IMG/VR virus record: IMGVR_UViG_3300047445_000186
Span: 124,001 to 188,000 of that record
Reading direction: 5' to 3' (one strand)
Length of the DNA: 64,000 bases
Shown: in pieces, positions 1 through 64,000 of the stretch
Layout of the letters: each line of letters opens with the position of its first letter
How positions within the stretch are numbered: position 1 is the stretch's first letter
The notes under the pieces: generated by a model
Databases searched by the model: none
Told to the model about the DNA's origin: nothing
The model's input: the letters and a program-made list of their open reading frames with translations, nothing else
Translations under genes and position numbers: made by a program

Positions 1-2
1 CC

Positions 3-164
3 GGCCCGCTCATTCGCGAGAAGATCCGGCCGTACGATGCGGAGCGGATCGCCGAGCTGGAAGAACAGCGGAAGTTCGAGATCGCTCGTGCCGAGTACGA
101 ACGCCGCCAATCAGTGAAGGCTCTCGCCGAGATCGACAAGATCAAGAAGAAGCTGTTCGCCTGA
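3..164 (+). CDS. 3' end of hypothetical protein (runs in from left edge)
   Basis: Open frame GPLIREKIRPYDAERIAELEEQ...KKLFA* ends at TGA 164, followed by a GC hairpin at 173-202. Confidence 0.6.
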   Translation, partial: GPLIREKIRPYDAERIAELEEQRKFEIARAEYERRQSVKALAEIDKIKKKLFA

Positions 165-228
165 TCCCACCCGACGCCGAACCTTATTTGAGGTTCGGCG
201 TCGGCGTTTCCGGAGCTAGAATCCGGGA

Positions 229-1170
229 ATGGCTGAAATCACAGAACAGGTTCGAGCGAAAATTCAAGCAGATGCCACGGCCCGGCTGAAGGAGCTTCGT
301 GCTCGGAACGTAGGCTCGGAGGAACCAGGGGCCCTCTGTGGCACCGTTCCAACCAAGCCCAATTGGCTAATCATCGGCAGCACGGCGGCGTACCGGTGGT
401 TCCCGGACATGCGGAAACCGGCCGATCTCGATCTGCTCACGCCAGCAACGATCAAGACCTCGAGCACCCAGCTCTGCTTCGTAGACACGCAGTGGCACGC
501 AGCAGCCGAGCATGTTCTGTCCGTGAATCGCGACCCAGTGTTCGCGGATCCAGACGTGCTGTACACGCTGAAGGTCTCGCACGCGCACTGGAACATCAAG
601 TGGCAGAAGACGATGGACGACATCGAAATTCTCCGCCGCAAAGGGTGCAAGCTGAACTTCAAGTTGTACGAACATCTCGTCGAAGTCTGGACAGAGATTC
701 ACGGCAAGAAGCACGTGAACATGAACCAGTCGATGGACACGTTCTTCAAGGATGCCGTTCAGCGCGAGTACGATCACGAGTACCTCCATGAGCTCGTCGC
801 GTTCAACGGTCGACCAATGCACGAGCGCCTTCGTCCTGACATCGGTACCGCATGGTGTGACCAGAATCTGTTCAATGCTCTGACCCCTGATGAACAGGCG
901 CAAACAGTCCTAGAAGAGATAATGGCTACTGCTATCGAGCGTTCCCGTCTGAACAATACGGCCCGTAAGAGCCAGAAGTTCGCGGCGATGAACAGAGCAC
1001 ACTTCCTGCTTTGCACATCCATGACCAAGGGATGGTTCGCGCGGTACCTGATTTTGAATCGATTTAACTTACTTTATGAGCGAAAAGAAGAATGGCTGAC
1101 GATAATGAACAAAGCGCTTTCGGTGATTTCGACAGCACCGACTCGAGCGTGTACACCTCGAAGCAATTGA
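229..1170 (+). CDS. Conserved phage protein with Pol-beta nucleotidyltransferase-like N-terminal motif
   Basis: LIIGSTA...PADLDLL (GS...DxD); TAGAAT-N6-ATG start. Confidence 0.55.
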   Translation: MAEITEQVRAKIQADATARLKELRARNVGSEEPGALCGTVPTKPNWLIIGSTAAYRWFPDMRKPADLDLLTPATIKTSSTQLCFVDTQWHAAAEHVLSVNRDPVFADPDVLYTLKVSHAHWNIKWQKTMDDIEILRRKGCKLNFKLYEHLVEVWTEIHGKKHVNMNQSMDTFFKDAVQREYDHEYLHELVAFNGRPMHERLRPDIGTAWCDQNLFNALTPDEQAQTVLEEIMATAIERSRLNNTARKSQKFAAMNRAHFLLCTSMTKGWFARYLILNRFNLLYERKEEWLTIMNKALSVISTAPTRACTPRSN

Positions 1171-1553
1171 CCCTGCTTGCTCTGACCGATCCTTGCGAGG
1201 CCCTGCAGATTGTGTTCGCTGGTTTGTCTGGCGACGCTGAAAAGGAGGACTTCGATTTGGAACAGTTCTGGAGCGAATGCTATCCCGAGCTTGAAGATTT
1301 CTCGGACGGTAAGGAGCACTACCTCGGCCTGACGTACCAGCTCGTGCATCAAGAAGGCGGCCACGAAGGTGGCGGCGAATCTGTCGATCGCGTGTACGCG
1401 CTGAAGGACTTCGTGAGCGGTGATGTGCACGCATTCATTCGCCAAACTGGTTACTACTACAGCCATAACGGCACAGAGTGGGACGATGGTCTGAACCAGG
1501 TGTATGCCCGCGAAGTAATGATCACGATCTACGAGGATAATCCGCATGTCTGA
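1092..1553 (+). CDS. Hypothetical acidic protein (true start may be TTG ~1167)
   Basis: ORF track; end overlaps start of next gene. Confidence 0.6.
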   Translation: MADDNEQSAFGDFDSTDSSVYTSKQLTLLALTDPCEALQIVFAGLSGDAEKEDFDLEQFWSECYPELEDFSDGKEHYLGLTYQLVHQEGGHEGGGESVDRVYALKDFVSGDVHAFIRQTGYYYSHNGTEWDDGLNQVYAREVMITIYEDNPHV

Positions 1554-1887
1554 AGAACTCACCAAGAAATTCGCGAAGAAGGATCCTGTCGCGTTCGTGA
1601 CGGCGCTGATCCGCTCACTCGGATATTCCACTAACCAGGCCGGTCGGTACAAGTACAAGAGTGATCTTGAACATGACGACTTCACGATGAAGCTCGTAGC
1701 CGAAGACGGTGGTGAGGGCGACGGCGCTCCGATCAGCCTCGTGTTCGAGGTCCAAGAGAACGGAAAGCATGTTCTGTACTTCGAAGTGACGGGAACGTAC
1801 AGCTCGTGGGCCGACACCGAGTACGATAGCGATATCGTGATCGTGAAGCCGAAGCAAGTGAAAGTAACCCAGTGGTTCCCCGTATGA
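1546..1887 (+). CDS. Hypothetical protein, distant paralogue of upstream gene
   Basis: Both share GGxxGxG...F...TGxYxS...V.pk.V motif pattern. Confidence 0.65.
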   Translation: MSEELTKKFAKKDPVAFVTALIRSLGYSTNQAGRYKYKSDLEHDDFTMKLVAEDGGEGDGAPISLVFEVQENGKHVLYFEVTGTYSSWADTEYDSDIVIVKPKQVKVTQWFPV

Positions 1888-2051
1888 TGCTCGAGGATTA
1901 TGTCGCGCATCTGAAGGAACTGGCTGAACAGTTCCACACGGAGTGGGTCAAGAGCCGGGTAACCAATCCACGGGAGTGGCCTCTGATGATGAACCAGGCA
2001 GATTGGGACGAGCAGTTCATGGCGTTCCTCACAGGCGATATCGACGTATGA
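1884..2051 (+). CDS. Small hypothetical protein (55 aa)
   Basis: MMLEDYVAHLKELAEQF...GDIDV*; ATGA overlaps at both ends. Confidence 0.55.
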   Translation: MMLEDYVAHLKELAEQFHTEWVKSRVTNPREWPLMMNQADWDEQFMAFLTGDIDV

Positions 2052-2386
2052 AGCTCTGGCGCTGGGAGCACGGTCGTCAGGGCGGTGGATACTCGAAGTT
2101 TACTCTCGCGTATTCCACTCGTCTGAATTTCGACATGTACATTCTGCGCCTACCCAAGGGCTCAATGGTTCAGGAACATACCGATCCAAGCCCAGAGGGT
2201 TTCGAGCATCATCGTGTGAACATCACGCTTCGCTCTGCAAGAACAGGTGGATGCACGTACTTCAGCCGAATGCGAGCGCCACTGCATTATCACTTCAGGC
2301 CGGACGTCATGAAGCATCATGTGACGGCGATCATGAAGGGAAATCTCTGGTTGCTCTCGATTGGTTGGCTTCGCCGAGCCCGCTAA
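2048..2386 (+). CDS. 2OG-Fe(II)/cupin-fold protein
   Basis: HTD...HHRVNI...H motif. Confidence 0.55.
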   Translation: MKLWRWEHGRQGGGYSKFTLAYSTRLNFDMYILRLPKGSMVQEHTDPSPEGFEHHRVNITLRSARTGGCTYFSRMRAPLHYHFRPDVMKHHVTAIMKGNLWLLSIGWLRRAR

Positions 2387-2440
2387 ATAAACAGCCTGAC
2401 ATTCAGTCAGCAATTTCTGTTTCTATTTTGGAGTTTGATA

Positions 2441-3484
2441 ATGAAGACATACTTTGGCGTTTCCCGTGATCACTCGGTCAGCATGCGAACAATCGTACAA
2501 GCTGCTCAGAAGGATTACAACGCAACTATTCTCGCCACTCAACGCGCAGCAGCCGCGAACAACATCGAGACCGTGCTCTCTGTTGTACGATGTGGTGGTA
2601 ACGTCGAACGAGATCTGACTCTCGTACCGATCGGTTCCGTTCCCCAACTGAAATCCTACGACGCTTACGGTAGCAGCACTCCGCTGTTCGAATCCGTGAA
2701 CGTGCTGATTGACGACTTCCTTCGCCTGCCTGATGCGCAAGACCCTGAAGTCACGTTCATCGTGATGGCCACGACTGACGGTGAGAACAACTCTGGCCGC
2801 ACCACTGGTCCGCAACTCGCAGCTCGCATCAAGGAGCTCCAGAAGACCGATCGTTGGACATTCGTGTTCCGCGTTCCGAAGGGCGATGCTCGTGATCTGA
2901 TTCGCCTTGGCATCGAGCCAGGGAACATCCTCGAGTGGGACCAAACCGAGCGTGGTGTTCAAGCTGCGTCGCAAGCGAACGATCAAGCGTTCGATGAGTT
3001 CTACAAGAACCGCGCATCTGGCACGAAGAGCACGAAGACGTTCTACACCTCGATGAAGGACGTGACTGTTTCCGAGGTGAAGGCTGTGCTGACAGACATC
3101 TCGAGCGAAGTGAACCTCTGGCCAGTCGCCACGAAGGAAGAAGGCACGGCGATTCGTGAATTCGTTGAAGGACGCCTTCATGGTCAAGCGATGCTGAAGG
3201 GCGCTGCGTTCTATCAGCTCGTGAAGAAGGAAGACAAGATCCAAGCGAACAAGAAGATCGTGATCCGTGACAAGAACAGCGGTGCGATTTACTACGGTGA
3301 CGCGGCACGCGACATGGTCGGTCTGCCAAAATTCCAAGACGCTCGTGTCCGCCCTGAAGATCATGGCCTGTTCGATGTGTTCATCCAATCGACTTCGGTG
3401 AACCGCAAGGTGAATGCGAACACGCAGCTGATGTACTGGCCTGGCGTAGGTAAGGCATTCAAGGAAGGGATTAGCGCGCGATGA
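2441..3484 (+). CDS. von Willebrand factor A domain protein
   Basis: MIDAS-like DHSVSM, TPLFES, TDGENN; SD GGAG; TAAATA at 2384. Confidence 0.75.
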   Translation: MKTYFGVSRDHSVSMRTIVQAAQKDYNATILATQRAAAANNIETVLSVVRCGGNVERDLTLVPIGSVPQLKSYDAYGSSTPLFESVNVLIDDFLRLPDAQDPEVTFIVMATTDGENNSGRTTGPQLAARIKELQKTDRWTFVFRVPKGDARDLIRLGIEPGNILEWDQTERGVQAASQANDQAFDEFYKNRASGTKSTKTFYTSMKDVTVSEVKAVLTDISSEVNLWPVATKEEGTAIREFVEGRLHGQAMLKGAAFYQLVKKEDKIQANKKIVIRDKNSGAIYYGDAARDMVGLPKFQDARVRPEDHGLFDVFIQSTSVNRKVNANTQLMYWPGVGKAFKEGISAR

Positions 3485-3777
3485 GCACACCACTTCTGAA
3501 AAAGCCGTTCAAAAATGAACACGGCCAAGTGATCAACATCGGTGATACGGTAATTGCGATCGCTCAAGGGTACAGCAAGCGCGTTCACGTTCGACTCGGC
3601 GTGTACGTTGGTCTTCGCGAAGACTCGCGTGGGAACGTGACAAGCGTGACTGCTCGAGTGAACGTGCGTGATTGGAAGTACGATCACATCAAAAAGGCTG
3701 GTGAGTACCGAACGATCTCTCGCCTGAGCACGCTGCCGAATCAACGAATTTATCCAACGGAGGCCGTTCATGGCTAA
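3481..3777 (+). CDS. Hypothetical protein
   Basis: ATGA-coupled ORF; GQVINIGD motif similar to next gene. Confidence 0.6.
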   Translation: MSTPLLKKPFKNEHGQVINIGDTVIAIAQGYSKRVHVRLGVYVGLREDSRGNVTSVTARVNVRDWKYDHIKKAGEYRTISRLSTLPNQRIYPTEAVHG

Positions 3778-4063
3778 GAAAACAACTCTCACTTGGGAAG
3801 AAATTCCGGTCATTGGTAATCTTGGGCACACCATTCAGCCTGGCGATCAAGTGTTCACGTTCACGCAAGTGTACGGACGTGGAACTCGCGTTTGTCGTGG
3901 TACGTACGTTGGAACAAAGAAAGTACCTCACAGGTACAATCCAGGCGAGTTCCGTGAAACGTACGTCGTGCAACGCGAGGATGAGAGCTACACTGTGCTC
4001 CATTACGCAGGGATGGTCCCGACTGGGACGTCGCTGGATGACCTCCATGATCGCGTGATCTGA
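3770..4063 (+). CDS. Hypothetical protein
   Basis: SD GGAGG; followed by terminator. Confidence 0.6.
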   Translation: MAKKTTLTWEEIPVIGNLGHTIQPGDQVFTFTQVYGRGTRVCRGTYVGTKKVPHRYNPGEFRETYVVQREDESYTVLHYAGMVPTGTSLDDLHDRVI

Positions 4064-4083
4064 TACTTTCGTTTTCAAATCCA

Positions 4084-4110
4084 AAGGGCCTTCGGGCCCT
4101 TTTCTGTTTT
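4084..4110 (+). terminator. Rho-independent terminator
   Basis: AAGGGCC-TTCG-GGCCCTT + T tract. Confidence 0.8.
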
Positions 4111-4252
4111 CGGCTTCAGGTTCATTCAAGAGTAATCGCATGTATCCTCTGTCCTGGACCGGCCCGGTTGGCCGGCGTGACATAATTAACACATCCACTT
4201 AGTAAACATCCGCAGTTTGCTAAGTAGGATACGTTCCAATTCTCTAAACACA

Positions 4253-5359
4253 ATGACCCGAATTCTCTTCATTCTCAAAAAGCGCCCCGCTGGGCCGTAC
4301 GATTCCTGGAGCTACACCACCGACGGCCGCATGCTGCCATCTGGTCTCTCCATCTCCGCCACTCAAATGGCATACGCACTTGACGATCTCGGCATCGAGA
4401 ACAAGCTCGTGCAAGTGATCGACAACAACTGCATCGATCGCGAAGTGACGGCTTACAAGCCAACGCACGTGATCATCGAGGCATTCTGGGTTGTCCCAGA
4501 GAAGTTCGACATCCTTCGCAAGCTGCACCCAACGGTCCGCTGGATTGTTCGGAATCACTCGAAGTCCGACTTCCTTGCGCACGAAGGTGGCATGATCGGT
4601 TGGGCGGTTGATTACATCCGTAATGGCATCACGCTCGCGTGCAACTCGCCAGAAGCGACGGTTGATTTCCAGCGCGTCGCAATCGCTGCTGGTGCCGATC
4701 CGAAGTACGTGATCTACCTGCCGAACTTCTACCGTGTCGAGCCATCTGACACGGGCCTGCCTTCCATGCTCTGGAAAGCTCTGCGTTACTTCCGCATCTA
4801 TGGGAAGCCGCCTGAGCGCACTGGCGTGATGAACGTCGGTTGCTTCGGTGCCGTGCGTCCGCTGAAGAACCACATGCATCAAGCGATGGCTGCAATCATC
4901 GTGGCCGACAAGCTTGGCCTGAAGCTGAAGTTCCACATAAACGGCAATCGGATCGAAGGCAAGGCCGAGTCGATCATCTGGGCTCTGCGCGCTCTGTTCA
5001 AGCGATTCCCTCAGCACGAGCTGATCGAACTCGGCTGGCTTGCGCACAAGGAGTTCACTGAAGTCGTGCACACGATGGATGTTGTGATGCAAGTCTCGAA
5101 CAGCGAGACGTTCAACATCGTGTCCGCTGATGCGGTCGCGCATGGCGTTCCTGTTCTTGTCTCGGACGAAATCCCTTGGCTTGACGGTGAGTACCACGCG
5201 AATCCGAACGATGTGCACGACATCTCGCATCGCCTGATGAACCTGTACCTCGGTAGCGGGAACGGCATGCTCCAGTCCGATCAACGCAATCAGCTGCACA
5301 AGTATGCTGATCGTTCGACCTGGATCTGGGGTCAGTACCTTCTGGGTTCCGACGCCTGA
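4253..5359 (+). CDS. Glycosyltransferase, GT-B fold (GT4-like)
   Basis: FGAVRPLKNH and SETFNIVSADAVAHGVPVLVS motifs. Confidence 0.75.
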   Translation: MTRILFILKKRPAGPYDSWSYTTDGRMLPSGLSISATQMAYALDDLGIENKLVQVIDNNCIDREVTAYKPTHVIIEAFWVVPEKFDILRKLHPTVRWIVRNHSKSDFLAHEGGMIGWAVDYIRNGITLACNSPEATVDFQRVAIAAGADPKYVIYLPNFYRVEPSDTGLPSMLWKALRYFRIYGKPPERTGVMNVGCFGAVRPLKNHMHQAMAAIIVADKLGLKLKFHINGNRIEGKAESIIWALRALFKRFPQHELIELGWLAHKEFTEVVHTMDVVMQVSNSETFNIVSADAVAHGVPVLVSDEIPWLDGEYHANPNDVHDISHRLMNLYLGSGNGMLQSDQRNQLHKYADRSTWIWGQYLLGSDA

Positions 5360-5489
5360 GCGACACCCGGTTCGATCTGAACTGAGCTAAACAAGAGGGA
5401 CTCTTCGGAGTCCCTCGGCCGTTTCTGGTGGCACGTCGTCCGTCCTGGAACCGCAGTGCTCCATGCAATGCTGATCATTACAATTACAC

Positions 5490-6044
5490 ATGAGAATCGT
5501 AAATTTATTCGCAGGCCCGGGCACCGGCAAATCCACCACCGCTGCCGCGCTGTTCACTGAGCTGAAGTACCGCGGCATCAACTGCGAGTACATTCCAGAG
5601 TACGCGAAGGACGCTGCTTGGGAGGGCCGCGGCAAGAAGTTCTTCCGCGCTCAACAGCTCATTTACGGGAAGCAATCGTTCCGCATCGAGCGCGTCGCCG
5701 AAGAAGTAGATCTGATGGTCACTGACTGCCCGCTGATGATGGGCTTGGTGTACATGCCAGAGGATTATCCAATGCCTTCGCTACGTGATGTGATCGTCGA
5801 AGATCACGATCGGTACGACAATCTGAACATCTTCCTGAAGCGGAACAAGCCGTTCAATCCAAAGGGCCGGAATCAGAACGAAGCAGAAGCGAAGGAGCTC
5901 GATCGCGACATCAGGAACATGCTCATCGATCGTGACGTGAACTTCCATGAGCTGGATTTCAGCCGAAAGAACGTGAAGGAAATCATTCGTCAAATGATCA
6001 ACGTTGGTTGGGCGAATGACATCCCTGCGCTTCTAAATAAGTGA
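5490..6044 (+). CDS. P-loop nucleotide kinase / AAA_28 (NadR-like) protein
   Basis: Walker A GPGTGKST; EYAKD; GRNQ. Confidence 0.75.
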   Translation: MRIVNLFAGPGTGKSTTAAALFTELKYRGINCEYIPEYAKDAAWEGRGKKFFRAQQLIYGKQSFRIERVAEEVDLMVTDCPLMMGLVYMPEDYPMPSLRDVIVEDHDRYDNLNIFLKRNKPFNPKGRNQNEAEAKELDRDIRNMLIDRDVNFHELDFSRKNVKEIIRQMINVGWANDIPALLNK

Positions 6045-6841
6045 TGCTCAAGTATCTCTTCGCTCTTCTTTTCTTCGTACACACGAGCACATTCGCTGCG
6101 CAACTTCCTCCGCTCCCAATGGAGGAGTGCGTCGCTCAAGCTCCGTACGGTTTTCCTGAATCCCAAAAGCAGAACACCACCAAGGTCTGCCGAGTAGGGT
6201 ACGCACTCGAACACGACAACGTCGCGAAGATTCCTGCATGGGTCTCGTACACGTTGACGCCAAAGAAGGCGACTGGTTGCTTCGCACGCACTGACGATTT
6301 TGATCGTGATCGCTCGCTGCCAGTTCTGTTCGCAAGTACGCCAAAGGATTACGCTAAGAGCGGGTACGACATGGGCCATCAAGCGAATGATGGCGACATG
6401 CGCTGGGACCTGCAAGCAGAGGAAGACTCGTTCATCCTCTCGAACATGGCACCACAACTGCCTGGTTTCAATCGTGGTATTTGGAAGAAGCTTGAGGATT
6501 ACACGCGTGGTTGGACGATCAGCCGCGACAACGAGCTCCTGATTTATGTCGGCCCCGTGTACGATCGTGCACAAGACCCGACGATTGGTAAAGGTTTCGT
6601 GACTGTGCCGCACGCGTTCTACAAGATCATCGTGGACACTGAGACGAGGGAAGTTCAGCCGTTCCTGTTCAAGCATGAACCGTCACGTGCTGATCTGGGG
6701 ATGTTCATCTCGTCGATCGCTGAGATTCAGCGTCAGACCGGGTTGGTGTTCCCGCTGCCAAAGCGCCCAAAGATGTCGAAGACTCTTTGGCCAGTGAAAC
6801 TTAAGAGCGCAATCTCTTCAAAGACCTGCAGCATCCAATGA
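6044..6841 (+). CDS. DNA/RNA non-specific endonuclease (NucA-like) with signal peptide
   Basis: GYDMGHQA, SNMAPQ..FNRGIWKKLE, VPHAFYK; hydrophobic N-terminus ending TFA-A. Confidence 0.9.
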   Translation: MLKYLFALLFFVHTSTFAAQLPPLPMEECVAQAPYGFPESQKQNTTKVCRVGYALEHDNVAKIPAWVSYTLTPKKATGCFARTDDFDRDRSLPVLFASTPKDYAKSGYDMGHQANDGDMRWDLQAEEDSFILSNMAPQLPGFNRGIWKKLEDYTRGWTISRDNELLIYVGPVYDRAQDPTIGKGFVTVPHAFYKIIVDTETREVQPFLFKHEPSRADLGMFISSIAEIQRQTGLVFPLPKRPKMSKTLWPVKLKSAISSKTCSIQ

Positions 6842-7110
6842 GCGAAATCAATCCAAAGAAACCTGTTGTTCGAGGTCGCGCCTCGATCGTGCACTCATCA
6901 CTCGAGGTCACTGTGCTCTGGAAGAGCCAGCTCGAGAAGGCGATCGCATGGTTGATTGAGCGTGAATTCGAATTCAGTTGGGAGGTGAAGGTTGGCGACA
7001 GCATCACCCCAAACACGTACACCTTGACGGTGCACGACATTCCTTGGGCGGACAATCTGAAACAGTTCGCCAAGGTTCTTGAGAAGTGTGATTTTCAATC
7101 TGACATATAG
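6838..7110 (+). CDS. Hypothetical protein
   Basis: ATGA-coupled ORF. Confidence 0.55.
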   Translation: MSEINPKKPVVRGRASIVHSSLEVTVLWKSQLEKAIAWLIEREFEFSWEVKVGDSITPNTYTLTVHDIPWADNLKQFAKVLEKCDFQSDI

Positions 7111-7196
7111 GAGGAAGCTATGTCACAGCTAAACGCGGAGAACACAACGGTGTTCCAAAACACTCTGTAAATGGAGTCTCAAAGAAGTTCAGACGG

Positions 7197-7511
7197 ATGT
7201 CTGAGCTTTACAAGCACTTCGCTATCAATATGTCCAGCACTCTGGACTTCAGCGACGAGGCTTTACTTTCCCTGTACAATCACGAGTCATACGGCCGTCC
7301 GCTCAGTGCGAACAACGGTTTCGGTTATGGCAAGCAGTACCTGAATTTGCAGGTCACGTCTTGGCGTGAAGACCTCAGACGAGGTTGGATCTTCAAGCAT
7401 GAGCTGTACTCAGATCCGAACTACCCGCATTGGTGGCTCGATTCGGTACTCGCTAATGTGTTCTCAGGTTCGACGTACCAGGAGATCCTGAAAGAGTGCA
7501 CGTTGTTCTAA
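7197..7511 (+). CDS. Hypothetical protein
   Basis: ORF track. Confidence 0.55.
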   Translation: MSELYKHFAINMSSTLDFSDEALLSLYNHESYGRPLSANNGFGYGKQYLNLQVTSWREDLRRGWIFKHELYSDPNYPHWWLDSVLANVFSGSTYQEILKECTLF

Positions 7512-7534
7512 GCTTGCAGAGCTACAATCCTTGA

Positions 7535-8110
7535 ATGGATCAAGAACTAAAAGCTGTATTTCTGGACATTGACGGTGTGCTGAACAACTCGCGTTCAGTC
7601 GCCGTCAAAATCGGCCCTTCATCTGAGGGTCTAGCAAAGCGTGTCCGAATCGAACCACTGCCGTTCGTTGTTCAGTACGCGCTGAAGACGATCGATCCGG
7701 TCTGCGTCGCATTGCTGAACAAGCTTTTCGATGCAGATCCTGAGCTCGCATTGGTGCTCAGCTCGTCGCATCGCGCATATCTGATGGAGACCGGGTACTT
7801 ATTCAGGTCGTCTGAGCACTTGGCTGCTCTTCGCCATTATCTGACAGCAATGGGTGTGAACGTTCCGCGGACATTCTCCGCGACTGCACGTTTGCATAAA
7901 GAACGAGGATACGAAGTCGATGACTTCCTTTGCCATGCGTACGAGAACGGAATCGACATCGATCGGTACATCATCCTCGACGATTCGAAGGATTTCCTGC
8001 CAGGGCAGCCACTGATCTGGTGCGACCCTGAGTATGGATTCAGCTACGCGAATTACGTCGAAGCGTGCAAACAACTCGGCCTCCAAGAACCAAGCGTGAT
8101 CCTTTTCTAA
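7535..8110 (+). CDS. HAD-superfamily phosphatase (HAD_SAK_2, RNA-repair-associated type)
   Basis: FLDIDGVLN, LVLSSS, YIILDD motifs. Confidence 0.8.
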   Translation: MDQELKAVFLDIDGVLNNSRSVAVKIGPSSEGLAKRVRIEPLPFVVQYALKTIDPVCVALLNKLFDADPELALVLSSSHRAYLMETGYLFRSSEHLAALRHYLTAMGVNVPRTFSATARLHKERGYEVDDFLCHAYENGIDIDRYIILDDSKDFLPGQPLIWCDPEYGFSYANYVEACKQLGLQEPSVILF

Positions 8111-8111
8111 C

Positions 8112-8630
8112 ATGATCAGAACAAAGCACAACCCAACGATGAACCTCGATAAGAACACTTTCGGAAAAGCCCCAGCGGCAATGTACCTGGTTGTGCTGCT
8201 GCAAGAGCGAGACAATCAAGCCCTGACTCGCAAAGTCGCTCGCGTGATCGAGAGCTTCCGTGAACTGCTGAACGACATCGTGGCGTGTCACTACCAGACC
8301 GAAGAGCTGAAGACCGCGTCGTTCAACAAGCTCCTCGAGATGATGCACGATCGGATCAAGATCGCGACCGCTCAGCTGCCTGATGAATTCATTGGCCACA
8401 TCGTGCGGAACATCCTGACTGGCGAGCTGAAGACGCTGAAGCGGCGCGCAGCCCGTACCGGCCATCTGCAATCGAGCATTGCACGGAAGACGCCAAGCGG
8501 CTGGACCGTGCCGATGGTGAAGGCCACGCCACTGATGAACGAACCGTCTGAAGAAGAACGGATGAAGCAGCTCCAAGCGAAAAGCTCGGCCTATCTCGCT
8601 CGCAAGGGCAAAAAGAACACGTTGTATTGA
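8112..8630 (+). CDS. Hypothetical protein
   Basis: ORF track, operon packing. Confidence 0.6.
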   Translation: MIRTKHNPTMNLDKNTFGKAPAAMYLVVLLQERDNQALTRKVARVIESFRELLNDIVACHYQTEELKTASFNKLLEMMHDRIKIATAQLPDEFIGHIVRNILTGELKTLKRRAARTGHLQSSIARKTPSGWTVPMVKATPLMNEPSEEERMKQLQAKSSAYLARKGKKNTLY

Positions 8631-8631
8631 A

Positions 8632-9006
8632 ATGTACGAATTCGAATTCATGAAGGACTACTCGTTCAACAGGCACATTGAGCCTGGCGAGAAGGCGACC
8701 ATTCGGATCTTGGACGCTACCCCGTTCAAGAAGTTCTACTACGTGCACTCGCACAAGCCGGACTTTAACGAGATGATCTTGCGGCCTGAGCTCTGTGAGA
8801 AGGCCGAAGATCGGTACCACATGCCGATCGTTCACGATGGTGAGCCCAAGATTCTGAGCATGCGTGGCGCAACGTACAAGCAGCTCATGCGCAAGGTCGA
8901 AGAGATCGAGCGTGAACGCAAATACTGGGAGGGCCTTGCACTGAGTCAGAAGGAGGCCGCCCGCCGATTCAAACTTTCAAGGATGCAATATGACCGCAAG
9001 AAATGA
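8632..9006 (+). CDS. Hypothetical protein
   Basis: ORF track, operon packing. Confidence 0.55.
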   Translation: MYEFEFMKDYSFNRHIEPGEKATIRILDATPFKKFYYVHSHKPDFNEMILRPELCEKAEDRYHMPIVHDGEPKILSMRGATYKQLMRKVEEIERERKYWEGLALSQKEAARRFKLSRMQYDRKK

Positions 9007-9280
9007 CATCACTGGCGACTCGATCGCCACCAAGAGTTCCACTGAAGCGTACCGCGACGGTTGGGACGCAATCTTCGGCAAGAAGGCCAAGACCGCAACC
9101 GTGATCAAGGTCGAAACGCCTGCACCGACCGTGGAAGTCGAAGTGCAGAACGAGCGTGACGCACTGACCCGTCAATGGTGGGCGTTCTGTGAGAAAAGCC
9201 AACCGCGTTCCAAGCCGTTCCCAACGTTCGCGGAATGGGAACACGCAGTGTCAGCAGGGAAGTCGCTCGATGAGCTGTGA
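8990..9280 (+). CDS. Hypothetical phage protein
   Basis: NDITGDSIATK...YRDGWDAIF motif. Confidence 0.6.
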   Translation: MTARNDITGDSIATKSSTEAYRDGWDAIFGKKAKTATVIKVETPAPTVEVEVQNERDALTRQWWAFCEKSQPRSKPFPTFAEWEHAVSAGKSLDEL

Positions 9281-9491
9281 GTGCTACAAGATCGGCGGGC
9301 GCTTCATAGCTGAAGACCCTGACTGTCCTGCACACGGGACAGTCGCGCAGATGGAGCGCGATCAAGAGCAACTCGAGCATGCTGAGATGGAAGATCGTAT
9401 CGCCTCGCTCGAGTCTGAAGTTCAAACGCAACAAGCGCTGATTGAGAAGCTTTCAGAGGTTCTCTCTATCTTGCTCGGTGCACTAACCTAA
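9270..9491 (+). CDS. Small Cys-containing coiled-coil protein
   Basis: MSCECY...DPDCPAHG followed by coiled coil. Confidence 0.55.
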   Translation: MSCECYKIGGRFIAEDPDCPAHGTVAQMERDQEQLEHAEMEDRIASLESEVQTQQALIEKLSEVLSILLGALT

Positions 9492-9499
9492 GGAAACAT

Positions 9500-9784
9500 A
9501 TGTCTACTATTCTCCAAGAAGCACTTGACGCAGCCGATGAGGTAGTTGCTGCACTGAAGGCAAAAGGCATCGATGCACAAGAGTATCGCGAAACCATTGC
9601 CATCGAACTCTTCGACGAAGGGTTGCTGGAAGGTAACTATGATTCGTCTTGCGATATTGGCACGCACGGTCTGCGAGCAATTCAGGAAGACGAATACGAC
9701 CAGCACATGGAATTCTCGGACGACAAGCCCGATTGGAATGACATGCTGTGCCAAACGAACCTCAGCTATGTTTGGTTGACCTAA
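9500..9784 (+). CDS. Hypothetical acidic protein
   Basis: SD AAGGA upstream. Confidence 0.6.
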   Translation: MSTILQEALDAADEVVAALKAKGIDAQEYRETIAIELFDEGLLEGNYDSSCDIGTHGLRAIQEDEYDQHMEFSDDKPDWNDMLCQTNLSYVWLT

Positions 9785-9786
9785 GT

Positions 9787-10170
9787 ATGCTTAAATTTAA
9801 GAGTAGAAACGTGATCGAGGTCAGCGACTGGGATGATCTCGTAGAGAAAACGTACGGCAAAATCTACAGCTTCCAACAACAGGAAGGGTGCCAATCACGA
9901 GGTGTTCACACCATTCGTGTTCCGGAAGAATGCGAAGATTATGATCAAACCTCAATTCCTGAAGTGATCAATGGCGAAGAAATGGGCGTGTCGTTCGCGG
10001 CATGGCTGGCCCGCAATCCGAAAGAATGGAACGGCGATCCTAAAGAGAAGCGATTCCTGGACTTGTTCTGGAGTCGAAACTTCTATCCAGAACTCCAGGT
10101 CGTCGCGAATGATCTGCACGCAAAGGGCCTGATTCCGGACGGCGAGTACGACATCAACATCGATTGGTGA
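9787..10170 (+). CDS. Hypothetical protein
   Basis: ORF track. Confidence 0.6.
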   Translation: MLKFKSRNVIEVSDWDDLVEKTYGKIYSFQQQEGCQSRGVHTIRVPEECEDYDQTSIPEVINGEEMGVSFAAWLARNPKEWNGDPKEKRFLDLFWSRNFYPELQVVANDLHAKGLIPDGEYDINIDW

Positions 10171-10257
10171 GACCTGATCCTTCGTTGAAGTGGCCAAAGG
10201 GTGGCTAACACTTAGAATTGCAAGTGTTAGCCATTTTAATTTCAACAAAGGATCGAA

Positions 10258-10914
10258 ATGATTTTGTTTGGTTTGGGGCTCCTCGAGCTCGCGTTTCTGG
10301 GTGTGTTCTTTCTGCTCCTGATCATTGGTGCAGCACTGGACCGTCGCGGTGAATCTTCACCGAAGTGGTGGGTCACTGGTATCGGTGGTGTCGTGATCGC
10401 TGCATACTTCTGGAAGGACTTCACGCTCGCCACCCTCTGGGCTGACGTTCAAACGTTCGCATTCTGGAAGCCATTCGCGCTGTACCTGATCGCTGGTGTT
10501 CTGTACTCCGTGGTCGAATTCGCGCTGAACGTGAAGCGTGCTCGTACATTCCTCGGTGATGCATGGAGTTCGGCTCTGAAGAGCGCCGAATCGAAGCTGA
10601 AGGTCGATGAGTTGACGGACGCAGAAGCAACTGGTCGGAAGCAGGCATTCGTTGCACGCTTCCTGGGCGACAATCGTCGTGCTCACGAGATCGTTGCAGT
10701 CACGTCGAACGATGGTCTGACGATCGAACCAGTCGTGAACAAGAAGGTCCTCGCTGATCACATCTCTGCATGGACCCTGTTCTGGCCGTTCTACCTGATC
10801 GCACTGGTCGTTGGTGATCTGTTCGTCGAGATCTTCAACCTGATCGCTGAACTGTTCCACTCGCTGTCGGCACGGATCGTGAAGCTCTCGTTCGGAAATC
10901 TGTTCAAGTTCTGA
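10258..10914 (+). CDS. Integral membrane protein
   Basis: Several hydrophobic helices; SD AAGGA. Confidence 0.7.
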   Translation: MILFGLGLLELAFLGVFFLLLIIGAALDRRGESSPKWWVTGIGGVVIAAYFWKDFTLATLWADVQTFAFWKPFALYLIAGVLYSVVEFALNVKRARTFLGDAWSSALKSAESKLKVDELTDAEATGRKQAFVARFLGDNRRAHEIVAVTSNDGLTIEPVVNKKVLADHISAWTLFWPFYLIALVVGDLFVEIFNLIAELFHSLSARIVKLSFGNLFKF

Positions 10915-11255
10915 TGTCCGCTCAGTACTACGTCTATCGAAATCTGCGAATTGAGAATACGTTCTCCGTAAGATTTCGTGGACGAGTAGTTGATCGCCTC
11001 ACTGACTTCGTCGCGCGTAATGTGCGATTCCAAGTCAGTGAGGTTGGTCGGCTTCGAGTCCTACGGGAAAGGCAGAAGAATGTTCACGCGTTCGTTCGGG
11101 CGCGAGAATACGAGCCTTTCGAATTCAATGGATCTGGAATGAAGCAGATCTCATACAACCCATACAGAGCCAGCACGTTCATGTGCGATGGGGAACCAAT
11201 CATGAAGGCAGACGTCGTTCTCTTTCGTGGAGGAAAGTGCTACCTAGTAGAATGA
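10914..11255 (+). CDS. Conserved hypothetical phage protein
   Basis: VYRNL..FSVR..GRLRVLRERQKNVHAFV..YNPY. Confidence 0.65.
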   Translation: MSAQYYVYRNLRIENTFSVRFRGRVVDRLTDFVARNVRFQVSEVGRLRVLRERQKNVHAFVRAREYEPFEFNGSGMKQISYNPYRASTFMCDGEPIMKADVVLFRGGKCYLVE

Positions 11256-12211
11256 AAAACATAATCAAGACATTTGAGCCGAACACGAAGGGGAGAGACT
11301 TCGTGATCGGTGATTTGCATGGTGCAATCTCTTGCCTGCGCAATCTAATGAAGAATCTGAACTTCGACCCTGCGGTCGATCGGATGTTTTCAGTTGGGGA
11401 CCTTGTTGATCGTGGTGAAGACAGCTTGGCCTGCCTTCGTCTCCTTCGCGAGCCGTGGTTCTGTGCTGTTCTGGCGAACCACGAGCAGATGATGTACGAG
11501 GCGTTCAACGGTGGTTGGATGGGATCGTACTGGTACCAGAACGGCGGTGGGTGGGGGTACAACTCTGCCTTGTTCGCCGATGCACTCAAGAAGCGCGATA
11601 GGGACCCCGAGTACCCCCTGCCTGCAATGACTGATGAGGACTATGAACTCATTGATCTATTGCCCCTGGTGGAGGAGATGCCATTCCTGATCACGATCAA
11701 TATGACCGATGGTCGGAAGTTCCACGTGCTTCATGCTGAGCTGCCGCCAGGTCACATTGGTCTGACGGACTCGGATCTGAGCTCGCCAGGTCGAGTGAAG
11801 GAGCTCGCAACGATTCAAGCCGGTGACGGTGACGCGTTCATGTGGAGTCGGTTCATCTTCGGCCCGTTCAACGGTGCGAATCTGATTGATCAGCGTAACA
11901 AGGTCATTCGAACTGTGCAGTTCCGATTCAAGGGTTCGACAGGTCCGTTCAATGATAAGCTCTCGCACATTATCAGCGGGCACACGATCATGCGCGCTCC
12001 GTTCACCCTGTTCGGACAGACGAACATCGACACGTGCGCGTACGCGACTGGTGACAAGGAACCGCCGAAGTACGCGGCCCTGACATGCGTGGAACTTGGA
12101 AGCTGGTCGTTCTATCAGGCAACCCCGACCACGTTCAGAACTGTGGAGCCGTTCGTCGTAAATACCGACGTAATCAATTCTCTGAAAGAACCAAATGAAG
12201 CTCCTCTCTGA
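11252..12211 (+). CDS. Metallophosphoesterase, NinI/PphA-like Ser/Thr protein phosphatase
   Basis: GDLHG, GDLVDRG, NHE, GHT motifs. Confidence 0.88.
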   Translation: MKNIIKTFEPNTKGRDFVIGDLHGAISCLRNLMKNLNFDPAVDRMFSVGDLVDRGEDSLACLRLLREPWFCAVLANHEQMMYEAFNGGWMGSYWYQNGGGWGYNSALFADALKKRDRDPEYPLPAMTDEDYELIDLLPLVEEMPFLITINMTDGRKFHVLHAELPPGHIGLTDSDLSSPGRVKELATIQAGDGDAFMWSRFIFGPFNGANLIDQRNKVIRTVQFRFKGSTGPFNDKLSHIISGHTIMRAPFTLFGQTNIDTCAYATGDKEPPKYAALTCVELGSWSFYQATPTTFRTVEPFVVNTDVINSLKEPNEAPL

Positions 12212-12389
12212 AGCTACTGTTGACACGCAATTCACTGCTCTGATGGACAAAATCCAGCAAGCGATCATCAAGCTCGAGGGCTTCGTTGGCGAAGATTTCG
12301 TTCCGCTGAACTCGCAAGTTCTGATGGTCGAAGTTGCTGGTGAAGATCTGTCGAAGCTCGCAAAGAAGCTGAAGGCGCAGCGCGGATAA
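12195..12389 (+). CDS. Small late protein (possible head-internal)
   Basis: TAAATA at 12159; MKLLSEA N-terminus. Confidence 0.55.
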   Translation: MKLLSEATVDTQFTALMDKIQQAIIKLEGFVGEDFVPLNSQVLMVEVAGEDLSKLAKKLKAQRG

Positions 12390-12595
12390 TGACCAAGGAA
12401 CTTCGGTTCCCCTGCTCACCTGAACAAGAGGACGTGATTGCTGATCACGTCCTTTTAGGGACTGAGCTTGGGATGCAACCAGATGAACGCGCCTGGATTC
12501 TGAGTCACGCCAGAAAAGTGTATCCAGAAGGCAAGGTTACAGCGGCCGATCTCGATATCGAGAATGGTCAGTGGGTCGTGCAGATTCAATCGTAA
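12389..12595 (+). CDS. Hypothetical protein
   Basis: TAATG coupling. Confidence 0.55.
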   Translation: MTKELRFPCSPEQEDVIADHVLLGTELGMQPDERAWILSHARKVYPEGKVTAADLDIENGQWVVQIQS

Positions 12596-12645
12596 CCAAG
12601 ATCCCTGGACGGCCACTTCCACTCAAATCTTACAATAGCTTTATC

Positions 12646-12810
12646 ATGTCGAAACAACCGCGTACTACCAAGATCAAGCTCCCTAAAGAGCGAAATCAAA
12701 AGCTGCACCAAGATCTTCTTGGCTGCAAGGGTGGTCGTATGCGTGACAAGAAACGTGAAGCTCAGCAAACCCCAGATCGCCGCATTGACGGCGACACTTT
12801 AACTTTTTGA
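12646..12810 (+). CDS. Small basic hypothetical protein
   Basis: TACAAT upstream; MSKQPRTTKIKLPKERN. Confidence 0.45.
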   Translation: MSKQPRTTKIKLPKERNQKLHQDLLGCKGGRMRDKKREAQQTPDRRIDGDTLTF

Positions 12811-12818
12811 TTCTTTAC

Positions 12819-13217
12819 ATGCTTCCCATTCTCGCTCTCGAAGACCTGACCTCTGACGCCACGATCCTGTTCACGCGTGCATTGCTGAACAAGGAAGTGT
12901 CCTGCTTTGGAGAAGACGGAAATGGTCTTCATGGCACGAACGACCGTGCAAAGTTCTTCACGGTCGATAGCCTCCGCGTTATCATCAACGAAGACATCGA
13001 TGAAAACCTGACCGGCATTCTGCAGTTCCATCTGGATGGTTATCACGAAGCACAGTGCGGTGCTGCCGTGACGGACAACAATCTCCGCATTTCCCTGAAC
13101 AAACTGTTCGCAGCCGAGATCATCGACTCCAAAGACTGGTCTTGGGCTCCTCTGAAAGATCAAGGTGACGAATTCGTCGCGATCAATTTCGACGTCTATA
13201 AAGTCCTGGGCTGGTAA
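12819..13217 (+). CDS. Hypothetical acidic protein
   Basis: ORF track. Confidence 0.55.
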   Translation: MLPILALEDLTSDATILFTRALLNKEVSCFGEDGNGLHGTNDRAKFFTVDSLRVIINEDIDENLTGILQFHLDGYHEAQCGAAVTDNNLRISLNKLFAAEIIDSKDWSWAPLKDQGDEFVAINFDVYKVLGW

Positions 13218-13397
13218 GCTCTTTTGCAAGCACGATTGGTGCTTCATTGGTCTGACGTACGAACCTTTGGACAAGCCTGAACTTCACGTTCACGTTTGTT
13301 CAAGGTGCCGGAAAGTGAGTACGGTCGAGATCCCGAATTCGGAGTCCCGTCCTCGCTCCTAAGTCAGTACAATCACAGAACTTTTGGAGAATAAGAA

Positions 13398-13961
13398 ATG
13401 TTGATTCACGGTAAGAACCTGTTCCCTCTGGAACGCGCCATTCACGGCATCAAGATCGGCTACTTCATGGACGCCGCTGGAAATGTGTACAGCACCAGGA
13501 CCGGGAACACGCTGAAGCAGCTCAGCGGTTCGTACACGAACAGCGGCCGATACTTCTCGCTGACGCGGGTGAACGGTTCGCGGTACAGCCCGTCGATCTC
13601 TCGCCATGCCACGCTTCTGGTCGCCGATGCAAAGGCGCACAAGGACTTCGTGAAAGAAACCTCGGTTCCCGCCTGGCCGACCGAGCCGACCGCTTCCGTT
13701 CAACCGCACAAGAAAGTCATGATCATTCCGACCGCTCGCAATCACGCCGCCAATGTGCATGCTGGTATCGCCTCCAAGGGCTGGCTGATCGGCCAAGTCG
13801 TTGGCGAAGCGATCATCTTCGGCTCGAAGCCGACGGTGCACACGACCGATGACAGCGTACTGAACGAACTCCGCCGTCTCGCTTCGAAGAAGCCTGGTAC
13901 GAAGTTCGTGAAGCTCAAGATCGAGTCGGCCCTGACCCTCGGCGCCGAAGTCTGGGAATGA
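13398..13961 (+). CDS. Hypothetical protein
   Basis: SD GGAGA; TACAAT promoter upstream. Confidence 0.65.
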   Translation: MLIHGKNLFPLERAIHGIKIGYFMDAAGNVYSTRTGNTLKQLSGSYTNSGRYFSLTRVNGSRYSPSISRHATLLVADAKAHKDFVKETSVPAWPTEPTASVQPHKKVMIIPTARNHAANVHAGIASKGWLIGQVVGEAIIFGSKPTVHTTDDSVLNELRRLASKKPGTKFVKLKIESALTLGAEVWE

Positions 13962-14143
13962 CCACGTTCGAAATCGTTATCGCAGTGGCCGTGATCTGCG
14001 TGGTCTGGTCATGCGCAAGCGTGTACTGGGTGGTCACGAAGATGGTTCGACGAGGCGGCAAGAAGGACGCAACGACCGACGCGATCATGATGATCCCGAT
14101 TCTGATCTTTCTCTGGATCGCGCAACTGGCGCGGCGGCGCTGA
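13958..14143 (+). CDS. Small two-helix membrane protein
   Basis: Two hydrophobic segments; ATGA coupling. Confidence 0.55.
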   Translation: MTTFEIVIAVAVICVVWSCASVYWVVTKMVRRGGKKDATTDAIMMIPILIFLWIAQLARRR

Positions 14144-14235
14144 ACCTGGAATTATTACAGGTTTATTTCGGTCCTGGCCCTGTAGTCCTAAGACTACAGG
14201 TTAGAATACCCTATCTTCACCGCAGTTGAGGCCTC

Positions 14236-15330
14236 ATGAAAGTTTACTTAGTTGGTGGCGCAGTTCGTGATAAGTTGATGGGACTTCAGCCGAAGGACCG
14301 AGATTGGGTTGTGGTTGGCGCCACTGAAGCCGATGTTCAGAAAATGTTGGCGGATGGTTACACGCAAGTGGGGGCAGACTTTCCGGTCTTCCTCCACCCA
14401 GAGACGAATGAAGAGTACGCGCTTGCTCGCGTTGAACGCAAGAACGGCGTTGGGTACCACGGTTTCACCGTGCAAGCCGATGCATCCGTGACGATCGAAG
14501 AAGACCTGGCCAGACGCGATCTGACCGTGAACTCGATGGCCATGGACGACGATGGCAAGATCATCGATCCTTTCGGGGGTCTCCGGGATTTGCGAAATGG
14601 CGTTCTGCGGCACACGACCGAGGCATTCGCTGAAGATCCTCTTCGCGTTCTTCGCCTTGCTCGCTTCGCTGCTCGACTCCCTGCATGGCGCGTCGACGAA
14701 AGCACGAAAGCGCTCTGTTGGAAGCTCGCGTCTGAAGGTGAGCTGAATCACCTCTCGATCGAACGGATCTGGGCCGAGTTGGAGAAGGGATTCGCCGCGA
14801 AGAACCCAGGCCGCATGCTCGAAGTTCTCGAGCGGACTGGTGCTCTCCTGTTCTGCGACACTCTGTCGGCCGTGTTCGGCCCTGGTCTCGAAGACTCGGC
14901 GTTCAAGGTCTTGAACACCTTGGCTGCGGTGCCCCAGGAGAAACGATTCGCGGCCTGTGTAGGAGCTATCGCTCTTCCAGACAGTGATCTCCCGGGCGCA
15001 TCGGCACGTGTCCGTGAGTGCCTGAAGAACGTGACTGCCCTGAGGAACGCGAAGTTCACGTGCCACGATCTGGCCGAGGTCTTGAAGCGCTCTCGTGCTC
15101 TTGGCGAAGGTCCAGCGTTCAGCGACTTCTTGTCGGCAGTCGTTGCGATCGAGAGTGCTGGAACTCGACTGCCGTTCTCGATGAAGCAGCTCGCCTTGGC
15201 CGCGCACATCATGAAGGGCGTGAAAGCGATCCAGTTCCCTGGTATCGTCGGGAAAGCTCTCGGTCAGGCGATCGAGAACCAGCGAGTCCAGAACCTCCAA
15301 CAAGGCTTGAACATCCCGATCAACGTGTAA
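14236..15330 (+). CDS. cca: tRNA nucleotidyltransferase (class II CCA-adding enzyme)
   Basis: YLVGGAVRD, DRDWVVVG, EEYALAR, DLARRDLTVN, EDPLRVLRLARFAAR. Confidence 0.95.
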   Translation: MKVYLVGGAVRDKLMGLQPKDRDWVVVGATEADVQKMLADGYTQVGADFPVFLHPETNEEYALARVERKNGVGYHGFTVQADASVTIEEDLARRDLTVNSMAMDDDGKIIDPFGGLRDLRNGVLRHTTEAFAEDPLRVLRLARFAARLPAWRVDESTKALCWKLASEGELNHLSIERIWAELEKGFAAKNPGRMLEVLERTGALLFCDTLSAVFGPGLEDSAFKVLNTLAAVPQEKRFAACVGAIALPDSDLPGASARVRECLKNVTALRNAKFTCHDLAEVLKRSRALGEGPAFSDFLSAVVAIESAGTRLPFSMKQLALAAHIMKGVKAIQFPGIVGKALGQAIENQRVQNLQQGLNIPINV

Positions 15331-15386
15331 TTCTCGATTGGCGTGACGTTACAATAACCTTTTGCTTCAAACACATTAGGAAATAA

Positions 15387-15620
15387 ATGTCACGTCAATC
15401 GAAGAACGCGAAGAACATTGCCCGCCGGAAGATGTACACGGCAATGCACCTCAAGGGTGAAAAGGGCCCGTCGCGTACCACGCCGCTGCATGGCAAGCGT
15501 TGGACCTATCGCTCGAACCCAGAGGTTGCGAAGCGAAATGCTGAAGCCGCAAAGGCTGCAGCGCCGCAAGCTCGAGGCGGCAAGAAGATTCTCGAAGGCG
15601 CCGGCTCCGCAGCCGCGTAA
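15387..15620 (+). CDS. Small basic protein
   Basis: SD AGGA; own TACAAT promoter. Confidence 0.6.
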   Translation: MSRQSKNAKNIARRKMYTAMHLKGEKGPSRTTPLHGKRWTYRSNPEVAKRNAEAAKAAAPQARGGKKILEGAGSAAA

Positions 15621-16123
15621 TGGGAACGCCGAGCTCAGCTCGGTTCTTCAACGTCTTTCTTGACAGCGACGGTCCAGTCGCTGAGTTCGACAAGTCGTTG
15701 GCGGAATCGGGCCTCCACGCTGAAGAATTCAAGATGCTTCCAGGGATTTATCTCTGGCTTGACATCACTCCTGGCGCTGAGACCGCGATCGAGACTTTGA
15801 AAGCTCTCGATGATGCTGGTCTGATTCGCGTCTGGATTCTGACGAAGACCCCAAGCAACTCGCCGTACGCGTACACCGAAAAGGTTCTGTGGTACCGCAA
15901 GAAATTCCCATGGCTTGAAGATCGCGTGATCATCACGCACGACAAGCACTTGATGGGCGGGCCTGGCGATTACCTGCTTGATGATCGGCCGCACAAGGCG
16001 AATGCCGATAAGTTCAAGGGGAACTTCGTGTACTTCGATCCAATGCTGCCGCGCACCTGCTGGGAAGACTTCATTGTCTTGATCTGCAAAGATCTAGAGG
16101 CACGTGGAGTTGAACATGGTTGA
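15620..16123 (+). CDS. 5'(3')-deoxyribonucleotidase-like HAD protein (NT5C)
   Basis: FLDSDG, EKVLW, LLDDRP. Confidence 0.8.
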   Translation: MGTPSSARFFNVFLDSDGPVAEFDKSLAESGLHAEEFKMLPGIYLWLDITPGAETAIETLKALDDAGLIRVWILTKTPSNSPYAYTEKVLWYRKKFPWLEDRVIITHDKHLMGGPGDYLLDDRPHKANADKFKGNFVYFDPMLPRTCWEDFIVLICKDLEARGVEHG

Positions 16124-16310
16124 CCTGTTTGGTGGCCGCCCGATGAGGTTCGTGCGACATGCTTTCGTGGATGTCGTTTCCGGCGCGACTGTGAACTACT
16201 ACATCGATCGGAACGGCAAGCACTGGTTGGCATGCGGGCCTTGGTCCCTGTTCAGGATCGAAACGGCGCATTCTTCGCGGGAATTTTTCCAGCAAGAAAA
16301 TCGGCGCTGA
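16116..16310 (+). CDS. Hypothetical protein
   Basis: SD GGAG; overlaps end of upstream gene. Confidence 0.5.
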   Translation: MVDLFGGRPMRFVRHAFVDVVSGATVNYYIDRNGKHWLACGPWSLFRIETAHSSREFFQQENRR

Positions 16311-16554
16311 AAATTCCGCATGTCAGAATTTTGGCTAGGCTTTGTCGTTGGTGCGGTGGCTGTCATAACACCACCGTTCCTCGTGTACGAGTGCCTTCGC
16401 AGGATCAAGCGAGCGAATCCAAACATGTGAATTAGTTAACACTTTCGCACCTTGCTCATCCCGCGTTACACAATCCACGTGTATCTTGTTGTACAATCAC
16501 CTATCAGCACAATGATGTGGTGAAATTAGTTCAACAACGAAAAAGGTTTTGTAA

Positions 16555-17412
16555 GTGAAAAAGATTCTTTTGGCAGTCGCTCTGACCCTGAGCATGGGCC
16601 TCGCATTCGCAGGCAACGGCCATGGCAATGATAAGACCCCGACGATCGGGAACAACGGCGGCGGGAACGGTGGTTGCGGTGTCGGCCAGCAGACGAATGG
16701 TTGTGGTAACACCGTCCCGCCAGTTGTGGTGCCTCCAGTTGTGGTGCCTCCAGTTGTGGTGCCTCCAGTTGTGGTGCCTCCAGTTGGCAACGGTGGTCAC
16801 AACGGCCATGGCGGCGGCGGTCACGCGCACTCCCATGTTCCGCAGCCGCCGATTCTGATCCCTGGTCAGACCGGGCCGCAAGGCATCCCTGGTGTCGGTA
16901 CTCCGGGTGACACAGGAGCGACTGGAGCGACGGGCGCCACTGGTGCGCAAGGCGCCCCTGGTGTCGGCCTCGCTGGTGACACTGGTGCGACCGGAGCCAC
17001 TGGTGCAACGGGTGCTGCTGGTGTCGGCACTCCGGGTGCGGCCGGCGCCGAAGGCAAGGCTGGTGCGAATGCTCCGGATGCAGTCACTGCACAGCAACTC
17101 GACAGCTCGATCGTTGCATCGCAGAAGGTGAACCAAGCGCAGATCAACAGCTTGCGTGAACAGGTCGAGTCGAACGCGAAGGCCGCTTACGCTGGTACCG
17201 CCGCTGCTCTCGCGCTCCAAATGCCTGCTCTGAATCCGAACAAGCCCGATGCCACGACCGTTCGCCTTGGTGTTGGCTCGTACAAGGGTCAGTCCGCCGT
17301 TGGTATCAGCTTCCGTCGCGGCAACAAGGACGGTGACTGGTCGGTCTCGGGCGGTGTGTCTACCACGTCGCAAGGTACTGGCGTTGCAGTCGGAGTCGAG
17401 CACTCGTTCTGA
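16555..17412 (+). CDS. YadA-like trimeric autotransporter adhesin with collagen-like and (PPVVV)n stalk
   Basis: Signal peptide, Gly-X-Y repeats, AYAGTAAALA...GVGSYKGQSAVGIS...C-terminal F anchor. Confidence 0.88.
   Translation: MKKILLAVALTLSMGLAFAGNGHGNDKTPTIGNNGGGNGGCGVGQQTNGCGNTVPPVVVPPVVVPPVVVPPVVVPPVGNGGHNGHGGGGHAHSHVPQPPILIPGQTGPQGIPGVGTPGDTGATGATGATGAQGAPGVGLAGDTGATGATGATGAAGVGTPGAAGAEGKAGANAPDAVTAQQLDSSIVASQKVNQAQINSLREQVESNAKAAYAGTAAALALQMPALNPNKPDATTVRLGVGSYKGQSAVGISFRRGNKDGDWSVSGGVSTTSQGTGVAVGVEHSF
16720..16785 (+). repeat. Perfect 15-bp tandem repeat CCAGTTGTGGTGCCT x4.4
   Basis: Read directly; encodes PVVVP repeats. Confidence 0.95.
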
Positions 17413-17432
17413 TCTGACCTGATCGCTCCCTG

Positions 17433-17458
17433 AAGGCCTGCCTCGTGCAGGCCTTTTT
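17433..17458 (+). terminator. Rho-independent terminator
   Basis: AAGGCCTGC-CTCGT-GCAGGCCTT + TTT. Confidence 0.8.
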
Positions 17459-17512
17459 AGTTTGTCCCATTCGTGGGACGAGGGGGCGTTCAGTTCCGAG
17501 TACAATACGGAT

Positions 17513-17944
17513 ATGGGCATGATTAAGATTTACGCGGGCAAATCAAAGCCCGCAAAGAAGAAACCAGGCTGGAAAGAAGCGGAAGCTGAACACCAGGCCT
17601 GGTTGAAGAGCGTGAACTCGATGTCGAGCGGTTTCCTGAGTGGTATCCAGTCGAAGGGCCGCGGACTTCGTGGAAAGAAGATCGATCCGGTCGTTGTACC
17701 GGTCGCGAATGCACGTGGGGCTGCTCCAGTCGGACGGTCCCTGGCGACACCAGGAGGGTCTACAGGCACACGGTACGTCGCGCCTGAGGTGCTATACAAG
17801 GAAAGTCCGGAGATGCTCCAGCGTGAACTGGCAGCACGAGAACGAAAGTTCAATGCAGCTCCAGCTTACAACAAGGGCGGTGACGTCCTGATGACAGACG
17901 ACATGATGGCCGACATGATGGCAGGAAAGTTACGACGCAGATGA
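17513..17944 (+). CDS. Conserved basic phage protein
   Basis: C-terminal APAYNKGG motif; TACAAT-N6-ATG. Confidence 0.65.
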   Translation: MGMIKIYAGKSKPAKKKPGWKEAEAEHQAWLKSVNSMSSGFLSGIQSKGRGLRGKKIDPVVVPVANARGAAPVGRSLATPGGSTGTRYVAPEVLYKESPEMLQRELAARERKFNAAPAYNKGGDVLMTDDMMADMMAGKLRRR

Positions 17945-18276
17945 CAAATCAAGAATTCGCAAAGCGCCTGATCGAGATCGCTCGTGTTTACGGGTGGTCG
18001 GGCGACTACATCGAGATCAGCGAGTTCGTGCTGTACGTCGCGAACCGATGCGGTGTTCCGACGACGCACGACGATGTTCAGCCATACGAGTTCGAGACTG
18101 ACGCCGAGCTCGATGCATTCGAAGACAAGACTTTCAACGAGGTAAATCATGAAGCTGAACGAACTGGTGAATGTCCAAACGCTGGAAGCTGTGCAGAAAG
18201 CTGTGCAAAACTCCCAGAAGCTGCTGGCCGCGGCGGACTTCTTGGCGGACAACTCACCCGAGGTTCTGGCTGCTGA
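17941..18276 (+). CDS. Hypothetical protein
   Basis: ATGA coupling; 3' end overlaps next gene. Confidence 0.45.
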   Translation: MTNQEFAKRLIEIARVYGWSGDYIEISEFVLYVANRCGVPTTHDDVQPYEFETDAELDAFEDKTFNEVNHEAERTGECPNAGSCAESCAKLPEAAGRGGLLGGQLTRGSGC

Positions 18277-18415
18277 ACAAGCGGTGTACGAGCTATGGAA
18301 AATCGATCCGAAAAAAGCGCAAGCCCTGTGGGAGGAAGCGTTCCCACCTGCCCCGAAGGGTGTGACTCCGTCGTTCATCCACCGGAAGGCGATGTCGGAG
18401 GGCCTTCCGTCCTGA
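18149..18415 (+). CDS. Hypothetical protein (MKLNELV N-terminus)
   Basis: SD GAGG. Confidence 0.55.
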   Translation: MKLNELVNVQTLEAVQKAVQNSQKLLAAADFLADNSPEVLAAEQAVYELWKIDPKKAQALWEEAFPPAPKGVTPSFIHRKAMSEGLPS

Positions 18416-18618
18416 AGACCTTGCGATCGCTGGCAGATGGAGTCTTGAATGGTGATCTGCCAGCGTCAGCAGCGAAGGACATTGCGAAAGAGCGAGTAAA
18501 GGTTTGCGAGTCGTGCGTGCACTTCACGTCGATCAGTCGCCAATGCAGACTCTGCTGGTGCTTCATGGATCTGAAATCGAAGATGCTCTCTGCAACCTGT
18601 CCTGCGAAGAAGTGGTAA
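18295..18618 (+). CDS. Small Cys-rich (Zn-binding) protein; true start probably downstream
   Basis: RVKVCESC...CRLCWCFM...CPAKKW. Confidence 0.55.
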   Translation: MENRSEKSASPVGGSVPTCPEGCDSVVHPPEGDVGGPSVLKTLRSLADGVLNGDLPASAAKDIAKERVKVCESCVHFTSISRQCRLCWCFMDLKSKMLSATCPAKKW

Positions 18619-19139
18619 TGTTTTTCCTCGAGCAGTCAATCACGAAACCTTACTGGGAGCCAACGCAAGAGTACATCTGGCGCAGGATCAGGAATGGAAA
18701 GTACGCTGACGTTGGAAAAACCGGCGTCGTGAAAATTATCGGTGGGAAACAGACTGTGACGTTCGCGATTCACGATCATGGTTTCCCAGTCGCTTGGTTG
18801 TACCTTCGTGCTCGACCCGGTTGGAGGGCTCATGAGGTCCATCAAGCGTTCACGCTGAAGAAGTACCGAGGTCAAGGGCTCGCTCAGAGGTTGTACAAAG
18901 CCGCGATAAACACTGACGGAATTCTTCTTGCAAGCGGTGAAACGCACACGAAGTATTCCGCAGCGCTCTGGAAGAAGTTCATCGCCAAGAAGCAGTTCAA
19001 CATCTGGGCGCATGACTTCAAGAACACGAGATCGACGAGTACAGTCGAGGTAGAGGACGGCGAGATTCAGTGTGCTCTGCCGATCTATTTGTTGTCCGCA
19101 AAATACGACGTTAGATTCGTCGCAGAAAGAAAAAGATGA
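18618..19139 (+). CDS. GNAT-family acetyltransferase
   Basis: KYRGQGLAQRLY acetyl-CoA-binding motif A. Confidence 0.7.
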   Translation: MFFLEQSITKPYWEPTQEYIWRRIRNGKYADVGKTGVVKIIGGKQTVTFAIHDHGFPVAWLYLRARPGWRAHEVHQAFTLKKYRGQGLAQRLYKAAINTDGILLASGETHTKYSAALWKKFIAKKQFNIWAHDFKNTRSTSTVEVEDGEIQCALPIYLLSAKYDVRFVAERKR

Positions 19140-19831
19140 ACTTTGCTCCGCTCCATGTCGGTACCCCGACGTACAACGCAATCGAGACCGTCTCTGGCCG
19201 GTACTTCGACCCGGTGAAACCAGATCCGGCTCAGATCGACATCAATGACATTGCATGGGCTCTGTCCCGTCAAGCTCGATTCGCTGGGCACACGATCGGT
19301 GAACCGTACTACGTTGCTCAGCATTGCCTGCTCGTCGATACGATCGTTGATTACGTGGGCTCGGACGACTCGACTGGAGCTGCGCGGAAATCGCACCGTT
19401 GGTGGTTGGAAGATCGTGGACATAATGTCAGCGATGTTCGGATCAATCACGTGGCAATGGGCGCACTGATGCATGACGCAAGCGAAGCGTACCTGATCGA
19501 TCTGCCATCGCCAATCAAGCGTCATCCTGATCTTCGTGCACCGTACAAGGAGCTCGAGAATCGAGTGCAAGCCGTGATCGCGGAAGCGCTGGAGCTGCCT
19601 GAGCTGAACGAGGCTGAGCTGTGCTCGATTGAATGGGCGGACCTGGTTGCCCTGCAAGTCGAAGCAGTTCACCTGATGCCGTCCCGTGGCCGAGGCTGGG
19701 GCAATGATCTGCCACAGATCACGTTCGACGATCATGCTCTGTTCGAGCAACCCAAGAAGTGGAGAACTGTCCAGACGGAGTTCCTCGCTCGGTATGACAG
19801 AATCAAGACAGACTTGTTCTTGGCAAGGTGA
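19136..19831 (+). CDS. HD-domain phosphohydrolase (YfbR-like 5'-deoxynucleotidase)
   Basis: DIAWALS..RFAGH..VAQH..ALMHDASEAY..DLPSPIK. Confidence 0.85.
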   Translation: MNFAPLHVGTPTYNAIETVSGRYFDPVKPDPAQIDINDIAWALSRQARFAGHTIGEPYYVAQHCLLVDTIVDYVGSDDSTGAARKSHRWWLEDRGHNVSDVRINHVAMGALMHDASEAYLIDLPSPIKRHPDLRAPYKELENRVQAVIAEALELPELNEAELCSIEWADLVALQVEAVHLMPSRGRGWGNDLPQITFDDHALFEQPKKWRTVQTEFLARYDRIKTDLFLAR

Positions 19832-19864
19832 GAGTTATACAGGCATTAGGTGACAGATAGCGTT

Positions 19865-19888
19865 CAGCCTCCTTCGGGAGGCTGTTTT
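19865..19888 (+). terminator. Rho-independent terminator
   Basis: CAGCCTCC-TTCG-GGAGGCTG + TTTT. Confidence 0.85.
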
Positions 19889-19936
19889 GTTTCCGGAACA
19901 CGCTAAATAACGAATCATCTGCCCAGGAGACTTTAG

Positions 19937-20272
19937 ATGTCTGATTTGACCCGCCTTCGTGAACTCGCTGCTCTGCTCCGTCCTAAGGAACAAGTCGTCG
20001 AAGACACGCGTACTCAATCCGCTACTGATGCATTCGACGGTATCAAGTCGATCGTTGAGGACGCACTTGGTGATCTCGAAGACAAGCTCGGCGAAGGTGG
20101 TTCGCTTGAGACGCTTCTCGACAAGCAAGGTCTGACCGACCTGGATAAAAAGGCTGACGGTGATGGCGCTACGATGCTGCACCGCCTGGCTGTTCGCACG
20201 GAACAGTACAAGAAGGAAGTTTCCGACGTCCTGCTTGAAATTGAGCTGATGCTCGTTTCCGACGGTAAGTAA
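19937..20272 (+). CDS. Late protein, candidate head-internal
   Basis: TAAATA 19904, SD AGGAG; MSDLTRLRELAAL. Confidence 0.65.
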   Translation: MSDLTRLRELAALLRPKEQVVEDTRTQSATDAFDGIKSIVEDALGDLEDKLGEGGSLETLLDKQGLTDLDKKADGDGATMLHRLAVRTEQYKKEVSDVLLEIELMLVSDGK

Positions 20273-21162
20273 TGAACTTCCGCCAGCTGAATGAAACCGA
20301 CGGTGGGTTCGATTATTCGGGCCGCACCGCTGCAGGGATCGACAAGATCGGTGCCCTTGCAAAGCACGTCGTGAATAAGTTCGCGGGTGCAGCAGCTGGC
20401 GCGAAGTACGGTCTTCAGCGCGATCAAGCGATTGCCGCGAAAGACCAGGCAAAAGACCAAGCGAAAGCTGGTGCTGATGCAGAGGCTGAACAAGCCATGA
20501 ACACCCCAGGGTTTGCCTCGTTCACTGACGTGAACACAGCGCAAATCACGATCGCCGGTTTGATCGTTGATGCTGAACCCCGTGAAGGTGTGCAGATCGC
20601 TCCGTTCGAAAGCTTGAATGCTGCGCACTTCTTGAATGCTCAGAAAGCAGTTGAAGTGATGCAGAAGCGCTTTGACAAGTTCATGAAGGAACTCGTTGCA
20701 GACATTCGCTCTGCCTCGTACATCAAAGACTACGAGAAGAACGAAGTTCAAGAGCGCTTTGAAGACACGAATCCAAAGCGTGAAGCGAACTCCGAAGAGC
20801 TGCTCCATAAGAACGGATACGGCGAGCGGAATGCATGGATGCTCGCTCTGACGAGAGATGACCCGAACATCGGTACACGCGCGATCGTGCAGATGATCGG
20901 CAAGATCTCGAAAGACCACGAAGACAAGAATGGCTCTGGCGCTGACAAGACGAAGTACTTTGCCACTGGTTTGAACCTGGTGAACGTCGCCGGTTTCCAG
21001 ATGCGCGCAGTTCAATCTCGTCTGGAAGGCGTGATCGCAATGCTTGATGAGCTCGAGAGCGAGCCACGTCAAGAGACCGCTCCTGCAGAGAAGCCTGGCG
21101 CTGATCAAGTTGATCACGCGCAGAACAAAGAAGTCCTGACGGGTCTTCGCAAGTACAAGTAA
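20272..21162 (+). CDS. Late protein, candidate head-internal
   Basis: MNFRQLNE N-terminus; TAATG coupling. Confidence 0.65.
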   Translation: MNFRQLNETDGGFDYSGRTAAGIDKIGALAKHVVNKFAGAAAGAKYGLQRDQAIAAKDQAKDQAKAGADAEAEQAMNTPGFASFTDVNTAQITIAGLIVDAEPREGVQIAPFESLNAAHFLNAQKAVEVMQKRFDKFMKELVADIRSASYIKDYEKNEVQERFEDTNPKREANSEELLHKNGYGERNAWMLALTRDDPNIGTRAIVQMIGKISKDHEDKNGSGADKTKYFATGLNLVNVAGFQMRAVQSRLEGVIAMLDELESEPRQETAPAEKPGADQVDHAQNKEVLTGLRKYK

Positions 21163-21543
21163 TTCGTAACGGTTACACACCGTTACCCAGGATTACGACT
21201 TTGGTGGTATGATTTCATCATGCACACCACTCCTGAACTCTGGCTGGTAATCTTCGTAGTCGCAGTCTTTGCGCTTACGATAATCGGCGGCCTGATCGGT
21301 TGCTGGTGGTTCTCCCATCATCCGTCGAATGATCTGGACCTCTGGAACGAAACGGGGTTCGGTCGATTGACGGATCTGTGATACAATAGAATCCACAAAC
21401 CCGCAGCAAAATCATGAATCCCGACACCGCAATCCTCCTACTCAAAATCTGCTTTGGCGCAGTAGGCGCGGTCGCGATGACGGTCTCGATCGTCGGTGCT
21501 TTGCGCTCCGTCGAGCGCCTGGACAAGAAGGATAAAGAAGAAG

Positions 21544-22497
21544 ATGCGATCTGATTTCAACAAGCTCCTGACCGAGCGCGAGCGTTACGGCTCTGACCGT
21601 TCGTTCCACAGCGTTCGTCACTCGAAGCAGTCCGCTGCGGACGACTACTACGGTGGTCGCCAGAGCATGAAGAAGCGTCACCGCCTGGCCCAAGGTCGCG
21701 GTCACGGTCTGAAGCAGTTCAACGAGAACTTGAACCCGCTGAAGAACTTCCTGCGCGTGAACGTGGGCCGTCCTTGGGACAAGATCTACAGCGAGATCCG
21801 CACGAACTTCGATGCTCGGAAGGTGATCAACAACCACATCCTCGAGCACCTGTTCCAGTACGTCGAGAAGGACGTGAAGATCATCGACGGGAAGCCACAC
21901 GTCCTGTTCCAGTACCGCGGTGGCGGGAAGTGGGAGCACGTCTCCGAGTCGTACAGCGACTACTACATCGATCCTCGCGATGGGATCATGAAGGAAACCA
22001 AGCGGAACGAGACCAAGCGTCGTCGCGAAGCTCGCCAGGCCGAGAAGACCGAGCAGCTCCTGCACAAGGTGAAGCGCGTGATCGATGGCGGCACCGAGCT
22101 CCATCGCCTGAACGGGATCTGGTACGTCATCGAAATCAAGGACGTTCCTCCCCCTCGCATCGAGTACCAAATGCCGTACGGCTGGAACATCGCCGATCGC
22201 ATTCGTTGGCGGAATATGACCGACGCTGAACGTGTCGAGCACGGCACTCGCCGCGAAGTCCACGATCACCACCCGATGTCGCTCGAGTCCGACGATGGCG
22301 AAGCGTACAAGTACATCGATCACCAGCGCTTCAAGTACAGCCACGGCTGGAACGCCACGCTCTTCAAGAAGTACTACGCTTCGAAGGTGACCGCCTCGGC
22401 GAAGATCCTGAAGGAGCACGGTCTTGTCGGAACCGCGCTGCACGACGATGACGTCGGTGTTCTCTCCCATCGCGAACGCTCGAAGTACCGCGAATGA
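21544..22497 (+). CDS. Conserved basic hypothetical protein
   Basis: LNPLKNFLRVNVGRPWDKIYSEI; GC-rich third codon positions. Confidence 0.7.
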   Translation: MRSDFNKLLTERERYGSDRSFHSVRHSKQSAADDYYGGRQSMKKRHRLAQGRGHGLKQFNENLNPLKNFLRVNVGRPWDKIYSEIRTNFDARKVINNHILEHLFQYVEKDVKIIDGKPHVLFQYRGGGKWEHVSESYSDYYIDPRDGIMKETKRNETKRRREARQAEKTEQLLHKVKRVIDGGTELHRLNGIWYVIEIKDVPPPRIEYQMPYGWNIADRIRWRNMTDAERVEHGTRREVHDHHPMSLESDDGEAYKYIDHQRFKYSHGWNATLFKKYYASKVTASAKILKEHGLVGTALHDDDVGVLSHRERSKYRE

Positions 22498-22621
22498 GCT
22501 GGTTCCTGCTGCTGATCTGGTTGCTGTTCCTCGAAGTGAGGAGCCGCAGGCCAGGTAAGCGCAGGAAATACCGAGACTCGTACCGCTGGCCAGCAAAACG
22601 CAAACCTCCTCGGAGACGCAG

Positions 22622-22816
22622 ATGATGATCGGCAAGAGCAAACTCGCGTTCCTGAAGCTTGGATACGACAAGCCGTTCAAGCCGCACTCAAGACCTGCGA
22701 TTGCCGATTGCCAGAAGCTCGTTCAAAAGGGCCTGCTTCTCGACTACGGTGATGACCACTTCAAGGCCTCTGAGAAGGGTCGAGCGCACTGGACAGTGCA
22801 CAAAAACCGACCATAG
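22622..22816 (+). CDS. Small hypothetical protein (winged-helix-like C-terminus)
   Basis: LVQKGLL...F.ASEKG; SD GGAG. Confidence 0.45.
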   Translation: MMIGKSKLAFLKLGYDKPFKPHSRPAIADCQKLVQKGLLLDYGDDHFKASEKGRAHWTVHKNRP

Positions 22817-22906
22817 CCGGTCTGCGTAAATACTTTCGCGAACACAACAGACTTTAATTTTGCGGCCTTAGTCTGTGGCCGGTTGAAGATGTTCGGAAAG
22901 TAGAAA

Positions 22907-23794
22907 ATGATGTACTCATCAAAGTTTGCCGTCGCCATCAAGAACGCCGGCAAGATTCTCCGCGAAACGTCGAACTCAGATGCTTTCTCGGTCGCTCTCC
23001 CATTCGGTGCAGAGTATCAAATCCACCTGAAGAACATGAACTCGGTTCGAGCCTTGGTGAAGGTCGAAATCGATGGCGTTGACGCAACTGGCGGAACGCG
23101 ACTGATCGTGCCTGCAAATGGCGTGATTGACCTCGAGCGTTTCATCAAAGAGAACGATACGAACATCGGCAATCGGTTCAAGTTCATCGAGCGCTCTGCG
23201 AAGATCGAGAACGGTCCTCGCGGAATTCGCGTCGAAGACGGCCTGGTCCGAGTCGAGTTCGAATTTGAACGTGAACCTACGCCAATCAACGACCATCAGA
23301 TCCGTCACCAGCTCCTAACAGACACGTACTTCACGAAACATCTGGGCGGTTCGCTGAGCGGCCATGGGTACACGACCACGAATGCGATCGGCGACACCTG
23401 GCTGAACGGAGGGCCTCGCGGTCAGATCACCTATAGTGCTAACAGCGCTTCGGCATCCGGTGTCTCCGGCGTCGCCTCTGGGGCTCTGGGCAGTACTACG
23501 CATACCTTCACGCCATCTTCTGTGAAACAGGCGGCTTTCTCGGCACAAGTAAATGACGTCGGGATCACGGTTCCTGGCTCGATCTCTGAACAGAAGTTCG
23601 TCCAAGGCGCGTGGTTCCCAACTGACGGCGTGAAACACGTAATGGTGCTTAAGATCGTTGGCGAACTTCAGGGTAAGCTCGTCGAGGTCCCCGTTACCGT
23701 GAAGGCCAAACCAACATGCGTAACATGCGGCACGGTTAACAAAGGCAATGCTAAGTTCTGTCGCGAATGCGGCACAGCACTGACTGTCGTATAA
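22907..23794 (+). CDS. Hypothetical protein with C-terminal zinc ribbon
   Basis: CVTCG...AKFCRECG; TAAATA 22827. Confidence 0.7.
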   Translation: MMYSSKFAVAIKNAGKILRETSNSDAFSVALPFGAEYQIHLKNMNSVRALVKVEIDGVDATGGTRLIVPANGVIDLERFIKENDTNIGNRFKFIERSAKIENGPRGIRVEDGLVRVEFEFEREPTPINDHQIRHQLLTDTYFTKHLGGSLSGHGYTTTNAIGDTWLNGGPRGQITYSANSASASGVSGVASGALGSTTHTFTPSSVKQAAFSAQVNDVGITVPGSISEQKFVQGAWFPTDGVKHVMVLKIVGELQGKLVEVPVTVKAKPTCVTCGTVNKGNAKFCRECGTALTVV

Positions 23795-23878
23795 AAAGGC
23801 GGCGCCGTACAAAACACCGATAAACCGCCCGAAATCGGCGTGGAGCTGGAACCACGTACGGCGCCGCATAAAACCACC

Positions 23879-24343
23879 TTAGCGAGCATCACCTTCAGTC
23901 GAGTAGTCCGCTGAGTACTCCGGAAAGTCGGTCGGCTTTAGAACTCGCTTGTGCAGAGCTAGGGTGAAAGCCCATAGCTCTGATTTGATTCCTCGTATCG
24001 AACTGCAGTCCTCTGAGTAGATTCCAATTGGTGTCTCAGAAAATCTGCATGGCACACCATTGTCGTCATAGTAAACGGCGCGAATGTCTCTCCACGATTC
24101 TCCATCTTCAGTGAACTCCATTATCCGGTAGTTCCAATGTCTCAAGGCAACTTTATCGTCCTCGATAGGAAGCTCATTACGGTTTGCCGGCCGTGCAGAT
24201 CGACGGCGCGGTGAAGCAGGCGATCCGCCCTTTGGTACCCGTGGTTCGTTAGCTGGTCGAAGTCGACGCACAGGTCGATCTTTTCCTGATTCGTCATCTT
24301 TGTCCATTGTGCCTGTCCATAAGTCTTGCGTATCTTGAGCCAC
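23879..24343 (-). CDS. Hypothetical protein (true start probably ~24145, HWNYRIM)
   Basis: WNYRIM...VYYDDNGVP phage motif. Confidence 0.5.
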   Translation of the reverse strand: MAQDTQDLWTGTMDKDDESGKDRPVRRLRPANEPRVPKGGSPASPRRRSARPANRNELPIEDDKVALRHWNYRIMEFTEDGESWRDIRAVYYDDNGVPCRFSETPIGIYSEDCSSIRGIKSELWAFTLALHKRVLKPTDFPEYSADYSTEGDAR

Positions 24344-24402
24344 ACATGCGCGATTGGCATGTGCAACTCAAGTGCAAAACTCTCGTCTAGTTCATCATTC
24401 AC
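24142..24402 (-). CDS. Hypothetical protein
   Basis: ATGA-coupled to H-NS stop. Confidence 0.55.
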   Translation of the reverse strand: MNDELDESFALELHMPIAHVWLKIRKTYGQAQWTKMTNQEKIDLCVDFDQLTNHGYQRADRLLHRAVDLHGRQTVMSFLSRTIKLP

Positions 24403-24815
24403 GCTGCTTTGACGCGGAATTCTTCCTTGTCATGGCCAGCTTGAACAGCTTCCCGCAGCCAGCGTGGCGTACTCCCTCCACCCGACCACTTGTTCCCATT
24501 CTCGTCCGAGTACTTCACCGCCTTCGGAACTCCAGCGAGAGGTCCACGGTGAACCTTCTCCTTCCTCGACTTGCTGTGCACTGCTTGAGCGCGCTTTGAC
24601 ACGACCTTCTTCGCGGGTTTCTGCTTCGCGACTGCCTTGACCTTCTTGAGCGACACACCATCTGCAGCGTACAGATCGGCCGCGGTGATGCTGTACACGG
24701 CGATTGCTTCGCGAATGCGCTTGATCACGCCATCAGCTTCGCGCTGACGCATTGCGTTCGCTTTGTCTTGGAGCGCAGCTATTTGCGCCATCAATGCTTC
24801 GTACGATCTTGCCAT
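24399..24815 (-). CDS. hns: H-NS family nucleoid-associated protein (Burkholderiales type)
   Basis: SYEALMAQIAALQ..IREAIAVYSITAADL..KYSDENGNKWSGGGSTPRWL; SD GAGGAG. Confidence 0.88.
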   Translation of the reverse strand: MARSYEALMAQIAALQDKANAMRQREADGVIKRIREAIAVYSITAADLYAADGVSLKKVKAVAKQKPAKKVVSKRAQAVHSKSRKEKVHRGPLAGVPKAVKYSDENGNKWSGGGSTPRWLREAVQAGHDKEEFRVKAA

Positions 24816-24825
24816 TCTTTGCTCC

Positions 24826-25188
24826 TCAGATTTGCTTCAACCATTCACGGATTTTCTGGCCGTCAGATTCGACGTTCGCCAGAATGCGGCCGATCAAGGC
24901 CTTGTCGCGCTCATTGAACGTGACACAGTTAACCTTCAGAGCATGCAGCAAATTCGCGCAGTACCCCTCAGTGATGTACAGAGCCCACGCAAGTTCGCGT
25001 TGTCTGAGTTGTTCAAATGATTTGGCTGGGTGATTCTGCTTGGCTCCAAGTCCGTTCAGATAGTTCGTCAAGACTCTGGCAGGCGGCTTTGGCGTCTTAT
25101 TCCGCTCTCGTACTATTGACTCGAAGTCGATGATTTTGGCGGTACGTGGCTTCATTGCGGGCCGTCTTTTCGGTGCAGCTGCTGGCAT
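24826..25188 (-). CDS. Hypothetical protein
   Basis: SD AGGAGG on - strand. Confidence 0.65.
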   Translation of the reverse strand: MPAAAPKRRPAMKPRTAKIIDFESIVRERNKTPKPPARVLTNYLNGLGAKQNHPAKSFEQLRQRELAWALYITEGYCANLLHALKVNCVTFNERDKALIGRILANVESDGQKIREWLKQI

Positions 25189-25328
25189 GTATCCTCCTAG
25201 AGGTTGGGCGATTTAATAAAAAGTGTCCTGAATTAGGACACGTGTTCATTTTAATTCGTGAACCTGAGTCCGACTCCTTGTTACCTTCGTTACGAAGTGG
25301 AACAATTAAATAGACCGGAGGTCATGAT

Positions 25329-25874
25329 ATGAAATACTGGTCGCGCGTGCATTTGCCGAATTACGAAGAAGGTGCAGCGAAAATTATGGAGTGGGTCGAG
25401 CAGCGGAGATACACCAAGAACGGACACTTCTGGAACCACGTTGGAGCGACAGTGCTAAGGGCGCTCGCTCCTGGACTGTTCGAAGATTTGAAGCCATATG
25501 GTGTCGTCACGTACGCAGCAATTCTCGTCTCCCCTCCAGGCCTGATGAACATTCACATCGATGACGAAGCAACGAATCTCGGTGTTCAAGCTCGTATTCA
25601 GATTCCACTGAAGAACACTGCTGGTACCGAGACCCGTTTTTACTCAATTGAGCACGCAGTTCCTATCAAGACTCCAACCACGAATGGTCTGCACTTCTGG
25701 CGGTACGATGAGGAGCAGTGCGAGCAAGTTGACATGGTCAGCGTGACTGAGCCGACCATTCTCCGAATCAGCGCGCCGCACGCAGTTTACGTGCCGCCAA
25801 ATGCGCCGAAGCGATACGCCTTGACTCTCCGCCTTACCAATGATCCAGTGAGATACCTAGATGAGCACTCCTAA
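25329..25874 (+). CDS. 2OG-Fe(II)/cupin oxygenase-like protein
   Basis: HID...PHAV...R; TAAATA 25307, SD GGAGG. Confidence 0.7.
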   Translation: MKYWSRVHLPNYEEGAAKIMEWVEQRRYTKNGHFWNHVGATVLRALAPGLFEDLKPYGVVTYAAILVSPPGLMNIHIDDEATNLGVQARIQIPLKNTAGTETRFYSIEHAVPIKTPTTNGLHFWRYDEEQCEQVDMVSVTEPTILRISAPHAVYVPPNAPKRYALTLRLTNDPVRYLDEHS

Positions 25875-26484
25875 AAACATTTCAAGCCTGTTCAAAATCG
25901 AATGGGACAAAGTTATCAGTCAAGTTCAAGAAATCTCGAAGCTCGAGAAGGTTAGTTTCACTGGTGGTGGATGGGGAGGCTGGAGCCTGACGTCAAACAC
26001 CGGGAAGTTCGCCGATGGTTGGGAAGCCGGTCAGCTCGCGTTCAAGCGCGACGAGGACGGGAACATCTACAAGGATGAAGAGCTTGCCAAGAAGCTTGGC
26101 GTTCAAAAGCACGGTGCCCATAACAAATACACCGAGATCGCCACGCCAGAGTTGATGTCGTGCGTTCAGCAGGTTGCGAAGTACGGTCTCAGACCTGATC
26201 GTGCCAGAATTACGCAGCTCTCTCCGACTCAACACGCGCAATGGCACACAGATGGAACGCCGGAGATCGACACATTCCGCGTGCACTTCGTATTTGAGAC
26301 GAACCCCGAGGCGTTCTTCTATACTCAGGCCGGAACATTCCATCTTGAAGCACGGCAAGTGTACATGGTGAAGGTGAATGATCTGCACAAGGTCGAGAAC
26401 CTTGGTGAGACAAAGCGAACCCATCTGATCATGGACATCTTCGCTCCACGGGCAAAGTACTTCTACTATGTTGCCGCCCTATAA
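25861..26484 (+). CDS. Asp/Asn beta-hydroxylase-like 2OG-Fe(II) oxygenase
   Basis: WHTD..RVHF..TNP..LHKVENLGETKRTHLIMD. Confidence 0.75.
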   Translation: MSTPKNISSLFKIEWDKVISQVQEISKLEKVSFTGGGWGGWSLTSNTGKFADGWEAGQLAFKRDEDGNIYKDEELAKKLGVQKHGAHNKYTEIATPELMSCVQQVAKYGLRPDRARITQLSPTQHAQWHTDGTPEIDTFRVHFVFETNPEAFFYTQAGTFHLEARQVYMVKVNDLHKVENLGETKRTHLIMDIFAPRAKYFYYVAAL

Positions 26485-27055
26485 GTCACTCGACTTCAAG
26501 TTGTTGTCTGATGAGGCGATCAAGAAGATCGCTGATTTTGTTCTGGCAAAGCCTGAAGTAATCCAATCACACGTGTCTACCGTGACTGGTAAGTACGATG
26601 GGATCAGCTATCCGAAGCCACAAGCATTGACGGCGATCTTGGGGCTGATCAGAGCCGAGTACAAGATCATCCGTGAATCTTGCACGCTGCCATTCGAACC
26701 GTCTCTGATTTACTGCAAGCCAGGCACTGTCGTTCAGCGCCATGCCGACGGAAAGAAGTCAACTCGGATGTGCACGATCATTACGCCGATCCATCCATTG
26801 ACTGAGTACGCGCCAACAATGTTCTGGCAGAGCTGGAACGCGAGATCACCACGCGCGGTGCTTACGATTGATAAGCTCCCTGCACTCGTGAACATCCAAG
26901 AGCTGCACAGTCTGACGAACGGCTCTGAGCCTCGATTCAACTTCCAACTCGGCTTTGGCGAACCGTACGAGGTCGTTCTTGACTTACTTCAGCGGGGTGA
27001 GTTGTTCAAGAAGCTCGGTGAACGTGCAAGTCCACTTGTCTCTGAACTGAATTGA
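26468..27055 (+). CDS. 2OG-Fe(II)/cupin oxygenase-like protein
   Basis: HAD...LHSLTN..RFNFQ. Confidence 0.7.
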   Translation: MLPPYKSLDFKLLSDEAIKKIADFVLAKPEVIQSHVSTVTGKYDGISYPKPQALTAILGLIRAEYKIIRESCTLPFEPSLIYCKPGTVVQRHADGKKSTRMCTIITPIHPLTEYAPTMFWQSWNARSPRAVLTIDKLPALVNIQELHSLTNGSEPRFNFQLGFGEPYEVVLDLLQRGELFKKLGERASPLVSELN

Positions 27056-27916
27056 TCGAGCCTCAAGCAGGGGCGTGTGATTCCGATGGTACAGAACTGG
27101 AACCATCTCAGCACCAGTGAACTTCATTCGATTGGCAAGCTCAGGCCAATACTTCTTGTACACTTTGTACTTCACGTACCTTGAGTTCTCGAAGATTTTC
27201 GTGGCGATCTTGTCTTCACCCATAGCGAGTCGTTCAATTAATGGCTCGCGCATCATCGACAGAACAATCTCAGGCGTGTGCTCAAAGAATCCGAGTCCAC
27301 CGAGAATACCTTCGGAGATTGCATATCGATACCAAGCGAGAATGTGCTCGAGCTGAACGTACTTCCATTCAGTGCCGAACTTCTCGAGGTACATGTCACC
27401 GTTCCCCATCACTGGCAGACCGTTCCACTCGTTCCAAATCACATTCATGAGCTTCATGTGTGGAACCATGCCGAACGTATCAGCCTGAGATTGAGTGAAC
27501 ATCGTCCGAGCTTCATTCGTCACGATCCAATTCTCGATCGTGATCATGTAGTACTCGGGATTCAGATTCATGCTCTTGCAGAACTGTTCAACATACGCGA
27601 TCTCATGAACGTTCTTGTCTTGCGTGAATCTGAACGTGGCGATCTTGAACGGCACGTCGGCCTCAATGAACGCCTTCACGACTACTTCGCTGTCCATGCC
27701 GCCACTGAGCATCACAACTGGAATCCGACCGAGGCTCTTTGCCTGTTCGCTCAGGAGCTTTGCAACGTTCACGCACTCTTCACGGAATGTACCAGGTTCG
27801 CGAGTGCAACGAGAGAACGAACATTGCAAGGTGTTCTCAGCGATCTTATCGTTCGGGTTGAACAGCCCGCCCTCGTATCCGAACTGAACGTGATCATCAA
27901 GTGTAAAGGGTAGCAT
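26984..27916 (-). CDS. PP-loop adenine nucleotide alpha-hydrolase (Asn-synthase-like)
   Basis: VMLSGGMDSE; TAAATA on - strand at 27944-27949. Confidence 0.7.
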   Translation of the reverse strand: MLPFTLDDHVQFGYEGGLFNPNDKIAENTLQCSFSRCTREPGTFREECVNVAKLLSEQAKSLGRIPVVMLSGGMDSEVVVKAFIEADVPFKIATFRFTQDKNVHEIAYVEQFCKSMNLNPEYYMITIENWIVTNEARTMFTQSQADTFGMVPHMKLMNVIWNEWNGLPVMGNGDMYLEKFGTEWKYVQLEHILAWYRYAISEGILGGLGFFEHTPEIVLSMMREPLIERLAMGEDKIATKIFENSRYVKYKVYKKYWPELANRMKFTGAEMVPVLYHRNHTPLLEARSIQFRDKWTCTFTELLEQLTPLK

Positions 27917-27961
27917 TTTGGAATCGGTAAATACTCGAGCAAATATTTAGAAGTGCCCTCG

Positions 27962-28519
27962 ATGTCAAAGTACTCCAAGAATCTCGTGATCCCTTTCGAA
28001 CTCGATCTGTTCCCTTCAGTGAAGGCTTCAGGTGAAGGAGCGCCACTGGACAAGCTTGGTCACTTCAAGTACGACAAGAGCTCGCTGCCGCAAGAGCTGA
28101 TTGAGTTCATGCGCGAGCGTGATCTACAACCAGGACATTGTGAGGTGTTCTACACTCCGCCTGGCGCGTCACTGCCGATTCACGTTGATGGCGAGAAGCT
28201 CTCTAATTTGGCGAAGATCAATTGGTGCTACGGCGGACCAGGGAGCATGATGACTTGGTACAAGCTTCTCGTGCCTGAATCAGAGGTTGAACAGAAGCAA
28301 ACTGGTCTTGAGACCAGCTATCTGATTCCGTCGTTCAAGCAGTGCCGAATGATTCACTCTGCGAAGATCGGGTTGCCTACTCTCGTGAACGTTGGAGTGC
28401 CGCATGCCGTGATCAATCCTTCACGTGTCGGACGATGGGTGCTTAGCGTAGTGCCGTACGACCTGCAATTAGGCAGCAATCTGTCATTCGACGTTGCTCT
28501 GGAGCGGCTCAGCCGATAA
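27962..28519 (+). CDS. 2OG-Fe(II)/cupin oxygenase-like protein
   Basis: IHVD...PHAVIN..R; TAAATA 27928. Confidence 0.7.
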   Translation: MSKYSKNLVIPFELDLFPSVKASGEGAPLDKLGHFKYDKSSLPQELIEFMRERDLQPGHCEVFYTPPGASLPIHVDGEKLSNLAKINWCYGGPGSMMTWYKLLVPESEVEQKQTGLETSYLIPSFKQCRMIHSAKIGLPTLVNVGVPHAVINPSRVGRWVLSVVPYDLQLGSNLSFDVALERLSR

Positions 28520-29264
28520 ACTCTGGGAGCGCTTTCTTACTGAGGTGTGCGAGATTACCGTACTTCTGAACAGAGCGCTCGAGCAGATCTTCGCACTTCT
28601 CCAAATTCATCGTGGCTCGAGTGAAGATCATCAAGATCTTGATGTGATCGTCGTGATAGGAACTGCCATGCTTTGCTCGCACGTTGTTCCAACCGAATAC
28701 GTTCGTGTCTGTCCGCGCCAGTGGCAGAATTGGATTTGAATTGCTCGCACCAGGAACGCATTGGCGAATGAACAACGTCTCTCTTGGGTTGTTGTCGTAC
28801 AGCATGATTCGGAAGCTGGACGGCATGTCTTCCCATGGAGACTGATCACGATGAAGACCAACTGGTCGTTCACTTGACCATAGCGAGAACTCAGGCTCTC
28901 CATCAAATGGAAGCGCCTTGATGCCTTCTGCAATCTCAGGGAATTCAGTCAGAACATCGTGCTTGTTCTGCTCCCAGATATCGTCAAGCTGATTCGGAGA
29001 GTTCACACTCAAGAACGTTCGGTCTGCTTTGTACGCATCACCCGCAACGTCAGCTCGGACCTTGTTCACGGTTTTTGCGCGCTCAAGGAACCACGACAAG
29101 AACAGCTCAGGATCGTTCGGCTTGATTGATGGAATATCAAGCGGAAGGTACATGTACTTCCCGTACTTGTGCTCAAGAAGACCGAGCTTGATCCGCTGGC
29201 CCTTGTACCTCTTGTCGAGATACGCGTTCCGCCATTCAATGATGTTCTGTCGTTCAGTGCTCAT
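28509..29264 (-). CDS. Oxygenase-like protein (HxD...H)
   Basis: LHRD...KHGS; TAAATA-N4-ATG on - strand. Confidence 0.6.
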   Translation of the reverse strand: MSTERQNIIEWRNAYLDKRYKGQRIKLGLLEHKYGKYMYLPLDIPSIKPNDPELFLSWFLERAKTVNKVRADVAGDAYKADRTFLSVNSPNQLDDIWEQNKHDVLTEFPEIAEGIKALPFDGEPEFSLWSSERPVGLHRDQSPWEDMPSSFRIMLYDNNPRETLFIRQCVPGASNSNPILPLARTDTNVFGWNNVRAKHGSSYHDDHIKILMIFTRATMNLEKCEDLLERSVQKYGNLAHLSKKALPEFIG

Positions 29265-29300
29265 GGGTTATTTAGCCTAGCCGCGCCCCGTAAATATCAG

Positions 29301-29888
29301 ATGAAAGCACGCCAAACTACCATTGCAGATCGTCCCCAGATTGAAGCGATCGTGAAGTCTAACCCGAAGATGTACGGAGCTGACATCACTCGGTATCACA
29401 GCATCACGATCCATCGATTCGTTGGGCACGTGGTTGGCGATCTGGCGAAGACTGCATGGTGTGTCGAAGACGACGAGGGTCAGATCGTCGGACTGGCGAT
29501 TCAGTTCTGGTGGACCTCAATGCCGGCCTGGTCGATTGCCTCTCTGTTCTTCAAGAATGAACCTGGCAAGAATCAGTTCAACGCGCACAAGATTGGCGCC
29601 GTCCTGGTGAATGCGATGTGCAAAGAAGCCGAATCCCGAAAGATGTACGACTTCTACTACGTAGTAAGAGATAATGAATCTCTTCGTAAGAACATGAGCT
29701 TGAGCGTGAACGACGAATTCACGGAGAGGTACGAGATCAACGATCTGTTCCTGCTGCATCCGTACACTTCGCCGATCTACCCGATGTTCAAGAACATGCT
29801 CGGACACGTAATTGGGCGGAACCGCAAACCAGTGGTTTTCCGCCTTGCATCGCTTAAGAGCAAATATAGGCCGTCTGTATGGGTGTGA
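29301..29888 (+). CDS. GNAT-like fold protein
   Basis: VEDDEGQIVG...KIGAVLVNAMCKEAE; TAAATA-N4-ATG. Confidence 0.5.
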   Translation: MKARQTTIADRPQIEAIVKSNPKMYGADITRYHSITIHRFVGHVVGDLAKTAWCVEDDEGQIVGLAIQFWWTSMPAWSIASLFFKNEPGKNQFNAHKIGAVLVNAMCKEAESRKMYDFYYVVRDNESLRKNMSLSVNDEFTERYEINDLFLLHPYTSPIYPMFKNMLGHVIGRNRKPVVFRLASLKSKYRPSVWV

Positions 29889-31333
29889 ACGTTCTGATCT
29901 TCACTTGCGTCTCTGGACGATTGTTCCAGCGCGCGATTGGAGCGTACCAGGTTGCTGGGTTTCTGCGGCAGCATGGGTACTCAGTGCAGGTCGTTGACTT
30001 CACAGACAACTTCACTGAACAGGAATTGAAGAAGGCCGTCGATCTTTACGTCGACGAGACAACCCTCGCTGTCGGCGTTTCAACCACGTTCTACAGTCAT
30101 CTCGAAAACAAGTTCATCGCCGCGAAGAAGACCTTCGACGCGATCATTCCACAGGAACTTGAGAACGCGATCGTGTACTCGAAGGAGAAATTCCCGAAAG
30201 TAAAGATCGTTTTCGGTGGTTCGCGATCACTGGCAGGCGAGGCAATGCCTTGGGTTGACATGGTCATTCACGGGTACGGTGAAGACAAGTTCCTGACGTA
30301 CTTGGATGGTCTGTCTGGGCGCGCACCAAAGATCTTCTCGATCGGCAAGCCCTTGCGCGTGATCATGGACGATCCGCCGAAGAAGCGATTCGACATCCAA
30401 GAGCTGAGCCATCAGTTCGCGCCACAGGACTTCGTTCTACCTGGTGAAACGCTCCCGATTGAAATCAGCCGTGGCTGTATCTTCAAGTGCAAGTTCTGCG
30501 CGTACCCGCTGAATGGCAAGAAGAAGATGGACTTCCTTCGTTCCGCTCAGTGCGTTCAGGAAGAGCTGTTGCACAACTACGAGAAGTACGGAACCACGTC
30601 GTACTTTATCGGCGACGACACGTTCAACGACAGCACATTCAAGCTAGAGGCATTGCACAAGGTAATCACCGAGCTGCCGTTCAAGCCGAAGTTCACGTGC
30701 TATCTGCGACTCGATCTGCTGTACGCTCATCGCGAACAGATCCAGCTCCTCGATGAGATGGGTCTTGCTTCACCGTTCTTTGGGATCGAATCGCTGAATC
30801 AAAAGTCAGCCACCTCGATCGGCAAGGGCATGAAGACTGGCAAGGTCAAGGATTTCCTACTCGAGCTCTATCACGATCACTGGCGCGGAGAGAAGCCATT
30901 CACGTGCTCGTTCATTGTCGGTCTGCCGCATGAGACCCGTGAAACCGTTCAAGAGACATTTGAGTGGGTGAAGAAGACTGAACTGAGCTCGACGTTCTTT
31001 CCGCTGAGCATCTCAATCAAGTCGTTCTACCAGTCCGAGTTCAATCGGAACTACAAGGATTACGGGTACGATCTGAAGGATCCAGAGACCGGGTACTGGG
31101 AGAGTGAGAATTTCACGCTCGATTCGGCCACTGAGATTGCCGAGCAGTTCAACAAAGAGCTGATGTACACGAACGATCGGCCGAGCTCTTGGTTCCTGAT
31201 GACGATGCTGAATCACGGGATGACCCTTGAAGAGGCACGAAAGGTCTTGGTGAAGGACCTGCCTTGGCCGAAGATTCTGCGGACAAAGCGGGACAAGGTC
31301 GCCGAGTACAAAAAGCTTGTTCTGCAGAGCTAA
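29879..31333 (+). CDS. Cobalamin-binding radical SAM enzyme (class B methyltransferase-like)
   Basis: N-terminal B12-binding-like domain; SRGCIFKCKFC; GIES; IVGLPHET. Confidence 0.88.
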   Translation: MGVNVLIFTCVSGRLFQRAIGAYQVAGFLRQHGYSVQVVDFTDNFTEQELKKAVDLYVDETTLAVGVSTTFYSHLENKFIAAKKTFDAIIPQELENAIVYSKEKFPKVKIVFGGSRSLAGEAMPWVDMVIHGYGEDKFLTYLDGLSGRAPKIFSIGKPLRVIMDDPPKKRFDIQELSHQFAPQDFVLPGETLPIEISRGCIFKCKFCAYPLNGKKKMDFLRSAQCVQEELLHNYEKYGTTSYFIGDDTFNDSTFKLEALHKVITELPFKPKFTCYLRLDLLYAHREQIQLLDEMGLASPFFGIESLNQKSATSIGKGMKTGKVKDFLLELYHDHWRGEKPFTCSFIVGLPHETRETVQETFEWVKKTELSSTFFPLSISIKSFYQSEFNRNYKDYGYDLKDPETGYWESENFTLDSATEIAEQFNKELMYTNDRPSSWFLMTMLNHGMTLEEARKVLVKDLPWPKILRTKRDKVAEYKKLVLQS

Positions 31334-31358
31334 ATATCCGGTTAAACTTGGAAGACTC

Positions 31359-31667
31359 ATGCACAAAGTTACCTACAAATACACGCATCCGACAGATGCC
31401 ACTGGCCTGATCTCGATGACGACAGAGGAACTCGCGTACCGCGACACGTTCCTGACATGGGCGTATCAGAACGGCCTCGTTGCAACAGAGACCAGCATTG
31501 TCGACACAAAGACGATCATGCACGAAGTTCTGTGGAGCAACAAGATCGCGTTCGACGCTTTCCGTGGTCACTTCGGTCAAGAGTACCACACGTTCGTTGA
31601 TAACATCCTCGCTCAAGTTGAAGCGAAGGGTGGCTCGCACGAACTGATCGAAGCTGACATCGCCTAA
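31359..31667 (+). CDS. Small hypothetical late protein
   Basis: TAAATA 31331. Confidence 0.6.
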   Translation: MHKVTYKYTHPTDATGLISMTTEELAYRDTFLTWAYQNGLVATETSIVDTKTIMHEVLWSNKIAFDAFRGHFGQEYHTFVDNILAQVEAKGGSHELIEADIA

Positions 31668-32374
31668 TGCTGTCACTGGATGAAGCTCAACGGGCGCTGA
31701 TTCTCAAGAAGCTTGCGCCCCTAGGACGTGTACCTCGGTACGATGCGGAGGCGCAGACCGTCACGCTCTCCGAGACATCAGCACGTCGCTTCATCATTGA
31801 TGGGACCGCGTGCACCCAGCGGCCGCGTTCAATCGCGCTCCAGGACCCAAAGGCGTACGATCCGTCTTATCTCGGATTTGGTATTCACGAAGCCCTCAGT
31901 GTTCTGATCCAAGACGACTACGCACTGTACGCGACTCTGTTCGACACCGTCAGACAGATCGATTCGACAGCAAGCACAATGTTCGGTTCATGCGAGCAGG
32001 CGGCGTTGATTCTGTCGCATAATTCATTCGGTGAAGAGCTGTTCCCGCATGTTCATGCCAGATCGATGATGGACACGCAGACTCTGTCGCTGTTCGTGAA
32101 TTTGACTGGGACTGACTCAGCAACCCTGACGCTATTCGATCCGGTCACTGAAGACTCACGAGTGTTCAAGAACGGATACACCGATCATCGCGTTGTTGCG
32201 GTGCACGCTCGGAAAGCCGATCAGCGTGAAATCAAGATCGAACACGGGTCATTCATCCTGTTCGACGCTGCGAAGACACCACACAAGTTCTCGTACAGCG
32301 ACGACATCTGGCTCACGTTCGTGTACGATCACGTCAATGGAGTCAGAGAAGATGTTCGCGCCAACTCCCTTTAA
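31667..32374 (+). CDS. Cupin/oxygenase-like protein
   Basis: PHVH...LFDAAKTPH. Confidence 0.55.
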   Translation: MLSLDEAQRALILKKLAPLGRVPRYDAEAQTVTLSETSARRFIIDGTACTQRPRSIALQDPKAYDPSYLGFGIHEALSVLIQDDYALYATLFDTVRQIDSTASTMFGSCEQAALILSHNSFGEELFPHVHARSMMDTQTLSLFVNLTGTDSATLTLFDPVTEDSRVFKNGYTDHRVVAVHARKADQREIKIEHGSFILFDAAKTPHKFSYSDDIWLTFVYDHVNGVREDVRANSL

Positions 32375-33107
32375 GATCCTTTTCGTTCAGCTCCTGGCAT
32401 GGATCGGTATTCCGGTCCTGCTTTGGTATGGTTCATGGGTGCACATCATCGGCGCCCTGCTGATGTACACACTGTACGGTGGTGCTGGAGTTTCACTGAC
32501 GTTCCATCGGATCCTGTCGCACGCTGCGTTCAAGTTGAATCCAATTGTGCGGAAGATCATGATCACGCTTGCGAGCTTCGCGAACGTCGGATCACCAATC
32601 ACCTGGGTTGCCGTACATCGAGCGCACCATCGGTTCGTTGACACTGAACGCGATCCGCATTCACCACATCACATGCCGTTCTGGTACATGATGTTCGGCA
32701 CGATGTACTCACAAGTCTCGGTGAAGTTCACTGTCGATCTGCTTCGTGATCCATTCTGTAGGTTCATCCATAAATACTACTTCGCAGTTCAGCTTCCATG
32801 GATCGTTCTGCTGTTCTTGCTTGGCGGGTGGAAAGCCGTTCTTGCGTTCCATCTCGTTCCAGGCGGAATGACATGGCTTGGCGGATCGCTCGTGAACTAC
32901 TTGAATCATCTACATGGGTACAAACCATTCGACGGTCAGGGAACTAGCACGAACAATCTGATCACTGGATTCTTGGTGTTCGGAGAAGGTTGGCACAACA
33001 TGCATCACGCGAAGCCGACCACACCGACTACGAAGCTGAATTGGTGGGAGTTCGATTTGGTTTACCAGATCGGCAGACTGATTGGAACACCAAGGGGCAA
33101 GAGATGA
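32352..33107 (+). CDS. Acyl-lipid/acyl-CoA delta-9-type fatty acid desaturase
   Basis: His boxes HRILSH, HRAHH..DPHSP, GEGWHNMHH; TM helices. Confidence 0.92.
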   Translation: MFAPTPFKILFVQLLAWIGIPVLLWYGSWVHIIGALLMYTLYGGAGVSLTFHRILSHAAFKLNPIVRKIMITLASFANVGSPITWVAVHRAHHRFVDTERDPHSPHHMPFWYMMFGTMYSQVSVKFTVDLLRDPFCRFIHKYYFAVQLPWIVLLFLLGGWKAVLAFHLVPGGMTWLGGSLVNYLNHLHGYKPFDGQGTSTNNLITGFLVFGEGWHNMHHAKPTTPTTKLNWWEFDLVYQIGRLIGTPRGKR

Positions 33108-33718
33108 TTTACTCAGTCGAGAACTGGGAGCTTGTTCAGCGTTTACGGGCTGACAAGCAGGCGTTGATGGATGAGTACACTGGCGCAGCGAACAGAACGC
33201 TGAACAAAGTGAACGCACTCACGAAGTCGAACAAGATGCTGTTCGATAAGCCGATGAGCGTGCTTCCATACATCTGGGATACTAGGCTCTGGACGGCCGA
33301 TGAAAAGATTGGTGCAAAGATCGACACAGTTGGTCTGCTTCAACCGCCGAACCCATTGCCAGTGGGGAACACGATCGTACAAGACTTCCCGTGCATTCGG
33401 CAATTCTTCTGGGCTTCACTGCTTCCAGGTGGAAAGATCAATCCGCACGTTGGCGTGAACGGCATTCTGTACAAGCGAATCCCTGATCATTACCGCATTC
33501 AAATCTGCTGGTTCCCAGGAACGGGCGCTGCATTTCACGTTCAAGATCGATTCATCGAGTACAAGGAAGATGCGTGCTTCGGCTTCGAAGACGGTAATGA
33601 GCTTCACTGGGTCGAGCATCATGGCGATCAAATCAGAACCACTCTCATTCTTGATGTGTGGCGTGATCAAGTACCTGCGCTGCGCGCACCTCATCCAGAT
33701 GCTGTTCTCAAAAGTTGA
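33104..33718 (+). CDS. Asp/Asn beta-hydroxylase (LpxO-like) oxygenase
   Basis: LLPGGKINPHVG...LHWVEHHGDQIRTTLILD. Confidence 0.75.
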   Translation: MIYSVENWELVQRLRADKQALMDEYTGAANRTLNKVNALTKSNKMLFDKPMSVLPYIWDTRLWTADEKIGAKIDTVGLLQPPNPLPVGNTIVQDFPCIRQFFWASLLPGGKINPHVGVNGILYKRIPDHYRIQICWFPGTGAAFHVQDRFIEYKEDACFGFEDGNELHWVEHHGDQIRTTLILDVWRDQVPALRAPHPDAVLKS

Positions 33719-34205
33719 TCTGGACATCTCGTTCACGAAGCAGGCACGTCGTGGAAAGTACGTGCTTAGCTACGGGCCGATCCATTACTACACCGTTCTC
33801 GGTAATCCATTCCCGTTCAAACTGATCAAGGCCTGGAAGCCGGACCTTGTGCGTTGGGTTGAGATCACTGGCACGCAACCAGCTGGTCCGCATCGTGATC
33901 ATGGGATTACGACCACGTTGAATTGCTACATGGATGCTCCGTCTGGCGAGACGAAATTCTGGCGTGAAGGCGCGAACAGTGCTCCATTCCGTGTAAAGGG
34001 CGCCGTGACATCGAACGGGTACGTGCAAAGCACACTGGATTTTGTTGATTCATTCAAGGCGTTCACGGGTGACGCGTACCTGCTGAACGTGTCTGAAATC
34101 CACTCGGTTGAGAAGGAAATCGACGTCAATCGGCGGTTCATCCAGCTCTCTTGGAACACCGTACCGTTCGACCAGGTTCTGAAGCTCGTTCAAACGCCGT
34201 TGTAG
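33699..34205 (+). CDS. 2OG-Fe(II)/cupin oxygenase-like protein
   Basis: PHRD...LLNVSEIHSV...R. Confidence 0.7.
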   Translation: MLFSKVDLDISFTKQARRGKYVLSYGPIHYYTVLGNPFPFKLIKAWKPDLVRWVEITGTQPAGPHRDHGITTTLNCYMDAPSGETKFWREGANSAPFRVKGAVTSNGYVQSTLDFVDSFKAFTGDAYLLNVSEIHSVEKEIDVNRRFIQLSWNTVPFDQVLKLVQTPL

Positions 34206-34221
34206 TAAAATTGGTTCCATC

Positions 34222-35250
34222 ATGGAACCGAAACTTCTGACACGCGATGCCTTCCGAGAAGGTGTGTTCGCACGGGACAAGCACAAGTGCGTGTTCTGCA
34301 GCGAGCCTGCTCAGGACGCGCATCACATTCTCGAGCGCCGTCTTTGGCCTGATGGCGGGTACTACCTCGAGAACGGCGCGTCTGTTTGCGGTGAGCACCA
34401 CATTCTGTGCGAGCAGACTGTCATTTCGGTCGAGCAAGTTCGCGATGCATGTGGCATTCGCCAACCGCACGTTCCTCCGCATTTCTACCCAGATCACCAG
34501 TACGACAAGTGGGGCAACCCTCTGCTCGATGGTGGCAAGCGCGGTCGTGGTGAACTGTTCTTCGACGAGTCAGTCCAGAAGGTCCTTGGCCAAGGTGGCG
34601 TGCTCGATCTGTTCACGTTGTACGCGAAGTACGGACGGACGTTCCATCTGCCATGGTCTCCTGGCATTCACGACGATGACAAGGCGCTGAAGGACTGCAC
34701 ACAGTTCGAAGGTAAGCGCGTGATCATGTCGCTGAAAGCCGATGGTGAGAACACCACTGGGTACTCGGACGGGCACATTCATGCTCGCTCGATTGACAGC
34801 CGAGGCGGTGAAGATCGCGCTTGGGTGAAGCAATTCCTGTCTGAGAACGTGTGCTACAACTTGCCTGAAGGCTGGCGAATCTGCGGTGAAAATCTGTGGG
34901 CCGAGCACTCGATCAAGTACAGCGACTTGAAATCGTACTTCTACGGCTTCAGCCTGTGGAATGAACGGAACGTCTGCCTCTCGTGGGACGAGACGATCGA
35001 GTATTTCGCTCTGTTAAACGTCACTCCAGTCGACGTGCTCTATGACGGTATCTGGGACGAGGCTGCGATCAGGAAAATCGAGAAGACGCTTGATCTTGAG
35101 AAGGTTGAAGGGTACGTGATCCGACTCGCTGAAGCGTACCCGTACAGCCAATTCAAGAGCTCGATCGCGAAGTTCGTCCGACCCGGGCACGTACAGACAT
35201 CTAAGCATTGGCGGGCAGGTAGCCGCTTCACACCGAACAAACTAGCATGA
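34222..35250 (+). CDS. HNH-like domain fused to ATP-dependent RNA ligase
   Basis: N-term CVFC..DAHH..C..HH; C-term KADGEN (motif I), ICGEN, EGYVIR, AKFVR. Confidence 0.85.
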   Translation: MEPKLLTRDAFREGVFARDKHKCVFCSEPAQDAHHILERRLWPDGGYYLENGASVCGEHHILCEQTVISVEQVRDACGIRQPHVPPHFYPDHQYDKWGNPLLDGGKRGRGELFFDESVQKVLGQGGVLDLFTLYAKYGRTFHLPWSPGIHDDDKALKDCTQFEGKRVIMSLKADGENTTGYSDGHIHARSIDSRGGEDRAWVKQFLSENVCYNLPEGWRICGENLWAEHSIKYSDLKSYFYGFSLWNERNVCLSWDETIEYFALLNVTPVDVLYDGIWDEAAIRKIEKTLDLEKVEGYVIRLAEAYPYSQFKSSIAKFVRPGHVQTSKHWRAGSRFTPNKLA

Positions 35251-35846
35251 GTGATCAACTTCCGTTCCTGTTCTCTGACACGTACACGCTCGAAGGGTAC
35301 GTTCCACCGTTCGGGTACTCAGACACGCTCCTGAATCTGGAGTCACGTCGAGTCCAAACCGGTGGCCGAGGCCGAATTCACTTCGGTGTCGGGTACGATG
35401 ATGACGAAGGCGAGCCAACGTACGAGCTGCGGTACTCGGTCACGGTTCTTGGTGTTCCAATGCCAGGTGATCACGACTCGGCGTACGGCGTGAATCGGAT
35501 CAGTCAACATGATGACAAGTTCACGATTGCCGCTAAGTGCGTGAACGCGTTCTTGGATAACAAATGGATGTGCGATAAGCATCCAGAAGCTGCGAAGTTC
35601 TTGAAGGAGAATGCGAAAGCGCTGAATCAGTCGAAGCGGTACTGGTCGGCACAAGAGCACCTGAAAGAGATAGCGAAAGAGAAGATCAAGCTCGCGCAGA
35701 TGCAGCGAAAGATTCAGCGTGCAGAGCTTGTTGCTCAGCTGAAGGCGTTCGAGGTTCTAGAGGGTCGGCAACTGAGCGACGAAGAGCGTCAGCAGAAGTG
35801 GGCCGAGATCAGTGGTGGCTTGCCGTACGGGGAGTATCAACCGTGA
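35247..35846 (+). CDS. Hypothetical protein
   Basis: ATGA coupling. Confidence 0.6.
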   Translation: MSDQLPFLFSDTYTLEGYVPPFGYSDTLLNLESRRVQTGGRGRIHFGVGYDDDEGEPTYELRYSVTVLGVPMPGDHDSAYGVNRISQHDDKFTIAAKCVNAFLDNKWMCDKHPEAAKFLKENAKALNQSKRYWSAQEHLKEIAKEKIKLAQMQRKIQRAELVAQLKAFEVLEGRQLSDEERQQKWAEISGGLPYGEYQP

Positions 35847-35918
35847 ATGAAGACGTTCGATACTACCTTGGCTTGGTGGTCCTGCTCACCCTTCTAGGCG
35901 TGCTCGTTCTGATCAGAT

Positions 35919-35951
35919 AAAAAGAAGGGTCTCCATTTCGGGAGACCCTTT
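35919..35951. terminator. Bidirectional terminator
   Basis: AAAAAG-AAGGGTCTCC-loop-GGAGACCCTT-T. Confidence 0.75.
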
Positions 35952-35987
35952 CAAAGCCCCGAACCAGCAGCGGGGCGGAGACATCCT

Positions 35988-36080
35988 AAAAAGGGGGCTC
36001 TCACTTCACACGAAATGAGAGCCCCAGAGTGAGCCAGCTGAGGAGGAGAAGAGGCTGCCTTGGAACAGCTGCTGGCTCAC
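35988..36080 (-). ncRNA. Putative ~93-nt antisense-strand sRNA with exposed CUUCUCCUCCU
   Basis: TGGATA-N17-TAGAAT promoter on - strand, 10-bp closing stem, terminator hairpin + U5. Confidence 0.6.
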
Positions 36081-36233
36081 GGTTTATTCTATCCAGACTT
36101 CCTGGGATTATCCACGTCCAGGTGAAACAGTCTGTAAGCGCTTCGCGCTTGAACCCGCTCTCAGGATCTCGTGCAATTGCATTGAAACATACAATGATGT
36201 TCTCGCATCAATTTTGTAATTTTGGAGTTTCAA

Positions 36234-36482
36234 ATGTACCTGCACACCGCCGAACCGAAGACCGCCGATCAACTGCTCGCTCGCCTCCGTGAGATCGAGC
36301 GTGGTGCCATTCGTCGCGCTACTCCCGACGGTCTGGAACAACTCCGCGTCGATGCATTCCGCGTTGATGGTCCTGTGTCGGTCGAGACGATGGCCGAAGT
36401 GAAGCGCCGTCTCGATGAAGACTTCGCGAACGCCGGCGATTACAACCAGGGTCAGTACATCGTTCACAAGTGGGCGAGCTGA
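36234..36482 (+). CDS. Hypothetical protein
   Basis: SD GGAG; TACAAT upstream. Confidence 0.6.
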   Translation: MYLHTAEPKTADQLLARLREIERGAIRRATPDGLEQLRVDAFRVDGPVSVETMAEVKRRLDEDFANAGDYNQGQYIVHKWAS

Positions 36483-36769
36483 TGAGCCGTGAGAAGCAAC
36501 AGGCGCTGATCGACATCTGCTTCGAACTCGTCAGTGTTTCACTGAACAGCGTGTTCCTTCAGAAGCTGGATCGCGAGAGCCGGATGGAGTGGGTCGCACA
36601 GCAGCTTCGCGACAGCGGTTTCGACACAGTTCCTTGTGGAGCGAGCTGGGGAGTCTTGAAGCCACCACCCCAGATCGAGTGCCCTGATTGCCGTGGCACT
36701 GGAGAACAATTCGGTTCGTTCGCATGCGATGAGTGCGATGGAGTCGGCACAGTGGAAGCACCAGAATGA
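36482..36769 (+). CDS. Protein with DnaJ-type CxxCxGxG zinc finger
   Basis: CPDCRGTG...CDECDGVG. Confidence 0.65.
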   Translation: MSREKQQALIDICFELVSVSLNSVFLQKLDRESRMEWVAQQLRDSGFDTVPCGASWGVLKPPPQIECPDCRGTGEQFGSFACDECDGVGTVEAPE

Positions 36770-37383
36770 TCGTTTACGTCACTCGCCCTGATAACCACGA
36801 GCTCGTCATGGGTGGGTGGCGTGATGTGCGAGTCTGGACAAAGAAGCCAGACTTCCATCACACCCCGGTTGGTGGCTTCAACCCGCTGCCGCATGAAGAT
36901 CCTCGCGCCACGTACCGTGATCAGGGCTGGGGATCCAATCGAGTCAATCATGGGCAGCCATTCAAGCCGCTCACGAAGCAGGACAAGGATCTTGAGCAGA
37001 ACGCTTGGAACCTGGTTGCCTGGTCCGCCTGCGCGAAGGGTGTCAGTCTCGAAGACTGGCAGACCTGGGCACACACGATGCCATTGAATGACGACGGCAC
37101 AGAGCAAGATCCGACGTGGGGGTACGACAACTGGTCGAATCTGATGTTCCATCGGACCAGAGATTCTGACCTCACTTCGAACGTGCACTACAAGCGATTC
37201 CTGATGGAGGTGAATCTGAAGACGGCCCAGTGCAAGATCATCGTGCCACGCGTTCACTGGTACGATCCGGACAATAAATCGCTCGGTGGCACGTATCACT
37301 CCGCCGAGACGCAAGAAATCTCGCATGATTTCGCAACTCGCATGAACTACGCGATCGCTGAAGACGACGACATCCCGTTCTGA
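36766..37383 (+). CDS. Hypothetical protein with SSB-like acidic tail (EDDDIPF)
   Basis: C-terminus read directly. Confidence 0.6.
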   Translation: MIVYVTRPDNHELVMGGWRDVRVWTKKPDFHHTPVGGFNPLPHEDPRATYRDQGWGSNRVNHGQPFKPLTKQDKDLEQNAWNLVAWSACAKGVSLEDWQTWAHTMPLNDDGTEQDPTWGYDNWSNLMFHRTRDSDLTSNVHYKRFLMEVNLKTAQCKIIVPRVHWYDPDNKSLGGTYHSAETQEISHDFATRMNYAIAEDDDIPF

Positions 37384-37420
37384 TCTGTATTTCATTTCAT
37401 AGAAGACCTACAATACACGC

Positions 37421-38257
37421 ATGACTATCAAATCAAAACACATTGCAGTCGGTGCAGCCGTTCTCGCAGTCATTACCTTCGTCGCCTTCGTTTGTACGTG
37501 GCTGATGTTCATGCACACCGAGACGGTCGATCCTGGCTACCATGGCGTGATCATCGACAAGCCATACTTCGGCGGCCATCAAGGTGTTCGAGACGAACCA
37601 CTGAAAGAGGGCCGGATTCTGCTCTTCCGCACCTCCTCGGTCGAGGACGTTCGAATGACGCCACAGTCGCACGTCGTGAAGGTCGATGACTACTCGTCGA
37701 AGGACAACATTCTGCTTGACTTTGAAACCACGATCCAGTTCCGAATCACGGATGCTGTGAAGCTGGTTGACAAGTTCGGTGCAGGTTGGTTCGACAACAA
37801 CATCAAGAATCAGTACCTGGCGATCGTGCGAGAAGCCGTGAAACGGAAGACGATGACGGAGATGATGTCTGATGTGAATGCTGCGCAGCAGATCGATGAC
37901 GAAGTCACGAAGGGTCTGCAAGCACTGGTCACGAACTCCAATCTGCCGATCGAGATCTTGAATGTGTCTATGGGCCGTGCAAAGCCGAACGAGAACGTGC
38001 TCGCTCAGATGAACGAAACCGCTGCGCAACAGCAACGGAAGAAGACACTGATCGAAGCTGAAGCGGCTGAAGTGCAACGTAAAGCCGAGCAGACAGCGAA
38101 GGCTGCAGCTGATAACGCGTACCGCAATGCGATGGGTCTCTCGCCAGAGATGTTCATCCAGCTTGAGAGCATCAAGCGGTACTCCGATGCTTGTGCAAAG
38201 TCTGCGCACTGTATCGTGACCTCCGGCCAGACGAACATTCAAGTACCGGTGAAGTAA
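37421..38257 (+). CDS. SPFH/band-7 (prohibitin-like) membrane protein
   Basis: N-terminal TM, VDPGYHGV, SKDN, coiled-coil C-terminus. Confidence 0.85.
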   Translation: MTIKSKHIAVGAAVLAVITFVAFVCTWLMFMHTETVDPGYHGVIIDKPYFGGHQGVRDEPLKEGRILLFRTSSVEDVRMTPQSHVVKVDDYSSKDNILLDFETTIQFRITDAVKLVDKFGAGWFDNNIKNQYLAIVREAVKRKTMTEMMSDVNAAQQIDDEVTKGLQALVTNSNLPIEILNVSMGRAKPNENVLAQMNETAAQQQRKKTLIEAEAAEVQRKAEQTAKAAADNAYRNAMGLSPEMFIQLESIKRYSDACAKSAHCIVTSGQTNIQVPVK

Positions 38258-38952
38258 TGTACGACCTGAACGCAACAATTGACAAGATCTTCTCGCTCGC
38301 GAACCGAGACAAGAAGGCCTCGTACGGTCTGCTGGACCTGACGACTCGCCTCGGCAATCTTGCCCTGACGATCGAAGCTCAAGACAATAACGAGCCTCAC
38401 CGGGGCCTCGCAGGTGAGTCGGCCGAAATGGTGATGAGCGCTATTGCTGTGATGGGCCGGGTGCTACAGGGCCACCCTGATGCAACGCAGGTCATGTGCG
38501 GCCTACTGCGAACTCGGATCGAGCGCTGGAACGATGGTCTGCCGCCTCCCGGACCGAGCGTCTCGACGAACGGTATCCTGCAAGCAATCGCCATGCGTCG
38601 GAACAACATCGAGTCGATCGATCTGCCTGAGCCTCCGGCTCCTCCAGTGATCACAATAAAGGTCGCGCCCAAGGTTCCTGATCCAGCTCTGCTCGGTACT
38701 GGCCGTGTGTACGTCACGATTCGGAAGCATCCACTCGGAATGCCTCAGCCGACTGGTACTCGTCGCGTATACCGCATGGATCAGAACGGTGAAATCCTTC
38801 GGATCGGGATCGGCAAGGAAGGTAATCAGGGCTGGACGGTGAACGTGAACAATTTCCAACCAACGTTCCTGACGTTCCGATTGGAGCACGACCGTGGTCG
38901 AGCAGTGCCGATGCTCGAGGCGCTGGAATATTTCAAACGACACAACCAGTAA
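38257..38952 (+). CDS. Hypothetical protein
   Basis: TAATG coupling. Confidence 0.55.
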   Translation: MYDLNATIDKIFSLANRDKKASYGLLDLTTRLGNLALTIEAQDNNEPHRGLAGESAEMVMSAIAVMGRVLQGHPDATQVMCGLLRTRIERWNDGLPPPGPSVSTNGILQAIAMRRNNIESIDLPEPPAPPVITIKVAPKVPDPALLGTGRVYVTIRKHPLGMPQPTGTRRVYRMDQNGEILRIGIGKEGNQGWTVNVNNFQPTFLTFRLEHDRGRAVPMLEALEYFKRHNQ

Positions 38953-38986
38953 CGTAAATAAGGCTGACTTAATTTAAGATTCAGCC

Positions 38987-39958
38987 ATGGCATTTTCCCT
39001 CCTGCAAGAAATGGCGAAGCGTACCTCCGCTTCGCAGTTCTACGAACTCGGCAAGAAAAAGTACGGAGCCGAGAAGGTGAAGTCTCTGACTTGGCCTGAA
39101 ATCGTAGTGATCGCAAAAGAGAACGACGTTCTCATTCCTAGCGGCCTTCCTAAAATGAAGGTCGCTCGGGGGCGTTTTACTCTCGTTCCAGCAGATCATG
39201 TTGAGAAGGAAGAGCCAAAGGCTGCCGCCCCCGCACCAGCTCCAAAGGCTGAACCAAAGGCTGCTCCTGCACCTGCACCAGTTGCAGCTCCTACGCCAGT
39301 CGAAGCCCCAGCCGAATACAAGCGTCCAAATCTGCACGGTGCAGCGTACTTCTCCGAGTGGAGCCGTTTCTACGACGCCATGAAGAAAGAATGGGGCGAA
39401 TTCAAGCTGAAGCGAGTCGAATCCGGTAAGCAGACACGCGATCGTCTCGGCACAATGTGTGGTGACAAGCTCATGGTCGACGAGAACACGCACAACGTGA
39501 TGGGTATCTGGACCGTGTCCGGTTCCGACAAGATGATGGGCCGCGGCTTTGTCGTGTACGGCAGCGGTTACGTTGCTAAGAAATCTGCTGCGAAGGCAGA
39601 AACTCCGAAGGCTGAACCTGCACGTGAAAAGCGCAAGGGTGGTACAGCTACTGACGCAGAAAAGAAGGCCGCGCTTCTTGACGTGAAGCTTGCAATGCGT
39701 GATCGCGATGCACAAGGCGCCGATTGGGGCGAGTTCAGCACGAACGGGAACGCCATGACTCTTGACGTTCGCTATTGGGGCCGCTGGGAAAACCCAGAAG
39801 GTGAAGAAGACGAAGAAGACTACGACTGGCAGAAGCTGTCGGCCGAGTCACGTAAGAAACTGGAGCGAATCCTCGGTGACATCGAAAAGCGTCATCCAAA
39901 GGTCGCATTGTCGTACAGCACAGAAGAGAAGAACTGGCTGGTCATTCTCGCAAATTAA
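38987..39958 (+). CDS. Late protein with Ala/Pro linker, candidate head-internal
   Basis: TAAATA 38955; MAFSLLQEM. Confidence 0.7.
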   Translation: MAFSLLQEMAKRTSASQFYELGKKKYGAEKVKSLTWPEIVVIAKENDVLIPSGLPKMKVARGRFTLVPADHVEKEEPKAAAPAPAPKAEPKAAPAPAPVAAPTPVEAPAEYKRPNLHGAAYFSEWSRFYDAMKKEWGEFKLKRVESGKQTRDRLGTMCGDKLMVDENTHNVMGIWTVSGSDKMMGRGFVVYGSGYVAKKSAAKAETPKAEPAREKRKGGTATDAEKKAALLDVKLAMRDRDAQGADWGEFSTNGNAMTLDVRYWGRWENPEGEEDEEDYDWQKLSAESRKKLERILGDIEKRHPKVALSYSTEEKNWLVILAN

Positions 39959-39969
39959 GGTATACAATC

Positions 39970-40485
39970 ATGAAGATCCAAGAACTCCTCTCTGAAGGCA
40001 TGTACGTAGTCAAATCCAAAGACGGCGTTGAAAAGCGCTTCAAAAAGTCCGACTCCCCTGAAGCCAAGGACTGGGCTGCTAGCACCCAGAAGAAGGCAAC
40101 GCTCGCGAAATACTCGCAAGCATGGTGGAAAGACAAGGAAGACAAGGCAAAGTGGAAGTGGAATGACGCTGATGCTGTCTATCCATGGACCGAGATCGAT
40201 GACGATGAGCTGAACTCGAGCATGGTCTCGAAGGCCACGTTCAGTGGTGATCAGAAGATCAATGATTACCACATCCAAAAGGAATACTCGACCACGGTCG
40301 ACGGCGTGAAGTGCGCTACCGTTGATGTGTTCGCGCAAGTTGTTCACAACGTGCATGACCTCGGATACGACGACGAAACGATCAAGGGCATGGATCTTGA
40401 TAATGAAGACGGCGATGTTATGGACGGCGAAACCGTCACGTTCCACCGTGATCCAAAGAATCCAAAGAAGCTCGTGAGTGCATAA
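39970..40485 (+). CDS. Late protein, candidate head-internal
   Basis: MKIQELLSEG. Confidence 0.7.
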   Translation: MKIQELLSEGMYVVKSKDGVEKRFKKSDSPEAKDWAASTQKKATLAKYSQAWWKDKEDKAKWKWNDADAVYPWTEIDDDELNSSMVSKATFSGDQKINDYHIQKEYSTTVDGVKCATVDVFAQVVHNVHDLGYDDETIKGMDLDNEDGDVMDGETVTFHRDPKNPKKLVSA

Positions 40486-41222
40486 TGAAGCTCTTTGAAC
40501 TGACTGCCGATCTCGAAGCAGCGCTGAACGACAAAGCGAATGGCGCTGATGAGGTCGAGTACAAGGGTAAGCGGTACCGCCGCTCCGGCCCAAAGAACGC
40601 GACGAGCAAGCCAGGTCGCTGGAAGCTCGTTGAGGCAGTCGTTCAGGCCAGCTTCGGCAAGCGCCGAGGCGTCGAGCAGGACACCGGAATCGAAGTGCCT
40701 AAGGGCTATGACCGCTTTGAAGTCGAACACACCGAGGGTGAGAAATCTGCTTGGGTGATCGGCATCAAGGGGAACACGAAGACGAAGATCTCCCGTGCAG
40801 ATCTGGTTCTCGCTCGTGAGCTCGTGAAGGCGTACAACAAGGGTGGTAAGACGGACAGCGGCTTGAAGCCAATCTCGCTGATGCAGGCGTTCGGCTCGAA
40901 GGAAATGAACGTCTTGCACGACAACGGTATCACGTTCGCTGAGAAGCCATACTGGCACGACTTTGAAGAAGATGGTCGGCGCGCCGACAAGAACATCCAT
41001 CAAATCGCGCTCAAGAAGGTCGAGAAGCTGATTGGCAAGATTCCTGAGTACTCGGCCAAGGAAGTGTACGGCACGGACGTGAAGCAGAACGGTATGCTTG
41101 GTGATGTGAAGAACATGCCAAAGGAAGCCGTCGTGATCATTAAATTCAGCGACGGAACGCGCTATCTTGCTGACACCACGCAAGCTCGCTCGTACATTCG
41201 CATGTGGCAAAAGATCGTGTAA
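40485..41222 (+). CDS. Late protein, candidate head-internal
   Basis: MKLFELTADLEA. Confidence 0.7.
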   Translation: MKLFELTADLEAALNDKANGADEVEYKGKRYRRSGPKNATSKPGRWKLVEAVVQASFGKRRGVEQDTGIEVPKGYDRFEVEHTEGEKSAWVIGIKGNTKTKISRADLVLARELVKAYNKGGKTDSGLKPISLMQAFGSKEMNVLHDNGITFAEKPYWHDFEEDGRRADKNIHQIALKKVEKLIGKIPEYSAKEVYGTDVKQNGMLGDVKNMPKEAVVIIKFSDGTRYLADTTQARSYIRMWQKIV

Positions 41223-42100
41223 TGTTGACCTTCAAAGACTTCATCGCAGCTCAGGCCCTTTACGAGGACATCTTCGTAAAGGGTGATGAGCTTCTGGCTG
41301 CCGTGAATACGAGCAGCACCGTTCGTAAGCCATCAACTCCTACGTCGATCAGCACGAATCTCCGTCCACTTGGCCGTCAGACAGGTCTCACTCGTGGTCT
41401 TGATGTGTGGTACGCTTTCTCGTACAAGCCATCGGACGAATCTGGTGGCTCCACTGATCTGCTGAAGTCTTTCAAGGGTAAGGGCCCGTTCAAGTTCACC
41501 GATGCTCGTCGTGAGAAGTTCATCGATGACACGACAACGCACATGGCATCCGAGTTCAAGAAGATGAACCGCGTTCCAGACGTGATCGTCACGCCTCAGT
41601 CTTCGAGCGTTGTGGTTGCTGAGTTCGCTACCGCTCTCGCAAAGAAGCTTGGCGTTCAATCAGCTAAGATCGGCGCGTTCAAGAAGGCCGACGCTATTCA
41701 GCTCCCTGAAGACAAAGAGAAGGCGCTCACTCTGATCCAGTCGAAGTACATCGACTTGGACTACATCCTCGAGAAATTCAAGGGTGACGACAAGCAGATC
41801 GACGTCGTGATGCGCGAAATCTCGCTTGCTGTCTATCGCTCGATCAAGAAGCACGGTCACATCGTCGCGAAAGAGCTGCCGAAGATGTTCAGCAAGTTCG
41901 TGAAGAACATTGTTGACAATGCGCTCGAAGGCGATGATCAGTACATCCTGTGGGACAAAGACGTGATGGTCGTCGATGACGTGCTCTCGTCTGGTGCCAC
42001 AATGAGCGATCTGTTCCGCGCTTGCAAGGACCTGCTTGCAGCAAAGGTCTGGGGCTGTACCCTGTTCGCACGCACATCAGCCGCTAAAGAAGCAGAATGA
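41222..42100 (+). CDS. Type I phosphoribosyltransferase-fold protein
   Basis: PRPP-binding loop VMVVDDVLSSGATM; N-terminus MLTFKDFI. Confidence 0.8.
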   Translation: MLTFKDFIAAQALYEDIFVKGDELLAAVNTSSTVRKPSTPTSISTNLRPLGRQTGLTRGLDVWYAFSYKPSDESGGSTDLLKSFKGKGPFKFTDARREKFIDDTTTHMASEFKKMNRVPDVIVTPQSSSVVVAEFATALAKKLGVQSAKIGAFKKADAIQLPEDKEKALTLIQSKYIDLDYILEKFKGDDKQIDVVMREISLAVYRSIKKHGHIVAKELPKMFSKFVKNIVDNALEGDDQYILWDKDVMVVDDVLSSGATMSDLFRACKDLLAAKVWGCTLFARTSAAKEAE

Positions 42101-42720
42101 AAATCAAAGAACTCCTGACCCTTCGTGAGGCTCCGCAAGAGGAGTCTTTTGAAGCGTACATTGATCGCCTTCAAGCAATGGGCTTGAATCCGCTTGGTAA
42201 CGGTACGAATTCGTACGTGTTCAAGCACCCAACACTGCCAAACGTCGCTGTCAAAATCTTCCTTGACGACGATCGCGGGTACCGTGATTACCTCGAGTTC
42301 TGCATCAAGCATCCGTCGAACAAGTACTGCCCGAAGGTCTTTGAGACCGACGAGTTCTCTGAACAGCGTCGTACAAAGTACTTCACGAAGGAACTGCACG
42401 CGAACTGGAACGTCGCGCGCAGCGATAACGAGCCGTACTCGATCACCTTCCTTGAAAAATTAGATCCAATCACCAATGAGGCGATGGACTCAATGTTCGA
42501 GCGTCTTGGCAAGATCGCTGGTAAGAAGCTTGGAGCTCTCGCCAATCTCGGTGCTGATGGCTGGACAGCTATTGCAGCTGACGGCAATGATCATGATCTG
42601 CAGCAGCTTGCTCAGTACTTCGTCAGCGAGCTCAAGAACGGTCACAAGCTCGACATGGGCAATCGGAAGAACTTCTGTCTGCGCGGCGATCAATTCGTTT
42701 TCATTGATCCCTTCTTTTGA
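42097..42720 (+). CDS. Protein kinase-like protein
   Basis: LGNGTNSYVF Gly loop, VAVKIF, LD....NF, FIDP. Confidence 0.65.
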   Translation: MKIKELLTLREAPQEESFEAYIDRLQAMGLNPLGNGTNSYVFKHPTLPNVAVKIFLDDDRGYRDYLEFCIKHPSNKYCPKVFETDEFSEQRRTKYFTKELHANWNVARSDNEPYSITFLEKLDPITNEAMDSMFERLGKIAGKKLGALANLGADGWTAIAADGNDHDLQQLAQYFVSELKNGHKLDMGNRKNFCLRGDQFVFIDPFF

Positions 42721-42755
42721 TCGTGCCTGAGGATGTTCTGCTCTATAATGAGGGC

Positions 42756-43181
42756 ATGAAATTCTCACATGTTAAACAAGCCGATACGCCCTGGAAGTCT
42801 GATGGACTCCGGGGCTTTTTCGAATATCGCGATCTCGGCATCAAGGACGCGACCGATGGTCAGGTCATTTGCCATCTGGTCCGCGCCGCGAAGCCAGCAG
42901 ACGAAGGCACGGGCTGGCACATCCACGTTCTGAACTTCCAGATCGTGATCATGAACAAGGGCTGGGCGAAGTTCATGTACGGCGATCAATCAGTTCTCGT
43001 CGAAGCTGGCGACGTCGTTCATCAGCAGCCAGGCCTGATCCACTACCTGTACGACTACTCACGCGACATGGAGTACACCGAGATCTGTTCTCCTGCCGAT
43101 TTCGGATCGCTTGAGGTACATGGTCACAACGTCCCAGTCCCGAAAGCATACGGCGTCTTGATCGTACCTGAGGTAGAATAA
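42756..43181 (+). CDS. Cupin domain protein
   Basis: FFEYRDLGI..TGWHIH..AGDVVHQQPGLIH. Confidence 0.85.
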   Translation: MKFSHVKQADTPWKSDGLRGFFEYRDLGIKDATDGQVICHLVRAAKPADEGTGWHIHVLNFQIVIMNKGWAKFMYGDQSVLVEAGDVVHQQPGLIHYLYDYSRDMEYTEICSPADFGSLEVHGHNVPVPKAYGVLIVPEVE

Positions 43182-43371
43182 GACCTTCACGCGAACAAAC
43201 CTTGAAGTTTCGAGCAAGTTCGCTAAATACAAATGTCCTGAAGTGATGTCGCAGAACATCGATCGTGATCCCGAAAGTGATTACACAAAGATCGAGAACA
43301 TGTTACATTACTTCTATCGACTCTAACGAGTCACCAAACTAATTCATTCAGAAACACTTCGGTAGCACAAC

Positions 43372-43506
43372 ATGAACACCGCACGCATGATCAATACGAA
43401 TCGATTCTGGCAGCAACGCCAGACGTTCGATCGTGCATGCGAGATGAAGCATGAGATTGATACCAAAGGAACGCCCCAGGTAGGAGGCTCGACGGAAACG
43501 CTCTAA
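43372..43506 (+). CDS. Putative leader peptide (44 aa) of the tRNA array
   Basis: MNTARMINTNRFWQQRQTFDRACEMKHEIDTKGTPQVGGSTETL*; codons match array anticodons. Confidence 0.7.
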   Translation: MNTARMINTNRFWQQRQTFDRACEMKHEIDTKGTPQVGGSTETL

Positions 43507-43566
43507 GCGAACCGAAAAGCAAACCAAACCTGGGGAACTACGAAAGTGGTTCCCCAGGGTCGTTTC
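43474..43566 (+). promoter_or_regulatory. Putative attenuator: antiterminator (CCCCAGGT/ACCTGGGG) competing with terminator hairpin 43529-43558
   Basis: CCTGGGGAACTAC-GAAA-GTGGTTCCCCAGG; its 5' arm is also complementary to 43474-43481. Confidence 0.7.
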
Positions 43567-43579
43567 TGGAACACCTTAA

Positions 43580-43796
43580 CGATCGTGACGATCGAGACCC
43601 TCGGTTTAAGAGACACCGAGCTACCAAAACTCCGGACCGCGATAACTCTGGCGAGTAGTCTTCAGCCAGACGAGTGCGAAAAAGGCAAATTGGTTTTATG
43701 CCTCTCGATTCGAGAGGCGTTATTTCAAAACGTGCAGATAGGATTCCGAGGAAAGCTGAAGGCCAGGATTCGGAGGAAGCAGTACGTTTTGAAATA
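43580..43796 (+). ncRNA. Multi-hairpin structured RNA preceding first tRNA
   Basis: CTCGGT/ACCGAG, CTGGC/GCCAG, GCCTCTCG/CGAGAGGC and TATTTCAAAACGTGC/GTACGTTTTGAAATA stems. Confidence 0.45.
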
Positions 43797-43798
43797 AC

Positions 43799-43874
43799 GG
43801 GTCGTTGACAGAGCGGCAGATGTACCTCCCTCTTAAGGAGATCTAGCAGGGTTCGACTCCCTGGCGACCCACCA
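43799..43874 (+). tRNA. tRNA-Lys(CTT)
   Basis: Cloverleaf, loop CTCTTAA, CCA end. Confidence 0.85.
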
Positions 43875-43879
43875 AACAT

Positions 43880-43990
43880 GCCGAGATAGCACGATGGTCG
43901 TGCACTTTATGTAAGAGCGAGTGTCTACGGGAAACACGGCACTTGACAGAAAAGAAACGGATGGTGGTTCAAATCCATCTCTTGGCGCCA
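43880..43990 (+). ncRNA. tRNA-like RNA with extended anticodon arm and no anticodon loop
   Basis: Acceptor GCCGAGA/TCTTGGC-GCCA, D arm, TTCAAAT T-loop; ~50-nt irregular hairpin in place of anticodon arm. Confidence 0.7.
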
Positions 43991-43996
43991 AACAAT

Positions 43997-44072
43997 GGGA
44001 CTTTCGTATAGCTGGTGCGTACGGGAGCTTGAAAACCTTCAGGAAGCGGTTCGATTCCGCTAGGTCCCACCA
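43997..44072 (+). tRNA. tRNA-Phe(GAA)
   Basis: Loop TTGAAAA, CCA. Confidence 0.85.
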
Positions 44073-44076
44073 ATTT

Positions 44077-44151
44077 GCTTCGTTCGACTACCGGTTAGGT
44101 CGCTAGCCTTTCAAGCTGGAGAAACGGGTTCGACTCCCGTACGAAGCACCA
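44077..44151 (+). tRNA. tRNA-Glu(TTC)
   Basis: Loop CTTTCAA, CCA. Confidence 0.9.
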
Positions 44152-44158
44152 GAACAAT

Positions 44159-44237
44159 AGGGTTGAAATCGAAGTGGCACGAGATACATGGCTTTGACCC
44201 ATGGTAATATCAGGTTCGAGTCCTGACAGCCCTGCCA
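44159..44237 (+). tRNA. tRNA-Gln(TTG)
   Basis: CATGG-CTTTGAC-CCATG, CCA. Confidence 0.88.
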
Positions 44238-44242
44238 AACAT

Positions 44243-44320
44243 ATCAGCGTCGTCTAAATGGTCTAGGACATCAGACTTTCAATCTGAGCAATGCGGGTTC
44301 AACTCCCGTCGCTGATGCCA
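44243..44320 (+). tRNA. tRNA-Glu(TTC)
   Basis: TCAGA-CTTTCAA-TCTGA, CCA. Confidence 0.9.
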
Positions 44321-44326
44321 AACAAT

Positions 44327-44401
44327 ACCTTAGTAGCTCAGTGGTAGAGCACCGTCTTGATAAGGCGTAGGTCGTTGGTTCGATTCCAACTTAAGGTACC
44401 A
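44327..44401 (+). tRNA. tRNA-Ile(GAT)
   Basis: Loop TTGATAA, CCA. Confidence 0.88.
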
Positions 44402-44408
44402 GAATAAT

Positions 44409-44482
44409 GGGACGTTCGTATATGGGTATTATGTGGCGCTGTCTACGCTACGAAACGGGTTCGAGTCCCGTACGTCCCGCCA
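44409..44482 (+). tRNA. tRNA-Asp(GTC)
   Basis: TGGCG-CTGTCTA-CGCTA, CCA. Confidence 0.88.
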
Positions 44483-44486
44483 AATT

Positions 44487-44561
44487 CGTGCGGTAGCATT
44501 ATGGTAATGCGCCACCCTCATAAGGTGTCCCAAGTGGGTTCGATTCCCACCTGCACGACCA
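44487..44561 (+). tRNA. tRNA-Met(CAT), elongator-type or Ile2
   Basis: Loop CTCATAA; C1-G72 paired so not initiator-like; CCA. Confidence 0.8.
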
Positions 44562-44573
44562 AGTGTCCTTTGC

Positions 44574-44645
44574 TCCGGTGTAGCTCAGCGGTAGAGCAGC
44601 TCGCTGTTAACGAGTTGGTCGTTGGTTCGATCCCAGCCTCCGGAG
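44574..44645 (+). tRNA. tRNA-Asn(GTT), no encoded CCA
   Basis: Loop CTGTTAA; ends G-CAA. Confidence 0.85.
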
Positions 44646-44661
44646 CAAAGAACATTTCTAT

Positions 44662-44756
44662 TCCCCTGTACTCTAATTGGTAAGAGACCTGGCTGTTAAC
44701 CAGACGTAAAGGCCGTAAGGCGTAATATGCAAGTTCGAAGCTTGCTGGGGGAGCCA
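44662..44756 (+). tRNA. tRNA-Asn(GTT) with long variable arm
   Basis: Loop CTGTTAA; ~25-nt variable region with GCC-GTAA-GGC hairpin; CCA. Confidence 0.78.
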
Positions 44757-44806
44757 AGATTAAGAAACCTTACTCACGCGGTCACTCGCGGTCCCGTAGG
44801 GTTTAT

Positions 44807-44882
44807 GCGCGGTTAGCTCAGTTGGTAGAGCAAACGACCGATAATCGTTAGGTCGCTGGTTCGAATCCAGCACTGCGCACCA
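44807..44882 (+). tRNA. tRNA-Ile(GAT), C at position 33
   Basis: AACGA-CCGATAA-TCGTT, CCA. Confidence 0.88.
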
Positions 44883-44890
44883 CAAATTAT

Positions 44891-44967
44891 GCCTCTTTAG
44901 CTCAACTGGATAGAGCACTGGCCTACGAAGCCGGGGGTTGCAGGTTCGAATCCTGTGAGAGGCACCA
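44891..44967 (+). tRNA. tRNA-Arg(ACG)
   Basis: Loop CTACGAA, CCA. Confidence 0.92.
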
Positions 44968-44973
44968 GAATAT

Positions 44974-45034
44974 TCCGACCGTCAGTGCAAGGTTATCCTT
45001 CTACGATTCCCCCTTGCGCGATCTCTTTGTCGGA
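44974..45034 (+). ncRNA. Y-RNA-like ncRNA inside tRNA array
   Basis: TCCGAC/GTCGGA stem, CCG-N9-GGTTATC, GTGCAAGG/CCTTGCGC stem, 3' ATCTCTTTGT shared with 54929-54985. Confidence 0.7.
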
Positions 45035-45042
45035 CGAAACAT

Positions 45043-45116
45043 AGGTCCTTGGTGTAATGGCAGCATGACGGTCTCCAAAACCGTTCGTGGGGGTTCGAGT
45101 CCCTCAGGACCTGCCA
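45043..45116 (+). tRNA. tRNA-Trp(CCA)
   Basis: ACGGT-CTCCAAA-ACCGT, CCA. Confidence 0.92.
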
Positions 45117-45185
45117 AGATAACGGTGCGTTTAGGAACGGACGCTTAATTGCCAACCCCACATAATCTGGCGGCCGAATAACAAT

Positions 45186-45260
45186 GTGCACTTGACAGAA
45201 TGGTAATGTCGCTGGCTGCAACCCAGTTGTTCGGGGGTTCGATTCCCTCAGTGCACTCCA
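45186..45260 (+). tRNA. tRNA-Cys(GCA)
   Basis: Loop CTGCAAC, U73, CCA. Confidence 0.88.
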
Positions 45261-45416
45261 ATTACGACAGGAGCAAGGCGCCCTCGGGCTTGTGGCTAGC
45301 TGTGGAAAGTGACCCTCCACCTCCAACGTCGTTCCAATCAAAGCTTCGTCGTTCCATTCACACGGGTACGCGACTCCGTTTCTCGCAAGAGGTGCAGGGC
45401 GAAGCAACGCAATTAT

Positions 45417-45489
45417 AGGTGAGCCAGCGGCGCTGGACAAGAGCATCCAAAGCTCGAAGTTGGTAGTTCGACTCTGCCATCGCCTGCCA
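45417..45489 (+). tRNA. Atypical tRNA-Trp(CCA), minimal D arm
   Basis: D arm CCAGC-GGC-GCTGG; loop ATCCAAA; TTCGACT; CCA. Confidence 0.7.
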
Positions 45490-45494
45490 ATTAT

Positions 45495-45566
45495 AGGTGA
45501 TCCATGGGCCGTGGACATGAGCCTCCAAAACTCGTTGGGACAGTTCGACTCTGTCATTGCCTGCCA
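45495..45566 (+). tRNA. Atypical tRNA-Trp(CCA), minimal D arm
   Basis: D arm CCATG-GGC-CGTGG; loop CTCCAAA; CCA. Confidence 0.7.
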
Positions 45567-45574
45567 AAATTTAT

Positions 45575-45650
45575 GGTGTACGTAGTGTAGTGGTCTGCAC
45601 CCTAGGCTGTGAACCTGGTAGTGGGAGTTCGATCCTCCTCGTACACCCCA
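45575..45650 (+). tRNA. tRNA-His(GTG)
   Basis: G-1/C73, loop CTGTGAA, CCA. Confidence 0.9.
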
Positions 45651-45658
45651 GAATATGT

Positions 45659-45731
45659 TGCCTCGTGATATGGAAATCGCCCCTGGCTCTGACCCAGGTG
45701 GATGACGGTTCGATTCCGTCCGGGGTTGCCA
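45659..45731 (+). tRNA. tRNA-Gln(CTG), short D arm
   Basis: CCTGG-CTCTGAC-CCAGG, CCA. Confidence 0.8.
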
Positions 45732-45736
45732 AATAC

Positions 45737-45812
45737 GCCTTGTGAGTGAATGTGGAGAGCACAGCGGTTTCGTATTCCGCAGGACGCAGTTCGACTCTGC
45801 GACAAGGCACCA
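45737..45812 (+). tRNA. tRNA-Thr(CGT)
   Basis: GCGGT-TTCGTAT-TCCGC; GCC acceptor start, A73, CCA. Confidence 0.78.
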
Positions 45813-45819
45813 GAATTAT

Positions 45820-45892
45820 TGGGGTATGACATGGACGTTGGCCTGGGCTTTGACCCCGGTGCCGGTCGGTTCGATTCCGACTACCCTTGCCA
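45820..45892 (+). tRNA. tRNA-Gln(TTG), short D arm
   Basis: CTGGG-CTTTGAC-CCCGG, CCA. Confidence 0.78.
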
Positions 45893-45895
45893 AAC

Positions 45896-45973
45896 ACCGC
45901 ATTAGCTCAACTGGATCAGAGCGTCGCACTCCGAAGGCGACAGATGTGGGTTCGAATCCCATGTGTGGTACCA
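45896..45973 (+). tRNA. tRNA-Arg(CCG)
   Basis: Loop CTCCGAA, CCA. Confidence 0.85.
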
Positions 45974-45980
45974 AAATTAC

Positions 45981-46056
45981 GCCGTCATAGCTCAGTTGGT
46001 AGAGCAGTTCCTTGGTATGGAGAAGGTCAGGGGTTCGATTCCTCTTGACGGCACCA
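45981..46056 (+). tRNA. tRNA-Thr(GGT)
   Basis: Loop TTGGTAT, CCA. Confidence 0.9.
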
Positions 46057-46248
46057 GTTTAGCACATGCTCGGCATGATAACACAGGGTCATTGATCCGG
46101 ACATGTTCGATCTGCGGTCTGACGTAGGAGTACGGCAAAGACAAGCTCGGAACGGGAACTCCCATGTGCTGATTCATTACTTGAAAGGAGCGCGTAATGC
46201 GTACGTCAGTTTCGACGCCTAGCGCGTCTGGTAAACGCCATACACTTT

Positions 46249-46324
46249 GGGTGTATGGCGTAAAGGTTAGCGCATCGGGCTTTTAACCCGTAAGGTCAGA
46301 GTTCGACTCTCTGTGCACCCACCA
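46249..46324 (+). tRNA. tRNA-Lys(TTT)
   Basis: CGGG-CTTTTAA-CCCG, CCA. Confidence 0.9.
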
Positions 46325-46329
46325 ATCTG

Positions 46330-46362
46330 AAGGCCTGCTCGAGAAATCGCGCGGGCTTTTTT
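46330..46362 (+). terminator. Terminator closing tRNA array
   Basis: AGGCCTGC...GCGGGCTT + T tract. Confidence 0.75.
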
Positions 46363-46410
46363 CGTTACATCAACGCGGTGATGTTACAACTCGGGTTGTA
46401 CAATGCAATC

Positions 46411-47256
46411 ATGAAACACGTACTCACCGCCCTTCTGATCGCTGCCTCGCAGTCCGCGTTCGCTGGATTCTTCAGCGACAGCTTCGACATCGAGCTACAG
46501 AACATCCTCACGGTCCGAAAGGATTCCGTGACGGTCGAGCTGCACGCGCCAAAGAAGCAGCTGCAGTCGAAACCTGCCGTGATCTTCATGGGCGGATGCG
46601 ACGGCTCGGTCTCGGACGGTGCGAAGGTCGTGATCAAGAGCCTCGTCGATCGAGGTGTTCTCGTGGCCGAGCTGAAGTCGCTCAGAATCTGGGGCCGCAG
46701 CGCGAACGCCTGCACCGGTGAAAAGGGCGCCCTTGAAGGTTGGCAGCGAGCGGAGGAAGCGTACCGAGCCCGTGATGAACTCGTGAAGCGAGGATTGGCG
46801 AACGAGGAGAACGTCGGCCTGGTCGGTTTTTCACATGGTGGATGGGCGATCTCGTACGCAGTGTTCCTGAACTCGACGGTCACGTACGAGACGAAGAACT
46901 TCAAGCCCTTCAAGGCGGCCGTGGCGTTCTACCCATGGTGCCAAGAGGACTCGCTCTCGCACGATCTGCGAACTCCGACCCTGATGCTGATCGGCGCGAA
47001 GGACACGTGGACTCCGCTCGATCGCTGCACGAGACTCGAAGAACGTGCAAAGAAGGCTGGCACGCATGATCAACCGCTCGAGCTGGTCGTGTACGAGAAT
47101 GCATCGCACTCGTACGACAACGACAAGCCGCGGCGATCCGCTCCGACTGGCAAGGGTTTCGCTGACCTCTGGTACGACAAGGAAGCGACTGACGACTCGC
47201 TCGCCAGGACGATGGCCTGGTTCGAGAAGTACATGGAGCTCGGGTCGGACCTCTAA
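46411..47256 (+). CDS. Exported dienelactone hydrolase-family alpha/beta hydrolase
   Basis: Signal peptide; GFSHGG, AFYPWC, LIGAKDTW, YENASHSYD. Confidence 0.85.
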   Translation: MKHVLTALLIAASQSAFAGFFSDSFDIELQNILTVRKDSVTVELHAPKKQLQSKPAVIFMGGCDGSVSDGAKVVIKSLVDRGVLVAELKSLRIWGRSANACTGEKGALEGWQRAEEAYRARDELVKRGLANEENVGLVGFSHGGWAISYAVFLNSTVTYETKNFKPFKAAVAFYPWCQEDSLSHDLRTPTLMLIGAKDTWTPLDRCTRLEERAKKAGTHDQPLELVVYENASHSYDNDKPRRSAPTGKGFADLWYDKEATDDSLARTMAWFEKYMELGSDL

Positions 47257-47311
47257 TCCGTAACCTGAATTCGCAGTCTACCCCGGCTTTGTCCGGGGTA
47301 GAATCGTTTCC

Positions 47312-47422
47312 ATGAACACCATCAAACGCGTGATCTTCAACCCGTGGTTCATTGCGCTGTCCGAAGCAGCCGCATGGGCCATCATCGTAGTTTGTCTCTT
47401 CCTGGGAACCGCTGCCAAATGA
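47312..47422 (+). CDS. Small membrane peptide (36 aa)
   Basis: TAGAAT-N7-ATG; ATGA-coupled to next gene. Confidence 0.5.
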   Translation: MNTIKRVIFNPWFIALSEAAAWAIIVVCLFLGTAAK

Positions 47423-48180
47423 CCACGCAAACCATCACCCCACCGTCGCCGCTCTTCCTTCTGTCTGAAGGTCGATCACTTTTCGAGGGTGCGCTCGCCG
47501 TTCTCCTCACTCCTGCGCTCTTGGCTGCGGCTCCGAAGGGTGATGGACATTCCGTGTTCTTCATGCCTGGTCTCGGTGCGAACGACCCGACCACGAAGCC
47601 AGCCCGTCTGTTCTTCGATCGACTCGGGTACAACACGAATGGTTGGGGCCAAGGACTGAACTGCGGACCACGACGTGGTGTTCTGGAGACCATGGCCGAG
47701 GACATTGATAGGCTGTACGACGAGACCGGTCCGGTGTCCCTGGTGGGCCACAGCCTCGGTGGTGCGTACGCTCGATATCTGTCCGGTGTTCGACCAACGA
47801 AGATCCGTGGTTGCTACTCGCTCGGCTCGCCTTTCGCTGGTGATCTTGCGCATGCCACGAACGCGTCGCAGGTGTACGAGCTCTTGAGCGGCACGACTGT
47901 CCATGACAGCGAGCTCTTGAATGCGATCGCTGCGACTCCATCCGTTCCAACAACCTCGTTCTTCAGCCGCACCGACGGAGTCGTGGCTTGGCGCTCGAGT
48001 CTGCAAGTCGAAGGTCCGCAGTCCGAGTCGATCGAAGTCCGTGGCTCGCATATCGGCTTGGTCACGAATGCGTCTGTTTGGTACGCGTTGGCCGATCGTC
48101 TTGCTCAACCGCAAGGTCAGTGGGAACCGTTCGATCGTCCGACAGGTTCGGGTTTCCTTTATCCGAATCCGGCACGATGA
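47419..48180 (+). CDS. Alpha/beta hydrolase (lipase/esterase-like)
   Basis: LVGHSLGG, SLGSP, DGVV, SHIGL. Confidence 0.88.
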   Translation: MTTQTITPPSPLFLLSEGRSLFEGALAVLLTPALLAAAPKGDGHSVFFMPGLGANDPTTKPARLFFDRLGYNTNGWGQGLNCGPRRGVLETMAEDIDRLYDETGPVSLVGHSLGGAYARYLSGVRPTKIRGCYSLGSPFAGDLAHATNASQVYELLSGTTVHDSELLNAIAATPSVPTTSFFSRTDGVVAWRSSLQVEGPQSESIEVRGSHIGLVTNASVWYALADRLAQPQGQWEPFDRPTGSGFLYPNPAR

Positions 48181-48444
48181 AATTTCGCGCGATTTTTCTC
48201 ACAAAAATTTCCCACGACGAAAAAAACCGCATGGCGGGAATTCGTTGGGGAATTCACGACGGCAAGAAGTTCCTTCGGTTCGACTTCTGGACCACGAGCT
48301 TTCGAATTACGGGGATGCGATGAAGACAGTGAAAGACATTTTGTTCGTGGCGGCCATGATCCTCTGCATCAGCGGAGTTCTTTACCTGCGGCAGATCTGG
48401 TAGGATGAACTCTCTGTAAATAGTGCATCATTTACGGAGCCGTC

Positions 48445-49602
48445 ATGGAACTTACCAAACTCAAGCAGCTGGCCGAATCTCGCCAGTCCGATTTCAAGTA
48501 CACCGAAAAGCACGTCAAGGGCGCGCTCTCGAAGGTTATCCTCGAGCTGGAAGGTTCGAGCTCCGGTGCGATGTCGCGCTTGATGACTCGTTATCAGCGC
48601 CTCGATCGCTCCGCTAAGCTCCTCGCTGAAAAGCGGAACGAAGTGAACGCGCAAGTCAAGGACGTTGCTGACCGTCTGTTCGATGCCGAAGACGCAGTTG
48701 CTACTCGAATCATCGAGACAATCTCGTACACCGTGATGCTCACGAAGTCCGAGAAGGCTGCTGACAAGGAAGACAAGAAGAAGATCGATTACGAGTCCGC
48801 GTTCGGCGAACTCTCGCGTCTGGTCCCTGATCTCGAAGCTGCCGTGAAGAAGATTATCGAGAAGCACACGGAAATCATTCCAGCGAAGGATACTCCTACC
48901 GCTCTGCGCGTCACATCGAAGATCGCTGAATCCGTTGCTGGAACGATCCTCACGAAGATCAAGAGCTTCGTGACCTCGATCAAGGAATGGGCAACTGGAT
49001 ACGACTCGAAGCTTTCAGCTCTGAAGAAGAAGTTCCCAGTTGGTAAGGTTGTTGCTGAAGCGACCTCGAAGGCATTCGTAAAGAAGACCGACACAGGCGT
49101 GCCATCGACTGCAAAGCAACAGCGCATTGCACGTGACTACTTCGACAAGAAGTTCCCAGACTACGAGCTCCCACTCACGGTCAAGAACGGTCCAGACGGC
49201 TCGAAGTACTTCGCAACGACTGCTTCGACTGACGACTGGGTGACCTCGAAATCCGGCTGCTGCCGCGTAGCCGCTGATGGTACAATCACTGGTGTGACAC
49301 TGAACGCGTTCATGAATCTTCCAACTGCTACCGAAGGAAAGCTGACTGAAGCGGTCGGTTCGAAGAACGTGAAGGAAATTCTGCGTGGTGTGAAGTGGCA
49401 TCAGACAGATAACGACTGGCACTCGGCGAAGAGTGTTGCGCGCGAGATCTTCAAGCAACTCGACGATTCGGATATCGACGTGATGCTCGCTCTGCGAAAT
49501 GCTGCTGAAGTCCAGCGCAAGAAGAATTCGTTCCTCGGCGCTGCTCTGGCTGAACTCGCCAAGGACCAAGCTGAAAAGCTTGGCACCACGAACCGCGACT
49601 AA
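48445..49602 (+). CDS. Late multi-domain protein, candidate head-internal
   Basis: TAAATA 48417; MELTKLKQLAES; internal IAES/VAEA/LTEA sites. Confidence 0.7.
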   Translation: MELTKLKQLAESRQSDFKYTEKHVKGALSKVILELEGSSSGAMSRLMTRYQRLDRSAKLLAEKRNEVNAQVKDVADRLFDAEDAVATRIIETISYTVMLTKSEKAADKEDKKKIDYESAFGELSRLVPDLEAAVKKIIEKHTEIIPAKDTPTALRVTSKIAESVAGTILTKIKSFVTSIKEWATGYDSKLSALKKKFPVGKVVAEATSKAFVKKTDTGVPSTAKQQRIARDYFDKKFPDYELPLTVKNGPDGSKYFATTASTDDWVTSKSGCCRVAADGTITGVTLNAFMNLPTATEGKLTEAVGSKNVKEILRGVKWHQTDNDWHSAKSVAREIFKQLDDSDIDVMLALRNAAEVQRKKNSFLGAALAELAKDQAEKLGTTNRD

Positions 49603-49610
49603 AGATACAT

Positions 49611-49687
49611 GCCTCTGTAGCACAACTGGATAGTGCAGCCCTCTTCTAAAGGGTCCGTTGTAGGTTCAAATCCTATCAGAGGTACCA
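49611..49687 (+). tRNA. tRNA-Arg(TCT), orphan
   Basis: GCCCT-CTTCTAA-AGGGT, CCA. Confidence 0.9.
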
Positions 49688-49692
49688 AACTC

Positions 49693-49728
49693 CTGGCCCT
49701 GTGCAAGAACACAGGGCCAGTTTTGTTT
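49693..49728 (+). terminator. Rho-independent terminator
   Basis: CTGGCCCTGTG...ACAGGGCCAG + TTTTGTTT. Confidence 0.8.
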
Positions 49729-49860
49729 CCGGGGTCCGTTACAACTGCAGTCCGCTGCTTGTCAAGCGTTACATTTGAAATGTGTACAACCATCGCGGTG
49801 GGGATACTATTCAACTGTCAACTTCGACAAACAACCTGTGAACTTAGTTAGGAGATTCTC

Positions 49861-50232
49861 ATGACCGCAGCACAAACCGCCGTTTCCACCCCCGCCCGTC
49901 ATCTGACCGTCGTGTCCAGCGGCAAGGCCCCGAAGGCCAAGGTCGCGAAGACCACGAAGGCCAAGAAGCCCGCCGTCGCCAAGGTCCGCGCCCCGGCCAA
50001 GGAGCTGATGGCCGCTCGCCGCCGGATGTTCTTCGGTGCCTCGTACATGAACGGTGTCCTGGGTGGTTTCCACCGCGACGTCGCCAAGATGGTCCAGCAC
50101 GCCGCCCACCTGAAGCTCGGCTCGCCGTCGCAGCTGAAGGCGCTCAAGGTCGAGACCCTGCGCGAGAAGCTGGCCGACGCCATCCTGTCCACCCCGAACG
50201 GCTCGGAACCGTTCTCGATCAAGCTGCAGTAA
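49861..50232 (+). CDS. Lys/Ala-rich basic protein (histone-H1-like N-terminal segment)
   Basis: KAPKAKVAKTTKAKKPAVAK; SD AGGAG; strong GC3 bias. Confidence 0.7.
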   Translation: MTAAQTAVSTPARHLTVVSSGKAPKAKVAKTTKAKKPAVAKVRAPAKELMAARRRMFFGASYMNGVLGGFHRDVAKMVQHAAHLKLGSPSQLKALKVETLREKLADAILSTPNGSEPFSIKLQ

Positions 50233-50418
50233 TCTCTGCACGCCGATCCACCCTCTCGCCCGCGGCTCATCATCGCGGGCGAGACTGTTTCTGCACGCTA
50301 TCTGTCACCTAATGCCTGTAATCTCGCGCCTCTCAGGTGTCTTTTGACATGTCTGGTCGTGCGCAGGGGGATGTCGCCGCTAAATAGACTATCATAAGAA
50401 TCATCCAGATCCAACACA

Positions 50419-50637
50419 ATGAGCGCCCCCGCCATGAACCACGACCACGAGCTTTTGAAGGCAGTTCTCGACTGGATTGCAGCCAGTCTGACTGTAGCAG
50501 CCTTCGTTTCATGGCTTCCACCTATCGTGACTTTGCTCACAGGAATTTGGACAGTGACACGCCTGTACGAGGCAATCACTGGGAAGCTGTTCAGCAACAC
50601 GCGTATCGCAAAGTGGCTGACTGGACGTAAGCACTGA
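50419..50637 (+). CDS. Holin-like small membrane protein
   Basis: Hydrophobic segments, WLPP..LLT.IW..RLYE; TAAATA 50381. Confidence 0.55.
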   Translation: MSAPAMNHDHELLKAVLDWIAASLTVAAFVSWLPPIVTLLTGIWTVTRLYEAITGKLFSNTRIAKWLTGRKH

Positions 50638-50698
50638 GGATCGTTACAGGATCATCCTGAATTTGGTGTATAATTCACCAACACTTCTGGAGATCCTC

Positions 50699-51106
50699 AT
50701 GATTCAACTCGGTCAAATCCAACAGAACTTCGACGTCCTGCTCTCGAACGAAATCCGCGCAGTGATCAGCGTCTCCCCGTACGGCACGGGGAACATCGCC
50801 CGTCTGTCGAGCACCTTCCCCGAAGGTCCGCGCGCAGTGATCGACAAGGACACCGAGATGCTCGACATCTTCAGCTTCCTCGAGACGTACCGCCGTGAAA
50901 AGGTCGTGATCATCGATGGTGTCGACAAGGCTTCTCCCGAGGTGATCGCCCTGCTGAAAGGCGCGATCGACGGGGCAATCATGTACAACACGCTCCAGGT
51001 GCACCGGAAGTTCGACTTCAAGGCCGCGGTCGTGATGGCCGCGACCGACATCGAGAACGTGGACAAGGCGCTGATCCGCCGCTCGCTGGTCTGCATGCCG
51101 CGCTGA
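50699..51106 (+). CDS. Degenerate AAA+/P-loop-like protein
   Basis: SPYGTG, VVIIDGVD, ALIRR; SD GGAG. Confidence 0.5.
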   Translation: MIQLGQIQQNFDVLLSNEIRAVISVSPYGTGNIARLSSTFPEGPRAVIDKDTEMLDIFSFLETYRREKVVIIDGVDKASPEVIALLKGAIDGAIMYNTLQVHRKFDFKAAVVMAATDIENVDKALIRRSLVCMPR

Positions 51107-51127
51107 TCCAGCGAGCTCCATGAACAC

Positions 51128-51197
51128 GGGACCTTAGGGTCCCTTTCTTTTGCTCGGCTCACCGAGAACGCACGAGGGACCTTAGGGTCCCTTTCTT
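51128..51197 (+). repeat. Two copies of 22-bp hairpin GGGACCTTAGGGTCCCTTTCTT (tandem terminators)
   Basis: Copies at 51128-51149 and 51176-51197. Confidence 0.85.
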
Positions 51198-51286
51198 GTT
51201 TAGACATACAGCCACTGTCTCCGTGGTGCTCTCGTGCGGCCTGTGTAAATACAGGGCAGCACGTGCTGCGTTATCTGGAGTTCCCT

Positions 51287-51400
51287 ATGTTTGATTTGGT
51301 TGCTGGTATCGCAATTGGTACCGCGTTCGCCCCGTTCTGGATTATGGTCTGGAACTTCGCTAAGGCGAAGTACGTCGCTCGCGTGGCCGCTAAGAAGTAA
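51287..51400 (+). CDS. Small late membrane peptide (37 aa)
   Basis: TAAATA 51246, SD GGAG; MFDLVAGIAIGTAFAPFWIMVW... Confidence 0.55.
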   Translation: MFDLVAGIAIGTAFAPFWIMVWNFAKAKYVARVAAKK

Positions 51401-51403
51401 ACA

Positions 51404-51910
51404 ATGAAACTGTTCGAGCTTCAAGACCAAACGTTCGGCGTTCCTCGACTGTCGTGGAACAGCTCGCCAGACATCGGTTGGTGGCGTGACGGAAAGGTTC
51501 TCCGCGGCTACCACGGCTCGAACATGAAGTACCTGGAGTCGTTCGCCAAGGACGGTCTGAATCGAAAAGATTCAAGCACTGGCATGATTTCACTTGCTTA
51601 CGAACCATTCACTGCCCGCGCATTCGCTGCGATGGGTGGTGAAGCAGAATTCAGAAAGGCCGGCGCGAAAGCGAAGACCATTCCTGAAAACGAACGCATC
51701 ACTCTTGTTTTTGATATTCCACAATCGTTTGTTCAAAAGTACGAAGACCCAAACCTCCGAGGCAATGACCCAACCCACCTTGCACGTTTGAGAAACAAGG
51801 AAGAGTACGAAGCATGGACAGGTACGGACCAACAGTACTACCAACTCTGCGAGCTTCGTGTCTCGTCAGAAGTCCCCGCAAAGTACCTCGTAGGATACAT
51901 GATTAAGTAA
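51404..51910 (+). CDS. ADP-ribosyltransferase-fold protein (ART/KptA-like)
   Basis: GYHGS...GL...ISLA...A.AFA...ELRV...VP..YL; MKLFEL N-terminus. Confidence 0.6.
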   Translation: MKLFELQDQTFGVPRLSWNSSPDIGWWRDGKVLRGYHGSNMKYLESFAKDGLNRKDSSTGMISLAYEPFTARAFAAMGGEAEFRKAGAKAKTIPENERITLVFDIPQSFVQKYEDPNLRGNDPTHLARLRNKEEYEAWTGTDQQYYQLCELRVSSEVPAKYLVGYMIK

Positions 51911-52043
51911 GCAGAAGGACCTGGTCGATGATCATGGAGAAGGCTTGCTGCAAGACCTAAATACTTTTTAGATCTTTCTCAACCTGAGTACGGGAGCGGT
52001 TCTTACGGATCGCTCCCGTTTTCGCACATATAATCAGATACAA

Positions 52044-52493
52044 ATGGACACACAAGAAGAACAGTACGAAAAGGCCGCGCGAGCTGGGCTGATTCCGTAC
52101 ATCCGAGACGACGCAGGCACACCGCACTATCTGATGATGGTTGCATCGAATCCGGTGTATGGTGGCCCGCGACCGATGATCAGCAAGGGCAAAATCGAAG
52201 ACGGCGAGAACACTTTCGAGTGCGCAGTTCGTGAAGCCGAAGAAGAGCTTGGGCTTGTTCAGCAGAATATGCAGAGCACCCCGTTCCTCTTGGCCGATGA
52301 GCACGTCACGCTTCGATCGGGTGCGTATCAGTTGACCGTTTACGCCGTTCAGATCTATGATCGGTGGAACTTCGACAAATGGTGCGATGAGACCGAGTAC
52401 ACGGCATGGTTCTCGCTGGAGGAATTCCGTGAAAAGGGACGTAGAGACCACATCCAGTATGTGGAGAGACTTGAAGCGATTTTGAGATCGTAG
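52044..52493 (+). CDS. NUDIX hydrolase
   Basis: KGKIEDGENTFECAVREAEEELG. Confidence 0.9.
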   Translation: MDTQEEQYEKAARAGLIPYIRDDAGTPHYLMMVASNPVYGGPRPMISKGKIEDGENTFECAVREAEEELGLVQQNMQSTPFLLADEHVTLRSGAYQLTVYAVQIYDRWNFDKWCDETEYTAWFSLEEFREKGRRDHIQYVERLEAILRS

Positions 52494-52521
52494 AAAGAGA
52501 AAGTAGTTCAGGAGAATAAAA

Positions 52522-53118
52522 ATGGCTGGCCATAGAATTTTGAAGTTGGATGTTCAGGGTACCCCTGACAAGTGGATTGATTACGAACAAGCGATTACGT
52601 ACCATGCCAAGGGCCTGGTGGCGTGGCAGCTCGGCGATGAAAATCACACACGCTTCCGTGGCGGTGAAAACCGAATCACAGGCCAGATTTCGCAAATCTC
52701 CTCAGCTCCAATCATTGCTGTGCGCGGCGAAGGCGCTGGAAAGCGCGCGAATCGCGTCCCAACTCTGACGAACCCAGAGCTGTTCGCCCGTGATCGTCAC
52801 ACTTGCGCGTACTGCGGACGCACGTTCTCTGAACATCGTCTGACTCGTGACCACATCATCCCGGTCTCCCGCGGTGGTAAGGACATCTGGACGAACGTCG
52901 TGACTGCTTGCGATTACGACAATCACAAGAAGGACGATCACTTGCTGCAGGAAATCGGCATGGAATTGCTGTACGTTCCGTACACGCCGAATCGCGCTGA
53001 GTCGCTGATCTTGAAGGGTCGTAAGATCCTCCCTGTTCAGGCCGAGTACTTGGCACAGTTCATTCCAGAATCGAGCCGAGCGCATTCGATCCTGAACGAG
53101 TTGATGAACGTTCACTAA
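52522..53118 (+). CDS. HNH endonuclease (McrA-like)
   Basis: RDRHTCAYCG..TRDHIIPVSRGG..WTNVVTAC..NHKK. Confidence 0.9.
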   Translation: MAGHRILKLDVQGTPDKWIDYEQAITYHAKGLVAWQLGDENHTRFRGGENRITGQISQISSAPIIAVRGEGAGKRANRVPTLTNPELFARDRHTCAYCGRTFSEHRLTRDHIIPVSRGGKDIWTNVVTACDYDNHKKDDHLLQEIGMELLYVPYTPNRAESLILKGRKILPVQAEYLAQFIPESSRAHSILNELMNVH

Positions 53119-53122
53119 GGAC

Positions 53123-53156
53123 AAAGGGCTGAGATAAATACGTCTCAGCCCTTTTT
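53123..53156 (+). terminator. Terminator hairpin overlapping a TAAATA late-promoter core
   Basis: AAAGGGCTGAGA-TAAATACG-TCTCAGCCCTTT-TT. Confidence 0.75.
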
Positions 53157-53160
53157 ACTT

Positions 53161-53817
53161 ATGCACATCAATCCTGACACCGCTGTCGTCGAGCTTGGCG
53201 ACGTTCCTCTCGATGAGATCGAGCGAGTTCTTGGCGTGATTGAAACCGACTTCGCCGAGAAGTGGGTCTTCCGCGGTTCGAAGCTCATGAATCAGTCTCG
53301 CGTCTTGAAGGCACGGACGATTTCCGAGTTTGATCTTCTTGCGAAGGAAGATGCTGACGCTCTGTTCGAATTGCTCGAGCCGATGACGCGCCCGTACATG
53401 GGGAAGGACGACAAGCTCGTCTATCTCGATGTCTCGTCGCTTCCGAATTCAGCCGCCTCTGCGCTGCACGTCGATTACCTGTGGATGCAGGCCGTCGCTC
53501 GTCGAATCCGCATTCCAATCAAGACAAATCCGAGAGCACTGTTCGCTACAGTCGACTCGAAGAATGAAGTAACCGTGCACAACTTGAAGGTCGGAAAAGC
53601 GTACAGCACGAACAACATGATCCCGCATTCGGCTGCGAACTACGGTCCAGATCGCTGGCACGTGGTGTTCGATATCCTGACGAATGAAGAGTACGAATTC
53701 CTGACGAAGACAAATCGCATTACAGAAGCAGTGTTCAGCCCGTACGTGAACGCAGCTCTGAATCCAGTCCTGGCGCATCGCTGCCGGACTTTAATGGCTA
53801 AATATCCTGCAAATTAA
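53161..53817 (+). CDS. Asp/Asn beta-hydroxylase-like oxygenase
   Basis: LHVD..RIRIPIKTNP..PHSAANYGPDRWHVVFD. Confidence 0.72.
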   Translation: MHINPDTAVVELGDVPLDEIERVLGVIETDFAEKWVFRGSKLMNQSRVLKARTISEFDLLAKEDADALFELLEPMTRPYMGKDDKLVYLDVSSLPNSAASALHVDYLWMQAVARRIRIPIKTNPRALFATVDSKNEVTVHNLKVGKAYSTNNMIPHSAANYGPDRWHVVFDILTNEEYEFLTKTNRITEAVFSPYVNAALNPVLAHRCRTLMAKYPAN

Positions 53818-53834
53818 CTAACTCTGGTAACGAC

Positions 53835-54329
53835 ATGAAAGTCACTGAACTCCTCACAGAAAAGAAGCATTCCGGCGCTTATTACAACGCTGGCTACGAT
53901 GCAGAAAAGAAGGCCGTTGTCGGCGCTGTTAAGGATTGGGTCGAGCGAATCGGCGCTTCCCCTGAAGACCTGGCTGCTGCTTACCTGGAAGCCAAGAAGC
54001 TTCCTTCGTACAAGGCGCTGACCAAGATCGCTCCAGACATCTCGAACGCGCGCGAAGCAAAGAACGGCACATTCTCGTTCAAGCACCCATCCAAAGCCGC
54101 ACACTCTGAGGCTCCAAAGTACAACGTTCGCGCATCAGGCCAAATTCGTGGATCTGACGCAGGTTCGTACTACTCCCCAGGTACACGCCCAACGCACCGC
54201 CTGGCATCACCAAAGCCACGCCTCGTTGCTGGTAATCCAGTGAAGTCGCTCGTGCTCGTGTACGATGGCGCTTTCAAGGAACTCGTTCTGAAGGCCCAGA
54301 AGGTTATTGCCCGCGACACCGTCAAGTAA
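53835..54329 (+). CDS. Late protein, candidate head-internal
   Basis: TAAATA 53799; MKVTELLTEK. Confidence 0.68.
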   Translation: MKVTELLTEKKHSGAYYNAGYDAEKKAVVGAVKDWVERIGASPEDLAAAYLEAKKLPSYKALTKIAPDISNAREAKNGTFSFKHPSKAAHSEAPKYNVRASGQIRGSDAGSYYSPGTRPTHRLASPKPRLVAGNPVKSLVLVYDGAFKELVLKAQKVIARDTVK

Positions 54330-54375
54330 TTGAAACACTGCCGTGGCTTCGGTCACGGCAGAACATGAGTACCAC

Positions 54376-54858
54376 ATGGAATACAACGTTCGAATTGCAT
54401 CCTTCTTCTGCATTTTCGCGACCCTTGCTACGATGGCAGGCCTGACGTACTGGTACTGGTTCGATCCTCTGTACCACGTGTACACGCTAATTGCTGGTAT
54501 TCCACTCCTGTACACATTTGGCGCGATCTTCGGAGCCGTTGCCGAGCTGTTCGGCTTTGAAGCTGTTCAGCCTGAAGAAGGTGAACAGCAGGAAGAACTC
54601 TCGTACACGCCGATCGACCCAACCGAGTACGACGTGACCACATCTGAGAATATCGTCGGCACGTACAAGGGCGAGAACATCTACGAGTACCTGATGAACG
54701 GTGGCGAAAAGTTCTGGTACTACAATGTTCTGCAGGAATCTGAGTTCGAGAACTTCCACGCACCTGAAGGTTCCTCATTCCTTCTGGTCCAGCCTGGAAT
54801 CCTGTACGTCACGGCCCCGCCTGACCACGAACCTGAACCCGAAAATACTGCAGTCTGA
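54376..54858 (+). CDS. Membrane protein with acidic C-terminal domain
   Basis: Two TM helices. Confidence 0.6.
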   Translation: MEYNVRIASFFCIFATLATMAGLTYWYWFDPLYHVYTLIAGIPLLYTFGAIFGAVAELFGFEAVQPEEGEQQEELSYTPIDPTEYDVTTSENIVGTYKGENIYEYLMNGGEKFWYYNVLQESEFENFHAPEGSSFLLVQPGILYVTAPPDHEPEPENTAV

Positions 54859-54921
54859 ACTGCACCCGGCGTCATAGAATTCATTTCTCGACGCTAAATA
54901 CAAACGCTGCAGAAATGCAGC

Positions 54922-54998
54922 GCTGCTTTCGAACCGAAGATAATGGGTTATCGGCTAAGTTTCCCACTATCATCTCTTTGTTCGAGCATTTTAGCAGC
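54922..54998 (+). ncRNA. Y-RNA-like ncRNA 1 upstream of Ro60
   Basis: TCGAAC-C-GAA / TTTGTTCGA bulged-C helix; GATAATGGG/CCCACTATC; CCG-N9-GGTTATC. Confidence 0.78.
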
Positions 54999-55024
54999 CT
55001 CTTCAACACTTACTTCAATCTCAT

Positions 55025-55172
55025 TCAGCCGCAGCAAGTTGGTTATCAACTACTACGACCTGGACCGTCCGCCCTGTAGAAACACTAAACTCTCTACTGG
55101 GTAACCCGTTGACTCCTCTGGTTATTGGAGCGCCTCGCCGAGAGGGCAGACTTTTGTCTGAAGATCGGCTGA
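55025..55172 (+). ncRNA. Y-RNA-like ncRNA 2 with large multi-helix domain
   Basis: TCAGCCG/CGGCTGA closing stem; CCG-N9-GGTTATC; internal hairpins. Confidence 0.6.
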
Positions 55173-55358
55173 TGTTGCAAGTACAAGGAACTTGATCGGA
55201 TACCGCAACTTAAATCGCGGTGTAGGCGGAGCCCATGCTCGAAAGAGATACTCTGCTGAAGTCTCCAACAGCAATTTTTGCTGGATGGGATTGTAGTAAG
55301 TGCTGTCACGCGCCTTTGTTCACTGCGCTAAAGTGAACCGATAATCAGGAGAGAACTC

Positions 55359-56978
55359 ATGAACATGTACACCGACCACGCCGCTTCTCTGAACGCCGTT
55401 CAGACTTCCACCCCACAGACGGAAGCAATTCCTGGCCGCGAAGCCGAGATGAAGCTGAACAACGCTGGTGGATTCACGTTCACTCTTGATCAGTGGGGCG
55501 TCCTCGATCGCTTCATCATGATCGGTTCCGAGAACGGGAACTACTACGTCGGTCAAAAGGACGTGATGAAGCAATCGTTCGCGAACACCCTGAAGTGTAT
55601 CGCTGAAGACGGTCTGCGTGCTGTCGCTCGTGCTCTCGAGTACTCAACCTCTGGTCGCGCTCCGAAGAACGACCCTGCTCTGGTTGTGCTCGCGCTCGCC
55701 GCATCGAAGGGAACGCCTGAAGTTCAATCCGCTGCTTACGACGCCCTGCCAAAGGTCGCTCGTACCGGTACCCATCTGTTCACGTTCGTCTCGATTCTGA
55801 ACTCCCTCGGGAAGTGGAACGCCGCTGCAAAGCGCGGCCTGGCGAAGTGGTACACGAACCGTTCGATCGACAAGCTCGCGATCCAAGTGCTGAAGTACCA
55901 GCAGCGCAATGGCTGGTCGCACCGCGACGTCCTGCGTCTGGCACACGTGAAGCCGCAGAACGACATCCAGACGAATCTGTTCAAGTACATCACGAAGGGT
56001 GGCGACGCTCTCGTGCAAGGCTCGCCGATTCCGCAGCTCGTGATCGACTTCGAATTCCTGAAGCGCGCCGAGTCGGCCAAGGATGTCGTTCGTCTGATCG
56101 AGTCGAATCCATCGATCGCATGGGAACTCGTTCCTACGCAATTCCTGAAGGATCCGGACGTGCTGATGGCGCTCCTCCCTTCGATGGGCATGACCGCTGT
56201 GATCCGTCAACTGGGTAAGCTCACTGCCGCTGGCGTGATCAAGCCGATGTCGGAAGGCGAGAAGTTGGTCGTCGCGAAGCTCTCGGATGCCGAAGCAATC
56301 AAGCGTGGCCGTGTCCATCCGATCACTATCCTCCAAGCCCTGAAGCAGTACCAAGCTGGTCATGGTGAAAAGGGTTCGTTGGTCTGGTCTCCAGTTCAAC
56401 GCGTCGTGTCGGCCCTGGATGACTCGTTCTACTCTGCGTTCACGCTTGGCGAGGACAAGAAGGAGAATCACTTCATCGCTTGCGACATCTCCGGCTCCAT
56501 GACCATGGACAGCGCGAAGGTGATCGGTTCGCCGAACCTCTTGGCTGGTGAAGTGGCTGCGGTGTTCGCGATGGCGATCGCTCGTACCCAATCGAACTAT
56601 TTCCTCGCTGGTTTCAAGCAGAACTTGGAACCACTGAAGATCTCGCCGACGATGCGTCTCGCTGACGCGTTGAACGCAATGCGTGCTATGCACTGGCAAG
56701 GCGGCTCGACCGACTGTGCTAAGGCATTCGAGTACGCGCTCCAGAACGGTATCGCGGTGGACAAGTTCACCGTGATTACCGACAATGAAACGTACGCGGG
56801 TGGCCAAGCCCCAGTGCAGGCGCTCAAGAAGTATCGTGACCGTACTGGTCGCGCTGCGAAGTCGATCGTGATTGCTACCTCGGTATCTGAATTCACGATC
56901 GCCGATCCGAAGGACGGTGGTATGTTGGACATCGCAGGGTTTGACTCGGCTGCTCCACAGATCATCGCTGATTTCTAA
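55359..56978 (+). CDS. rsr: Ro60/TROVE-domain RNA-binding protein with C-terminal vWA
   Basis: NNAGGF..LDRF..GSE.G.YY; KYQQRNGWSHRDVLRLAH; DISGSM; ITDNET; GFD. Confidence 0.95.
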   Translation: MNMYTDHAASLNAVQTSTPQTEAIPGREAEMKLNNAGGFTFTLDQWGVLDRFIMIGSENGNYYVGQKDVMKQSFANTLKCIAEDGLRAVARALEYSTSGRAPKNDPALVVLALAASKGTPEVQSAAYDALPKVARTGTHLFTFVSILNSLGKWNAAAKRGLAKWYTNRSIDKLAIQVLKYQQRNGWSHRDVLRLAHVKPQNDIQTNLFKYITKGGDALVQGSPIPQLVIDFEFLKRAESAKDVVRLIESNPSIAWELVPTQFLKDPDVLMALLPSMGMTAVIRQLGKLTAAGVIKPMSEGEKLVVAKLSDAEAIKRGRVHPITILQALKQYQAGHGEKGSLVWSPVQRVVSALDDSFYSAFTLGEDKKENHFIACDISGSMTMDSAKVIGSPNLLAGEVAAVFAMAIARTQSNYFLAGFKQNLEPLKISPTMRLADALNAMRAMHWQGGSTDCAKAFEYALQNGIAVDKFTVITDNETYAGGQAPVQALKKYRDRTGRAAKSIVIATSVSEFTIADPKDGGMLDIAGFDSAAPQIIADF

Positions 56979-57001
56979 TGTAAGTACGTTTTAGATAGTC
57001 C

Positions 57002-57793
57002 ATGAAAGCTGCAGTTGTAGGGTATGGTTTCGTGGGTAAAGCACTAGGAGAGGCACTTGAGGTGCCTTTTCTCGTTCTTGATCCCAAGTTTGAGAAGAGT
57101 GTTCAAGGACTCGATGACATTCTAGAGTTTCAACCACATGTGATCTTCCTCTGTCTTCCAACTCCCACGGTCGATGGGAAGTGCGATGACACGTTGATCA
57201 TGAAGTACGTGCAAGACTTGAAGGATTACCAAGGTGTTCTCTGTATCAAGAGCACAATCCCAGTAGGGACGGTCGAAAAGATCGAAGCAATTCTCCCGAA
57301 CGCGGTCCTTTGGCCGGAACTGCTCGTTGAAAAGACGGCAGTGTTCGATATGGTCCATCCATCAATCACCGTGATTGGTACTCGCGATCGCGCGCAGTAC
57401 GACTGGATGTACTGGTTCCTGATCGAGAACACGAAGATCAACACAGATCTCGGGAAGTCGATCCATCGCTGCACAATGAAGGAAGCATCCGTGTTCAAGT
57501 ACACGGTGAACTCGTTCCTCGCGATGAAGGTCGTGTTCATGCACGAAATGTACAACTGGCTGCGAGCGCGTGGCGAAGAGCCTTCGTACAAGATCCTGAC
57601 TGACATGCTCTCCGTCGAAGGTCGAGTCGGCGCTTCGCACATGAAAGCTCCTGGCGATCATGGCCTTGGTTTCGCCGGTTCTTGCTTTCCGAAAGATACG
57701 CAAGCGCTTCGTCACCAAGCATCGCTCGATGGCGTGCACCTTGAGCTGCTGAACGCTGGCATTCAGGCGAACGAGAACCTTCGCGCTCTCTAA
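57002..57793 (+). CDS. ugd: UDP-glucose 6-dehydrogenase-like protein (lacks C-terminal domain)
   Basis: VGYGFVG, CLPTP, IKSTIP, KY..NSFLAMKV, GFAGSCFPKD. Confidence 0.85.
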   Translation: MKAAVVGYGFVGKALGEALEVPFLVLDPKFEKSVQGLDDILEFQPHVIFLCLPTPTVDGKCDDTLIMKYVQDLKDYQGVLCIKSTIPVGTVEKIEAILPNAVLWPELLVEKTAVFDMVHPSITVIGTRDRAQYDWMYWFLIENTKINTDLGKSIHRCTMKEASVFKYTVNSFLAMKVVFMHEMYNWLRARGEEPSYKILTDMLSVEGRVGASHMKAPGDHGLGFAGSCFPKDTQALRHQASLDGVHLELLNAGIQANENLRAL

Positions 57794-57862
57794 AGTTCGT
57801 TACAGAAAACACGAGCTCCTAACCCGAGCTCGTGTTATAGTTTCCGGTAACTGGAGAATTTT

Positions 57863-58096
57863 ATGCGAAACAAAGTGGTGCTCGTGCTTGACGTGGACAT
57901 GATCGCTTGCGCTGAGCGATCCCCCGAGGATTTCGTCGAGAAGCTGAAGCTCGCCGTGCGAGAACGTCGGTATCACAACGTGTCTGTCGAAGGTCGAACA
58001 GTCGGTGACGTCGTCTGGTATGGCCGGATGAGCGACTCGCCCACTCTGCAAATCAATGGCCTGCGCGCCGAAGTGATCTCACATGGAGGAACGTGA
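57863..58096 (+). CDS. Hypothetical protein
   Basis: SD GGAGA. Confidence 0.55.
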   Translation: MRNKVVLVLDVDMIACAERSPEDFVEKLKLAVRERRYHNVSVEGRTVGDVVWYGRMSDSPTLQINGLRAEVISHGGT

Positions 58097-58332
58097 TGCC
58101 ACAGAATCAACTGAAGGTCGATCACCCAGTTCTTTTTGACGTGTGGTGCACAGCCACGAAGGAGAACGCCCGATTCTTCGAGTGCAGCTCGCCAGCGTGC
58201 CCACCTGAGTACCGTGAAATGTGGCTCGCGTACGGCCCTTCATCGCAGCGCCCTTCACTTTCGCAAGTGAAAGTTGGCGATCACGGCGTCCTTGAGGCGA
58301 CCGTTCGAGGTTGGATCTTCGTCAAAGACTGA
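58093..58332 (+). CDS. Hypothetical protein
   Basis: SD GGAGG; coupled to upstream gene. Confidence 0.5.
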   Translation: MMPQNQLKVDHPVLFDVWCTATKENARFFECSSPACPPEYREMWLAYGPSSQRPSLSQVKVGDHGVLEATVRGWIFVKD

Positions 58333-58465
58333 CCCGAACCCTGGTTCACCCGAGCGTTCCTAGGCTGTATAGTCTAGGAACGCTTTCTTCATTCAGGTGT
58401 AGATCTTTATGGACTGTTCGGTTCAGTGCAACCGGCGACACCTGAGCCACCTTCAGAGATGCACG

Positions 58466-58732
58466 ATGGTTCCAAATACTCTTGACGAATTCCGCTCCAC
58501 GCTCCTTGACATGTACAAGGGAGACGGACACACGTGCCTCGTTATGCGCGTTCCGAACTCGCTGATTCGCGAGGCGATCGACGAGATCCATGCTCGCGCC
58601 GCGTACCACGAGCTCTTTGGCGACAAGCTAGGCATTCCTGATCCGTGCCAAAAGATCATCGGCCAGTACTTCGTGCAGAACCTTGAAGATCGCATTGATC
58701 TCGACTTCGTAGAAGTGCAAGAAGGAACCTGA
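58466..58732 (+). CDS. Hypothetical protein
   Basis: ORF track. Confidence 0.4.
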   Translation: MVPNTLDEFRSTLLDMYKGDGHTCLVMRVPNSLIREAIDEIHARAAYHELFGDKLGIPDPCQKIIGQYFVQNLEDRIDLDFVEVQEGT

Positions 58733-58775
58733 ATTCGGGAGGGCGCTTTTGGCGCATTGCACTTACAATAGTGCA

Positions 58776-59441
58776 ATGAACCAATTCCAAAAGCTCCTGA
58801 TTTCAGCTCGGTACTGGTTGCTCGGAATGGCCGAGCACGACCCGAAGTACTTCAAAGTCATTGAGGCCATGGAGCTTGGCCTTGAGCATCACGACGGCCA
58901 TCGCAATGGTGGCGACCCAGAGTTCGTGCATCAGCTCGGCATCTTCCACTATCTGCGGACGATGCACAAACACATCCGCAACCCCGTGACCGTGTACATG
59001 CTGGTCTTCCTGCATGACGCGCTCGAGGATCCGAATCAGCAGTCGAAGAAGGAAGGCAAGCCGCGGTACATCGCGCCTTCCGAGATCAGCGAGCAGTTCG
59101 GTGATGCCTTCCTCGTGAAGCTCAAGAAGATGTCCAAGGAAATCCTCGGCCAGACGAATCCTGACTTCTCCCTTGACGTGGTCTTCTCCGATGAGGACAC
59201 CAGCGTTGCGAAGGGCGGCGATCGAGTGAACAACGTTTCCTCGATGATTGGCGTGTTCAAGCGCCCGCGACTGATCAAGTACGTGAAGGAAACCGTCGAG
59301 GAATTCTTCCCACGTCTGAAGCGCTCACGTCGTCTGTTCGCTGATCAAGAGTCGATCTACGAGAACATGAAGCTTGAGCTGTCGACGCAGATCGGTTTGA
59401 TTCAACACATCCTCGATGGGTACGTTCCCCATGAACAATAA
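58776..59441 (+). CDS. RelA/SpoT-type HD hydrolase (Mesh1-like small alarmone hydrolase)
   Basis: H.GHRNGGDPEFVH..LHDALED..KGGDRVNN. Confidence 0.78.
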   Translation: MNQFQKLLISARYWLLGMAEHDPKYFKVIEAMELGLEHHDGHRNGGDPEFVHQLGIFHYLRTMHKHIRNPVTVYMLVFLHDALEDPNQQSKKEGKPRYIAPSEISEQFGDAFLVKLKKMSKEILGQTNPDFSLDVVFSDEDTSVAKGGDRVNNVSSMIGVFKRPRLIKYVKETVEEFFPRLKRSRRLFADQESIYENMKLELSTQIGLIQHILDGYVPHEQ

Positions 59442-59769
59442 CTTCGTTCCTGAAATTGGCGGCGTGTACAAGTTCGCGTCGTGTGGTGTTCAAGTCGTGC
59501 TCTCAGAGCCGATGAAGACAAGTGGTGGAGTGATGTGCGTGAAGACTGCACAGATCTTCATGGACTTCGACGGTGAGAAGCGAATCCTGCTGAACAGTGA
59601 TGGGACCGTGTTCCACTACCCAGCGACTGCGCATCCAGACATCGGCTCGATCACGAAGCACTTGGAACTCGCAGCTGAATCGCACGAATCCAAGGGCTGG
59701 ACGTGGAAGCACTTCAATGAAGTCGTGCTCCGTGTTCCGGCCAAGAAGAAGAAACGGAAAAAGAAGTGA
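59431..59769 (+). CDS. Hypothetical protein with basic tail
   Basis: ORF track. Confidence 0.55.
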   Translation: MNNNFVPEIGGVYKFASCGVQVVLSEPMKTSGGVMCVKTAQIFMDFDGEKRILLNSDGTVFHYPATAHPDIGSITKHLELAAESHESKGWTWKHFNEVVLRVPAKKKKRKKK

Positions 59770-60332
59770 CAGTGAAAATGATCCTTGCTGTTGATCAAGG
59801 GAACGCGATCGGCTGGCAAGATGGGCGCCTGCCCTGGAAGATTTCGCGTGACATGCTCCGCTTCAAGGCGCTCACAACGGGTAGTACTGTTGTGATGGGT
59901 CGGAAGACGTTCGAGAGCCTTGGCCGCCCGCAAGGTCTGCCGAATCGGCAGAACGTCGTGATCACCACGCAGAAGCACGACATGACCGGGAATCCGCTGT
60001 TCTTCCGCGATGGCAAGGATCCGTTCCGCTCGTTCGTGCAAGTGCATCAAGCGTGCCTTGGCTGCGAACCCGCGGATCTGTGGGTGATTGGTGGTGGAAC
60101 GCTGTACGATGCAGCTATCGAACAGAGCTTGGTCGATGAGATTTATCTGACGCTGGTGCACACCAATTCGGGTGCTGATGTTCAGTTGAAGCATGATCTC
60201 GCGGCATGGAAGCTGTTCGTTCTGCGCGAGCAAAGCCGAGGAAATATCTGGAACGTCGCCGAGTACGAGCAACACCAGGTAGAGGGCGATGTTCCCGCGG
60301 TAACTTTCATCACTTTAAAGAAACAAAAATGA
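59766..60332 (+). CDS. folA: Dihydrofolate reductase
   Basis: AIG..LPWK..D..RFK.LT..VVMGRKTFESL..LPNRQN; VIGGG. Confidence 0.95.
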   Translation: MTVKMILAVDQGNAIGWQDGRLPWKISRDMLRFKALTTGSTVVMGRKTFESLGRPQGLPNRQNVVITTQKHDMTGNPLFFRDGKDPFRSFVQVHQACLGCEPADLWVIGGGTLYDAAIEQSLVDEIYLTLVHTNSGADVQLKHDLAAWKLFVLREQSRGNIWNVAEYEQHQVEGDVPAVTFITLKKQK

Positions 60333-60754
60333 ATCCGTTCAAGCGCACTGGTTTCGATTCGATCATTGGCAAGGGCATGGTCGTTCTTGGCGATCTTCTC
60401 CTGCAAGAAGGCACAACCACTGTGATTGACGGCACGCTAGCCGGTCAAGACATCCGCGTTCATAACACGACCCCTGACAAGGTTGATGTGAAGACCACTC
60501 TCGTCGTTGGCGGATCGGTTTCAATCGCGCGTGGTGATCTGAATTCCGGTGGCACGATCCGAGTGCCGAACGTGACGGTCGCTGGTGTCCTCGAATGCGA
60601 AACGCTGATCTGCGAAGGCCGCCTCGCTCTGAAGGCTGGTGCGAAGATCGTTGCGAAACAGATCCAGTACCGTGACATCGTGATCGAGAACGGCGCAATC
60701 GTTCTGAGTCAAATGATGCACCTTGATCACATCTCTGCCGGGGAGCAGACCTAA
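60329..60754 (+). CDS. Bactofilin (polymer-forming cytoskeletal protein)
   Basis: SIIGKGMVVLGDL..IDG..V.G..A.I....I.IENGA beta-helix pattern. Confidence 0.75.
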   Translation: MNPFKRTGFDSIIGKGMVVLGDLLLQEGTTTVIDGTLAGQDIRVHNTTPDKVDVKTTLVVGGSVSIARGDLNSGGTIRVPNVTVAGVLECETLICEGRLALKAGAKIVAKQIQYRDIVIENGAIVLSQMMHLDHISAGEQT

Positions 60755-60984
60755 TGGCCCTCACCTACCTGTTGGTTCAATACGCGGAGGCCGATCACGG
60801 CGCGCATCTCCGCCAGTTCTTCGGCGATCTCGACGAGGTCCAAGCGTTCCTGACCCTGCCAGAGAACGCATGGCAGAAGTGGGAGATCCTGAAGATCGAG
60901 AAGCAGATCAAATACTCGAACAAGGTCGTGGTCAACATCTGGCCCGACGAGTCCACCACCCCACCCAAGGAGGCCTTCCTATGA
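60754..60984 (+). CDS. Hypothetical protein
   Basis: TAATG coupling. Confidence 0.55.
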   Translation: MALTYLLVQYAEADHGAHLRQFFGDLDEVQAFLTLPENAWQKWEILKIEKQIKYSNKVVVNIWPDESTTPPKEAFL

Positions 60985-61238
60985 AATCAGGACTCGGCGT
61001 TTGCGTCGTGATCGGCGCGCTGTTCCTTGGGATTGTCTCAGGTCTGGTCTTGATCAAGACTCGGTACGTGCGTAATCAACCAAAAACTGCTGTGACGGTC
61101 ACAGTGACCGAACCAGTTGCAACCCAAATTATCAATGGCGCCATCAGCGCTCATTGCAAGTACGCCCACTACATCCATGGTGGGTTCGGCCTCGGGAATT
61201 GCGAGGAATCACATCCCAATCCTGAGAAGACCGAGTGA
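60981..61238 (+). CDS. Small membrane-anchored protein
   Basis: SD AAGGAGG; N-terminal TM. Confidence 0.55.
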   Translation: MKSGLGVCVVIGALFLGIVSGLVLIKTRYVRNQPKTAVTVTVTEPVATQIINGAISAHCKYAHYIHGGFGLGNCEESHPNPEKTE

Positions 61239-61368
61239 ATTGCGACTAAACCGCATACAATCAAATCTTCAGTGATTCATTCTGTTGCGTACTTGAGAGA
61301 AGAAGTGCACAATTCATTGGATCGTCGAAACCCTCTCTTTAGCTTTACCACTGGAGCATAACTCGCAT

Positions 61369-63327
61369 ATGTCAGCTCTCAAGTCTCTCTCGGCGAAATA
61401 CGCAGAGAAATTCGCAGCACCGGAAGTCATGTCGCTCGAAGCGTACCTGGACCTGTGCAAAACCGAACCTCTGGCATATGCCACCGCCGCAGAGCGGATG
61501 GTCGCAGCCATTGGCCAACCTGTTGTGGTTGACACGTCGGAAGACCCACGTCTCTCGCGCATCCACAGCAACAAGAAGATCCGCACGTACGATGCATTCA
61601 AGGAATACTACGGCGGTGAAGATCAGATCGAACGTCTCGTTGCGTACTTCCGCAATGCAGCCGCAGGTCTGGAAGAATCGAAGCAGATTCTGTACCTGAA
61701 GGGTCCAGTCGGCGGCGGGAAGTCCAGCCTGGTCGAGCTCCTGAAGGCTCTGATGGAAAAGCACCCGTTCTACGCTCTGTACGATGCGAGCGAAAAGGAT
61801 GCGGAACTGCGGACCTCGCCAGTGTTCGAATCGCCGCTCGGTCTGTTCAACAAGCACGACCCCGATCACCAAGCGGTTCTCGCTGACTCGGGCATCCCAG
61901 TGGGCTACGCTGGTCAAGCAGTTCTGTCGGGCTGGGCACTGAAGAAGCTCGAAGAATTCGGCGGCGACATCACGCGTTTCAGCGTCGTGAAGCTCTGGCC
62001 GAACAAGGACACGCAAGTCGGCGTGATGAAGGTCGAGCCGGGCGACGAGAACAACCAAGACGTCTCTGTGCTGGTCGGCAAGACTGATCTGCGGAAGCTC
62101 GAGAAGTTCAGCCAGAATCACCCGTACGCTTACACATACGGTGGTGGTCTGAATCGCACGAACCAAGGCCTGATGGACTTCGCCGAAATGTTCAAGGCGA
62201 ACATCAAGACGCTGAACCCGTTGCTGATGGCTACGCAAGAGCACAACTACAACGGTACCGAAGCGATCCCAGCGATGCCTTACACCGGCATTATCTGCGC
62301 GCACAGCAACGAGTCCGAGTGGTTCGCGTTCAAGAACAACAAGACGAACGAAGCGTTCCTTGACCGTGTGTACATCGTGGACGTGCCGTACTGCCTCCGC
62401 GTCGACGAAGAAGTGAAGATCTATCAGAAGCTGATCGCGGGCTCCTCGCTCTCGAAGGCACCGATGGCTCCGTACACTCTCGAGCTGCTCGCTCAGTGGA
62501 TGGTTCTGACTCGCCTGAAGGAGCCAGAGAACTCGACGCTGATGGCGAAGATGAAGGTCTATAACGGCGAGAACGTGAAGGACACGATGCCGAACGCAAA
62601 GCCGTACGAAGAGTACCGCGATGCTGCCGGGAACGACGAAGGTATGAGCGGCCAAAGCACTCGATTCGCGTTCAAGATCCTGTCGCAATCGTTCGATCTG
62701 CGCCCTGAAGAACAACAGGCAAACCCTGTGGATCTGATGTACGTGATCGACGCCGCGGTCAAGAAGGAATCGCTGCCGGAAGAAACCGAGAAGAAGCTCC
62801 TGACGCTGATCAAGGATCTGCAACGGAAGTACTTCGATTTCCTCGAAAAGGAACTGCGCGCTGCCTACCTCGACTCGTTCAACAGCTTCGGCCAGAACAT
62901 GTTCGATCGGTACTTCCTGTTCGCTGAAGCCTGGATTGCTGATGAGCAATGCCGCGATCCGGAAACTCATCAGATGATGAACCGCGAGAAGCTGAACGCA
63001 GCTCTCGAAGAGACCGAAAAGCCGGCTGGGATCGTGAATGCCAAGGACTTCCGGAACGAGATCGTGAACTACGTGCTGCGGTACAAGAACAAGCACGACG
63101 TCGCTCCTCGCTGGAACGAGTACGAGAAGATCAAGGTCGTGCTCGAGAAGCGGATGTTCAGCGCAACCGAGAACATCATGCCAGTCGTGTCGTTCGGTCC
63201 GAAGGGTGACAAGGAAGCTGAAGAGAAGCACACGAAGTTCGTCGAGCGCATGATCGAGAACGGGTACAGCGAAAACCAAGTGAAGATCCTGGTGTCCTGG
63301 TGGTCGCAAAACAAGAAAGCTGCATAA
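61369..63327 (+). CDS. prkA: PrkA/YeaG family serine kinase (AAA+)
   Basis: AAERM..AIG; GPVGGGKSS; EPGDENNQD; EMFKA; AHSNESEW. Confidence 0.95.
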   Translation: MSALKSLSAKYAEKFAAPEVMSLEAYLDLCKTEPLAYATAAERMVAAIGQPVVVDTSEDPRLSRIHSNKKIRTYDAFKEYYGGEDQIERLVAYFRNAAAGLEESKQILYLKGPVGGGKSSLVELLKALMEKHPFYALYDASEKDAELRTSPVFESPLGLFNKHDPDHQAVLADSGIPVGYAGQAVLSGWALKKLEEFGGDITRFSVVKLWPNKDTQVGVMKVEPGDENNQDVSVLVGKTDLRKLEKFSQNHPYAYTYGGGLNRTNQGLMDFAEMFKANIKTLNPLLMATQEHNYNGTEAIPAMPYTGIICAHSNESEWFAFKNNKTNEAFLDRVYIVDVPYCLRVDEEVKIYQKLIAGSSLSKAPMAPYTLELLAQWMVLTRLKEPENSTLMAKMKVYNGENVKDTMPNAKPYEEYRDAAGNDEGMSGQSTRFAFKILSQSFDLRPEEQQANPVDLMYVIDAAVKKESLPEETEKKLLTLIKDLQRKYFDFLEKELRAAYLDSFNSFGQNMFDRYFLFAEAWIADEQCRDPETHQMMNREKLNAALEETEKPAGIVNAKDFRNEIVNYVLRYKNKHDVAPRWNEYEKIKVVLEKRMFSATENIMPVVSFGPKGDKEAEEKHTKFVERMIENGYSENQVKILVSWWSQNKKAA

Positions 63328-63349
63328 GCTAAAGCAGCTCTGAGAGGGT

Positions 63350-63384
63350 GAAGGCGGAGTGGAGGATATCCCTCCGCCTTCTTT
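63350..63384 (+). terminator. Hairpin/terminator between prkA and yeaH
   Basis: GAAGGCGGAG...CTCCGCCTTC + TTT. Confidence 0.6.
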
Positions 63385-63404
63385 AGTTTCGAACTAGGAC
63401 AAGT

Positions 63405-64000
63405 ATGGAAAAGCTTCCAGTAGCAACATATATTTTCGTGGATCGTCGGAAGACGGGCCGCGGCAAGTCGCTTCCGAATCGTCATCGTCTGCTGCGTCGG
63501 ATTAAGGACGCGATCCGCGCATCGCAACCGCAGGACATCGATGCTGGTGGTGTGAAGGGCGCTGCATCTCCGCAATCGGCATCATCTGGGAACGCCGTGA
63601 AGGTCACGCGGAACTCACTGCATGAGCCGACGTTTCATTACGCGAGCGGTACCGGGAATCACAACATCGTTCTGATCGGAAATGATCAGTGGGAACGTGG
63701 TGATGACTTCCCTCTGAGTGATGAAGACTCGGGTGCAGGGAACGGCCAAGGCGGACCAGGCGACGATGGTGAAGACGACTTCATCGTGAACATCTCGCGT
63801 GATGAGTTCTACAATGTGTTCTTCGAAGATTGCGAGCTGCCGAATCTGCAAGAGACGCATGAGAAGGAACTGCCTGAGATGGTTCCAAAGCACGCTGGCT
63901 TCCAGAAGGAAGGTAACCCAGCGCAGCTGAACGTGATTCGCTCGTACAAGAACGCGCTGCCACGCCGTCGTGCGCTGACCACCGAAGCACGTGAACAGCT
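63405..64000 (+). CDS. yeaH: YeaH/YhbH family protein (DUF444), runs off right edge
   Basis: FVDRRKTGRGKSLPNRHRLLRRIK..LHEPTF..GNDQWERGD..FEDCELPNL. Confidence 0.9.
   Translation, partial: MEKLPVATYIFVDRRKTGRGKSLPNRHRLLRRIKDAIRASQPQDIDAGGVKGAASPQSASSGNAVKVTRNSLHEPTFHYASGTGNHNIVLIGNDQWERGDDFPLSDEDSGAGNGQGGPGDDGEDDFIVNISRDEFYNVFFEDCELPNLQETHEKELPEMVPKHAGFQKEGNPAQLNVIRSYKNALPRRRALTTEAREQ

Follow-up and report, generated by a model that had tools for sequence, protein, structure and literature searches.

We asked whether a short open reading frame (ORF) and a hairpin that lie upstream of a tRNA array in an uncultured giant phage form a switch through which the supply of the encoded tRNAs could control their own transcription. 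The sequence analysed (the window) is a stretch of 64,000 nucleotides that is part of a 332-kb jumbo-phage contig. The original prediction proposed that the ORF is a leader peptide written in the codons of the tRNAs encoded downstream, and that a ribosome stalled on it would free an antiterminator. We confirmed the underlying observation and found that comparative data support this interpretation, although function is inferred from anatomy and covariation.

The leader and the tRNA array

To describe the locus, we first examined the region for ORFs, hairpins, tRNA genes and Rfam matches. The features, all on the + strand, are as follows.

43202-43229 (+), candidate promoter: TTGAAG, 16-nt spacer, TAAATA, within the recurrent motif GCTAAATA
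43314-43334 (+), conserved upstream block containing a small hairpin (GACTC / GAGTC)
43372-43506 (+), leader ORF of 44 codons plus TAA
43375-43473 (+), sensor part of the leader, codons 2-34, upstream of region 2
43407-43424 (+), conserved hairpin inside the ORF (TCTGGC / GCCAGA), at the apex of a long hairpin spanning 43361-43464, possibly a pause hairpin
43474-43481 (+), region 2, the 5' strand of the antiterminator (CCCCAGGT), codons 35-37
43474-43535 (+), antiterminator hairpin, closed by region 2 pairing with region 3, with the stop codon (43504-43506) at its apex
43529-43568 (+), intrinsic-terminator-like hairpin (13 bp, GAAA loop) plus the tail GTCGTTTCTG
43601-43621 (+), conserved small hairpin (CTCGGT / ACCGAG) in the read-through leader
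43635-43685 (+), conserved 50-nt RNA motif: invariant GACCGC, a covarying 5-bp stem, a conserved 12-nt loop, and GAGTGCGA.AAAGG
43700-43797 (+), second terminator-like hairpin (43700-43718, tail GTTATTTC) and a long A/U-rich stem (43720-43733 with 43784-43797) that ends one base before the first tRNA
43799-46324 (+), tRNA array of 19 confident genes and up to 4 atypical ones, serving K F E Q I D M N R W C H T

The ORF starts with ATG and translates as originally described. The hairpin at 43529-43558 has 13 bp, one of them G-U, is the only match to itself in the window, and passes a scan for terminator-like structures. The sequence CCCCAGGT at 43474-43481 is the exact complement of ACCTGGGG at 43528-43535. 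ARAGORN at default settings found 19 tRNAs in 43799-46324, plus Arg(TCT) at 49611. Rfam added a sub-threshold tRNA at 44160-44232, whose anticodon loop was read by hand as Gln(TTG), and sensitive ARAGORN settings added Gln(TTG) at 45820-45892, Trp(CCA) at 45495-45566 and an odd tRNA-like element at 43880-43990. The 23 tRNAs of the original prediction are therefore the generous count, while the set of 13 amino acids holds for the confident calls.

To test whether the composition of the leader is unusual, we counted the codons that specify amino acids served by the array. Of the first 32 codons, 30 fall in that set, and all 13 amino acids are present. The nominal binomial p is 1.06e-6 at the window's proteome frequency of 0.54, which reproduces the chance estimate of about 1e-6 given originally, but it weakens to about 1e-5 with local base composition and to 9e-5 to 4e-4 with a local dinucleotide model. 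The original estimate is too optimistic for the window alone, and the real support comes from comparison between phages. Empirically, the ORF ranks first of 731 ORFs of at least 30 aa in the window. It holds the only one of 41,313 32-residue windows in the window's ORFs (six frames) that reaches 30, and none of the 78,943 such windows in the background loci reaches even 29. The codon-level claims that Thr is written only as ACC/ACG and that only Arg(CCG) is not sampled are correct, but on their own add little statistical weight.

The recurrent motif GCTAAATA occurs 8 times in the window, 7 on the + strand, each upstream of a gene start. The same or a similar motif (GTATAAATA, GCATAAATA) precedes the leader in relatives (lineages are given L numbers here), and L074 and L078 have consensus TTGACA-17-TATAAT there. 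No such motif lies between the terminator and the first tRNA. The 21-mer at 43314-43334 is unique in the window and identical in L005 apart from the loop.

Alternative pairing across phage lineages

We then recovered the same layout upstream of the tRNA arrays of 14 further phage lineages, 13 from IMG/VR and assembly look-ups and 1 from a MAG contig, which are related to the window only at 48-75% identity of the RNA ligase. In each the order is a promoter-like motif, an ORF of 39-46 codons, antiterminator, terminator, the conserved 50-nt RNA motif, and then tRNAs. All carriers are uncultured, and no GenBank phage has the module. The stop codon always lies between region 2 and the terminator. 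Indels of the window's leader ORF against L005 are multiples of 3. Purine-rich SD-like motifs precede the start codon in 13 of the 14 lineages analysed (window included). The window's own copy is the least canonical: it has no clear SD, its start codon is paired in the predicted long hairpin, and its U-tract is interrupted (GTCGTTTC), whereas relatives have canonical tails such as TGTTTTTGG. Other gene-end hairpins of this phage, for example at 50254-50284, have similar imperfect tails.

To explore whether the terminator and antiterminator are conserved as alternatives, we compared the three strands involved. Region 2 is an 8-11 nt perfect complement (7 nt in L081) of the base of the terminator 5' arm, at codons 32-41 of each ORF. 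The core sequence differs between groups (CCCCAGG, CCCTGGTT, CCCTCAGT, GCCCTTTG and others), and region 2, the terminator 5' arm and the 3' arm change together. Shuffle p per lineage is 0.0007-0.2, and Fisher's combination over 6 sequence types gives 2.4e-6, without using the fact that the match always falls at the same place. On the MAFFT alignment, the terminator base is 82% paired with 12 double-change cells and the antiterminator is 78% paired with 8 double-change cells; for both, 0 of 500 shuffles reach the covariation score. Compensatory changes in the terminator hairpin were also read directly from the sequences of the window and L005.

Folding predictions agree with these pairings. In the window, the MFE of the transcript truncated before the terminator 3' arm is -27.0 kcal/mol and keeps all 8 pairs, while the terminator is at -26.5 kcal/mol. 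The antiterminator is not an isolated 8-bp helix but closes a roughly 70-nt hairpin that is about as stable as the terminator. In all 14 lineages analysed (window included), the MFE of the transcript cut at the end of the terminator 5' arm contains every region 2:3 pair, with antiterminators at -20 to -37 kcal/mol and terminators at -11 to -31 kcal/mol. The distance from the end of region 2 to the stop codon is 5-22 nt, and from the stop to region 3 is 19-33 nt. A ribosome at the end of the ORF therefore sits on or against region 2.

It is possible, though unlikely, that the region is an untranslated, structured 5' leader or a non-coding RNA of the tRNA precursor serving processing, stability or protein binding, with the hairpin as a 3'-end or processing element and the ORF incidental. 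The leader RNA is indeed much more structured than shuffles, with predicted folds giving z = -5.8 in the window and -5.9 in L005, and a 21-nt stretch inside the ORF is invariant between the two, synonymous sites included. The hairpin inside the ORF is kept in relatives as CUGGC/GCCAG or CUGGCA/UGCCAG, and with a compensatory change as UUGGC/GCCAA in L041 and L038; its role as a pause hairpin is an inference. Downstream of the terminator, the hairpin at 43601-43621 has a different stem in L005 (ACCGCG / CGCGGT) but keeps its pairing, and the 50-nt motif, retrieved by pattern scans, is present upstream of the array in 15 aligned lineages with 6 pairs showing compensatory changes. The second terminator-like hairpin and the A/U-rich stem are also kept in L005 and other relatives with different sequences, and may serve processing or a second checkpoint. 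Large structured RNAs such as GOLLD and ROOL appear next to phage tRNA genes, and are likewise conserved structured RNA adjacent to tRNA arrays in phages. However, there is no Rfam match to the leader, including GOLLD, ROOL and T-box, or to the 50-nt motif, and the element is a chain of simple hairpins with a translated-looking ORF and a terminator switch. Moreover, an open frame of 39-46 codons with a start codon is kept in 15 lineages (window included) and always ends between region 2 and region 3, and an amino-acid content that follows the array can only matter if the frame is read.

Leader codons and array content

To investigate whether leaders in related phages track their tRNA sets, we compared the codons upstream of region 2 with each phage's own array. 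The share of these sensor codons whose amino acid is served by the array is 27/33 to 31/31 (82-100%), against a proteome share of 0.52-0.71, with per-lineage p of 1e-7 to 2e-3. In the window it is 30 of 33, against 0.55 in the proteome (p=7.5e-6). The window's sensor codons sample 15 of 17 distinct anticodons, or 16 of 17 if Gln(TTG) is counted. In five lineages the sensor codons sample 18/18, 18/18, 18/18, 15/15 and 21/23, and coverage is above the null mean in all 11 lineages tested.

Where arrays differ, leaders differ too. The L079 array has Ser, Leu, Gly, Pro and Tyr tRNAs but no Lys, Asn, Thr or Ile, and its leader is rich in the former and has no Lys or Asn. The L079 leader scores 0.91 on its own array and 0.49-0.69 on the others, while other leaders score 0.48-0.65 on the L079 array. 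L044 gained Leu and Pro codons together with Leu and Pro tRNAs, and L093 has a 19-amino-acid array and a leader with all 20 amino acids in 40 codons (p=0.009). Permutation of arrays among leaders gave p=2.3e-4 at amino-acid level, 1.5e-5 at codon level, and 8e-5 for Jaccard similarity of the sets; with one representative per array type, the true assignment ranks 2nd of 720. The lineages are related, so truly independent contrasts number about 4-6. Some arrays are cut by locus ends, and tRNAs elsewhere in these genomes were not seen. The match also has exceptions: the L087 leader has Phe, Trp and Ser, but no such tRNA lies within 8.8 kb; L053 has 2 Val and 2 Ala without tRNAs; the window has 2 Ala and 1 Gly; L081 has Cys without a tRNA; and the L041 and L046 arrays encode Ala(CGC), which their leaders do not sample.

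Alternatively, the ORF could encode a functional small protein followed by an ordinary terminator, with the alternative pairing and the codon match as side effects. Gene callers called the ORF as a gene in 7 contigs, and within subgroups the peptide is about as conserved as other proteins, with 52% identity between the window and L005 and differences by codon position of 13, 13 and 22. On the other hand, several lineages share almost no peptide sequence with the window, and the peptides of L079 and L093 have essentially no similarity to the window's while the RNA architecture is kept. No homologue exists among 5.8 billion proteins, and no Pfam domain matches. Conserved codons change synonymously less often than in real genes of the same pair (0.32 against 0.47-0.52), which points to RNA-level constraint. 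A protein function predicts neither the three-way covariation of region 2 with both terminator arms nor a composition that follows each phage's tRNA set, and we consider this reading very unlikely.

A proposed attenuator of phage tRNA supply

Taken together, the results are best explained by a ribosome-mediated (leader-peptide) transcription attenuator placed in front of a phage tRNA array, a reading to which we assign a probability of about 0.65. We propose that transcription starts at a sigma-70-like promoter near 43225 and that a ribosome translates the 44-codon leader while RNA polymerase moves on. If the ribosome runs quickly to the end of the ORF, it covers or melts region 2 and the 5' half of the antiterminator, the 13-bp hairpin at 43529-43558 forms, and transcription stops before the tRNA genes. 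If the ribosome is delayed anywhere in codons 2-34, region 2 pairs with 43528-43535, the antiterminator blocks the terminator stem, and polymerase reads through into the array. Translation of the ORF, termination at the hairpin, coupling of the two, and the physiological cue are all inferred. The model does not explain the second terminator-like hairpin (43700-43726) and the conserved motif that lie between the switch and the tRNAs.

The proposed switch can be compared with leader-peptide attenuators of amino-acid operons (trp, his, leu, thr, pheA), and especially with the multivalent ilvGMEDA leader (Leu, Val, Ile). As in these, a short ORF in the 5' leader and an intrinsic terminator precede the regulated genes, an antiterminator shares one strand with the terminator while its other strand is occluded by a ribosome that finishes the ORF, and the regulatory codons are cognate to what the operon supplies. 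Here, however, the regulated genes are tRNAs and not enzymes, the carrier is a phage, no Rfam leader family matches, and no region-1 partner that sequesters region 2 was found. The leader samples 13-20 amino acids and 15-23 anticodons, mostly once to five times each, as dispersed singles and not as the tandem runs of one to three amino acids that give classical attenuators their sensitivity. In addition, without any translation the antiterminator should form by default, and the switch would then be off only when translation is efficient, which is unlike trp. The pheST attenuator also applies leader-peptide attenuation to a component of the translation apparatus, giving feedback on charged-tRNA supply, but it senses a single amino acid and controls a protein-coding operon in a bacterial chromosome. 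T-box riboswitches use a terminator/antiterminator decision that reports tRNA status and controls translation-related genes, but a T-box binds one uncharged tRNA directly through a specifier codon and needs no ribosome, and the leader here, which contains a conserved ORF, gives no T-box match to the Rfam models at E up to 10.

Because the architecture would respond to any slowing of translation, because codons occur singly, and because the switch is inferred to read through by default when nothing is translated, it could sense general translation capacity (ribosome availability, global shut-off) and not particular tRNAs, with the codon match arising because the leader must be decodable by phage-supplied tRNAs alone. 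This appears improbable, since it does not explain why nearly every anticodon is sampled, and those phage proteomes plainly rely on host tRNAs for 30-50% of their codons.

The same attenuator could instead exist mainly to detect host anticodon nucleases or other tRNA-destroying defences, turning on replacement tRNAs only under attack, as the original prediction proposed. The core arrays serve the split codon boxes plus Thr and Arg, many of which are probably targets of known anticodon nucleases, and phage tRNAs are known to rescue infection from tRNA-cleaving defences (PMC10264068, PMC11555353, PMC11464382). A single missing tRNA would stall the ribosome for a long time at one codon, which suits a leader made of single codons, and an RNA ligase gene is syntenic with the array across the clade. 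Nevertheless, nothing in the sequences identifies a nuclease or a host, there is no evidence here for or against this trigger, and plain feedback on tRNA supply during infection explains the same anatomy equally well. The broad array and leader of L093 look more like general supply control than defence against particular nucleases. We regard this specific cue as doubtful.

Phage-encoded tRNAs, as in T4, T5 and others, have been regarded as codon compensation or as counter-defence to tRNA-cleaving systems, and the arrays described here are likewise large, enriched in split-box tRNAs, and have an RNA ligase gene nearby. The published work that we could search concerns what the tRNAs do, and none of it describes a leader-peptide switch that regulates their transcription. 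The element looks like a feedback sensor of tRNA supply of a kind not described before in that work. In the proposed model, nearly every codon in the sensor part is read by a tRNA species encoded downstream and nearly every species is sampled at least once, so that delay would report a shortage of any of those tRNAs, whether not yet made, uncharged, or destroyed, and the result would be negative feedback on the phage's own tRNA supply.

Codon content of the leader ORF in the window

The window matches roughly positions 124,001-188,000 of a 331,776-bp IMG/VR contig and is part of a jumbo phage, of which several identical shorter contigs also exist. These copies of the window phage carry no polymorphism in the leader. 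The sequence features on which the original prediction of a leader-peptide attenuator was based are all present, together with a promoter-like sequence, in the following order.

43202-43229, a promoter-like sequence
43372-43506, the leader ORF
43474-81, region 2 within the ORF (CCCCAGGT), complementary to ACCTGGGG at 43528-35
43529-43558, a 13-bp hairpin with a GAAA loop and the tail GTCGTTTCTG
43799-46324, the tRNA array, in which ARAGORN found 19 tRNAs

Rfam and sensitive ARAGORN settings added Gln(TTG) and a few atypical tRNA-like elements to the array, while the amino-acid set of the confident genes is the predicted set of 13 (K F E Q I D M N R W C H T). The gaps in the array (43880-43990, 44160-44237, 44662-44756, 45390-45566, 45820-45892 and 46119-46231) hold atypical tRNA-like elements that end in an encoded CCA. 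One of these has a 33-nt insertion in the anticodon region, another is a 95-nt tRNA-Asn, and others are weak second copies of Gln(TTG) and Trp(CCA). The promoter-like sequence contains the 8-mer GCTAAATA, which occurs 8 times in the window against about 2 expected, at 2382, 19902, 31329, 43222, 50379, 53797 and 54893 on the + strand and at 29276 on the - strand. Every copy lies just upstream of a gene start and several follow a terminator-like hairpin, and the 8-mer is a candidate phage or host promoter -10 element.

To test whether the codon bias is more than chance in this window alone, we compared the leader with several null models. Thirty of the first 32 codons belong to the 13-amino-acid set, which gave p = 1.06e-6 at the window proteome frequency (0.54), about 1e-5 with local base composition, and 9e-5 to 4e-4 with a local dinucleotide model. 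Empirically, the ORF is the most extreme of 731 ORFs in the window and holds the only 32-residue window, out of 41,313 in the six-frame ORFs, that reaches 30, while none of the 78,943 windows in the background loci reaches 29. However, after allowing for the choice of prefix and of ORF, p is about 1e-3, which is suggestive but not conclusive in a scan that looks for anything odd. Base composition was rejected as the cause of the bias, as it raises the expected share only to 0.58-0.68 and the other frames of the same DNA are unbiased. The words GATC (633 against about 250 expected) and CGATCG (78 against about 16 expected) are strongly over-represented across the window and form part of a long hairpin in the leader, and we rejected the idea that they are operators.

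Related lineages and the predicted RNA switch

To find relatives of the leader, we searched with several parts of the locus. A search of 5.8 billion proteins with the leader peptide returned only the peptide itself, and a DNA search of GenBank phages with 43100-43900 found no match. Homologues of the cupin-fold gene just upstream of the leader (42717-43181) lie inside tRNA islands of megaphages or in loci without tRNAs, and none has the leader. In the loci L003, L009-L011 and L030 (loci and phage lineages are numbered with the prefix L), these homologues are 73-75% identical and are embedded in islands of 40 or more tRNA genes in megaphage contigs of up to 524 kb, where a tRNA follows the cupin gene directly. 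Exact-pattern scans with the first tRNA, the hairpin, the upstream block and the ORF core found only the window phage and one diverged relative, L005, while the 207-aa neighbour gene found only the window phage. L005 shares RNA ligase at 69% and another protein at 48% identity, and its leader peptide is not on record. In L005 the ORF is kept at 43 codons with indels in multiples of three, the hairpin is kept with one compensatory pair and two compatible single changes, and CCCCAGG is kept too.

The rest of the family was retrieved by a search with the syntenic RNA ligase, followed by pattern scans with a conserved 50-nt motif that lies between the hairpin and the first tRNA. Together, these searches gave a clade of jumbo-phage contigs of about 100-370 kb, each of which has a tRNA array a few kb downstream of the ligase. 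Each array is preceded by the same layout, which was seen in 14 lineages other than the window: a promoter-like motif (GCTAAATA or GTATAAATA, with the consensus TTGACA-17-TATAAT in lineages L074 and L078), an ORF of 39-46 codons, about 20-35 nt of spacer, a strong hairpin with a T-rich tail, the conserved 50-nt motif, further hairpins, and the tRNAs. The ligase (PF09414) is one of three notable genes near the array in the window (34222-35250; 55359-56978; 61369-63327), together with a Ro60/TROVE RNA-binding protein about 39% identical to those of actinobacteriophages and a PrkA-type kinase, which together suggest an RNA repair or quality-control theme. No Y RNA was found, as the only YrlA hit is a chance match across two tRNAs. 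Ralstonia phage RsoM2USA, the closest cultured relative by ligase, has no tRNAs within 14 kb downstream. Elsewhere in the window, a 329-aa ORF on the - strand (16531-17520) contains a tandem five-residue repeat (NWRHH) repeated several times, and may be a spurious antisense frame of the + strand ORF at 16555-17412.

We then examined whether the hairpin and region 2 could form mutually exclusive structures. Every lineage has a G+C-rich hairpin of 9-16 bp followed by a T-rich tail between the ORF and the tRNAs, as is typical of an intrinsic terminator, although termination itself is inferred. The tail in the window is imperfect, and other gene-end hairpins of the window phage have similarly long stems and imperfect U tails, while relatives have canonical tails. 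In every lineage, a segment inside the ORF, 5-22 nt before the stop codon (region 2), is the perfect complement of the base of the terminator 5' arm, with a length of 8-11 nt, or 7 nt in L081. The core differs between groups of lineages, and the three strands change together.

Core sequence in each group of lineages
Window, L005, L053: CCCCAGG
L056, L049, L082, L041: CCCTGGTT(CT)
L046, L077, L087: CCCTCAGT
L044: CCCTTAGT
L079: GCCCTTTG
L093: AGGGTTCTTTG

Shuffling of the ORF tail gave p of 0.0007-0.2 per lineage and 2.4e-6 combined over six sequence types, without using the fact that the match always falls at the same place. Because several rows of the MAFFT alignment are one column out of register, column-based covariation is an underestimate and we relied on per-sequence complementarity; nevertheless, the column counts exceeded all 500 shuffles for both helices. 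When each transcript was folded up to the end of the terminator 5' arm, the MFE contained every pair between region 2 and that arm (region 3) in 14 of 14 lineages. The predicted antiterminator is a long hairpin of -20 to -37 kcal/mol with the stop codon near its apex, and the terminators are -11 to -31 kcal/mol. The antiterminator is therefore more substantial than the isolated 8-bp helix of the original prediction.

The ORF is probably translated. An open frame with a start codon is kept in lineages whose peptides are unrelated (the window, L079 and L093), and it always ends between region 2 and region 3. SD-like purine runs lie 7-14 nt upstream of the start in 13 of 14 lineages, with the window being the weakest. 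The RNA is also constrained directly. A hairpin inside the ORF (43407-43424) is kept, with a compensatory change in L041 and L038, and the first two-thirds of the ORF form a long hairpin (43361-43464) that does not involve region 2 in the predicted folds. Synonymous change at conserved codons is lower than in real genes of the same phage pair. Peptide conservation within subgroups is therefore largely explained at the RNA level.

Two further conserved elements lie between the putative terminator and the first tRNA.

43635-43685, the 50-nt RNA motif, with invariant GACCGC and GAGTGCGA.AAAGG flanks, a 5-bp stem with many compensatory changes and a conserved 12-nt loop (GAGTA.TCTT.A)
43700-43797, a second terminator-like hairpin (43700-43718, tail GTTATTTC) followed by a long A/U-rich stem (43720-33 with 43784-97) that ends one base before tRNA-Lys

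The 50-nt motif is the most conserved element of the region and is also found in L041, L044, L046, L049, L056, L074, L077-L079, L081, L082, L087 and L097. It has no Rfam match, and a search of GenBank phages with it gave only chance hits. In L074, L078 and L093 (4894-5424), a T5orf172-domain gene with its own consensus promoter is inserted between the terminator and the motif, and the motif stays next to the array. In L044, a different ORF is inserted between the motif and the first tRNA. These are probably mobile endonuclease-type insertions, and they uncouple the leader from the array. The second hairpin and the A/U-rich stem are kept with different sequences in relatives. The motif and these structures may serve in processing, as a second checkpoint, or in protein binding.

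Correspondence between leader codons and tRNA arrays

To explore whether leaders follow their arrays, we took the codons between the start and region 2 as the sensor. The share of sensor codons whose amino acid has a tRNA in the same phage's array is 27/33 to 31/31 (82-100%), against 0.52-0.71 in that phage's long ORFs, with per-lineage p of 1e-7 to 2e-3. Since the core arrays are homologous, the informative cases are those in which arrays differ. The L079 array serves C D E F G H L M P Q R S W Y and lacks Lys, Asn, Thr, Ile, Ala and Val, and its leader has 6 Ser, 4 Leu, 2 Gly, 2 Pro and 1 Tyr, with no Lys and no Asn. The L079 leader scores 0.91 on its own array and 0.49-0.69 on the others, while the other leaders score 0.48-0.65 on the L079 array. 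Upstream of the L079 leader, where we looked for a second array, we found only ordinary genes. L044 has Leu, Pro and Thr(TGT) tRNAs, and its leader uses TTA, CCT and ACA. In L093, 25 tRNAs serve 19 amino acids, and the leader has all 20 amino acids in 40 codons, which has p=0.009 by composition and is seen in 0 of 2,128 real 40-residue windows.

The match has exceptions. Presence of Cys in the leader agrees with presence of tRNA-Cys in 10 of 11 lineages, with a Cys codon but no such tRNA in L081. Val codons are absent from the window's leader, whose array has no tRNA-Val, and occur 2-3 times in the six leaders whose arrays encode tRNA-Val; on the other hand, L053 has two Val and two Ala codons without tRNAs. 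The window has two Ala and one Gly, and the L041 and L046 arrays encode Ala(CGC), which their leaders do not sample. The leader of L087 (the same phage as L050 and L051) has Phe, Trp and Ser, but no such tRNAs lie within 8.8 kb, although all related arrays have Phe and Trp tRNAs. Either these two tRNAs lie elsewhere in the 368-kb genome or this lineage has lost them recently. Arrays may be cut by locus ends, and tRNAs elsewhere in these genomes were not seen.

Permuting arrays among leaders gave p = 2.3e-4 at the amino-acid level, 1.5e-5 at the codon level, and 8e-5 for Jaccard similarity of the amino-acid sets. With one representative per array type, the true assignment ranked 2nd of 720. As the lineages are related, independent contrasts are few, about 4-6. 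Sensor codons also sample nearly every distinct anticodon, with coverage of 18/18, 18/18, 18/18, 15/15 and 21/23 in five lineages and 15/17 or 16/17 in the window, and coverage is above expectation in all 11 lineages tested.

Proposed attenuation and its relation to known regulators

Taken together, the results are best read as classical ribosome-mediated attenuation, although translation, termination, their coupling and the physiological cue are all inferred. We propose that a ribosome that reaches the end of the ORF occupies or melts region 2, so that the terminator forms, while a ribosome delayed in the sensor part leaves region 2 free, so that the antiterminator forms and polymerase enters the array. 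Because the sensor is written in the array's own codons and samples almost all of its anticodons, the signal would be the supply of those tRNAs, and the circuit a negative feedback. The proposed switch differs from the textbook cases in that the regulated genes are tRNAs, the carrier is a phage, and the leader is multiplexed, with many amino acids used once to five times each as dispersed single codons rather than tandem runs. In addition, no region 1 that sequesters region 2 is evident in the predicted folds, so the untranslated default should be read-through.

The specific cue of the original prediction, cleavage of host tRNAs by anticodon nucleases, is compatible with the split-box bias of the arrays, the syntenic RNA ligase and published roles of phage tRNAs, but it has no direct support here. 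It is possible, though doubtful, that the leader is a multiplex tRNA-inventory sensor that is rewritten as the repertoire changes. In this reading, each lineage would edit its roughly 30-codon test track so that every tRNA species it carries is probed, and the switch would fire when any one of them is missing, including when a host anticodon nuclease destroys it. That would make it a defence-triggered, on-demand tRNA replacement circuit.

Scans of 43150-43810 and of the L005 homologue against the Rfam covariance models with permissive filters gave only chance-level hits to unrelated families, with no match to leader and riboswitch families such as the Trp, His, Leu and Thr leaders and T-box, and no hit to GOLLD or ROOL at E up to 10. 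No cultured phage in GenBank carries the module, and full-text literature searches found no description of an attenuator or leader peptide in front of phage tRNA arrays. Leader-peptide attenuation itself is known, while its target and its multiplex logic appear to be new here.

The proposed switch also offers a compact, reprogrammable sensor of tRNA availability for synthetic biology and a rule for finding tRNA-linked regulatory leaders in metagenomes. How phages regulate their tRNA genes is essentially unknown, and the debate about why phages carry tRNAs (codon compensation, replacing degraded host tRNAs, or evading anticodon nucleases) has lacked a handle on when they are expressed. A leader whose codons mirror the downstream tRNA set would be the first attenuator known to control tRNA genes, and also the first to sense many tRNA species at once.

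What the first reader, a model, noticed from the sequence alone, without database searches (positions are those of the whole stretch)
43880..43990. tRNA-shaped RNA with anticodon arm replaced by a long irregular hairpin
Seen: intact acceptor stem with GCCA, D arm and T arm. The anticodon arm is ~50 nt (CTTT...AAAG base, CGAGTGTC/GGCACTTG helix, 12-nt apical loop) with no 7-nt anticodon loop. It is too short for a group I intron and has no tmRNA tag ORF. Inference: a tRNA mimic, such as a decoy for anticodon nucleases or tRNA-sensing defences, or a tRNA with an unusual intron needing the phage ligase.
Basis: partly seen in the sequence, partly recalled or inferred. Interest (0 to 1): 0.65.

Follow-up and report, generated by a model that had tools for sequence, protein, structure and literature searches.

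The report
Phage tRNA gene interrupted by insert
In the tRNA gene array of an uncultured 332-kb soil phage, one otherwise ordinary tRNA gene (valine type) carries 33 extra bases in its anticodon loop; it is found only in this phage lineage and is most likely a disabled tRNA copy, not a purpose-built tRNA mimic, although removal of the extra bases from the RNA has not been tested.

Summary
Window 43880-43990 (+) is a tRNA-derived gene with an acceptor stem plus GCCA, a D arm and a T arm (Rfam tRNA 35.2 bits, cut-off 29), and about 50 nt where the 17-nt anticodon arm should be. It breaks down into a standard 75-nt class I tRNA frame, a 33-nt insert (43910-43942) at the 5' edge of the anticodon loop, and a TGG tandem duplication in the T stem. 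Removing the 33 nt is the only clean excision that restores a 5-7-5 arm; the loop is then UUGACAG (Val, GAC).

The arm hairpin is no more stable than shuffled sequence (z = -1.1). No homologue with the arm exists in 48 related phage records; only identical copies were found. Relatives sharing the cluster have ordinary tRNAs in that slot. The genome already has a standard tRNA-Val(GAC). There is no splicing endonuclease or RtcB, though three RNA ligases are present. The phage's Ro60 has its own conserved Y-like RNA next to it.

Best reading: a lineage-specific, insertion-interrupted tRNA gene, probably non-decoding, of the kind called "enigmatic tRNA introns" in huge phages. No RNA data exist, so splicing or a decoy role cannot be excluded.

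The parts
43880..43886 (+). Acceptor stem, 5' strand (GCCGAGA)
   Evidence: Pairs with 43980-86 over 7 bp including one G-U. Aligned to the acceptor positions of Rfam tRNA.
43889..43903 (+). D arm (GCAC / GATGGTC / GTGC). It can also form 6 bp with a 3-nt loop. Positions 14 and 21 are G and C, not the usual A and A.
   Evidence: Rfam alignment and fold.
43905..43909 (+). Anticodon stem, 5' strand (CTTTA)
   Evidence: Pairs with 43950-54 (AAAAG): four pairs plus an A-A mismatch.
43910..43942 (+). 33-nt insert (equivalently 43911-43943, because T is repeated at the junction). It contains most of the 8-bp helix 43918-25/43938-45 and the 12-nt apical loop 43926-37.
   Evidence: ARAGORN -i gives the intron position. 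It is the only clean excision restoring a standard arm. It is unique in the genome. It matches no Rfam family at E <= 10.
43943..43949 (+). Anticodon-loop heptamer TTGACAG (U33, GAC at 43945-47, A37). It is base-paired in the unspliced fold.
43950..43954 (+). Anticodon stem, 3' strand (AAAAG)
43955..43959 (+). Variable loop AAACG. It is 5 nt if the T stem is read as GATGG, or 8 nt (to 43962) if the T stem is read as GGTGG.
   Evidence: Enumeration of both registers.
43960..43979 (+). T arm containing a tandem TGG-TGG (43962-64 and 43965-67), T loop TTCAAAT (43968-74) and 3' strand CCATC (43975-79)
   Evidence: Read directly from the sequence. Deleting one TGG gives a 75-nt standard frame that default ARAGORN calls tRNA-Val(GAC).
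43980..43990 (+). Acceptor stem 3' strand (TCTTGGC), discriminator G and encoded CCA
   Evidence: Nearly all tRNAs of the cluster encode CCA.
43799..46324 (+). The tRNA gene array that contains the candidate. The candidate lies 5 nt after tRNA-Lys(CTT) and 6 nt before tRNA-Phe(GAA).
   Evidence: ARAGORN and Rfam. The simple scan finds no credible promoter or terminator at the candidate; its only + strand terminator-like hit inside the array (43889-43903) is the candidate's own D arm.

Best explanation
It is a tRNA gene of the valine (GAC) type, sitting in the phage's tandem tRNA array, that has picked up two length changes. One is a 33-nt insertion at the 5' edge of the anticodon loop. The other is a 3-nt TGG duplication in the T stem.

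Shown: the body is a real tRNA. The 111 nt break down exactly into a 75-nt standard frame plus these two additions. The element occurs only in this one phage lineage.

Inferred: it lies within 5-6 nt of flanking tRNAs and keeps an intact acceptor/T-arm unit with CCA. It is therefore most likely co-transcribed with the array and trimmed by RNase P and the 3' processing enzymes into a ~111-nt tRNA-shaped RNA. In that RNA the former anticodon is paired inside an accidental hairpin, so it cannot decode. In other words, it is a disabled, redundant tRNA copy in a fast-turnover tRNA array, not an RNA selected for a new function.
For: - Rfam tRNA scores 35.2 bits with a single 47-nt insertion in the anticodon arm.
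- There is one unique clean excision (33 nt), giving loop UUGACAG. Removing one TGG as well gives a 75-nt class I frame. Default ARAGORN calls both versions tRNA-Val(GAC).
- The arm fold is not better than shuffles: z = -1.12. The insert is single-copy.
- No homologue with the arm was found in 10 + 34 + 4 related phage records, including RsoM2USA, XacN1, Xoo-sp13, Phosso and Atu_ph07. The metagenome scan on the conserved upstream anchor returned only two already known relatives.
- Relatives that share the upstream anchor and the array have other, ordinary-length tRNA genes in the slot: G011 Arg(ACG), G012 a Glu-like gene, and G001 an uninterrupted 76-nt tRNA-like gene.
- The restored tRNA would be poor: the anticodon stem has 1 G-C and 3 A-U pairs plus an A-A mismatch, and positions 14/21 are G/C.
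- It would also be redundant. A standard Val(GAC) lies at genome 117019 and Val(TAC) at 121497.
- The array holds several other degenerate or expanded tRNA-like genes, which fits birth-and-death turnover.
- No EndA and no RtcB are encoded.
Against: - No RNA data exist, so removal of the insert is untested.
- The body still scores above Rfam's cut-off and keeps a perfect T loop and CCA. That could mean a very recent insertion, or ongoing selection.
- All copies seen are identical, so neither decay nor constraint can be measured.
- Interrupted tRNA genes recur in related phages. G003 has a 37-nt insert at position 37/38 in a 57.6-bit tRNA, and G002 has an insert of about 80 nt. 'Enigmatic' conserved tRNA introns were reported in Lak megaphages. 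That hints at a real but unknown biology.
- A hidden standard anticodon arm appears in only 4.8% of whole-region shuffles.
Confidence: 0.5

Rival explanations
1. The 33 nt are a genuine short intron of a kind not yet characterised in bacteria or phages. The precursor would be cut at both ends of the insert by an unknown endonuclease or RNA activity and rejoined by one of the phage RNA ligases, giving a second tRNA-Val(GAC).
For: - ARAGORN -i calls it this way, and the excision that restores a standard loop is unique (4.8% by chance).
- The phage encodes two Rnl2-family ligases and one T4 Rnl1-type ligase.
- Related phages carry other tRNAs with inserts in the anticodon loop, one of them a very well preserved tRNA (57.6 bits).
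- Lak megaphages have conserved 'enigmatic' tRNA introns (10.1101/356790).
Against: - It is far too short for group I or group II introns, and Rfam finds no ribozyme or intron match at E <= 10.
- It is not a bulge-helix-bulge: the proposed cut sites lie at a helix base and inside the 8-bp helix.
- There is no EndA and no RtcB.
- With the stem held fixed, a standard loop arises by chance in 27% of shuffles.
- The product would have a weak anticodon stem and duplicate an existing tRNA.
- The insert is not conserved in any relative.
Confidence: 0.2
2. The unspliced 111-nt RNA is itself functional. It would be a tRNA-shaped RNA whose acceptor/T/D body engages tRNA-binding proteins while the altered arm stops it entering translation. 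Possible targets include host tRNA-targeting toxins or sensors, CCA-adding or modification enzymes, and RNase P. This would make it a decoy or sponge.
For: - It has an intact acceptor stem, T loop and encoded CCA in a body above the Rfam cut-off.
- The phage invests heavily in tRNA and RNA-repair functions: about 46 tRNAs, a tmRNA, three RNA ligases and Ro60.
- Phage tRNAs that counter tRNA-targeting defences are established (own knowledge, for example the T5 tRNA that neutralises PARIS), though none of that kind turned up with a long arm.
Against: - There is no conservation in relatives that share the array and the RNA-repair genes.
- The arm is not more structured than random sequence.
- The anticodon triplet is paired, so it cannot bait nucleases that cut anticodon loops.
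- A TGG duplication in the T stem looks like decay, not design.
Confidence: 0.15
3. It is the tRNA-like Y RNA (YrlA-type) partner of the phage's Ro60 protein, with the long arm acting as the Ro-binding stem.
For: - A Ro60 gene lies 11 kb downstream in the window (55359-56978).
- YrlA RNAs combine a tRNA-like domain with a long stem (PMC4201824).
- The 3' strand of the arm contains CUUGAC, which resembles the 3' strand of metazoan Y RNA stems (resemblance recalled from memory plus the Rfam consensus).
Against: - The arm lacks GNCGAAN0-1G and GGUCCGA on its 5' strand, which is the strand Ro reads.
- It matches no Y RNA or YrlA family at E <= 10.
- Its topology is the reverse of YrlA: the ends are in the acceptor stem.
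- A separate Y-like stem-bulge hairpin sits directly upstream of rsr and is conserved in G011.
- G011 has Ro but no candidate.
Confidence: 0.03

Closest known systems
Oversized tRNA genes with 'enigmatic introns' in Lak megaphages and other huge phages (Devoto et al., preprint 10.1101/356790)
   Same: Both are tRNA genes in a very large phage genome that bacterial tRNA finders miss. Both become callable once an insert in the anticodon region is allowed. In both, the insert matches no known intron class and the removal mechanism is unknown. In both, copies are identical across samples.
   Different: Lak introns were reported as conserved across cohorts and across several genomes, and in one case insert-free variants defined the excision point. 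Here only one lineage carries the insert, no insert-free variant was found, and the tRNA also has a T-stem duplication and a weak anticodon stem.
Archaeal/eukaryal tRNA introns (bulge-helix-bulge, cut by EndA, joined by RtcB or Trl1)
   Same: A short insert (tens of nt) in the anticodon arm of a tRNA precursor. The predicted arm has bulges on opposite strands around a short helix.
   Different: The geometry is 2(+1)-3-5, not 3-4-3. The excision that restores the loop does not cut in the bulges. The insert lies at 31/32 or 32/33, not 37/38. There is no EndA or RtcB in the genome.
Group I introns in bacterial tRNA genes (tRNA-Leu UAA, tRNA-fMet, tRNA-Ile, tRNA-Arg; PMC3984707)
   Same: An insert in the anticodon loop of a bacterial-type tRNA gene.
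   Different: 33 nt cannot hold a group I core, since the smallest natural ones are about 200 nt (own knowledge). Rfam gives no RF00028 match.
Bacterial Y RNAs of the YrlA type (tRNA mimics bound by Ro60/Rsr; PMC4201824)
   Same: A tRNA-like T/D/acceptor module joined to a long stem where the anticodon arm would be. A Ro60 gene is present in the same genome.
   Different: The topology is opposite (free ends and CCA on the acceptor stem). There is no Ro-binding motif and no Rfam match. It is not adjacent to rsr, which has its own conserved Y-like hairpin.
tRNA pseudogenes and degenerate tRNA-like genes in phage tRNA arrays
   Same: It sits in a tandem array with rapid gain and loss between relatives. 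It is redundant with a standard isoacceptor. It carries indels and non-standard core positions.
   Different: The body still scores above the Rfam cut-off, and the acceptor/T unit and CCA are intact, so it should still be processed into a stable RNA.

Membership tests
tRNA (Rfam RF00005) | Score at or above the curated gathering score | tested here: met
   35.2 bits against 29, with full model coverage 1-71.
tRNA (Rfam RF00005) | 7-bp acceptor stem, discriminator and CCA; T arm with a GTTCRANYC-type loop; D arm | tested here: met
   The D loop has G14/C21 where A14/A21 is usual.
tRNA (Rfam RF00005) | 5-bp anticodon stem closing a 7-nt loop with U33 and a purine at position 37 | tested here: not met
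   Not met in the gene as encoded: a 47-nt insertion sits in the model's anticodon arm. It is met only after 33 nt are removed, and then with an A-A mismatch.
Group I intron in a tRNA | Catalytic core P3-P9 (about 200 nt or more) that matches RF00028 | tested here: not met
   The insert is 33 nt, and no Rfam match was found at E <= 10 in 43780-44260.
BHB (archaeal-type) tRNA intron | Two 3-nt bulges separated by a 4-bp helix, with cleavage in the bulges | tested here: not met
   The fold gives a 3-bp helix between a 2-nt (+1) bulge and a 5-nt bulge. The loop-restoring cut sites are not in bulges.
BHB (archaeal-type) tRNA intron | EndA-family splicing endonuclease available | tested here: not met
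   PF01974 is absent from the 94%-complete phage genome, and the controls ring only in archaea. The host genome is unknown.
tmRNA | tRNA-like domain plus a tag reading frame | tested here: not met
   ARAGORN's tmRNA search finds only the permuted tmRNA at genome 109754-110086, and nothing here.
YrlA / Y RNA (Ro60 partner) | Ro-binding motif GNCGAAN0-1G or GGUCCGA on the 5' strand of the long stem | tested here: not met
   A regex test finds neither motif in the candidate. The motif definitions come from PMC4201824.
YrlA / Y RNA (Ro60 partner) | Encoded next to rsr and co-occurring with it | tested here: not met
   It lies 11.4 kb from rsr. G011 has rsr and a conserved Y-like hairpin but no candidate.
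Huge-phage 'enigmatic tRNA intron' genes (Devoto et al.) | Oversized tRNA gene in a >200-kb phage that becomes callable when an insert in the anticodon region is allowed, with the insert matching no known class | tested here: met
.
Huge-phage 'enigmatic tRNA intron' genes (Devoto et al.) | Insert conserved across distinct genomes, and removed from the RNA | tested here: inconclusive
   Only identical copies of one lineage were found. Removal could not be tested because no RNA run holds the locus.

The most novel reading that the evidence does not exclude
Short (30-90 nt), non-group-I, non-BHB inserts in the anticodon loops of tRNA genes are a recurrent, functional feature of this soil jumbo-phage clade: 33 nt here, 37 nt in G003 and about 80 nt in G002. 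On this reading they are removed by a phage-specific cut-and-ligate pathway that uses the phage RNA ligases, or they switch the tRNA between a masked form and a decoding form. That would be a new kind of tRNA intron in the bacterial world.
Probability: 0.15. Interest if true: 0.8.

Novelty: new member of a known kind. Interest (0 to 1): 0.3.

Why it matters
If it is a dead tRNA copy, it matters mostly for annotation. Standard tRNA finders skip such genes, and intron-tolerant settings over-interpret them. It also illustrates how quickly tRNA arrays in jumbo phages gain, lose and damage genes.

If the insert is in fact removed, or the 111-nt RNA is used as such, it would give a concrete and compact test case. 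The open question, raised by the Lak megaphage work, is what the 'enigmatic' inserts in huge-phage tRNA genes are. The phage's three RNA ligases would be the natural candidates for the joining step.

Tried and rejected
- **Homologue searches that found nothing beyond identical copies:**
  - blastn against 50,697 phage records;
  - an exact-pattern scan of IMG/VR with D arm, long gap and T loop;
  - a neighbour-protein search;
  - covariance model R1 over 48 related records;
  - a metagenome scan on the conserved upstream anchor, which returned only two known relatives.
- **G001 slot-mate as uninterrupted orthologue:** rejected as proof. It is no more similar to the candidate than any other tRNA (about 70% identity, rank 12 of 168).
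- **Insert as a repeated mobile hairpin:** rejected, because it is single-copy.
- **Recombination footprint:** a 13-nt identity between the arm and the 5' end of tRNA-Cys (window 45188-45200), and an internal 8-mer repeat, are both at chance level (and own estimate).
- **Reads:** no RNA run holds the locus. Contigs from four DNA runs show the same sequence and no insert-free form.
- **Bulge-helix-bulge, k-turn and GNRA readings of the arm:** checked by eye against the fold and not met.
- **Type II tRNA reading (long variable arm):** rejected, because the first 17 nt after the D arm do not pair.
- **G003-type interrupted tRNA:** the second copy found (L122) is identical, so it gives no covariation.
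- **Literature:** no paper was found that characterises how short phage tRNA inserts are removed.

Full report
**Where it is.** The window is bases 124001-188000 of a 331,776-bp IMG/VR virus record estimated 94% complete. The large terminase places it among jumbo phages of soil and plant-associated proteobacteria. The closest named relative is Ralstonia phage RsoM2USA (46% identity), followed by Xanthomonas phages Xoo-sp13 and XacN1, Pseudomonas PA5oct-like phages, Agrobacterium Atu_ph07 and Sinorhizobium Phosso. The closest uncultured relatives are G001 (311 kb, 73% TerL identity), G002 (292 kb, 68%) and G003 (93 kb, 54%). G011 (336 kb) and G012 (10.8 kb) share a conserved element upstream of the tRNA array. 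Public runs holding the locus are all rhizosphere DNA metagenomes. The genome carries about 46 tRNA genes in two arrays and a permuted tmRNA.

**The observation.** The candidate (43880-43990, + strand) lies inside the second array (43799-46324). It starts 5 nt after tRNA-Lys(CTT) and ends 6 nt before tRNA-Phe(GAA). Default ARAGORN and the filtered Rfam scan skip it. A permissive scan scores it as tRNA at 35.2 bits (cut-off 29) over the full model, with one 47-nt insertion in the anticodon arm. A whole-genome run reproduces this with E about 1e-6. The insert is also seen in an independent IMG/VR contig and in a public-run contig, so it is not an assembly artefact.

**What the arm is.** With introns allowed, ARAGORN calls tRNA-Val(GAC) with a 33-nt intron at 43910-43942. 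I enumerated every clean deletion of 20-44 nt. This is the only one that restores a 5-bp stem and a 7-nt loop with U33 and a purine at position 37. It gives stem CTTTA/AAAAG and loop UUGACAG. The T-arm region reads GA-TGG-TGG-TTCAAAT, which is a tandem TGG. With one copy removed, the variable loop is 5 nt, the T stem is a perfect GATGG/CCATC, and the whole gene is 75 nt. Default ARAGORN then calls it tRNA-Val(GAC). The 111 nt are therefore a standard class I frame plus 33 nt plus 3 nt.

The statistical weight is moderate. A hidden standard arm appears in 4.8% of whole-region shuffles, and in 27% if the stem is kept fixed. The hairpin itself is not special (z = -1.12; 29 of 200 shuffles fold at least as well), and the whole RNA is only mildly favoured (z = -1.93). 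In the unspliced fold the GAC triplet is paired, not displayed.

**Comparison with relatives.** A covariance model of the element found no counterpart in 48 related records. All of its hits are ordinary tRNAs of 74-97 nt. Rfam's tRNA model run over G000, G001, G002, G011 and G012 recovered the candidate as a positive control. It found no orthologous oversized gene.

Four lineages share a conserved element upstream of the array, and in three of them (the window's phage, G011 and G012) tRNA-Lys(CTT) is the first gene; in G001 ARAGORN calls the first gene tRNA-Gln(CTG). What follows differs in each:
- G011 has tRNA-Arg(ACG).
- G012 has a Glu-like tRNA.
- G001 has an uninterrupted 76-nt tRNA-like gene with the same GCCGAG start and loop TTGAAAA (Rfam 36 bits).

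The G001 gene is not specifically similar to the candidate (rank 12 of 168), so it cannot be claimed as the uninterrupted orthologue. The insert has no other copy in the genome. Every copy of the candidate I could find is identical, so covariation cannot be assessed. The honest statement is that the arm is not conserved in anything sequenced so far.

**Mechanistic context.** The genome has no EndA-type splicing endonuclease and no RtcB. It does have two Rnl2-family ligases, one in the window at 34222-35250, and one T4 Rnl1-type ligase. The arm does not form a bulge-helix-bulge, and the loop-restoring cut sites lie at a helix base and inside the 8-bp helix. No ribozyme or intron family matches. 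The restored tRNA would have a weak anticodon stem with an A-A mismatch. It would duplicate the standard tRNA-Val(GAC) at genome 117019, to which it is not closely related.

The arrays contain several other degenerate or expanded tRNA-like genes:
- sub-threshold Gln(UUG)-like genes at 44160-44235 and 45820-45892;
- two tandem Trp-like genes at about 45420-45566;
- a 95-nt 'Asn' gene with an extra arm.

Together these point to a fast-turnover array in which one damaged copy is unsurprising.

**The Ro60 lead.** The window encodes a Ro60/Rsr orthologue at 55359-56978, with TROVE at 95 bits and the Ro60 vWA domain at 161 bits. Bacterial Y RNAs of the YrlA type join a tRNA-like domain to a long Ro-binding stem (PMC4201824), so I tested whether the candidate could be that partner. 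It fails on four counts:
- The arm lacks GNCGAAN0-1G and GGUCCGA.
- No Y RNA family matches it.
- Its topology is the reverse of YrlA.
- A separate stem-bulge hairpin lies directly upstream of rsr at 54921-54999. It matches the nematode stem-bulge RNA family at 30.4 bits, E = 0.003, and carries GAACCGAAG.

Both strands of that hairpin's Ro-type helix are invariant in G011 upstream of its own Ro gene. G011 has Ro but no candidate.

**Precedent.** Devoto et al. [quoted passage not shown] They contain 'enigmatic introns', were found by switching the tRNA finder to eukaryotic settings, match no Rfam class, and are identical across cohorts. The authors suggested such genes may be common in large phages. 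I found no later paper that explains them.

Related phages here also have interrupted tRNAs:
- G003 has a 37-nt insert at position 37/38 in a 57.6-bit tRNA, and a second tRNA split by about 408 nt.
- G002 has an insert of about 80 nt.

Each is in a different tRNA and lineage.

**Verdict.** The feature is real and is a tRNA gene interrupted in the anticodon loop. My probabilities are:
- 0.5: a lineage-specific, non-decoding relic that is still transcribed and end-processed;
- 0.2: a short intron of unknown mechanism;
- 0.15: a functional tRNA-shaped RNA;
- 0.03: a Ro partner.

The remainder is unassigned. It belongs with the already described but unexplained class of oversized huge-phage tRNA genes, so I rate it a new member of a known kind, of modest interest. 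RNA-level data would settle the question.

Noticed in passing
window 55359-56978 (+) and 54921-54999 (+): The phage encodes a Ro60/Rsr orthologue (TROVE plus Ro60 vWA domains). Directly upstream is a ~79-nt stem-bulge hairpin resembling Y RNAs. Rfam matches it to nematode sbRNA RF01656 at 30.4 bits, E = 0.003, below the gathering score. It carries the motifs GAACCGAAG and UGGGUUAUC. Both helix strands are invariant in relative G011 upstream of its own Ro gene. A second conserved GGTTATC block follows at about 55030-55050. This is a likely phage Y RNA without a tRNA-like domain.
   Followed up: partly
window 43590-43800 (+): A conserved structured element lies upstream of the tRNA array and is shared by four phage lineages. 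It has a ~56-nt core (43634-43689). In its hairpin CTGNC...GNCAG, the variable pair appears as G-C, U-A and A-U in different lineages. Before the core is a covarying hairpin; after it come a terminator-like hairpin and a long inverted repeat abutting the first tRNA. It has no Rfam match at E <= 1.
   Followed up: partly
genome 120643-120752 (outside the window, 3.3 kb upstream of its start); orthologue G011 60382-60498 (-): A 107-117-nt tRNA-like gene (Rfam 32.6 and 36.9 bits) is conserved between two phages. Both copies share the same acceptor stem (GCGCGTG) and carry an extra T-arm-like hairpin (GTTCGA-type loop) inside a variable region of about 41 nt. The anticodon-arm sequences differ completely between the two copies. 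Unlike the candidate, this odd tRNA-like RNA is conserved.
   Followed up: partly
window 44160-44235, 45820-45892, about 45420-45566, and 44662-44756 (+): Further atypical tRNA-like genes in the array. There are two Gln(UUG)-like genes just under the Rfam cut-off (28.7 and 26.8 bits). There are two tandem Trp(CCA)-like genes that default tools miss. There is also a 95-nt 'tRNA-Asn(GTT)' with an extra hairpin of about 20 nt in the variable region, which is unusual for Asn.
   Followed up: partly
L099 complement 8341-8454 and 7795-8296 (G003); L098 347-507 (G002): Related jumbo phages carry other interrupted tRNA genes. One is a very good tRNA (57.6 bits) with a 37-nt insert at position 37/38. 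One is a tRNA split by about 408 nt that itself contains a tRNA-like gene, with no group I match at the gathering score. One is a 161-nt tRNA with an insert of about 80 nt made of two hairpins.
   Followed up: partly
window 34222-35250 (+); genome 86008-87321 and 253641-255008: There are three RNA ligase genes: two of the Rnl2 family (PF09414) and one T4 Rnl1-like (PF09511). There is no RtcB. This is an RNA-repair toolkit typical of jumbo phages.
   Followed up: partly
genome 109754-110086 (outside the window): ARAGORN calls a permuted tmRNA with tag peptide ANSDSFRLVA.
   Followed up: no
genome 41628-42176 and 42403-42975 (outside the window): The terminase N-terminal domain (PF03237) matches twice in adjacent open frames of 248 and 510 aa. 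This could mean a duplicated or split large terminase. Several relatives also show the TerL match in two pieces.
   Followed up: no
window 61369-63327, 29879-31333, 32193-33107, 37421-38257, 41204-42100: Auxiliary genes near the array include a PrkA-type AAA serine kinase, a B12-binding radical SAM enzyme, a fatty-acid desaturase, an SPFH/Band 7 protein and a phosphoribosyltransferase-like protein.
   Followed up: no
window 43939-43951 versus 45188-45200: A 13-nt exact identity (GCACTTGACAGAA) links the 3' side of the candidate's arm to the 5' end of tRNA-Cys in the same array. It is at chance level (E about 0.2-0.4), but it could be a trace of recombination between array members.
   Followed up: partly

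What the first reader, a model, noticed from the sequence alone, without database searches (positions are those of the whole stretch)
44974..45034. A third Y-like RNA between tRNA-Arg and tRNA-Trp, 10 kb from Ro60
Seen: a 61-nt spacer folds as UCCGAC/GUCGGA plus GUGCAAGG/CCUUGCGC with a pyrimidine-rich loop. It shares CCG-N9-GGUUAUC and the 3' AUCUCUUUGU with the Ro-adjacent RNA, while the paired stems differ compensatorily. Inference: it is co-transcribed with the tRNA array and released by tRNA processing. That would place a Ro60 ligand under the putative tRNA-damage attenuator and link Ro60 activity to tRNA stress.
Basis: partly seen in the sequence, partly recalled or inferred. Interest (0 to 1): 0.8.

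Follow-up and report, generated by a model that had tools for sequence, protein, structure and literature searches.

The report
Y RNA inside a phage tRNA array
A 61-base hairpin sitting in a tRNA-sized slot of a giant phage's tRNA gene array belongs to the small RNA family that partners the RNA-quality-control protein Ro60, which suggests that such RNAs can be made as by-products of tRNA processing.

Summary
Window 44974-45034 (+) lies in the 75-nt spacer between tRNA-Arg(ACG) and tRNA-Trp. It folds as a 6-bp lower stem, a bulged C, an 8-bp (up to 11-bp) upper stem and a pyrimidine-rich loop that starts with UUAUC.

A covariance model built only from 20 Ro60-adjacent short hairpins, without this element, finds it at 31.7 bits (E 3e-5). 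The next unrelated hit in the 64-kb window scores 13 bits. So it is a short hairpin Y RNA (YrlB/Yrn2 class), not a YrlA.

Its closest relative (77% identity, with compensatory stem changes) lies between two tRNAs in a phage whose Ro60 is only 62% identical. At least 15 family members in at least 11 independent loci sit 1-11 nt from a tRNA. These include a cultured Streptomyces phage and a Gemmataceae MAG. Five tRNA-array loci (~87 tRNAs) with no Ro60 gene in them gave no hit.

Release by tRNA processing is therefore well supported by comparison, but it has not been shown: no RNA data exist. The proposed tie to a "tRNA-damage attenuator" has no evidence. The second Ro-adjacent RNA is about 264 nt long, not 26.

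This is a known RNA kind in a new genomic and biogenesis context.

The parts
44974..45034 (+). Element A: a 61-nt short hairpin Y RNA in a tRNA-array slot
   Evidence: Fold with z = -3.4. R1 model match at 44973-45035, 31.7 bits, E 3e-5.
44974..44979 (+). 5' arm of the lower stem (UCCGAC). It pairs with 45029-45034 (GUCGGA).
   Evidence: The lower stem covaries across the family, with 6 of 7 pairs changed on both sides.
44979..44981 (+). CCG: the last stem C, the bulged C (44980) and a G. This is the near-invariant core matching the Ro-binding bulged helix of Y RNAs.
   Evidence: C7 and G9 are invariant and C8 is at least 90% conserved in alignment A3. The motif resembles GGUCCGA / GNCGAA of Chen 2014.
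44985..44992 (+). 5' arm of the upper stem (GUGCAAGG). It pairs with 45012-45019 (CCUUGCGC).
   Evidence: There are compensatory differences from L123a and from B.
44991..44997 (+). GGUUAUC motif at the top of the upper stem and the start of the loop
   Evidence: GUUAUC is invariant in all 20 Ro60-adjacent family members and the preceding G is at least 90% conserved.
45020..45028 (+). 3' internal-loop strand GAUCUCUUU. It ends in the conserved UUUG junction with the lower stem.
44891..44967 (+). tRNA-Arg(ACG), CCA encoded, 6 nt upstream of A. Its 3' processing would set the 5' end of A.
45043..45116 (+). tRNA-Trp(CCA), 8 nt downstream of A. RNase P cleavage at its 5' end would set the 3' end of A.
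54928..54986 (+). Element B: the Ro60-adjacent short hairpin Y RNA, a paralogue of A
   Evidence: R1 gives 55.5 bits. Rfam sbRNA RF01656 gives 30.4 bits, E 2.6e-4, below its gathering score of 38.
55023..55286 (+). Element C: a long (~264 nt) Y-type RNA with the same CCG..GGUUAUC 5' module and a UUUUUG-stem 3' end around a ~200-nt insert
   Evidence: A conserved family in 6 other loci.
55359..56978 (+). Ro60 orthologue (539 aa)
   Evidence: Pfam TROVE 6e-27 and vWA_Ro60 4e-47. PDB 2NVO 1e-98 and 1YVP 3e-95.

Best explanation
Element A is a genuine short hairpin Y RNA. It is a paralogue of the hairpin next to the phage's Ro60 gene, but it is encoded as one 'slot' of the tRNA array.

Inferred mechanism. 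The array is transcribed as a polycistron. 3' maturation of the upstream tRNA-Arg and RNase P cleavage at the 5' end of the downstream tRNA-Trp free a hairpin of about 61-75 nt. Its closed 5'/3' stem, with the bulged C and following G, is bound by the phage Ro60. The pyrimidine-rich UUAUC loop stays exposed. The RNA then acts like other small Y RNAs: it gates or regulates Ro60, or tethers it to a partner such as host PNPase. Its supply would be tied to expression of the tRNA array rather than to the Ro60 operon.

Shown: the sequence and structure, family membership, covariation, the recurring position flush against tRNAs, and absence from tRNA arrays in loci without Ro60.

Inferred: transcription, the processing enzymes, Ro60 binding and the downstream role.
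For: 1. Fold: -19.8 kcal/mol, z = -3.4.

2. Family structure. The family of 20 Ro60-adjacent hairpins is 88% paired, and 15 of 18 pairs change on both sides. No shuffle of 500 reaches this, and slid controls give 36-49% paired.

3. Independent match. Model R1, built without A, finds A at 31.7 bits, E 3e-5. The next unrelated hit in 128 kb scores 13 bits.

4. Strand. Of 121 R1 hits listed in searches of Ro60 loci (53, 49, 15 and 4), every one lies on the Ro60 strand.

5. Older than this phage. A is 77% identical to L123:2781-2842, which lies 4 nt from tRNA-Ile and 4 nt from tRNA-Glu in a phage whose Ro60 is 62% identical. A is only 65% identical to B in its own genome. The differences in the stems are compensatory, including paired insertions and deletions.

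6. L123 keeps the long Y RNA beside Ro60 but has both of its short hairpins in the tRNA array.

7. Other copies flush against tRNAs. L123b, L177 and L170. L208, three in L275 that alternate with tRNAs, L276, L274 and L257. Streptomyces phage Blueeyedbeauty, 4 nt before tRNA-Ile. Gemmataceae MAG L290, arranged Y-tRNAPro-Y.

8. Spacing. A has 6 and 8 nt of spacer on its two sides. The short tRNA-tRNA spacers in the same array are 4-15 nt.

9. Controls. No hit at E<=1 in 871 kb of 100 unrelated viral loci that all carry GGTTATC..ATCTCTTTGT. No hit in 94.6 kb holding about 87 tRNAs, in loci that carry no Ro60 gene.

10. Precedent from the literature. M. smegmatis YrlA is cut by RNase P and receives CCA, and YrlA and YrlB come from one precursor (PMC4201824). 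Phage Yrl RNAs bind phage Ro60 and form a complex with PNPase (PMC12135203).
Against: There are no expression data. No RNA run was listed, and the one run labelled RNA showed only tRNA cross-matches.

A scores lowest among the clear family members. After CCG it reads GUC where many members read GAA (the GNCGAA motif of Chen 2014). In the model's register, two pairs at the base of the upper stem are not standard pairs.

A has no Rfam match: neither Y_RNA, nor sbRNA, nor YrlA.

It lies 10.4 kb from Ro60, beyond the 4-kb rule used to define bacterial Y RNAs.

The promoter and terminator scan is a sigma-70 consensus scan and says little for a jumbo phage.

The control without Ro60 covers five loci, of which only XacN1 is a complete genome.
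Confidence: 0.65

Rival explanations
1. A cis-acting Ro60 landing pad. The hairpin is not released as a stable RNA. It recruits Ro60, and through it an exonuclease, to the polycistronic pre-tRNA, so that quality control or processing of the flanking phage tRNAs happens on the precursor.
For: It has the same Ro-binding module. It always lies flush against tRNAs. Ro60 is known to handle misfolded structured RNAs (PMC12135203 introduction). The phage carries tRNA repair enzymes.
Against: Identical modules next to Ro60 with no tRNAs nearby (B and most family members) are free-standing. The closed 5'/3' stem is typical of released Y RNAs. RNase P cleavage 8 nt downstream would free it in any case.
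Confidence: 0.12
2. A generic spacer hairpin of the tRNA array, such as a processing or folding insulator or an RNase III or RNase E site, with no relation to Ro60. The likeness to B would be coincidence or a recent copy.
For: tRNA arrays do contain structured spacers. A has no Rfam hit.
Against: E is 3e-5 with a model that never saw A. The CCG and GGUUAUC cores are kept. The array-type copy is kept in a phage whose Ro60 is 62% identical. No hits in tRNA arrays of loci without Ro60. All hits lie on the Ro60 strand.
Confidence: 0.05
3. A decaying duplicate of B with no function, carried along in the array.
For: It has the lowest score among clear family members. It reads GUC rather than GAA after CCG. 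Two pairs are non-standard in the model's register.
Against: A is closer to L123a (77%) than to B (65%), so the array copy predates the split of the two phages. Both stems are kept by compensatory changes and paired insertions and deletions. In L123 the array copies are the only short hairpins in the 21.6-kb locus held.
Confidence: 0.06
4. One reading: A is controlled by a tRNA-damage-sensing attenuator upstream of the array, so that Ro60 activity reports tRNA stress.
For: Context only. A 13-bp hairpin at 43529-43558 lies upstream of the first tRNA. RNA ligase, a CCA-adding-type enzyme and a phosphoesterase are encoded in the window.
Against: That hairpin has no proper U-tract and no Rfam match. 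Nothing links it to tRNA damage. Relatives place the Y hairpin between different tRNAs and at different distances from Ro60.
Confidence: 0.05

Closest known systems
Short hairpin bacterial Y RNAs (S. Typhimurium YrlB, M. smegmatis YrlB, D. radiodurans Yrn2; Chen et al. 2014, PMC4201824)
   Same: About 60-100 nt. The 5' and 3' ends pair into a stem that carries the Ro-binding bulged-C motif. [quoted passage not shown] It is encoded on the Ro60 strand, and there are several Y RNAs per genome.
   Different: A lies 10.4 kb from Ro60, inside a tRNA array and flush against tRNAs on both sides. It reads CCGUC rather than CGAA. Binding has not been tested.
Phage Y RNA-like RNAs next to phage Ro60 (22 phages in Chen 2014; Yrl1 and Yrl2 of Thermus phage phiLo, PMC12135203)
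   Same: Phage-encoded. A stem-bulge-stem design. Partners of a phage Ro60, and they form complexes with host PNPase in vitro.
   Different: Those lie directly upstream of Ro60. Earlier surveys discarded candidates that overlapped tandem tRNAs or lay more than 4 kb from Ro60, so array-embedded copies were not reported.
YrlA (Rfam RF02553)
   Same: The Ro-binding stem module, and an evolutionary and enzymatic tie to tRNA. M. smegmatis YrlA is cut by RNase P and receives CCA.
   Different: YrlA carries the tRNA-like domain inside the RNA. A has none. It sits between real tRNAs instead, and RF02553 gives only chance-level hits on the tRNAs.
Metazoan Y RNAs and nematode sbRNAs (RF00019, RF01656)
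   Same: A lower stem, a bulged C followed by G, an upper stem ending in GGUUAUC, a pyrimidine-rich loop and a 3' ..CUUUG junction. Element B reaches 30.4 bits on the sbRNA model.
   Different: Those are Pol III transcripts with their own genes and a 3' oligo-U. A itself gets no Rfam hit.
tRNA-punctuated release of non-tRNA RNAs (mitochondrial tRNA punctuation; MHV68 tRNA-miRNA TMERs; MALAT1 mascRNA). From my own knowledge, not tested here.
   Same: Flanking tRNA or tRNA-like structures recruit RNase P or RNase Z, and the cuts define the ends of a neighbouring functional RNA.
   Different: Different RNAs and hosts. For Y RNAs this route has not been described in the papers I could search.

Membership tests
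   UCCGAC/GUCGGA, C44980, G44981. C7 and G9 are invariant and C8 at least 90% conserved in A3.
   GUGCAAGG-UUAUC...CCUUGCGC-GAUCUCUUUG.
   31.7 bits, E 3e-5, with filters off over the 64-kb window. The next unrelated hit scores 13 bits.
   Ro60 is at 55359-56978 on the + strand. All 121 listed family hits in searches of Ro60 loci are on the Ro60 strand.
Bacterial Y RNA as defined operationally by Chen et al. 2014 | Encoded within about 2-4 kb of Ro60 | tested here: not met
   A lies 10.3-10.4 kb upstream. This is a search criterion, not a functional one.
Bacterial Y RNA as defined operationally by Chen et al. 2014 | A GNCGAAN0-1G motif near the 5' end | tested here: not met
   A reads GACCGUCAG. 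CCG is kept and GAA is replaced by GUC. Several Ro60-adjacent family members also lack GAA, so in this clade only CCG is fixed.
Y RNA in the functional sense | Bound and stabilised by Ro60 | not testable with these tools
   This needs RIP, a gel-shift assay or a Northern blot. No RNA run was listed.
YrlA (Rfam RF02553) | An internal tRNA-like domain (D, T and acceptor-like arms) | tested here: not met
   No RF02553 match on A. Only hits of 19-24 bits, at chance level, across real tRNAs, against a gathering score of 69. The hairpin has no room for such a domain.
Metazoan Y RNA / sbRNA (RF00019, RF01656) | A match to the Rfam model | tested here: not met
   A has no hit at E<=10 in an 86-nt search. 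B reaches 30.4 bits on RF01656, below its gathering score of 38.

The most novel reading that the evidence does not exclude
tRNA-punctuated biogenesis may be a general and overlooked route for making Y RNAs. On this reading, phage and some bacterial tRNA arrays double as expression platforms for Y RNAs. RNase P and tRNA 3' processing cut the hairpins out, so the supply of Ro60-Y RNP is tied in amount and timing to tRNA supply. Short Y hairpins would move between the Ro60-proximal site and distal tRNA arrays. Earlier surveys would have missed this because they discarded candidates near tandem tRNAs or more than 4 kb from Ro60. It would also give a concrete genomic setting for the long-suspected common history of Y RNAs and tRNAs.
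Probability: 0.4. Interest if true: 0.75.

Novelty: new variant of a known kind. Interest (0 to 1): 0.6.

Why it matters
Y RNAs are the obligate partners of Ro60, from bacteria to humans. How bacterial and phage Y RNAs are made and regulated is barely known, and candidates have been sought only within a few kb of Ro60.

If Y hairpins are encoded as slots in tRNA arrays and cut out by the tRNA-processing machinery, three things follow:
- The catalogue of Y RNAs is incomplete.
- Y RNA dosage is tied to tRNA expression. This points to a role for phage Ro60 in looking after the phage's own tRNA pool during infection.
- The tRNA-Y RNA relationship, so far seen as mimicry inside YrlA, gains a second, genomic form.

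The arrangement also occurs in a cultured, easily handled system, Streptomyces phage Blueeyedbeauty on S. griseus, so it can be tested directly.

Tried and rejected
- Rfam at gathering threshold and at E<=10. A gets no family, only a chance mir-2774 hit at 12.8 bits. YrlA hits are chance matches across real tRNAs.
- Exact-pattern scan of IMG/VR for GGTTATC..ATCTCTTTGT. It gave 116 or more hits, about the number I estimate from chance (my own rough arithmetic). Only the three copies from this same phage had the stem.
- A tighter pattern scan found only this phage's own contigs and the L123 contig.
- Megablast of the array against GenBank phages gave only tRNA matches. There is no close cultured relative.
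- Using the dienelactone hydrolase next to the array to fetch relatives returned only this phage's own contigs.
- Public reads. No RNA run was listed. The DNA runs are rhizosphere metagenomes, probably the source. The one run labelled RNA, which the tool marks as probably DNA, gave only tRNA cross-matches, so there is no information on ends or expression.
- Sigma-70 promoter and terminator scan. Nothing on the + strand inside the array, but this has little weight for a jumbo phage.
- Considered and rejected: a pseudo-tRNA (no ARAGORN or Rfam tRNA signal), an intrinsic terminator (no U-tract after the stem), and coding sequence (the only ORF is a 191-aa antisense ORF that runs across tRNA-Trp and tRNA-Cys).
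- The two review papers on bacterial Y RNAs (PMC10870794, PMC6047535) are not held, so I could not check whether they mention tRNA-linked Y RNAs.

Full report
**What is at the coordinates.** ARAGORN and Rfam place 19-20 tRNA genes at 43799-46324, all on the + strand. tRNA-Arg(ACG) ends at 44967 with an encoded CCA, and tRNA-Trp starts at 45043. The 75-nt spacer between them contains the 61-nt hairpin 44974-45034. RNAfold gives these parts:
- a lower stem UCCGAC/GUCGGA;
- an unpaired C at 44980;
- GUC/GAU, then a bulged A;
- an upper stem GUGCAAGG/CCUUGCGC;
- a 19-nt loop that begins UUAUC and has 15 pyrimidines;
- an unpaired CUCUUU on the 3' side.

The energy is -19.8 kcal/mol with z = -3.4, and 1 of 200 shuffles folds as well.

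**The Ro60 locus.** ORF 55359-56978 is a full-length Ro60. It matches Pfam TROVE and vWA_Ro60, D. radiodurans Rsr 2NVO at E 1e-98 and Xenopus Ro60 1YVP at 3e-95.

Upstream lies a 59-nt hairpin, B, at 54928-54986. It reaches 30.4 bits (E 2.6e-4 in 500 nt) on the nematode stem-bulge RNA model RF01656, whose members are Y RNA homologues. That is below the gathering score of 38. A and B share CCG-N9-GGUUAUC and AUCUCUUUGU, while the paired letters differ.

C closes with AUUCAGC / GCUGGAU and has the same CCG..GGUUAUC module. It is conserved in six other loci.

**A family, and an independent test.** The Ro60 protein recovered 62 IMG/VR loci, mostly contigs of 100-430 kb, that is, jumbo phages. The window is identical to a 331,776-bp IMG/VR contig, and the public runs that hold it are rhizosphere metagenomes.

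The DNA upstream of Ro60 in these loci repeatedly carries ...CCG-N9-GGTTATC.... Many of these sites close into 54-72 nt hairpins. I aligned 20 Ro60-adjacent hairpins, leaving out A and the array copies (A3). On the common structure:
- 88% of cells are paired;
- 15 of 18 pairs change on both sides;
- no shuffle of 500 reaches this;
- versions with the partner slid give 36-49% paired.

Model R1, built from this alignment, was run with filters off over both strands of the window. It finds B at 55.5 bits and A (44973-45035) at 31.7 bits, E 3e-5. The next unrelated hit scores 13 bits, E 0.84. A is thus a family member by a test that never saw it.

A is not a YrlA. It has no tRNA-like domain, and RF02553 gives only chance-level hits across real tRNAs. 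It also has no Rfam hit of its own. After CCG it reads GUC where many members read GAA, but several Ro60-adjacent members also lack GAA. In this clade the fixed core is CCG plus GGUUAUC: C7, G9 and GUUAUC are invariant, and C8 and the leading G are at least 90% conserved.

**The array position recurs.**
- In L123, a phage whose Ro60 is 62% identical, R1 finds two hairpins and both are in the tRNA array. One is at 2781-2842 (48.8 bits), 4 nt after tRNA-Ile and 4 nt before tRNA-Glu. The other is at 4528-4589 (31.4 bits), 7 nt after tRNA-Cys and about 7 nt before a tRNA-like gene with an insert.
- L123 keeps a long C-type RNA next to Ro60 but has no short hairpin there.
- A is 77% identical to L123a but only 65% identical to B in its own genome. 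The stems differ by compensatory substitutions and paired insertions and deletions. The array-type copy is therefore older than the split of the two phages and has been kept.
- Further copies 1-11 nt from a tRNA: L177 and L170; L208 (-8.5 kb from Ro60), L276, L274, L257, and L275, where three hairpins alternate with tRNA-Gly, tRNA-Pro and tRNA-Met just upstream of Ro60.
- In the cultured Streptomyces phage Blueeyedbeauty, a 33.5-bit hit ends 4 nt before tRNA-Ile, and Ro60 lies inside a dispersed tRNA array.
- A Gemmataceae MAG has the arrangement Y-tRNAPro-Y-Ro60.
- An alignment dominated by these tRNA-flush copies shows 91% pairing, with 17 of 18 pairs changed on both sides. It was fitted to the model, so it leans towards the structure.
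- Every R1 hit listed in the searches of Ro60 loci (53, 49, 15 and 4) lies on the Ro60 strand.

**Controls.** R1 gives no hit at E<=1 in 871 kb from 100 unrelated viral loci that all contain GGTTATC..ATCTCTTTGT. With filters off it gives no hit (best 10.6 bits) in 94.6 kb holding about 87 tRNA genes, from loci that carry no Ro60 gene. These include Xanthomonas jumbo phage XacN1, which did not appear among the Ro60 matches in the phage collection.

**How it most likely works.** In the window's array, the short tRNA-tRNA spacers are 4-15 nt. A has 6 nt before it and 8 nt after it, so it occupies a tRNA-sized slot. No sigma-70-like promoter or terminator-like site lies on the + strand inside the array, though this is weak evidence for a jumbo phage.

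The most economical reading has three steps:
1. The array is transcribed as a polycistron.
2. tRNA 3' maturation upstream and RNase P cleavage downstream release the hairpin.
3. The phage Ro60 binds its bulged-C stem.

Established knowledge supports this reading. RNase P and RNase E process polycistronic tRNA transcripts (my own knowledge; I saw only the abstract of PMC2190699). M. smegmatis YrlA is cut by RNase P and receives CCA, and YrlA and YrlB come from one precursor (PMC4201824). Thermus phage Yrl RNAs bind phage Ro60 and form complexes with host PNPase (PMC12135203).

What the RNP then does is inference. It could gate Ro60, tether it to PNPase or another partner, or take part in quality control of the phage's tRNA pool. 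The window also encodes an RNA ligase, a CCA-adding-type nucleotidyltransferase and a phosphoesterase, which fits a theme of tRNA maintenance but proves nothing. I found no evidence for the 'tRNA-damage attenuator'.

**Rivals.**
- A cis-acting Ro60 landing pad on the pre-tRNA, never released. I cannot exclude this.
- A generic spacer hairpin. The model score, the conserved cores and the controls speak against it.
- A decaying duplicate. Its retention across phages with compensatory change speaks against it.

**Novelty.** Y RNAs next to Ro60 in bacteria and phages are known (PMC4201824; PMC12135203). I found no paper that describes Y RNAs inside tRNA arrays. The 2014 survey explicitly discarded hits that overlapped tandem tRNAs or lay more than 4 kb from Ro60. 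Two reviews were not available to me. I therefore rate this as a known RNA kind in a new genomic and biogenesis context.

**Limits.** There are no expression or binding data. The E-values come from a shortened calibration and are rough. The Ro60-less control is small. The strand bias, covariation and spacing are comparative evidence, not proof of processing.

Noticed in passing
window 55023-55286 (+): A long (~264 nt) Y-type RNA between hairpin B and Ro60. It has the same CCG..GGUUAUC 5' module and closes with UUUUUG plus a stem around a ~200-nt insert. It is conserved in L117, L121, L125, L137, L148 and L160, and as a GGUUAAC variant in L123:9671-9925. It has no Rfam or YrlA match.
   Followed up: partly
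window 44160-44232 and 45822-45886 (+): Two tRNA-like pieces in array spacers that ARAGORN did not call. One is an Rfam tRNA hit at 28.7 bits, just under the gathering score of 29. The other carries a T-arm and gives a weak tRNA-Sec hit of 20.8 bits.
   Followed up: no
window 44662-44756 (+); L123:2943-3030, 3131-3220, ~4597-4700: Over-long tRNAs. The window has a 95-nt tRNA-Asn and L123 has 88-90 nt tRNAs. L123 also has an uncalled tRNA with a ~30-nt insert in the anticodon region. These may be intron-like inserts in phage tRNAs.
   Followed up: no
window 45261-45575 and 46057-46248 (+): Two long spacers (315 and 192 nt) inside the tRNA array with no tRNA, no Rfam hit and no R1 hit. Their content is unexplained.
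   Followed up: no
window 43529-43558 (+): A 13-bp hairpin with a GAAA tetraloop, 240 nt upstream of the first tRNA, without a proper U-tract. No evidence on its function.
   Followed up: no
window 14236-15330, 34222-35250, 11183-12211 (+): A possible tRNA or RNA repair kit in the same window: a PolyA_pol/CCA-adding-type nucleotidyltransferase, an RNA ligase (PF09414) and a metallophosphoesterase.
   Followed up: partly
window 52044-53118 and 61369-63327 (+): NUDIX and HNH genes upstream of Ro60 and a PrkA-type kinase downstream keep the same neighbourhood with Ro60 in 23-35 related loci.
   Followed up: partly
L275:4343-4950: An alternating array directly upstream of Ro60: Y hairpin, tRNA-Gly, Y hairpin, tRNA-Pro, Y hairpin, tRNA-Met, then a Y RNA with a T-arm (YrlA-like). 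The gaps are 2-7 nt.
   Followed up: partly
L118/L199:859-941: A Y-type RNA (CCG-N9-GGTTATC with a closing stem) that contains a T-arm-like hairpin. It lies 6 nt after tRNA-Thr(CGT) and 9.1 kb upstream of Ro60. It was found by motif search and is not an R1 hit.
   Followed up: no
L195 (Streptomyces phage Blueeyedbeauty NC_048720, 53056-84648): Ro60 lies in the middle of a dispersed array of about 25 tRNAs plus a tmRNA, with RNA ligase and polynucleotide kinase genes a few kb downstream. A second, weak Y-like hit (13864-13925, 17.7 bits) lies 27 nt before tRNA-His.
   Followed up: partly
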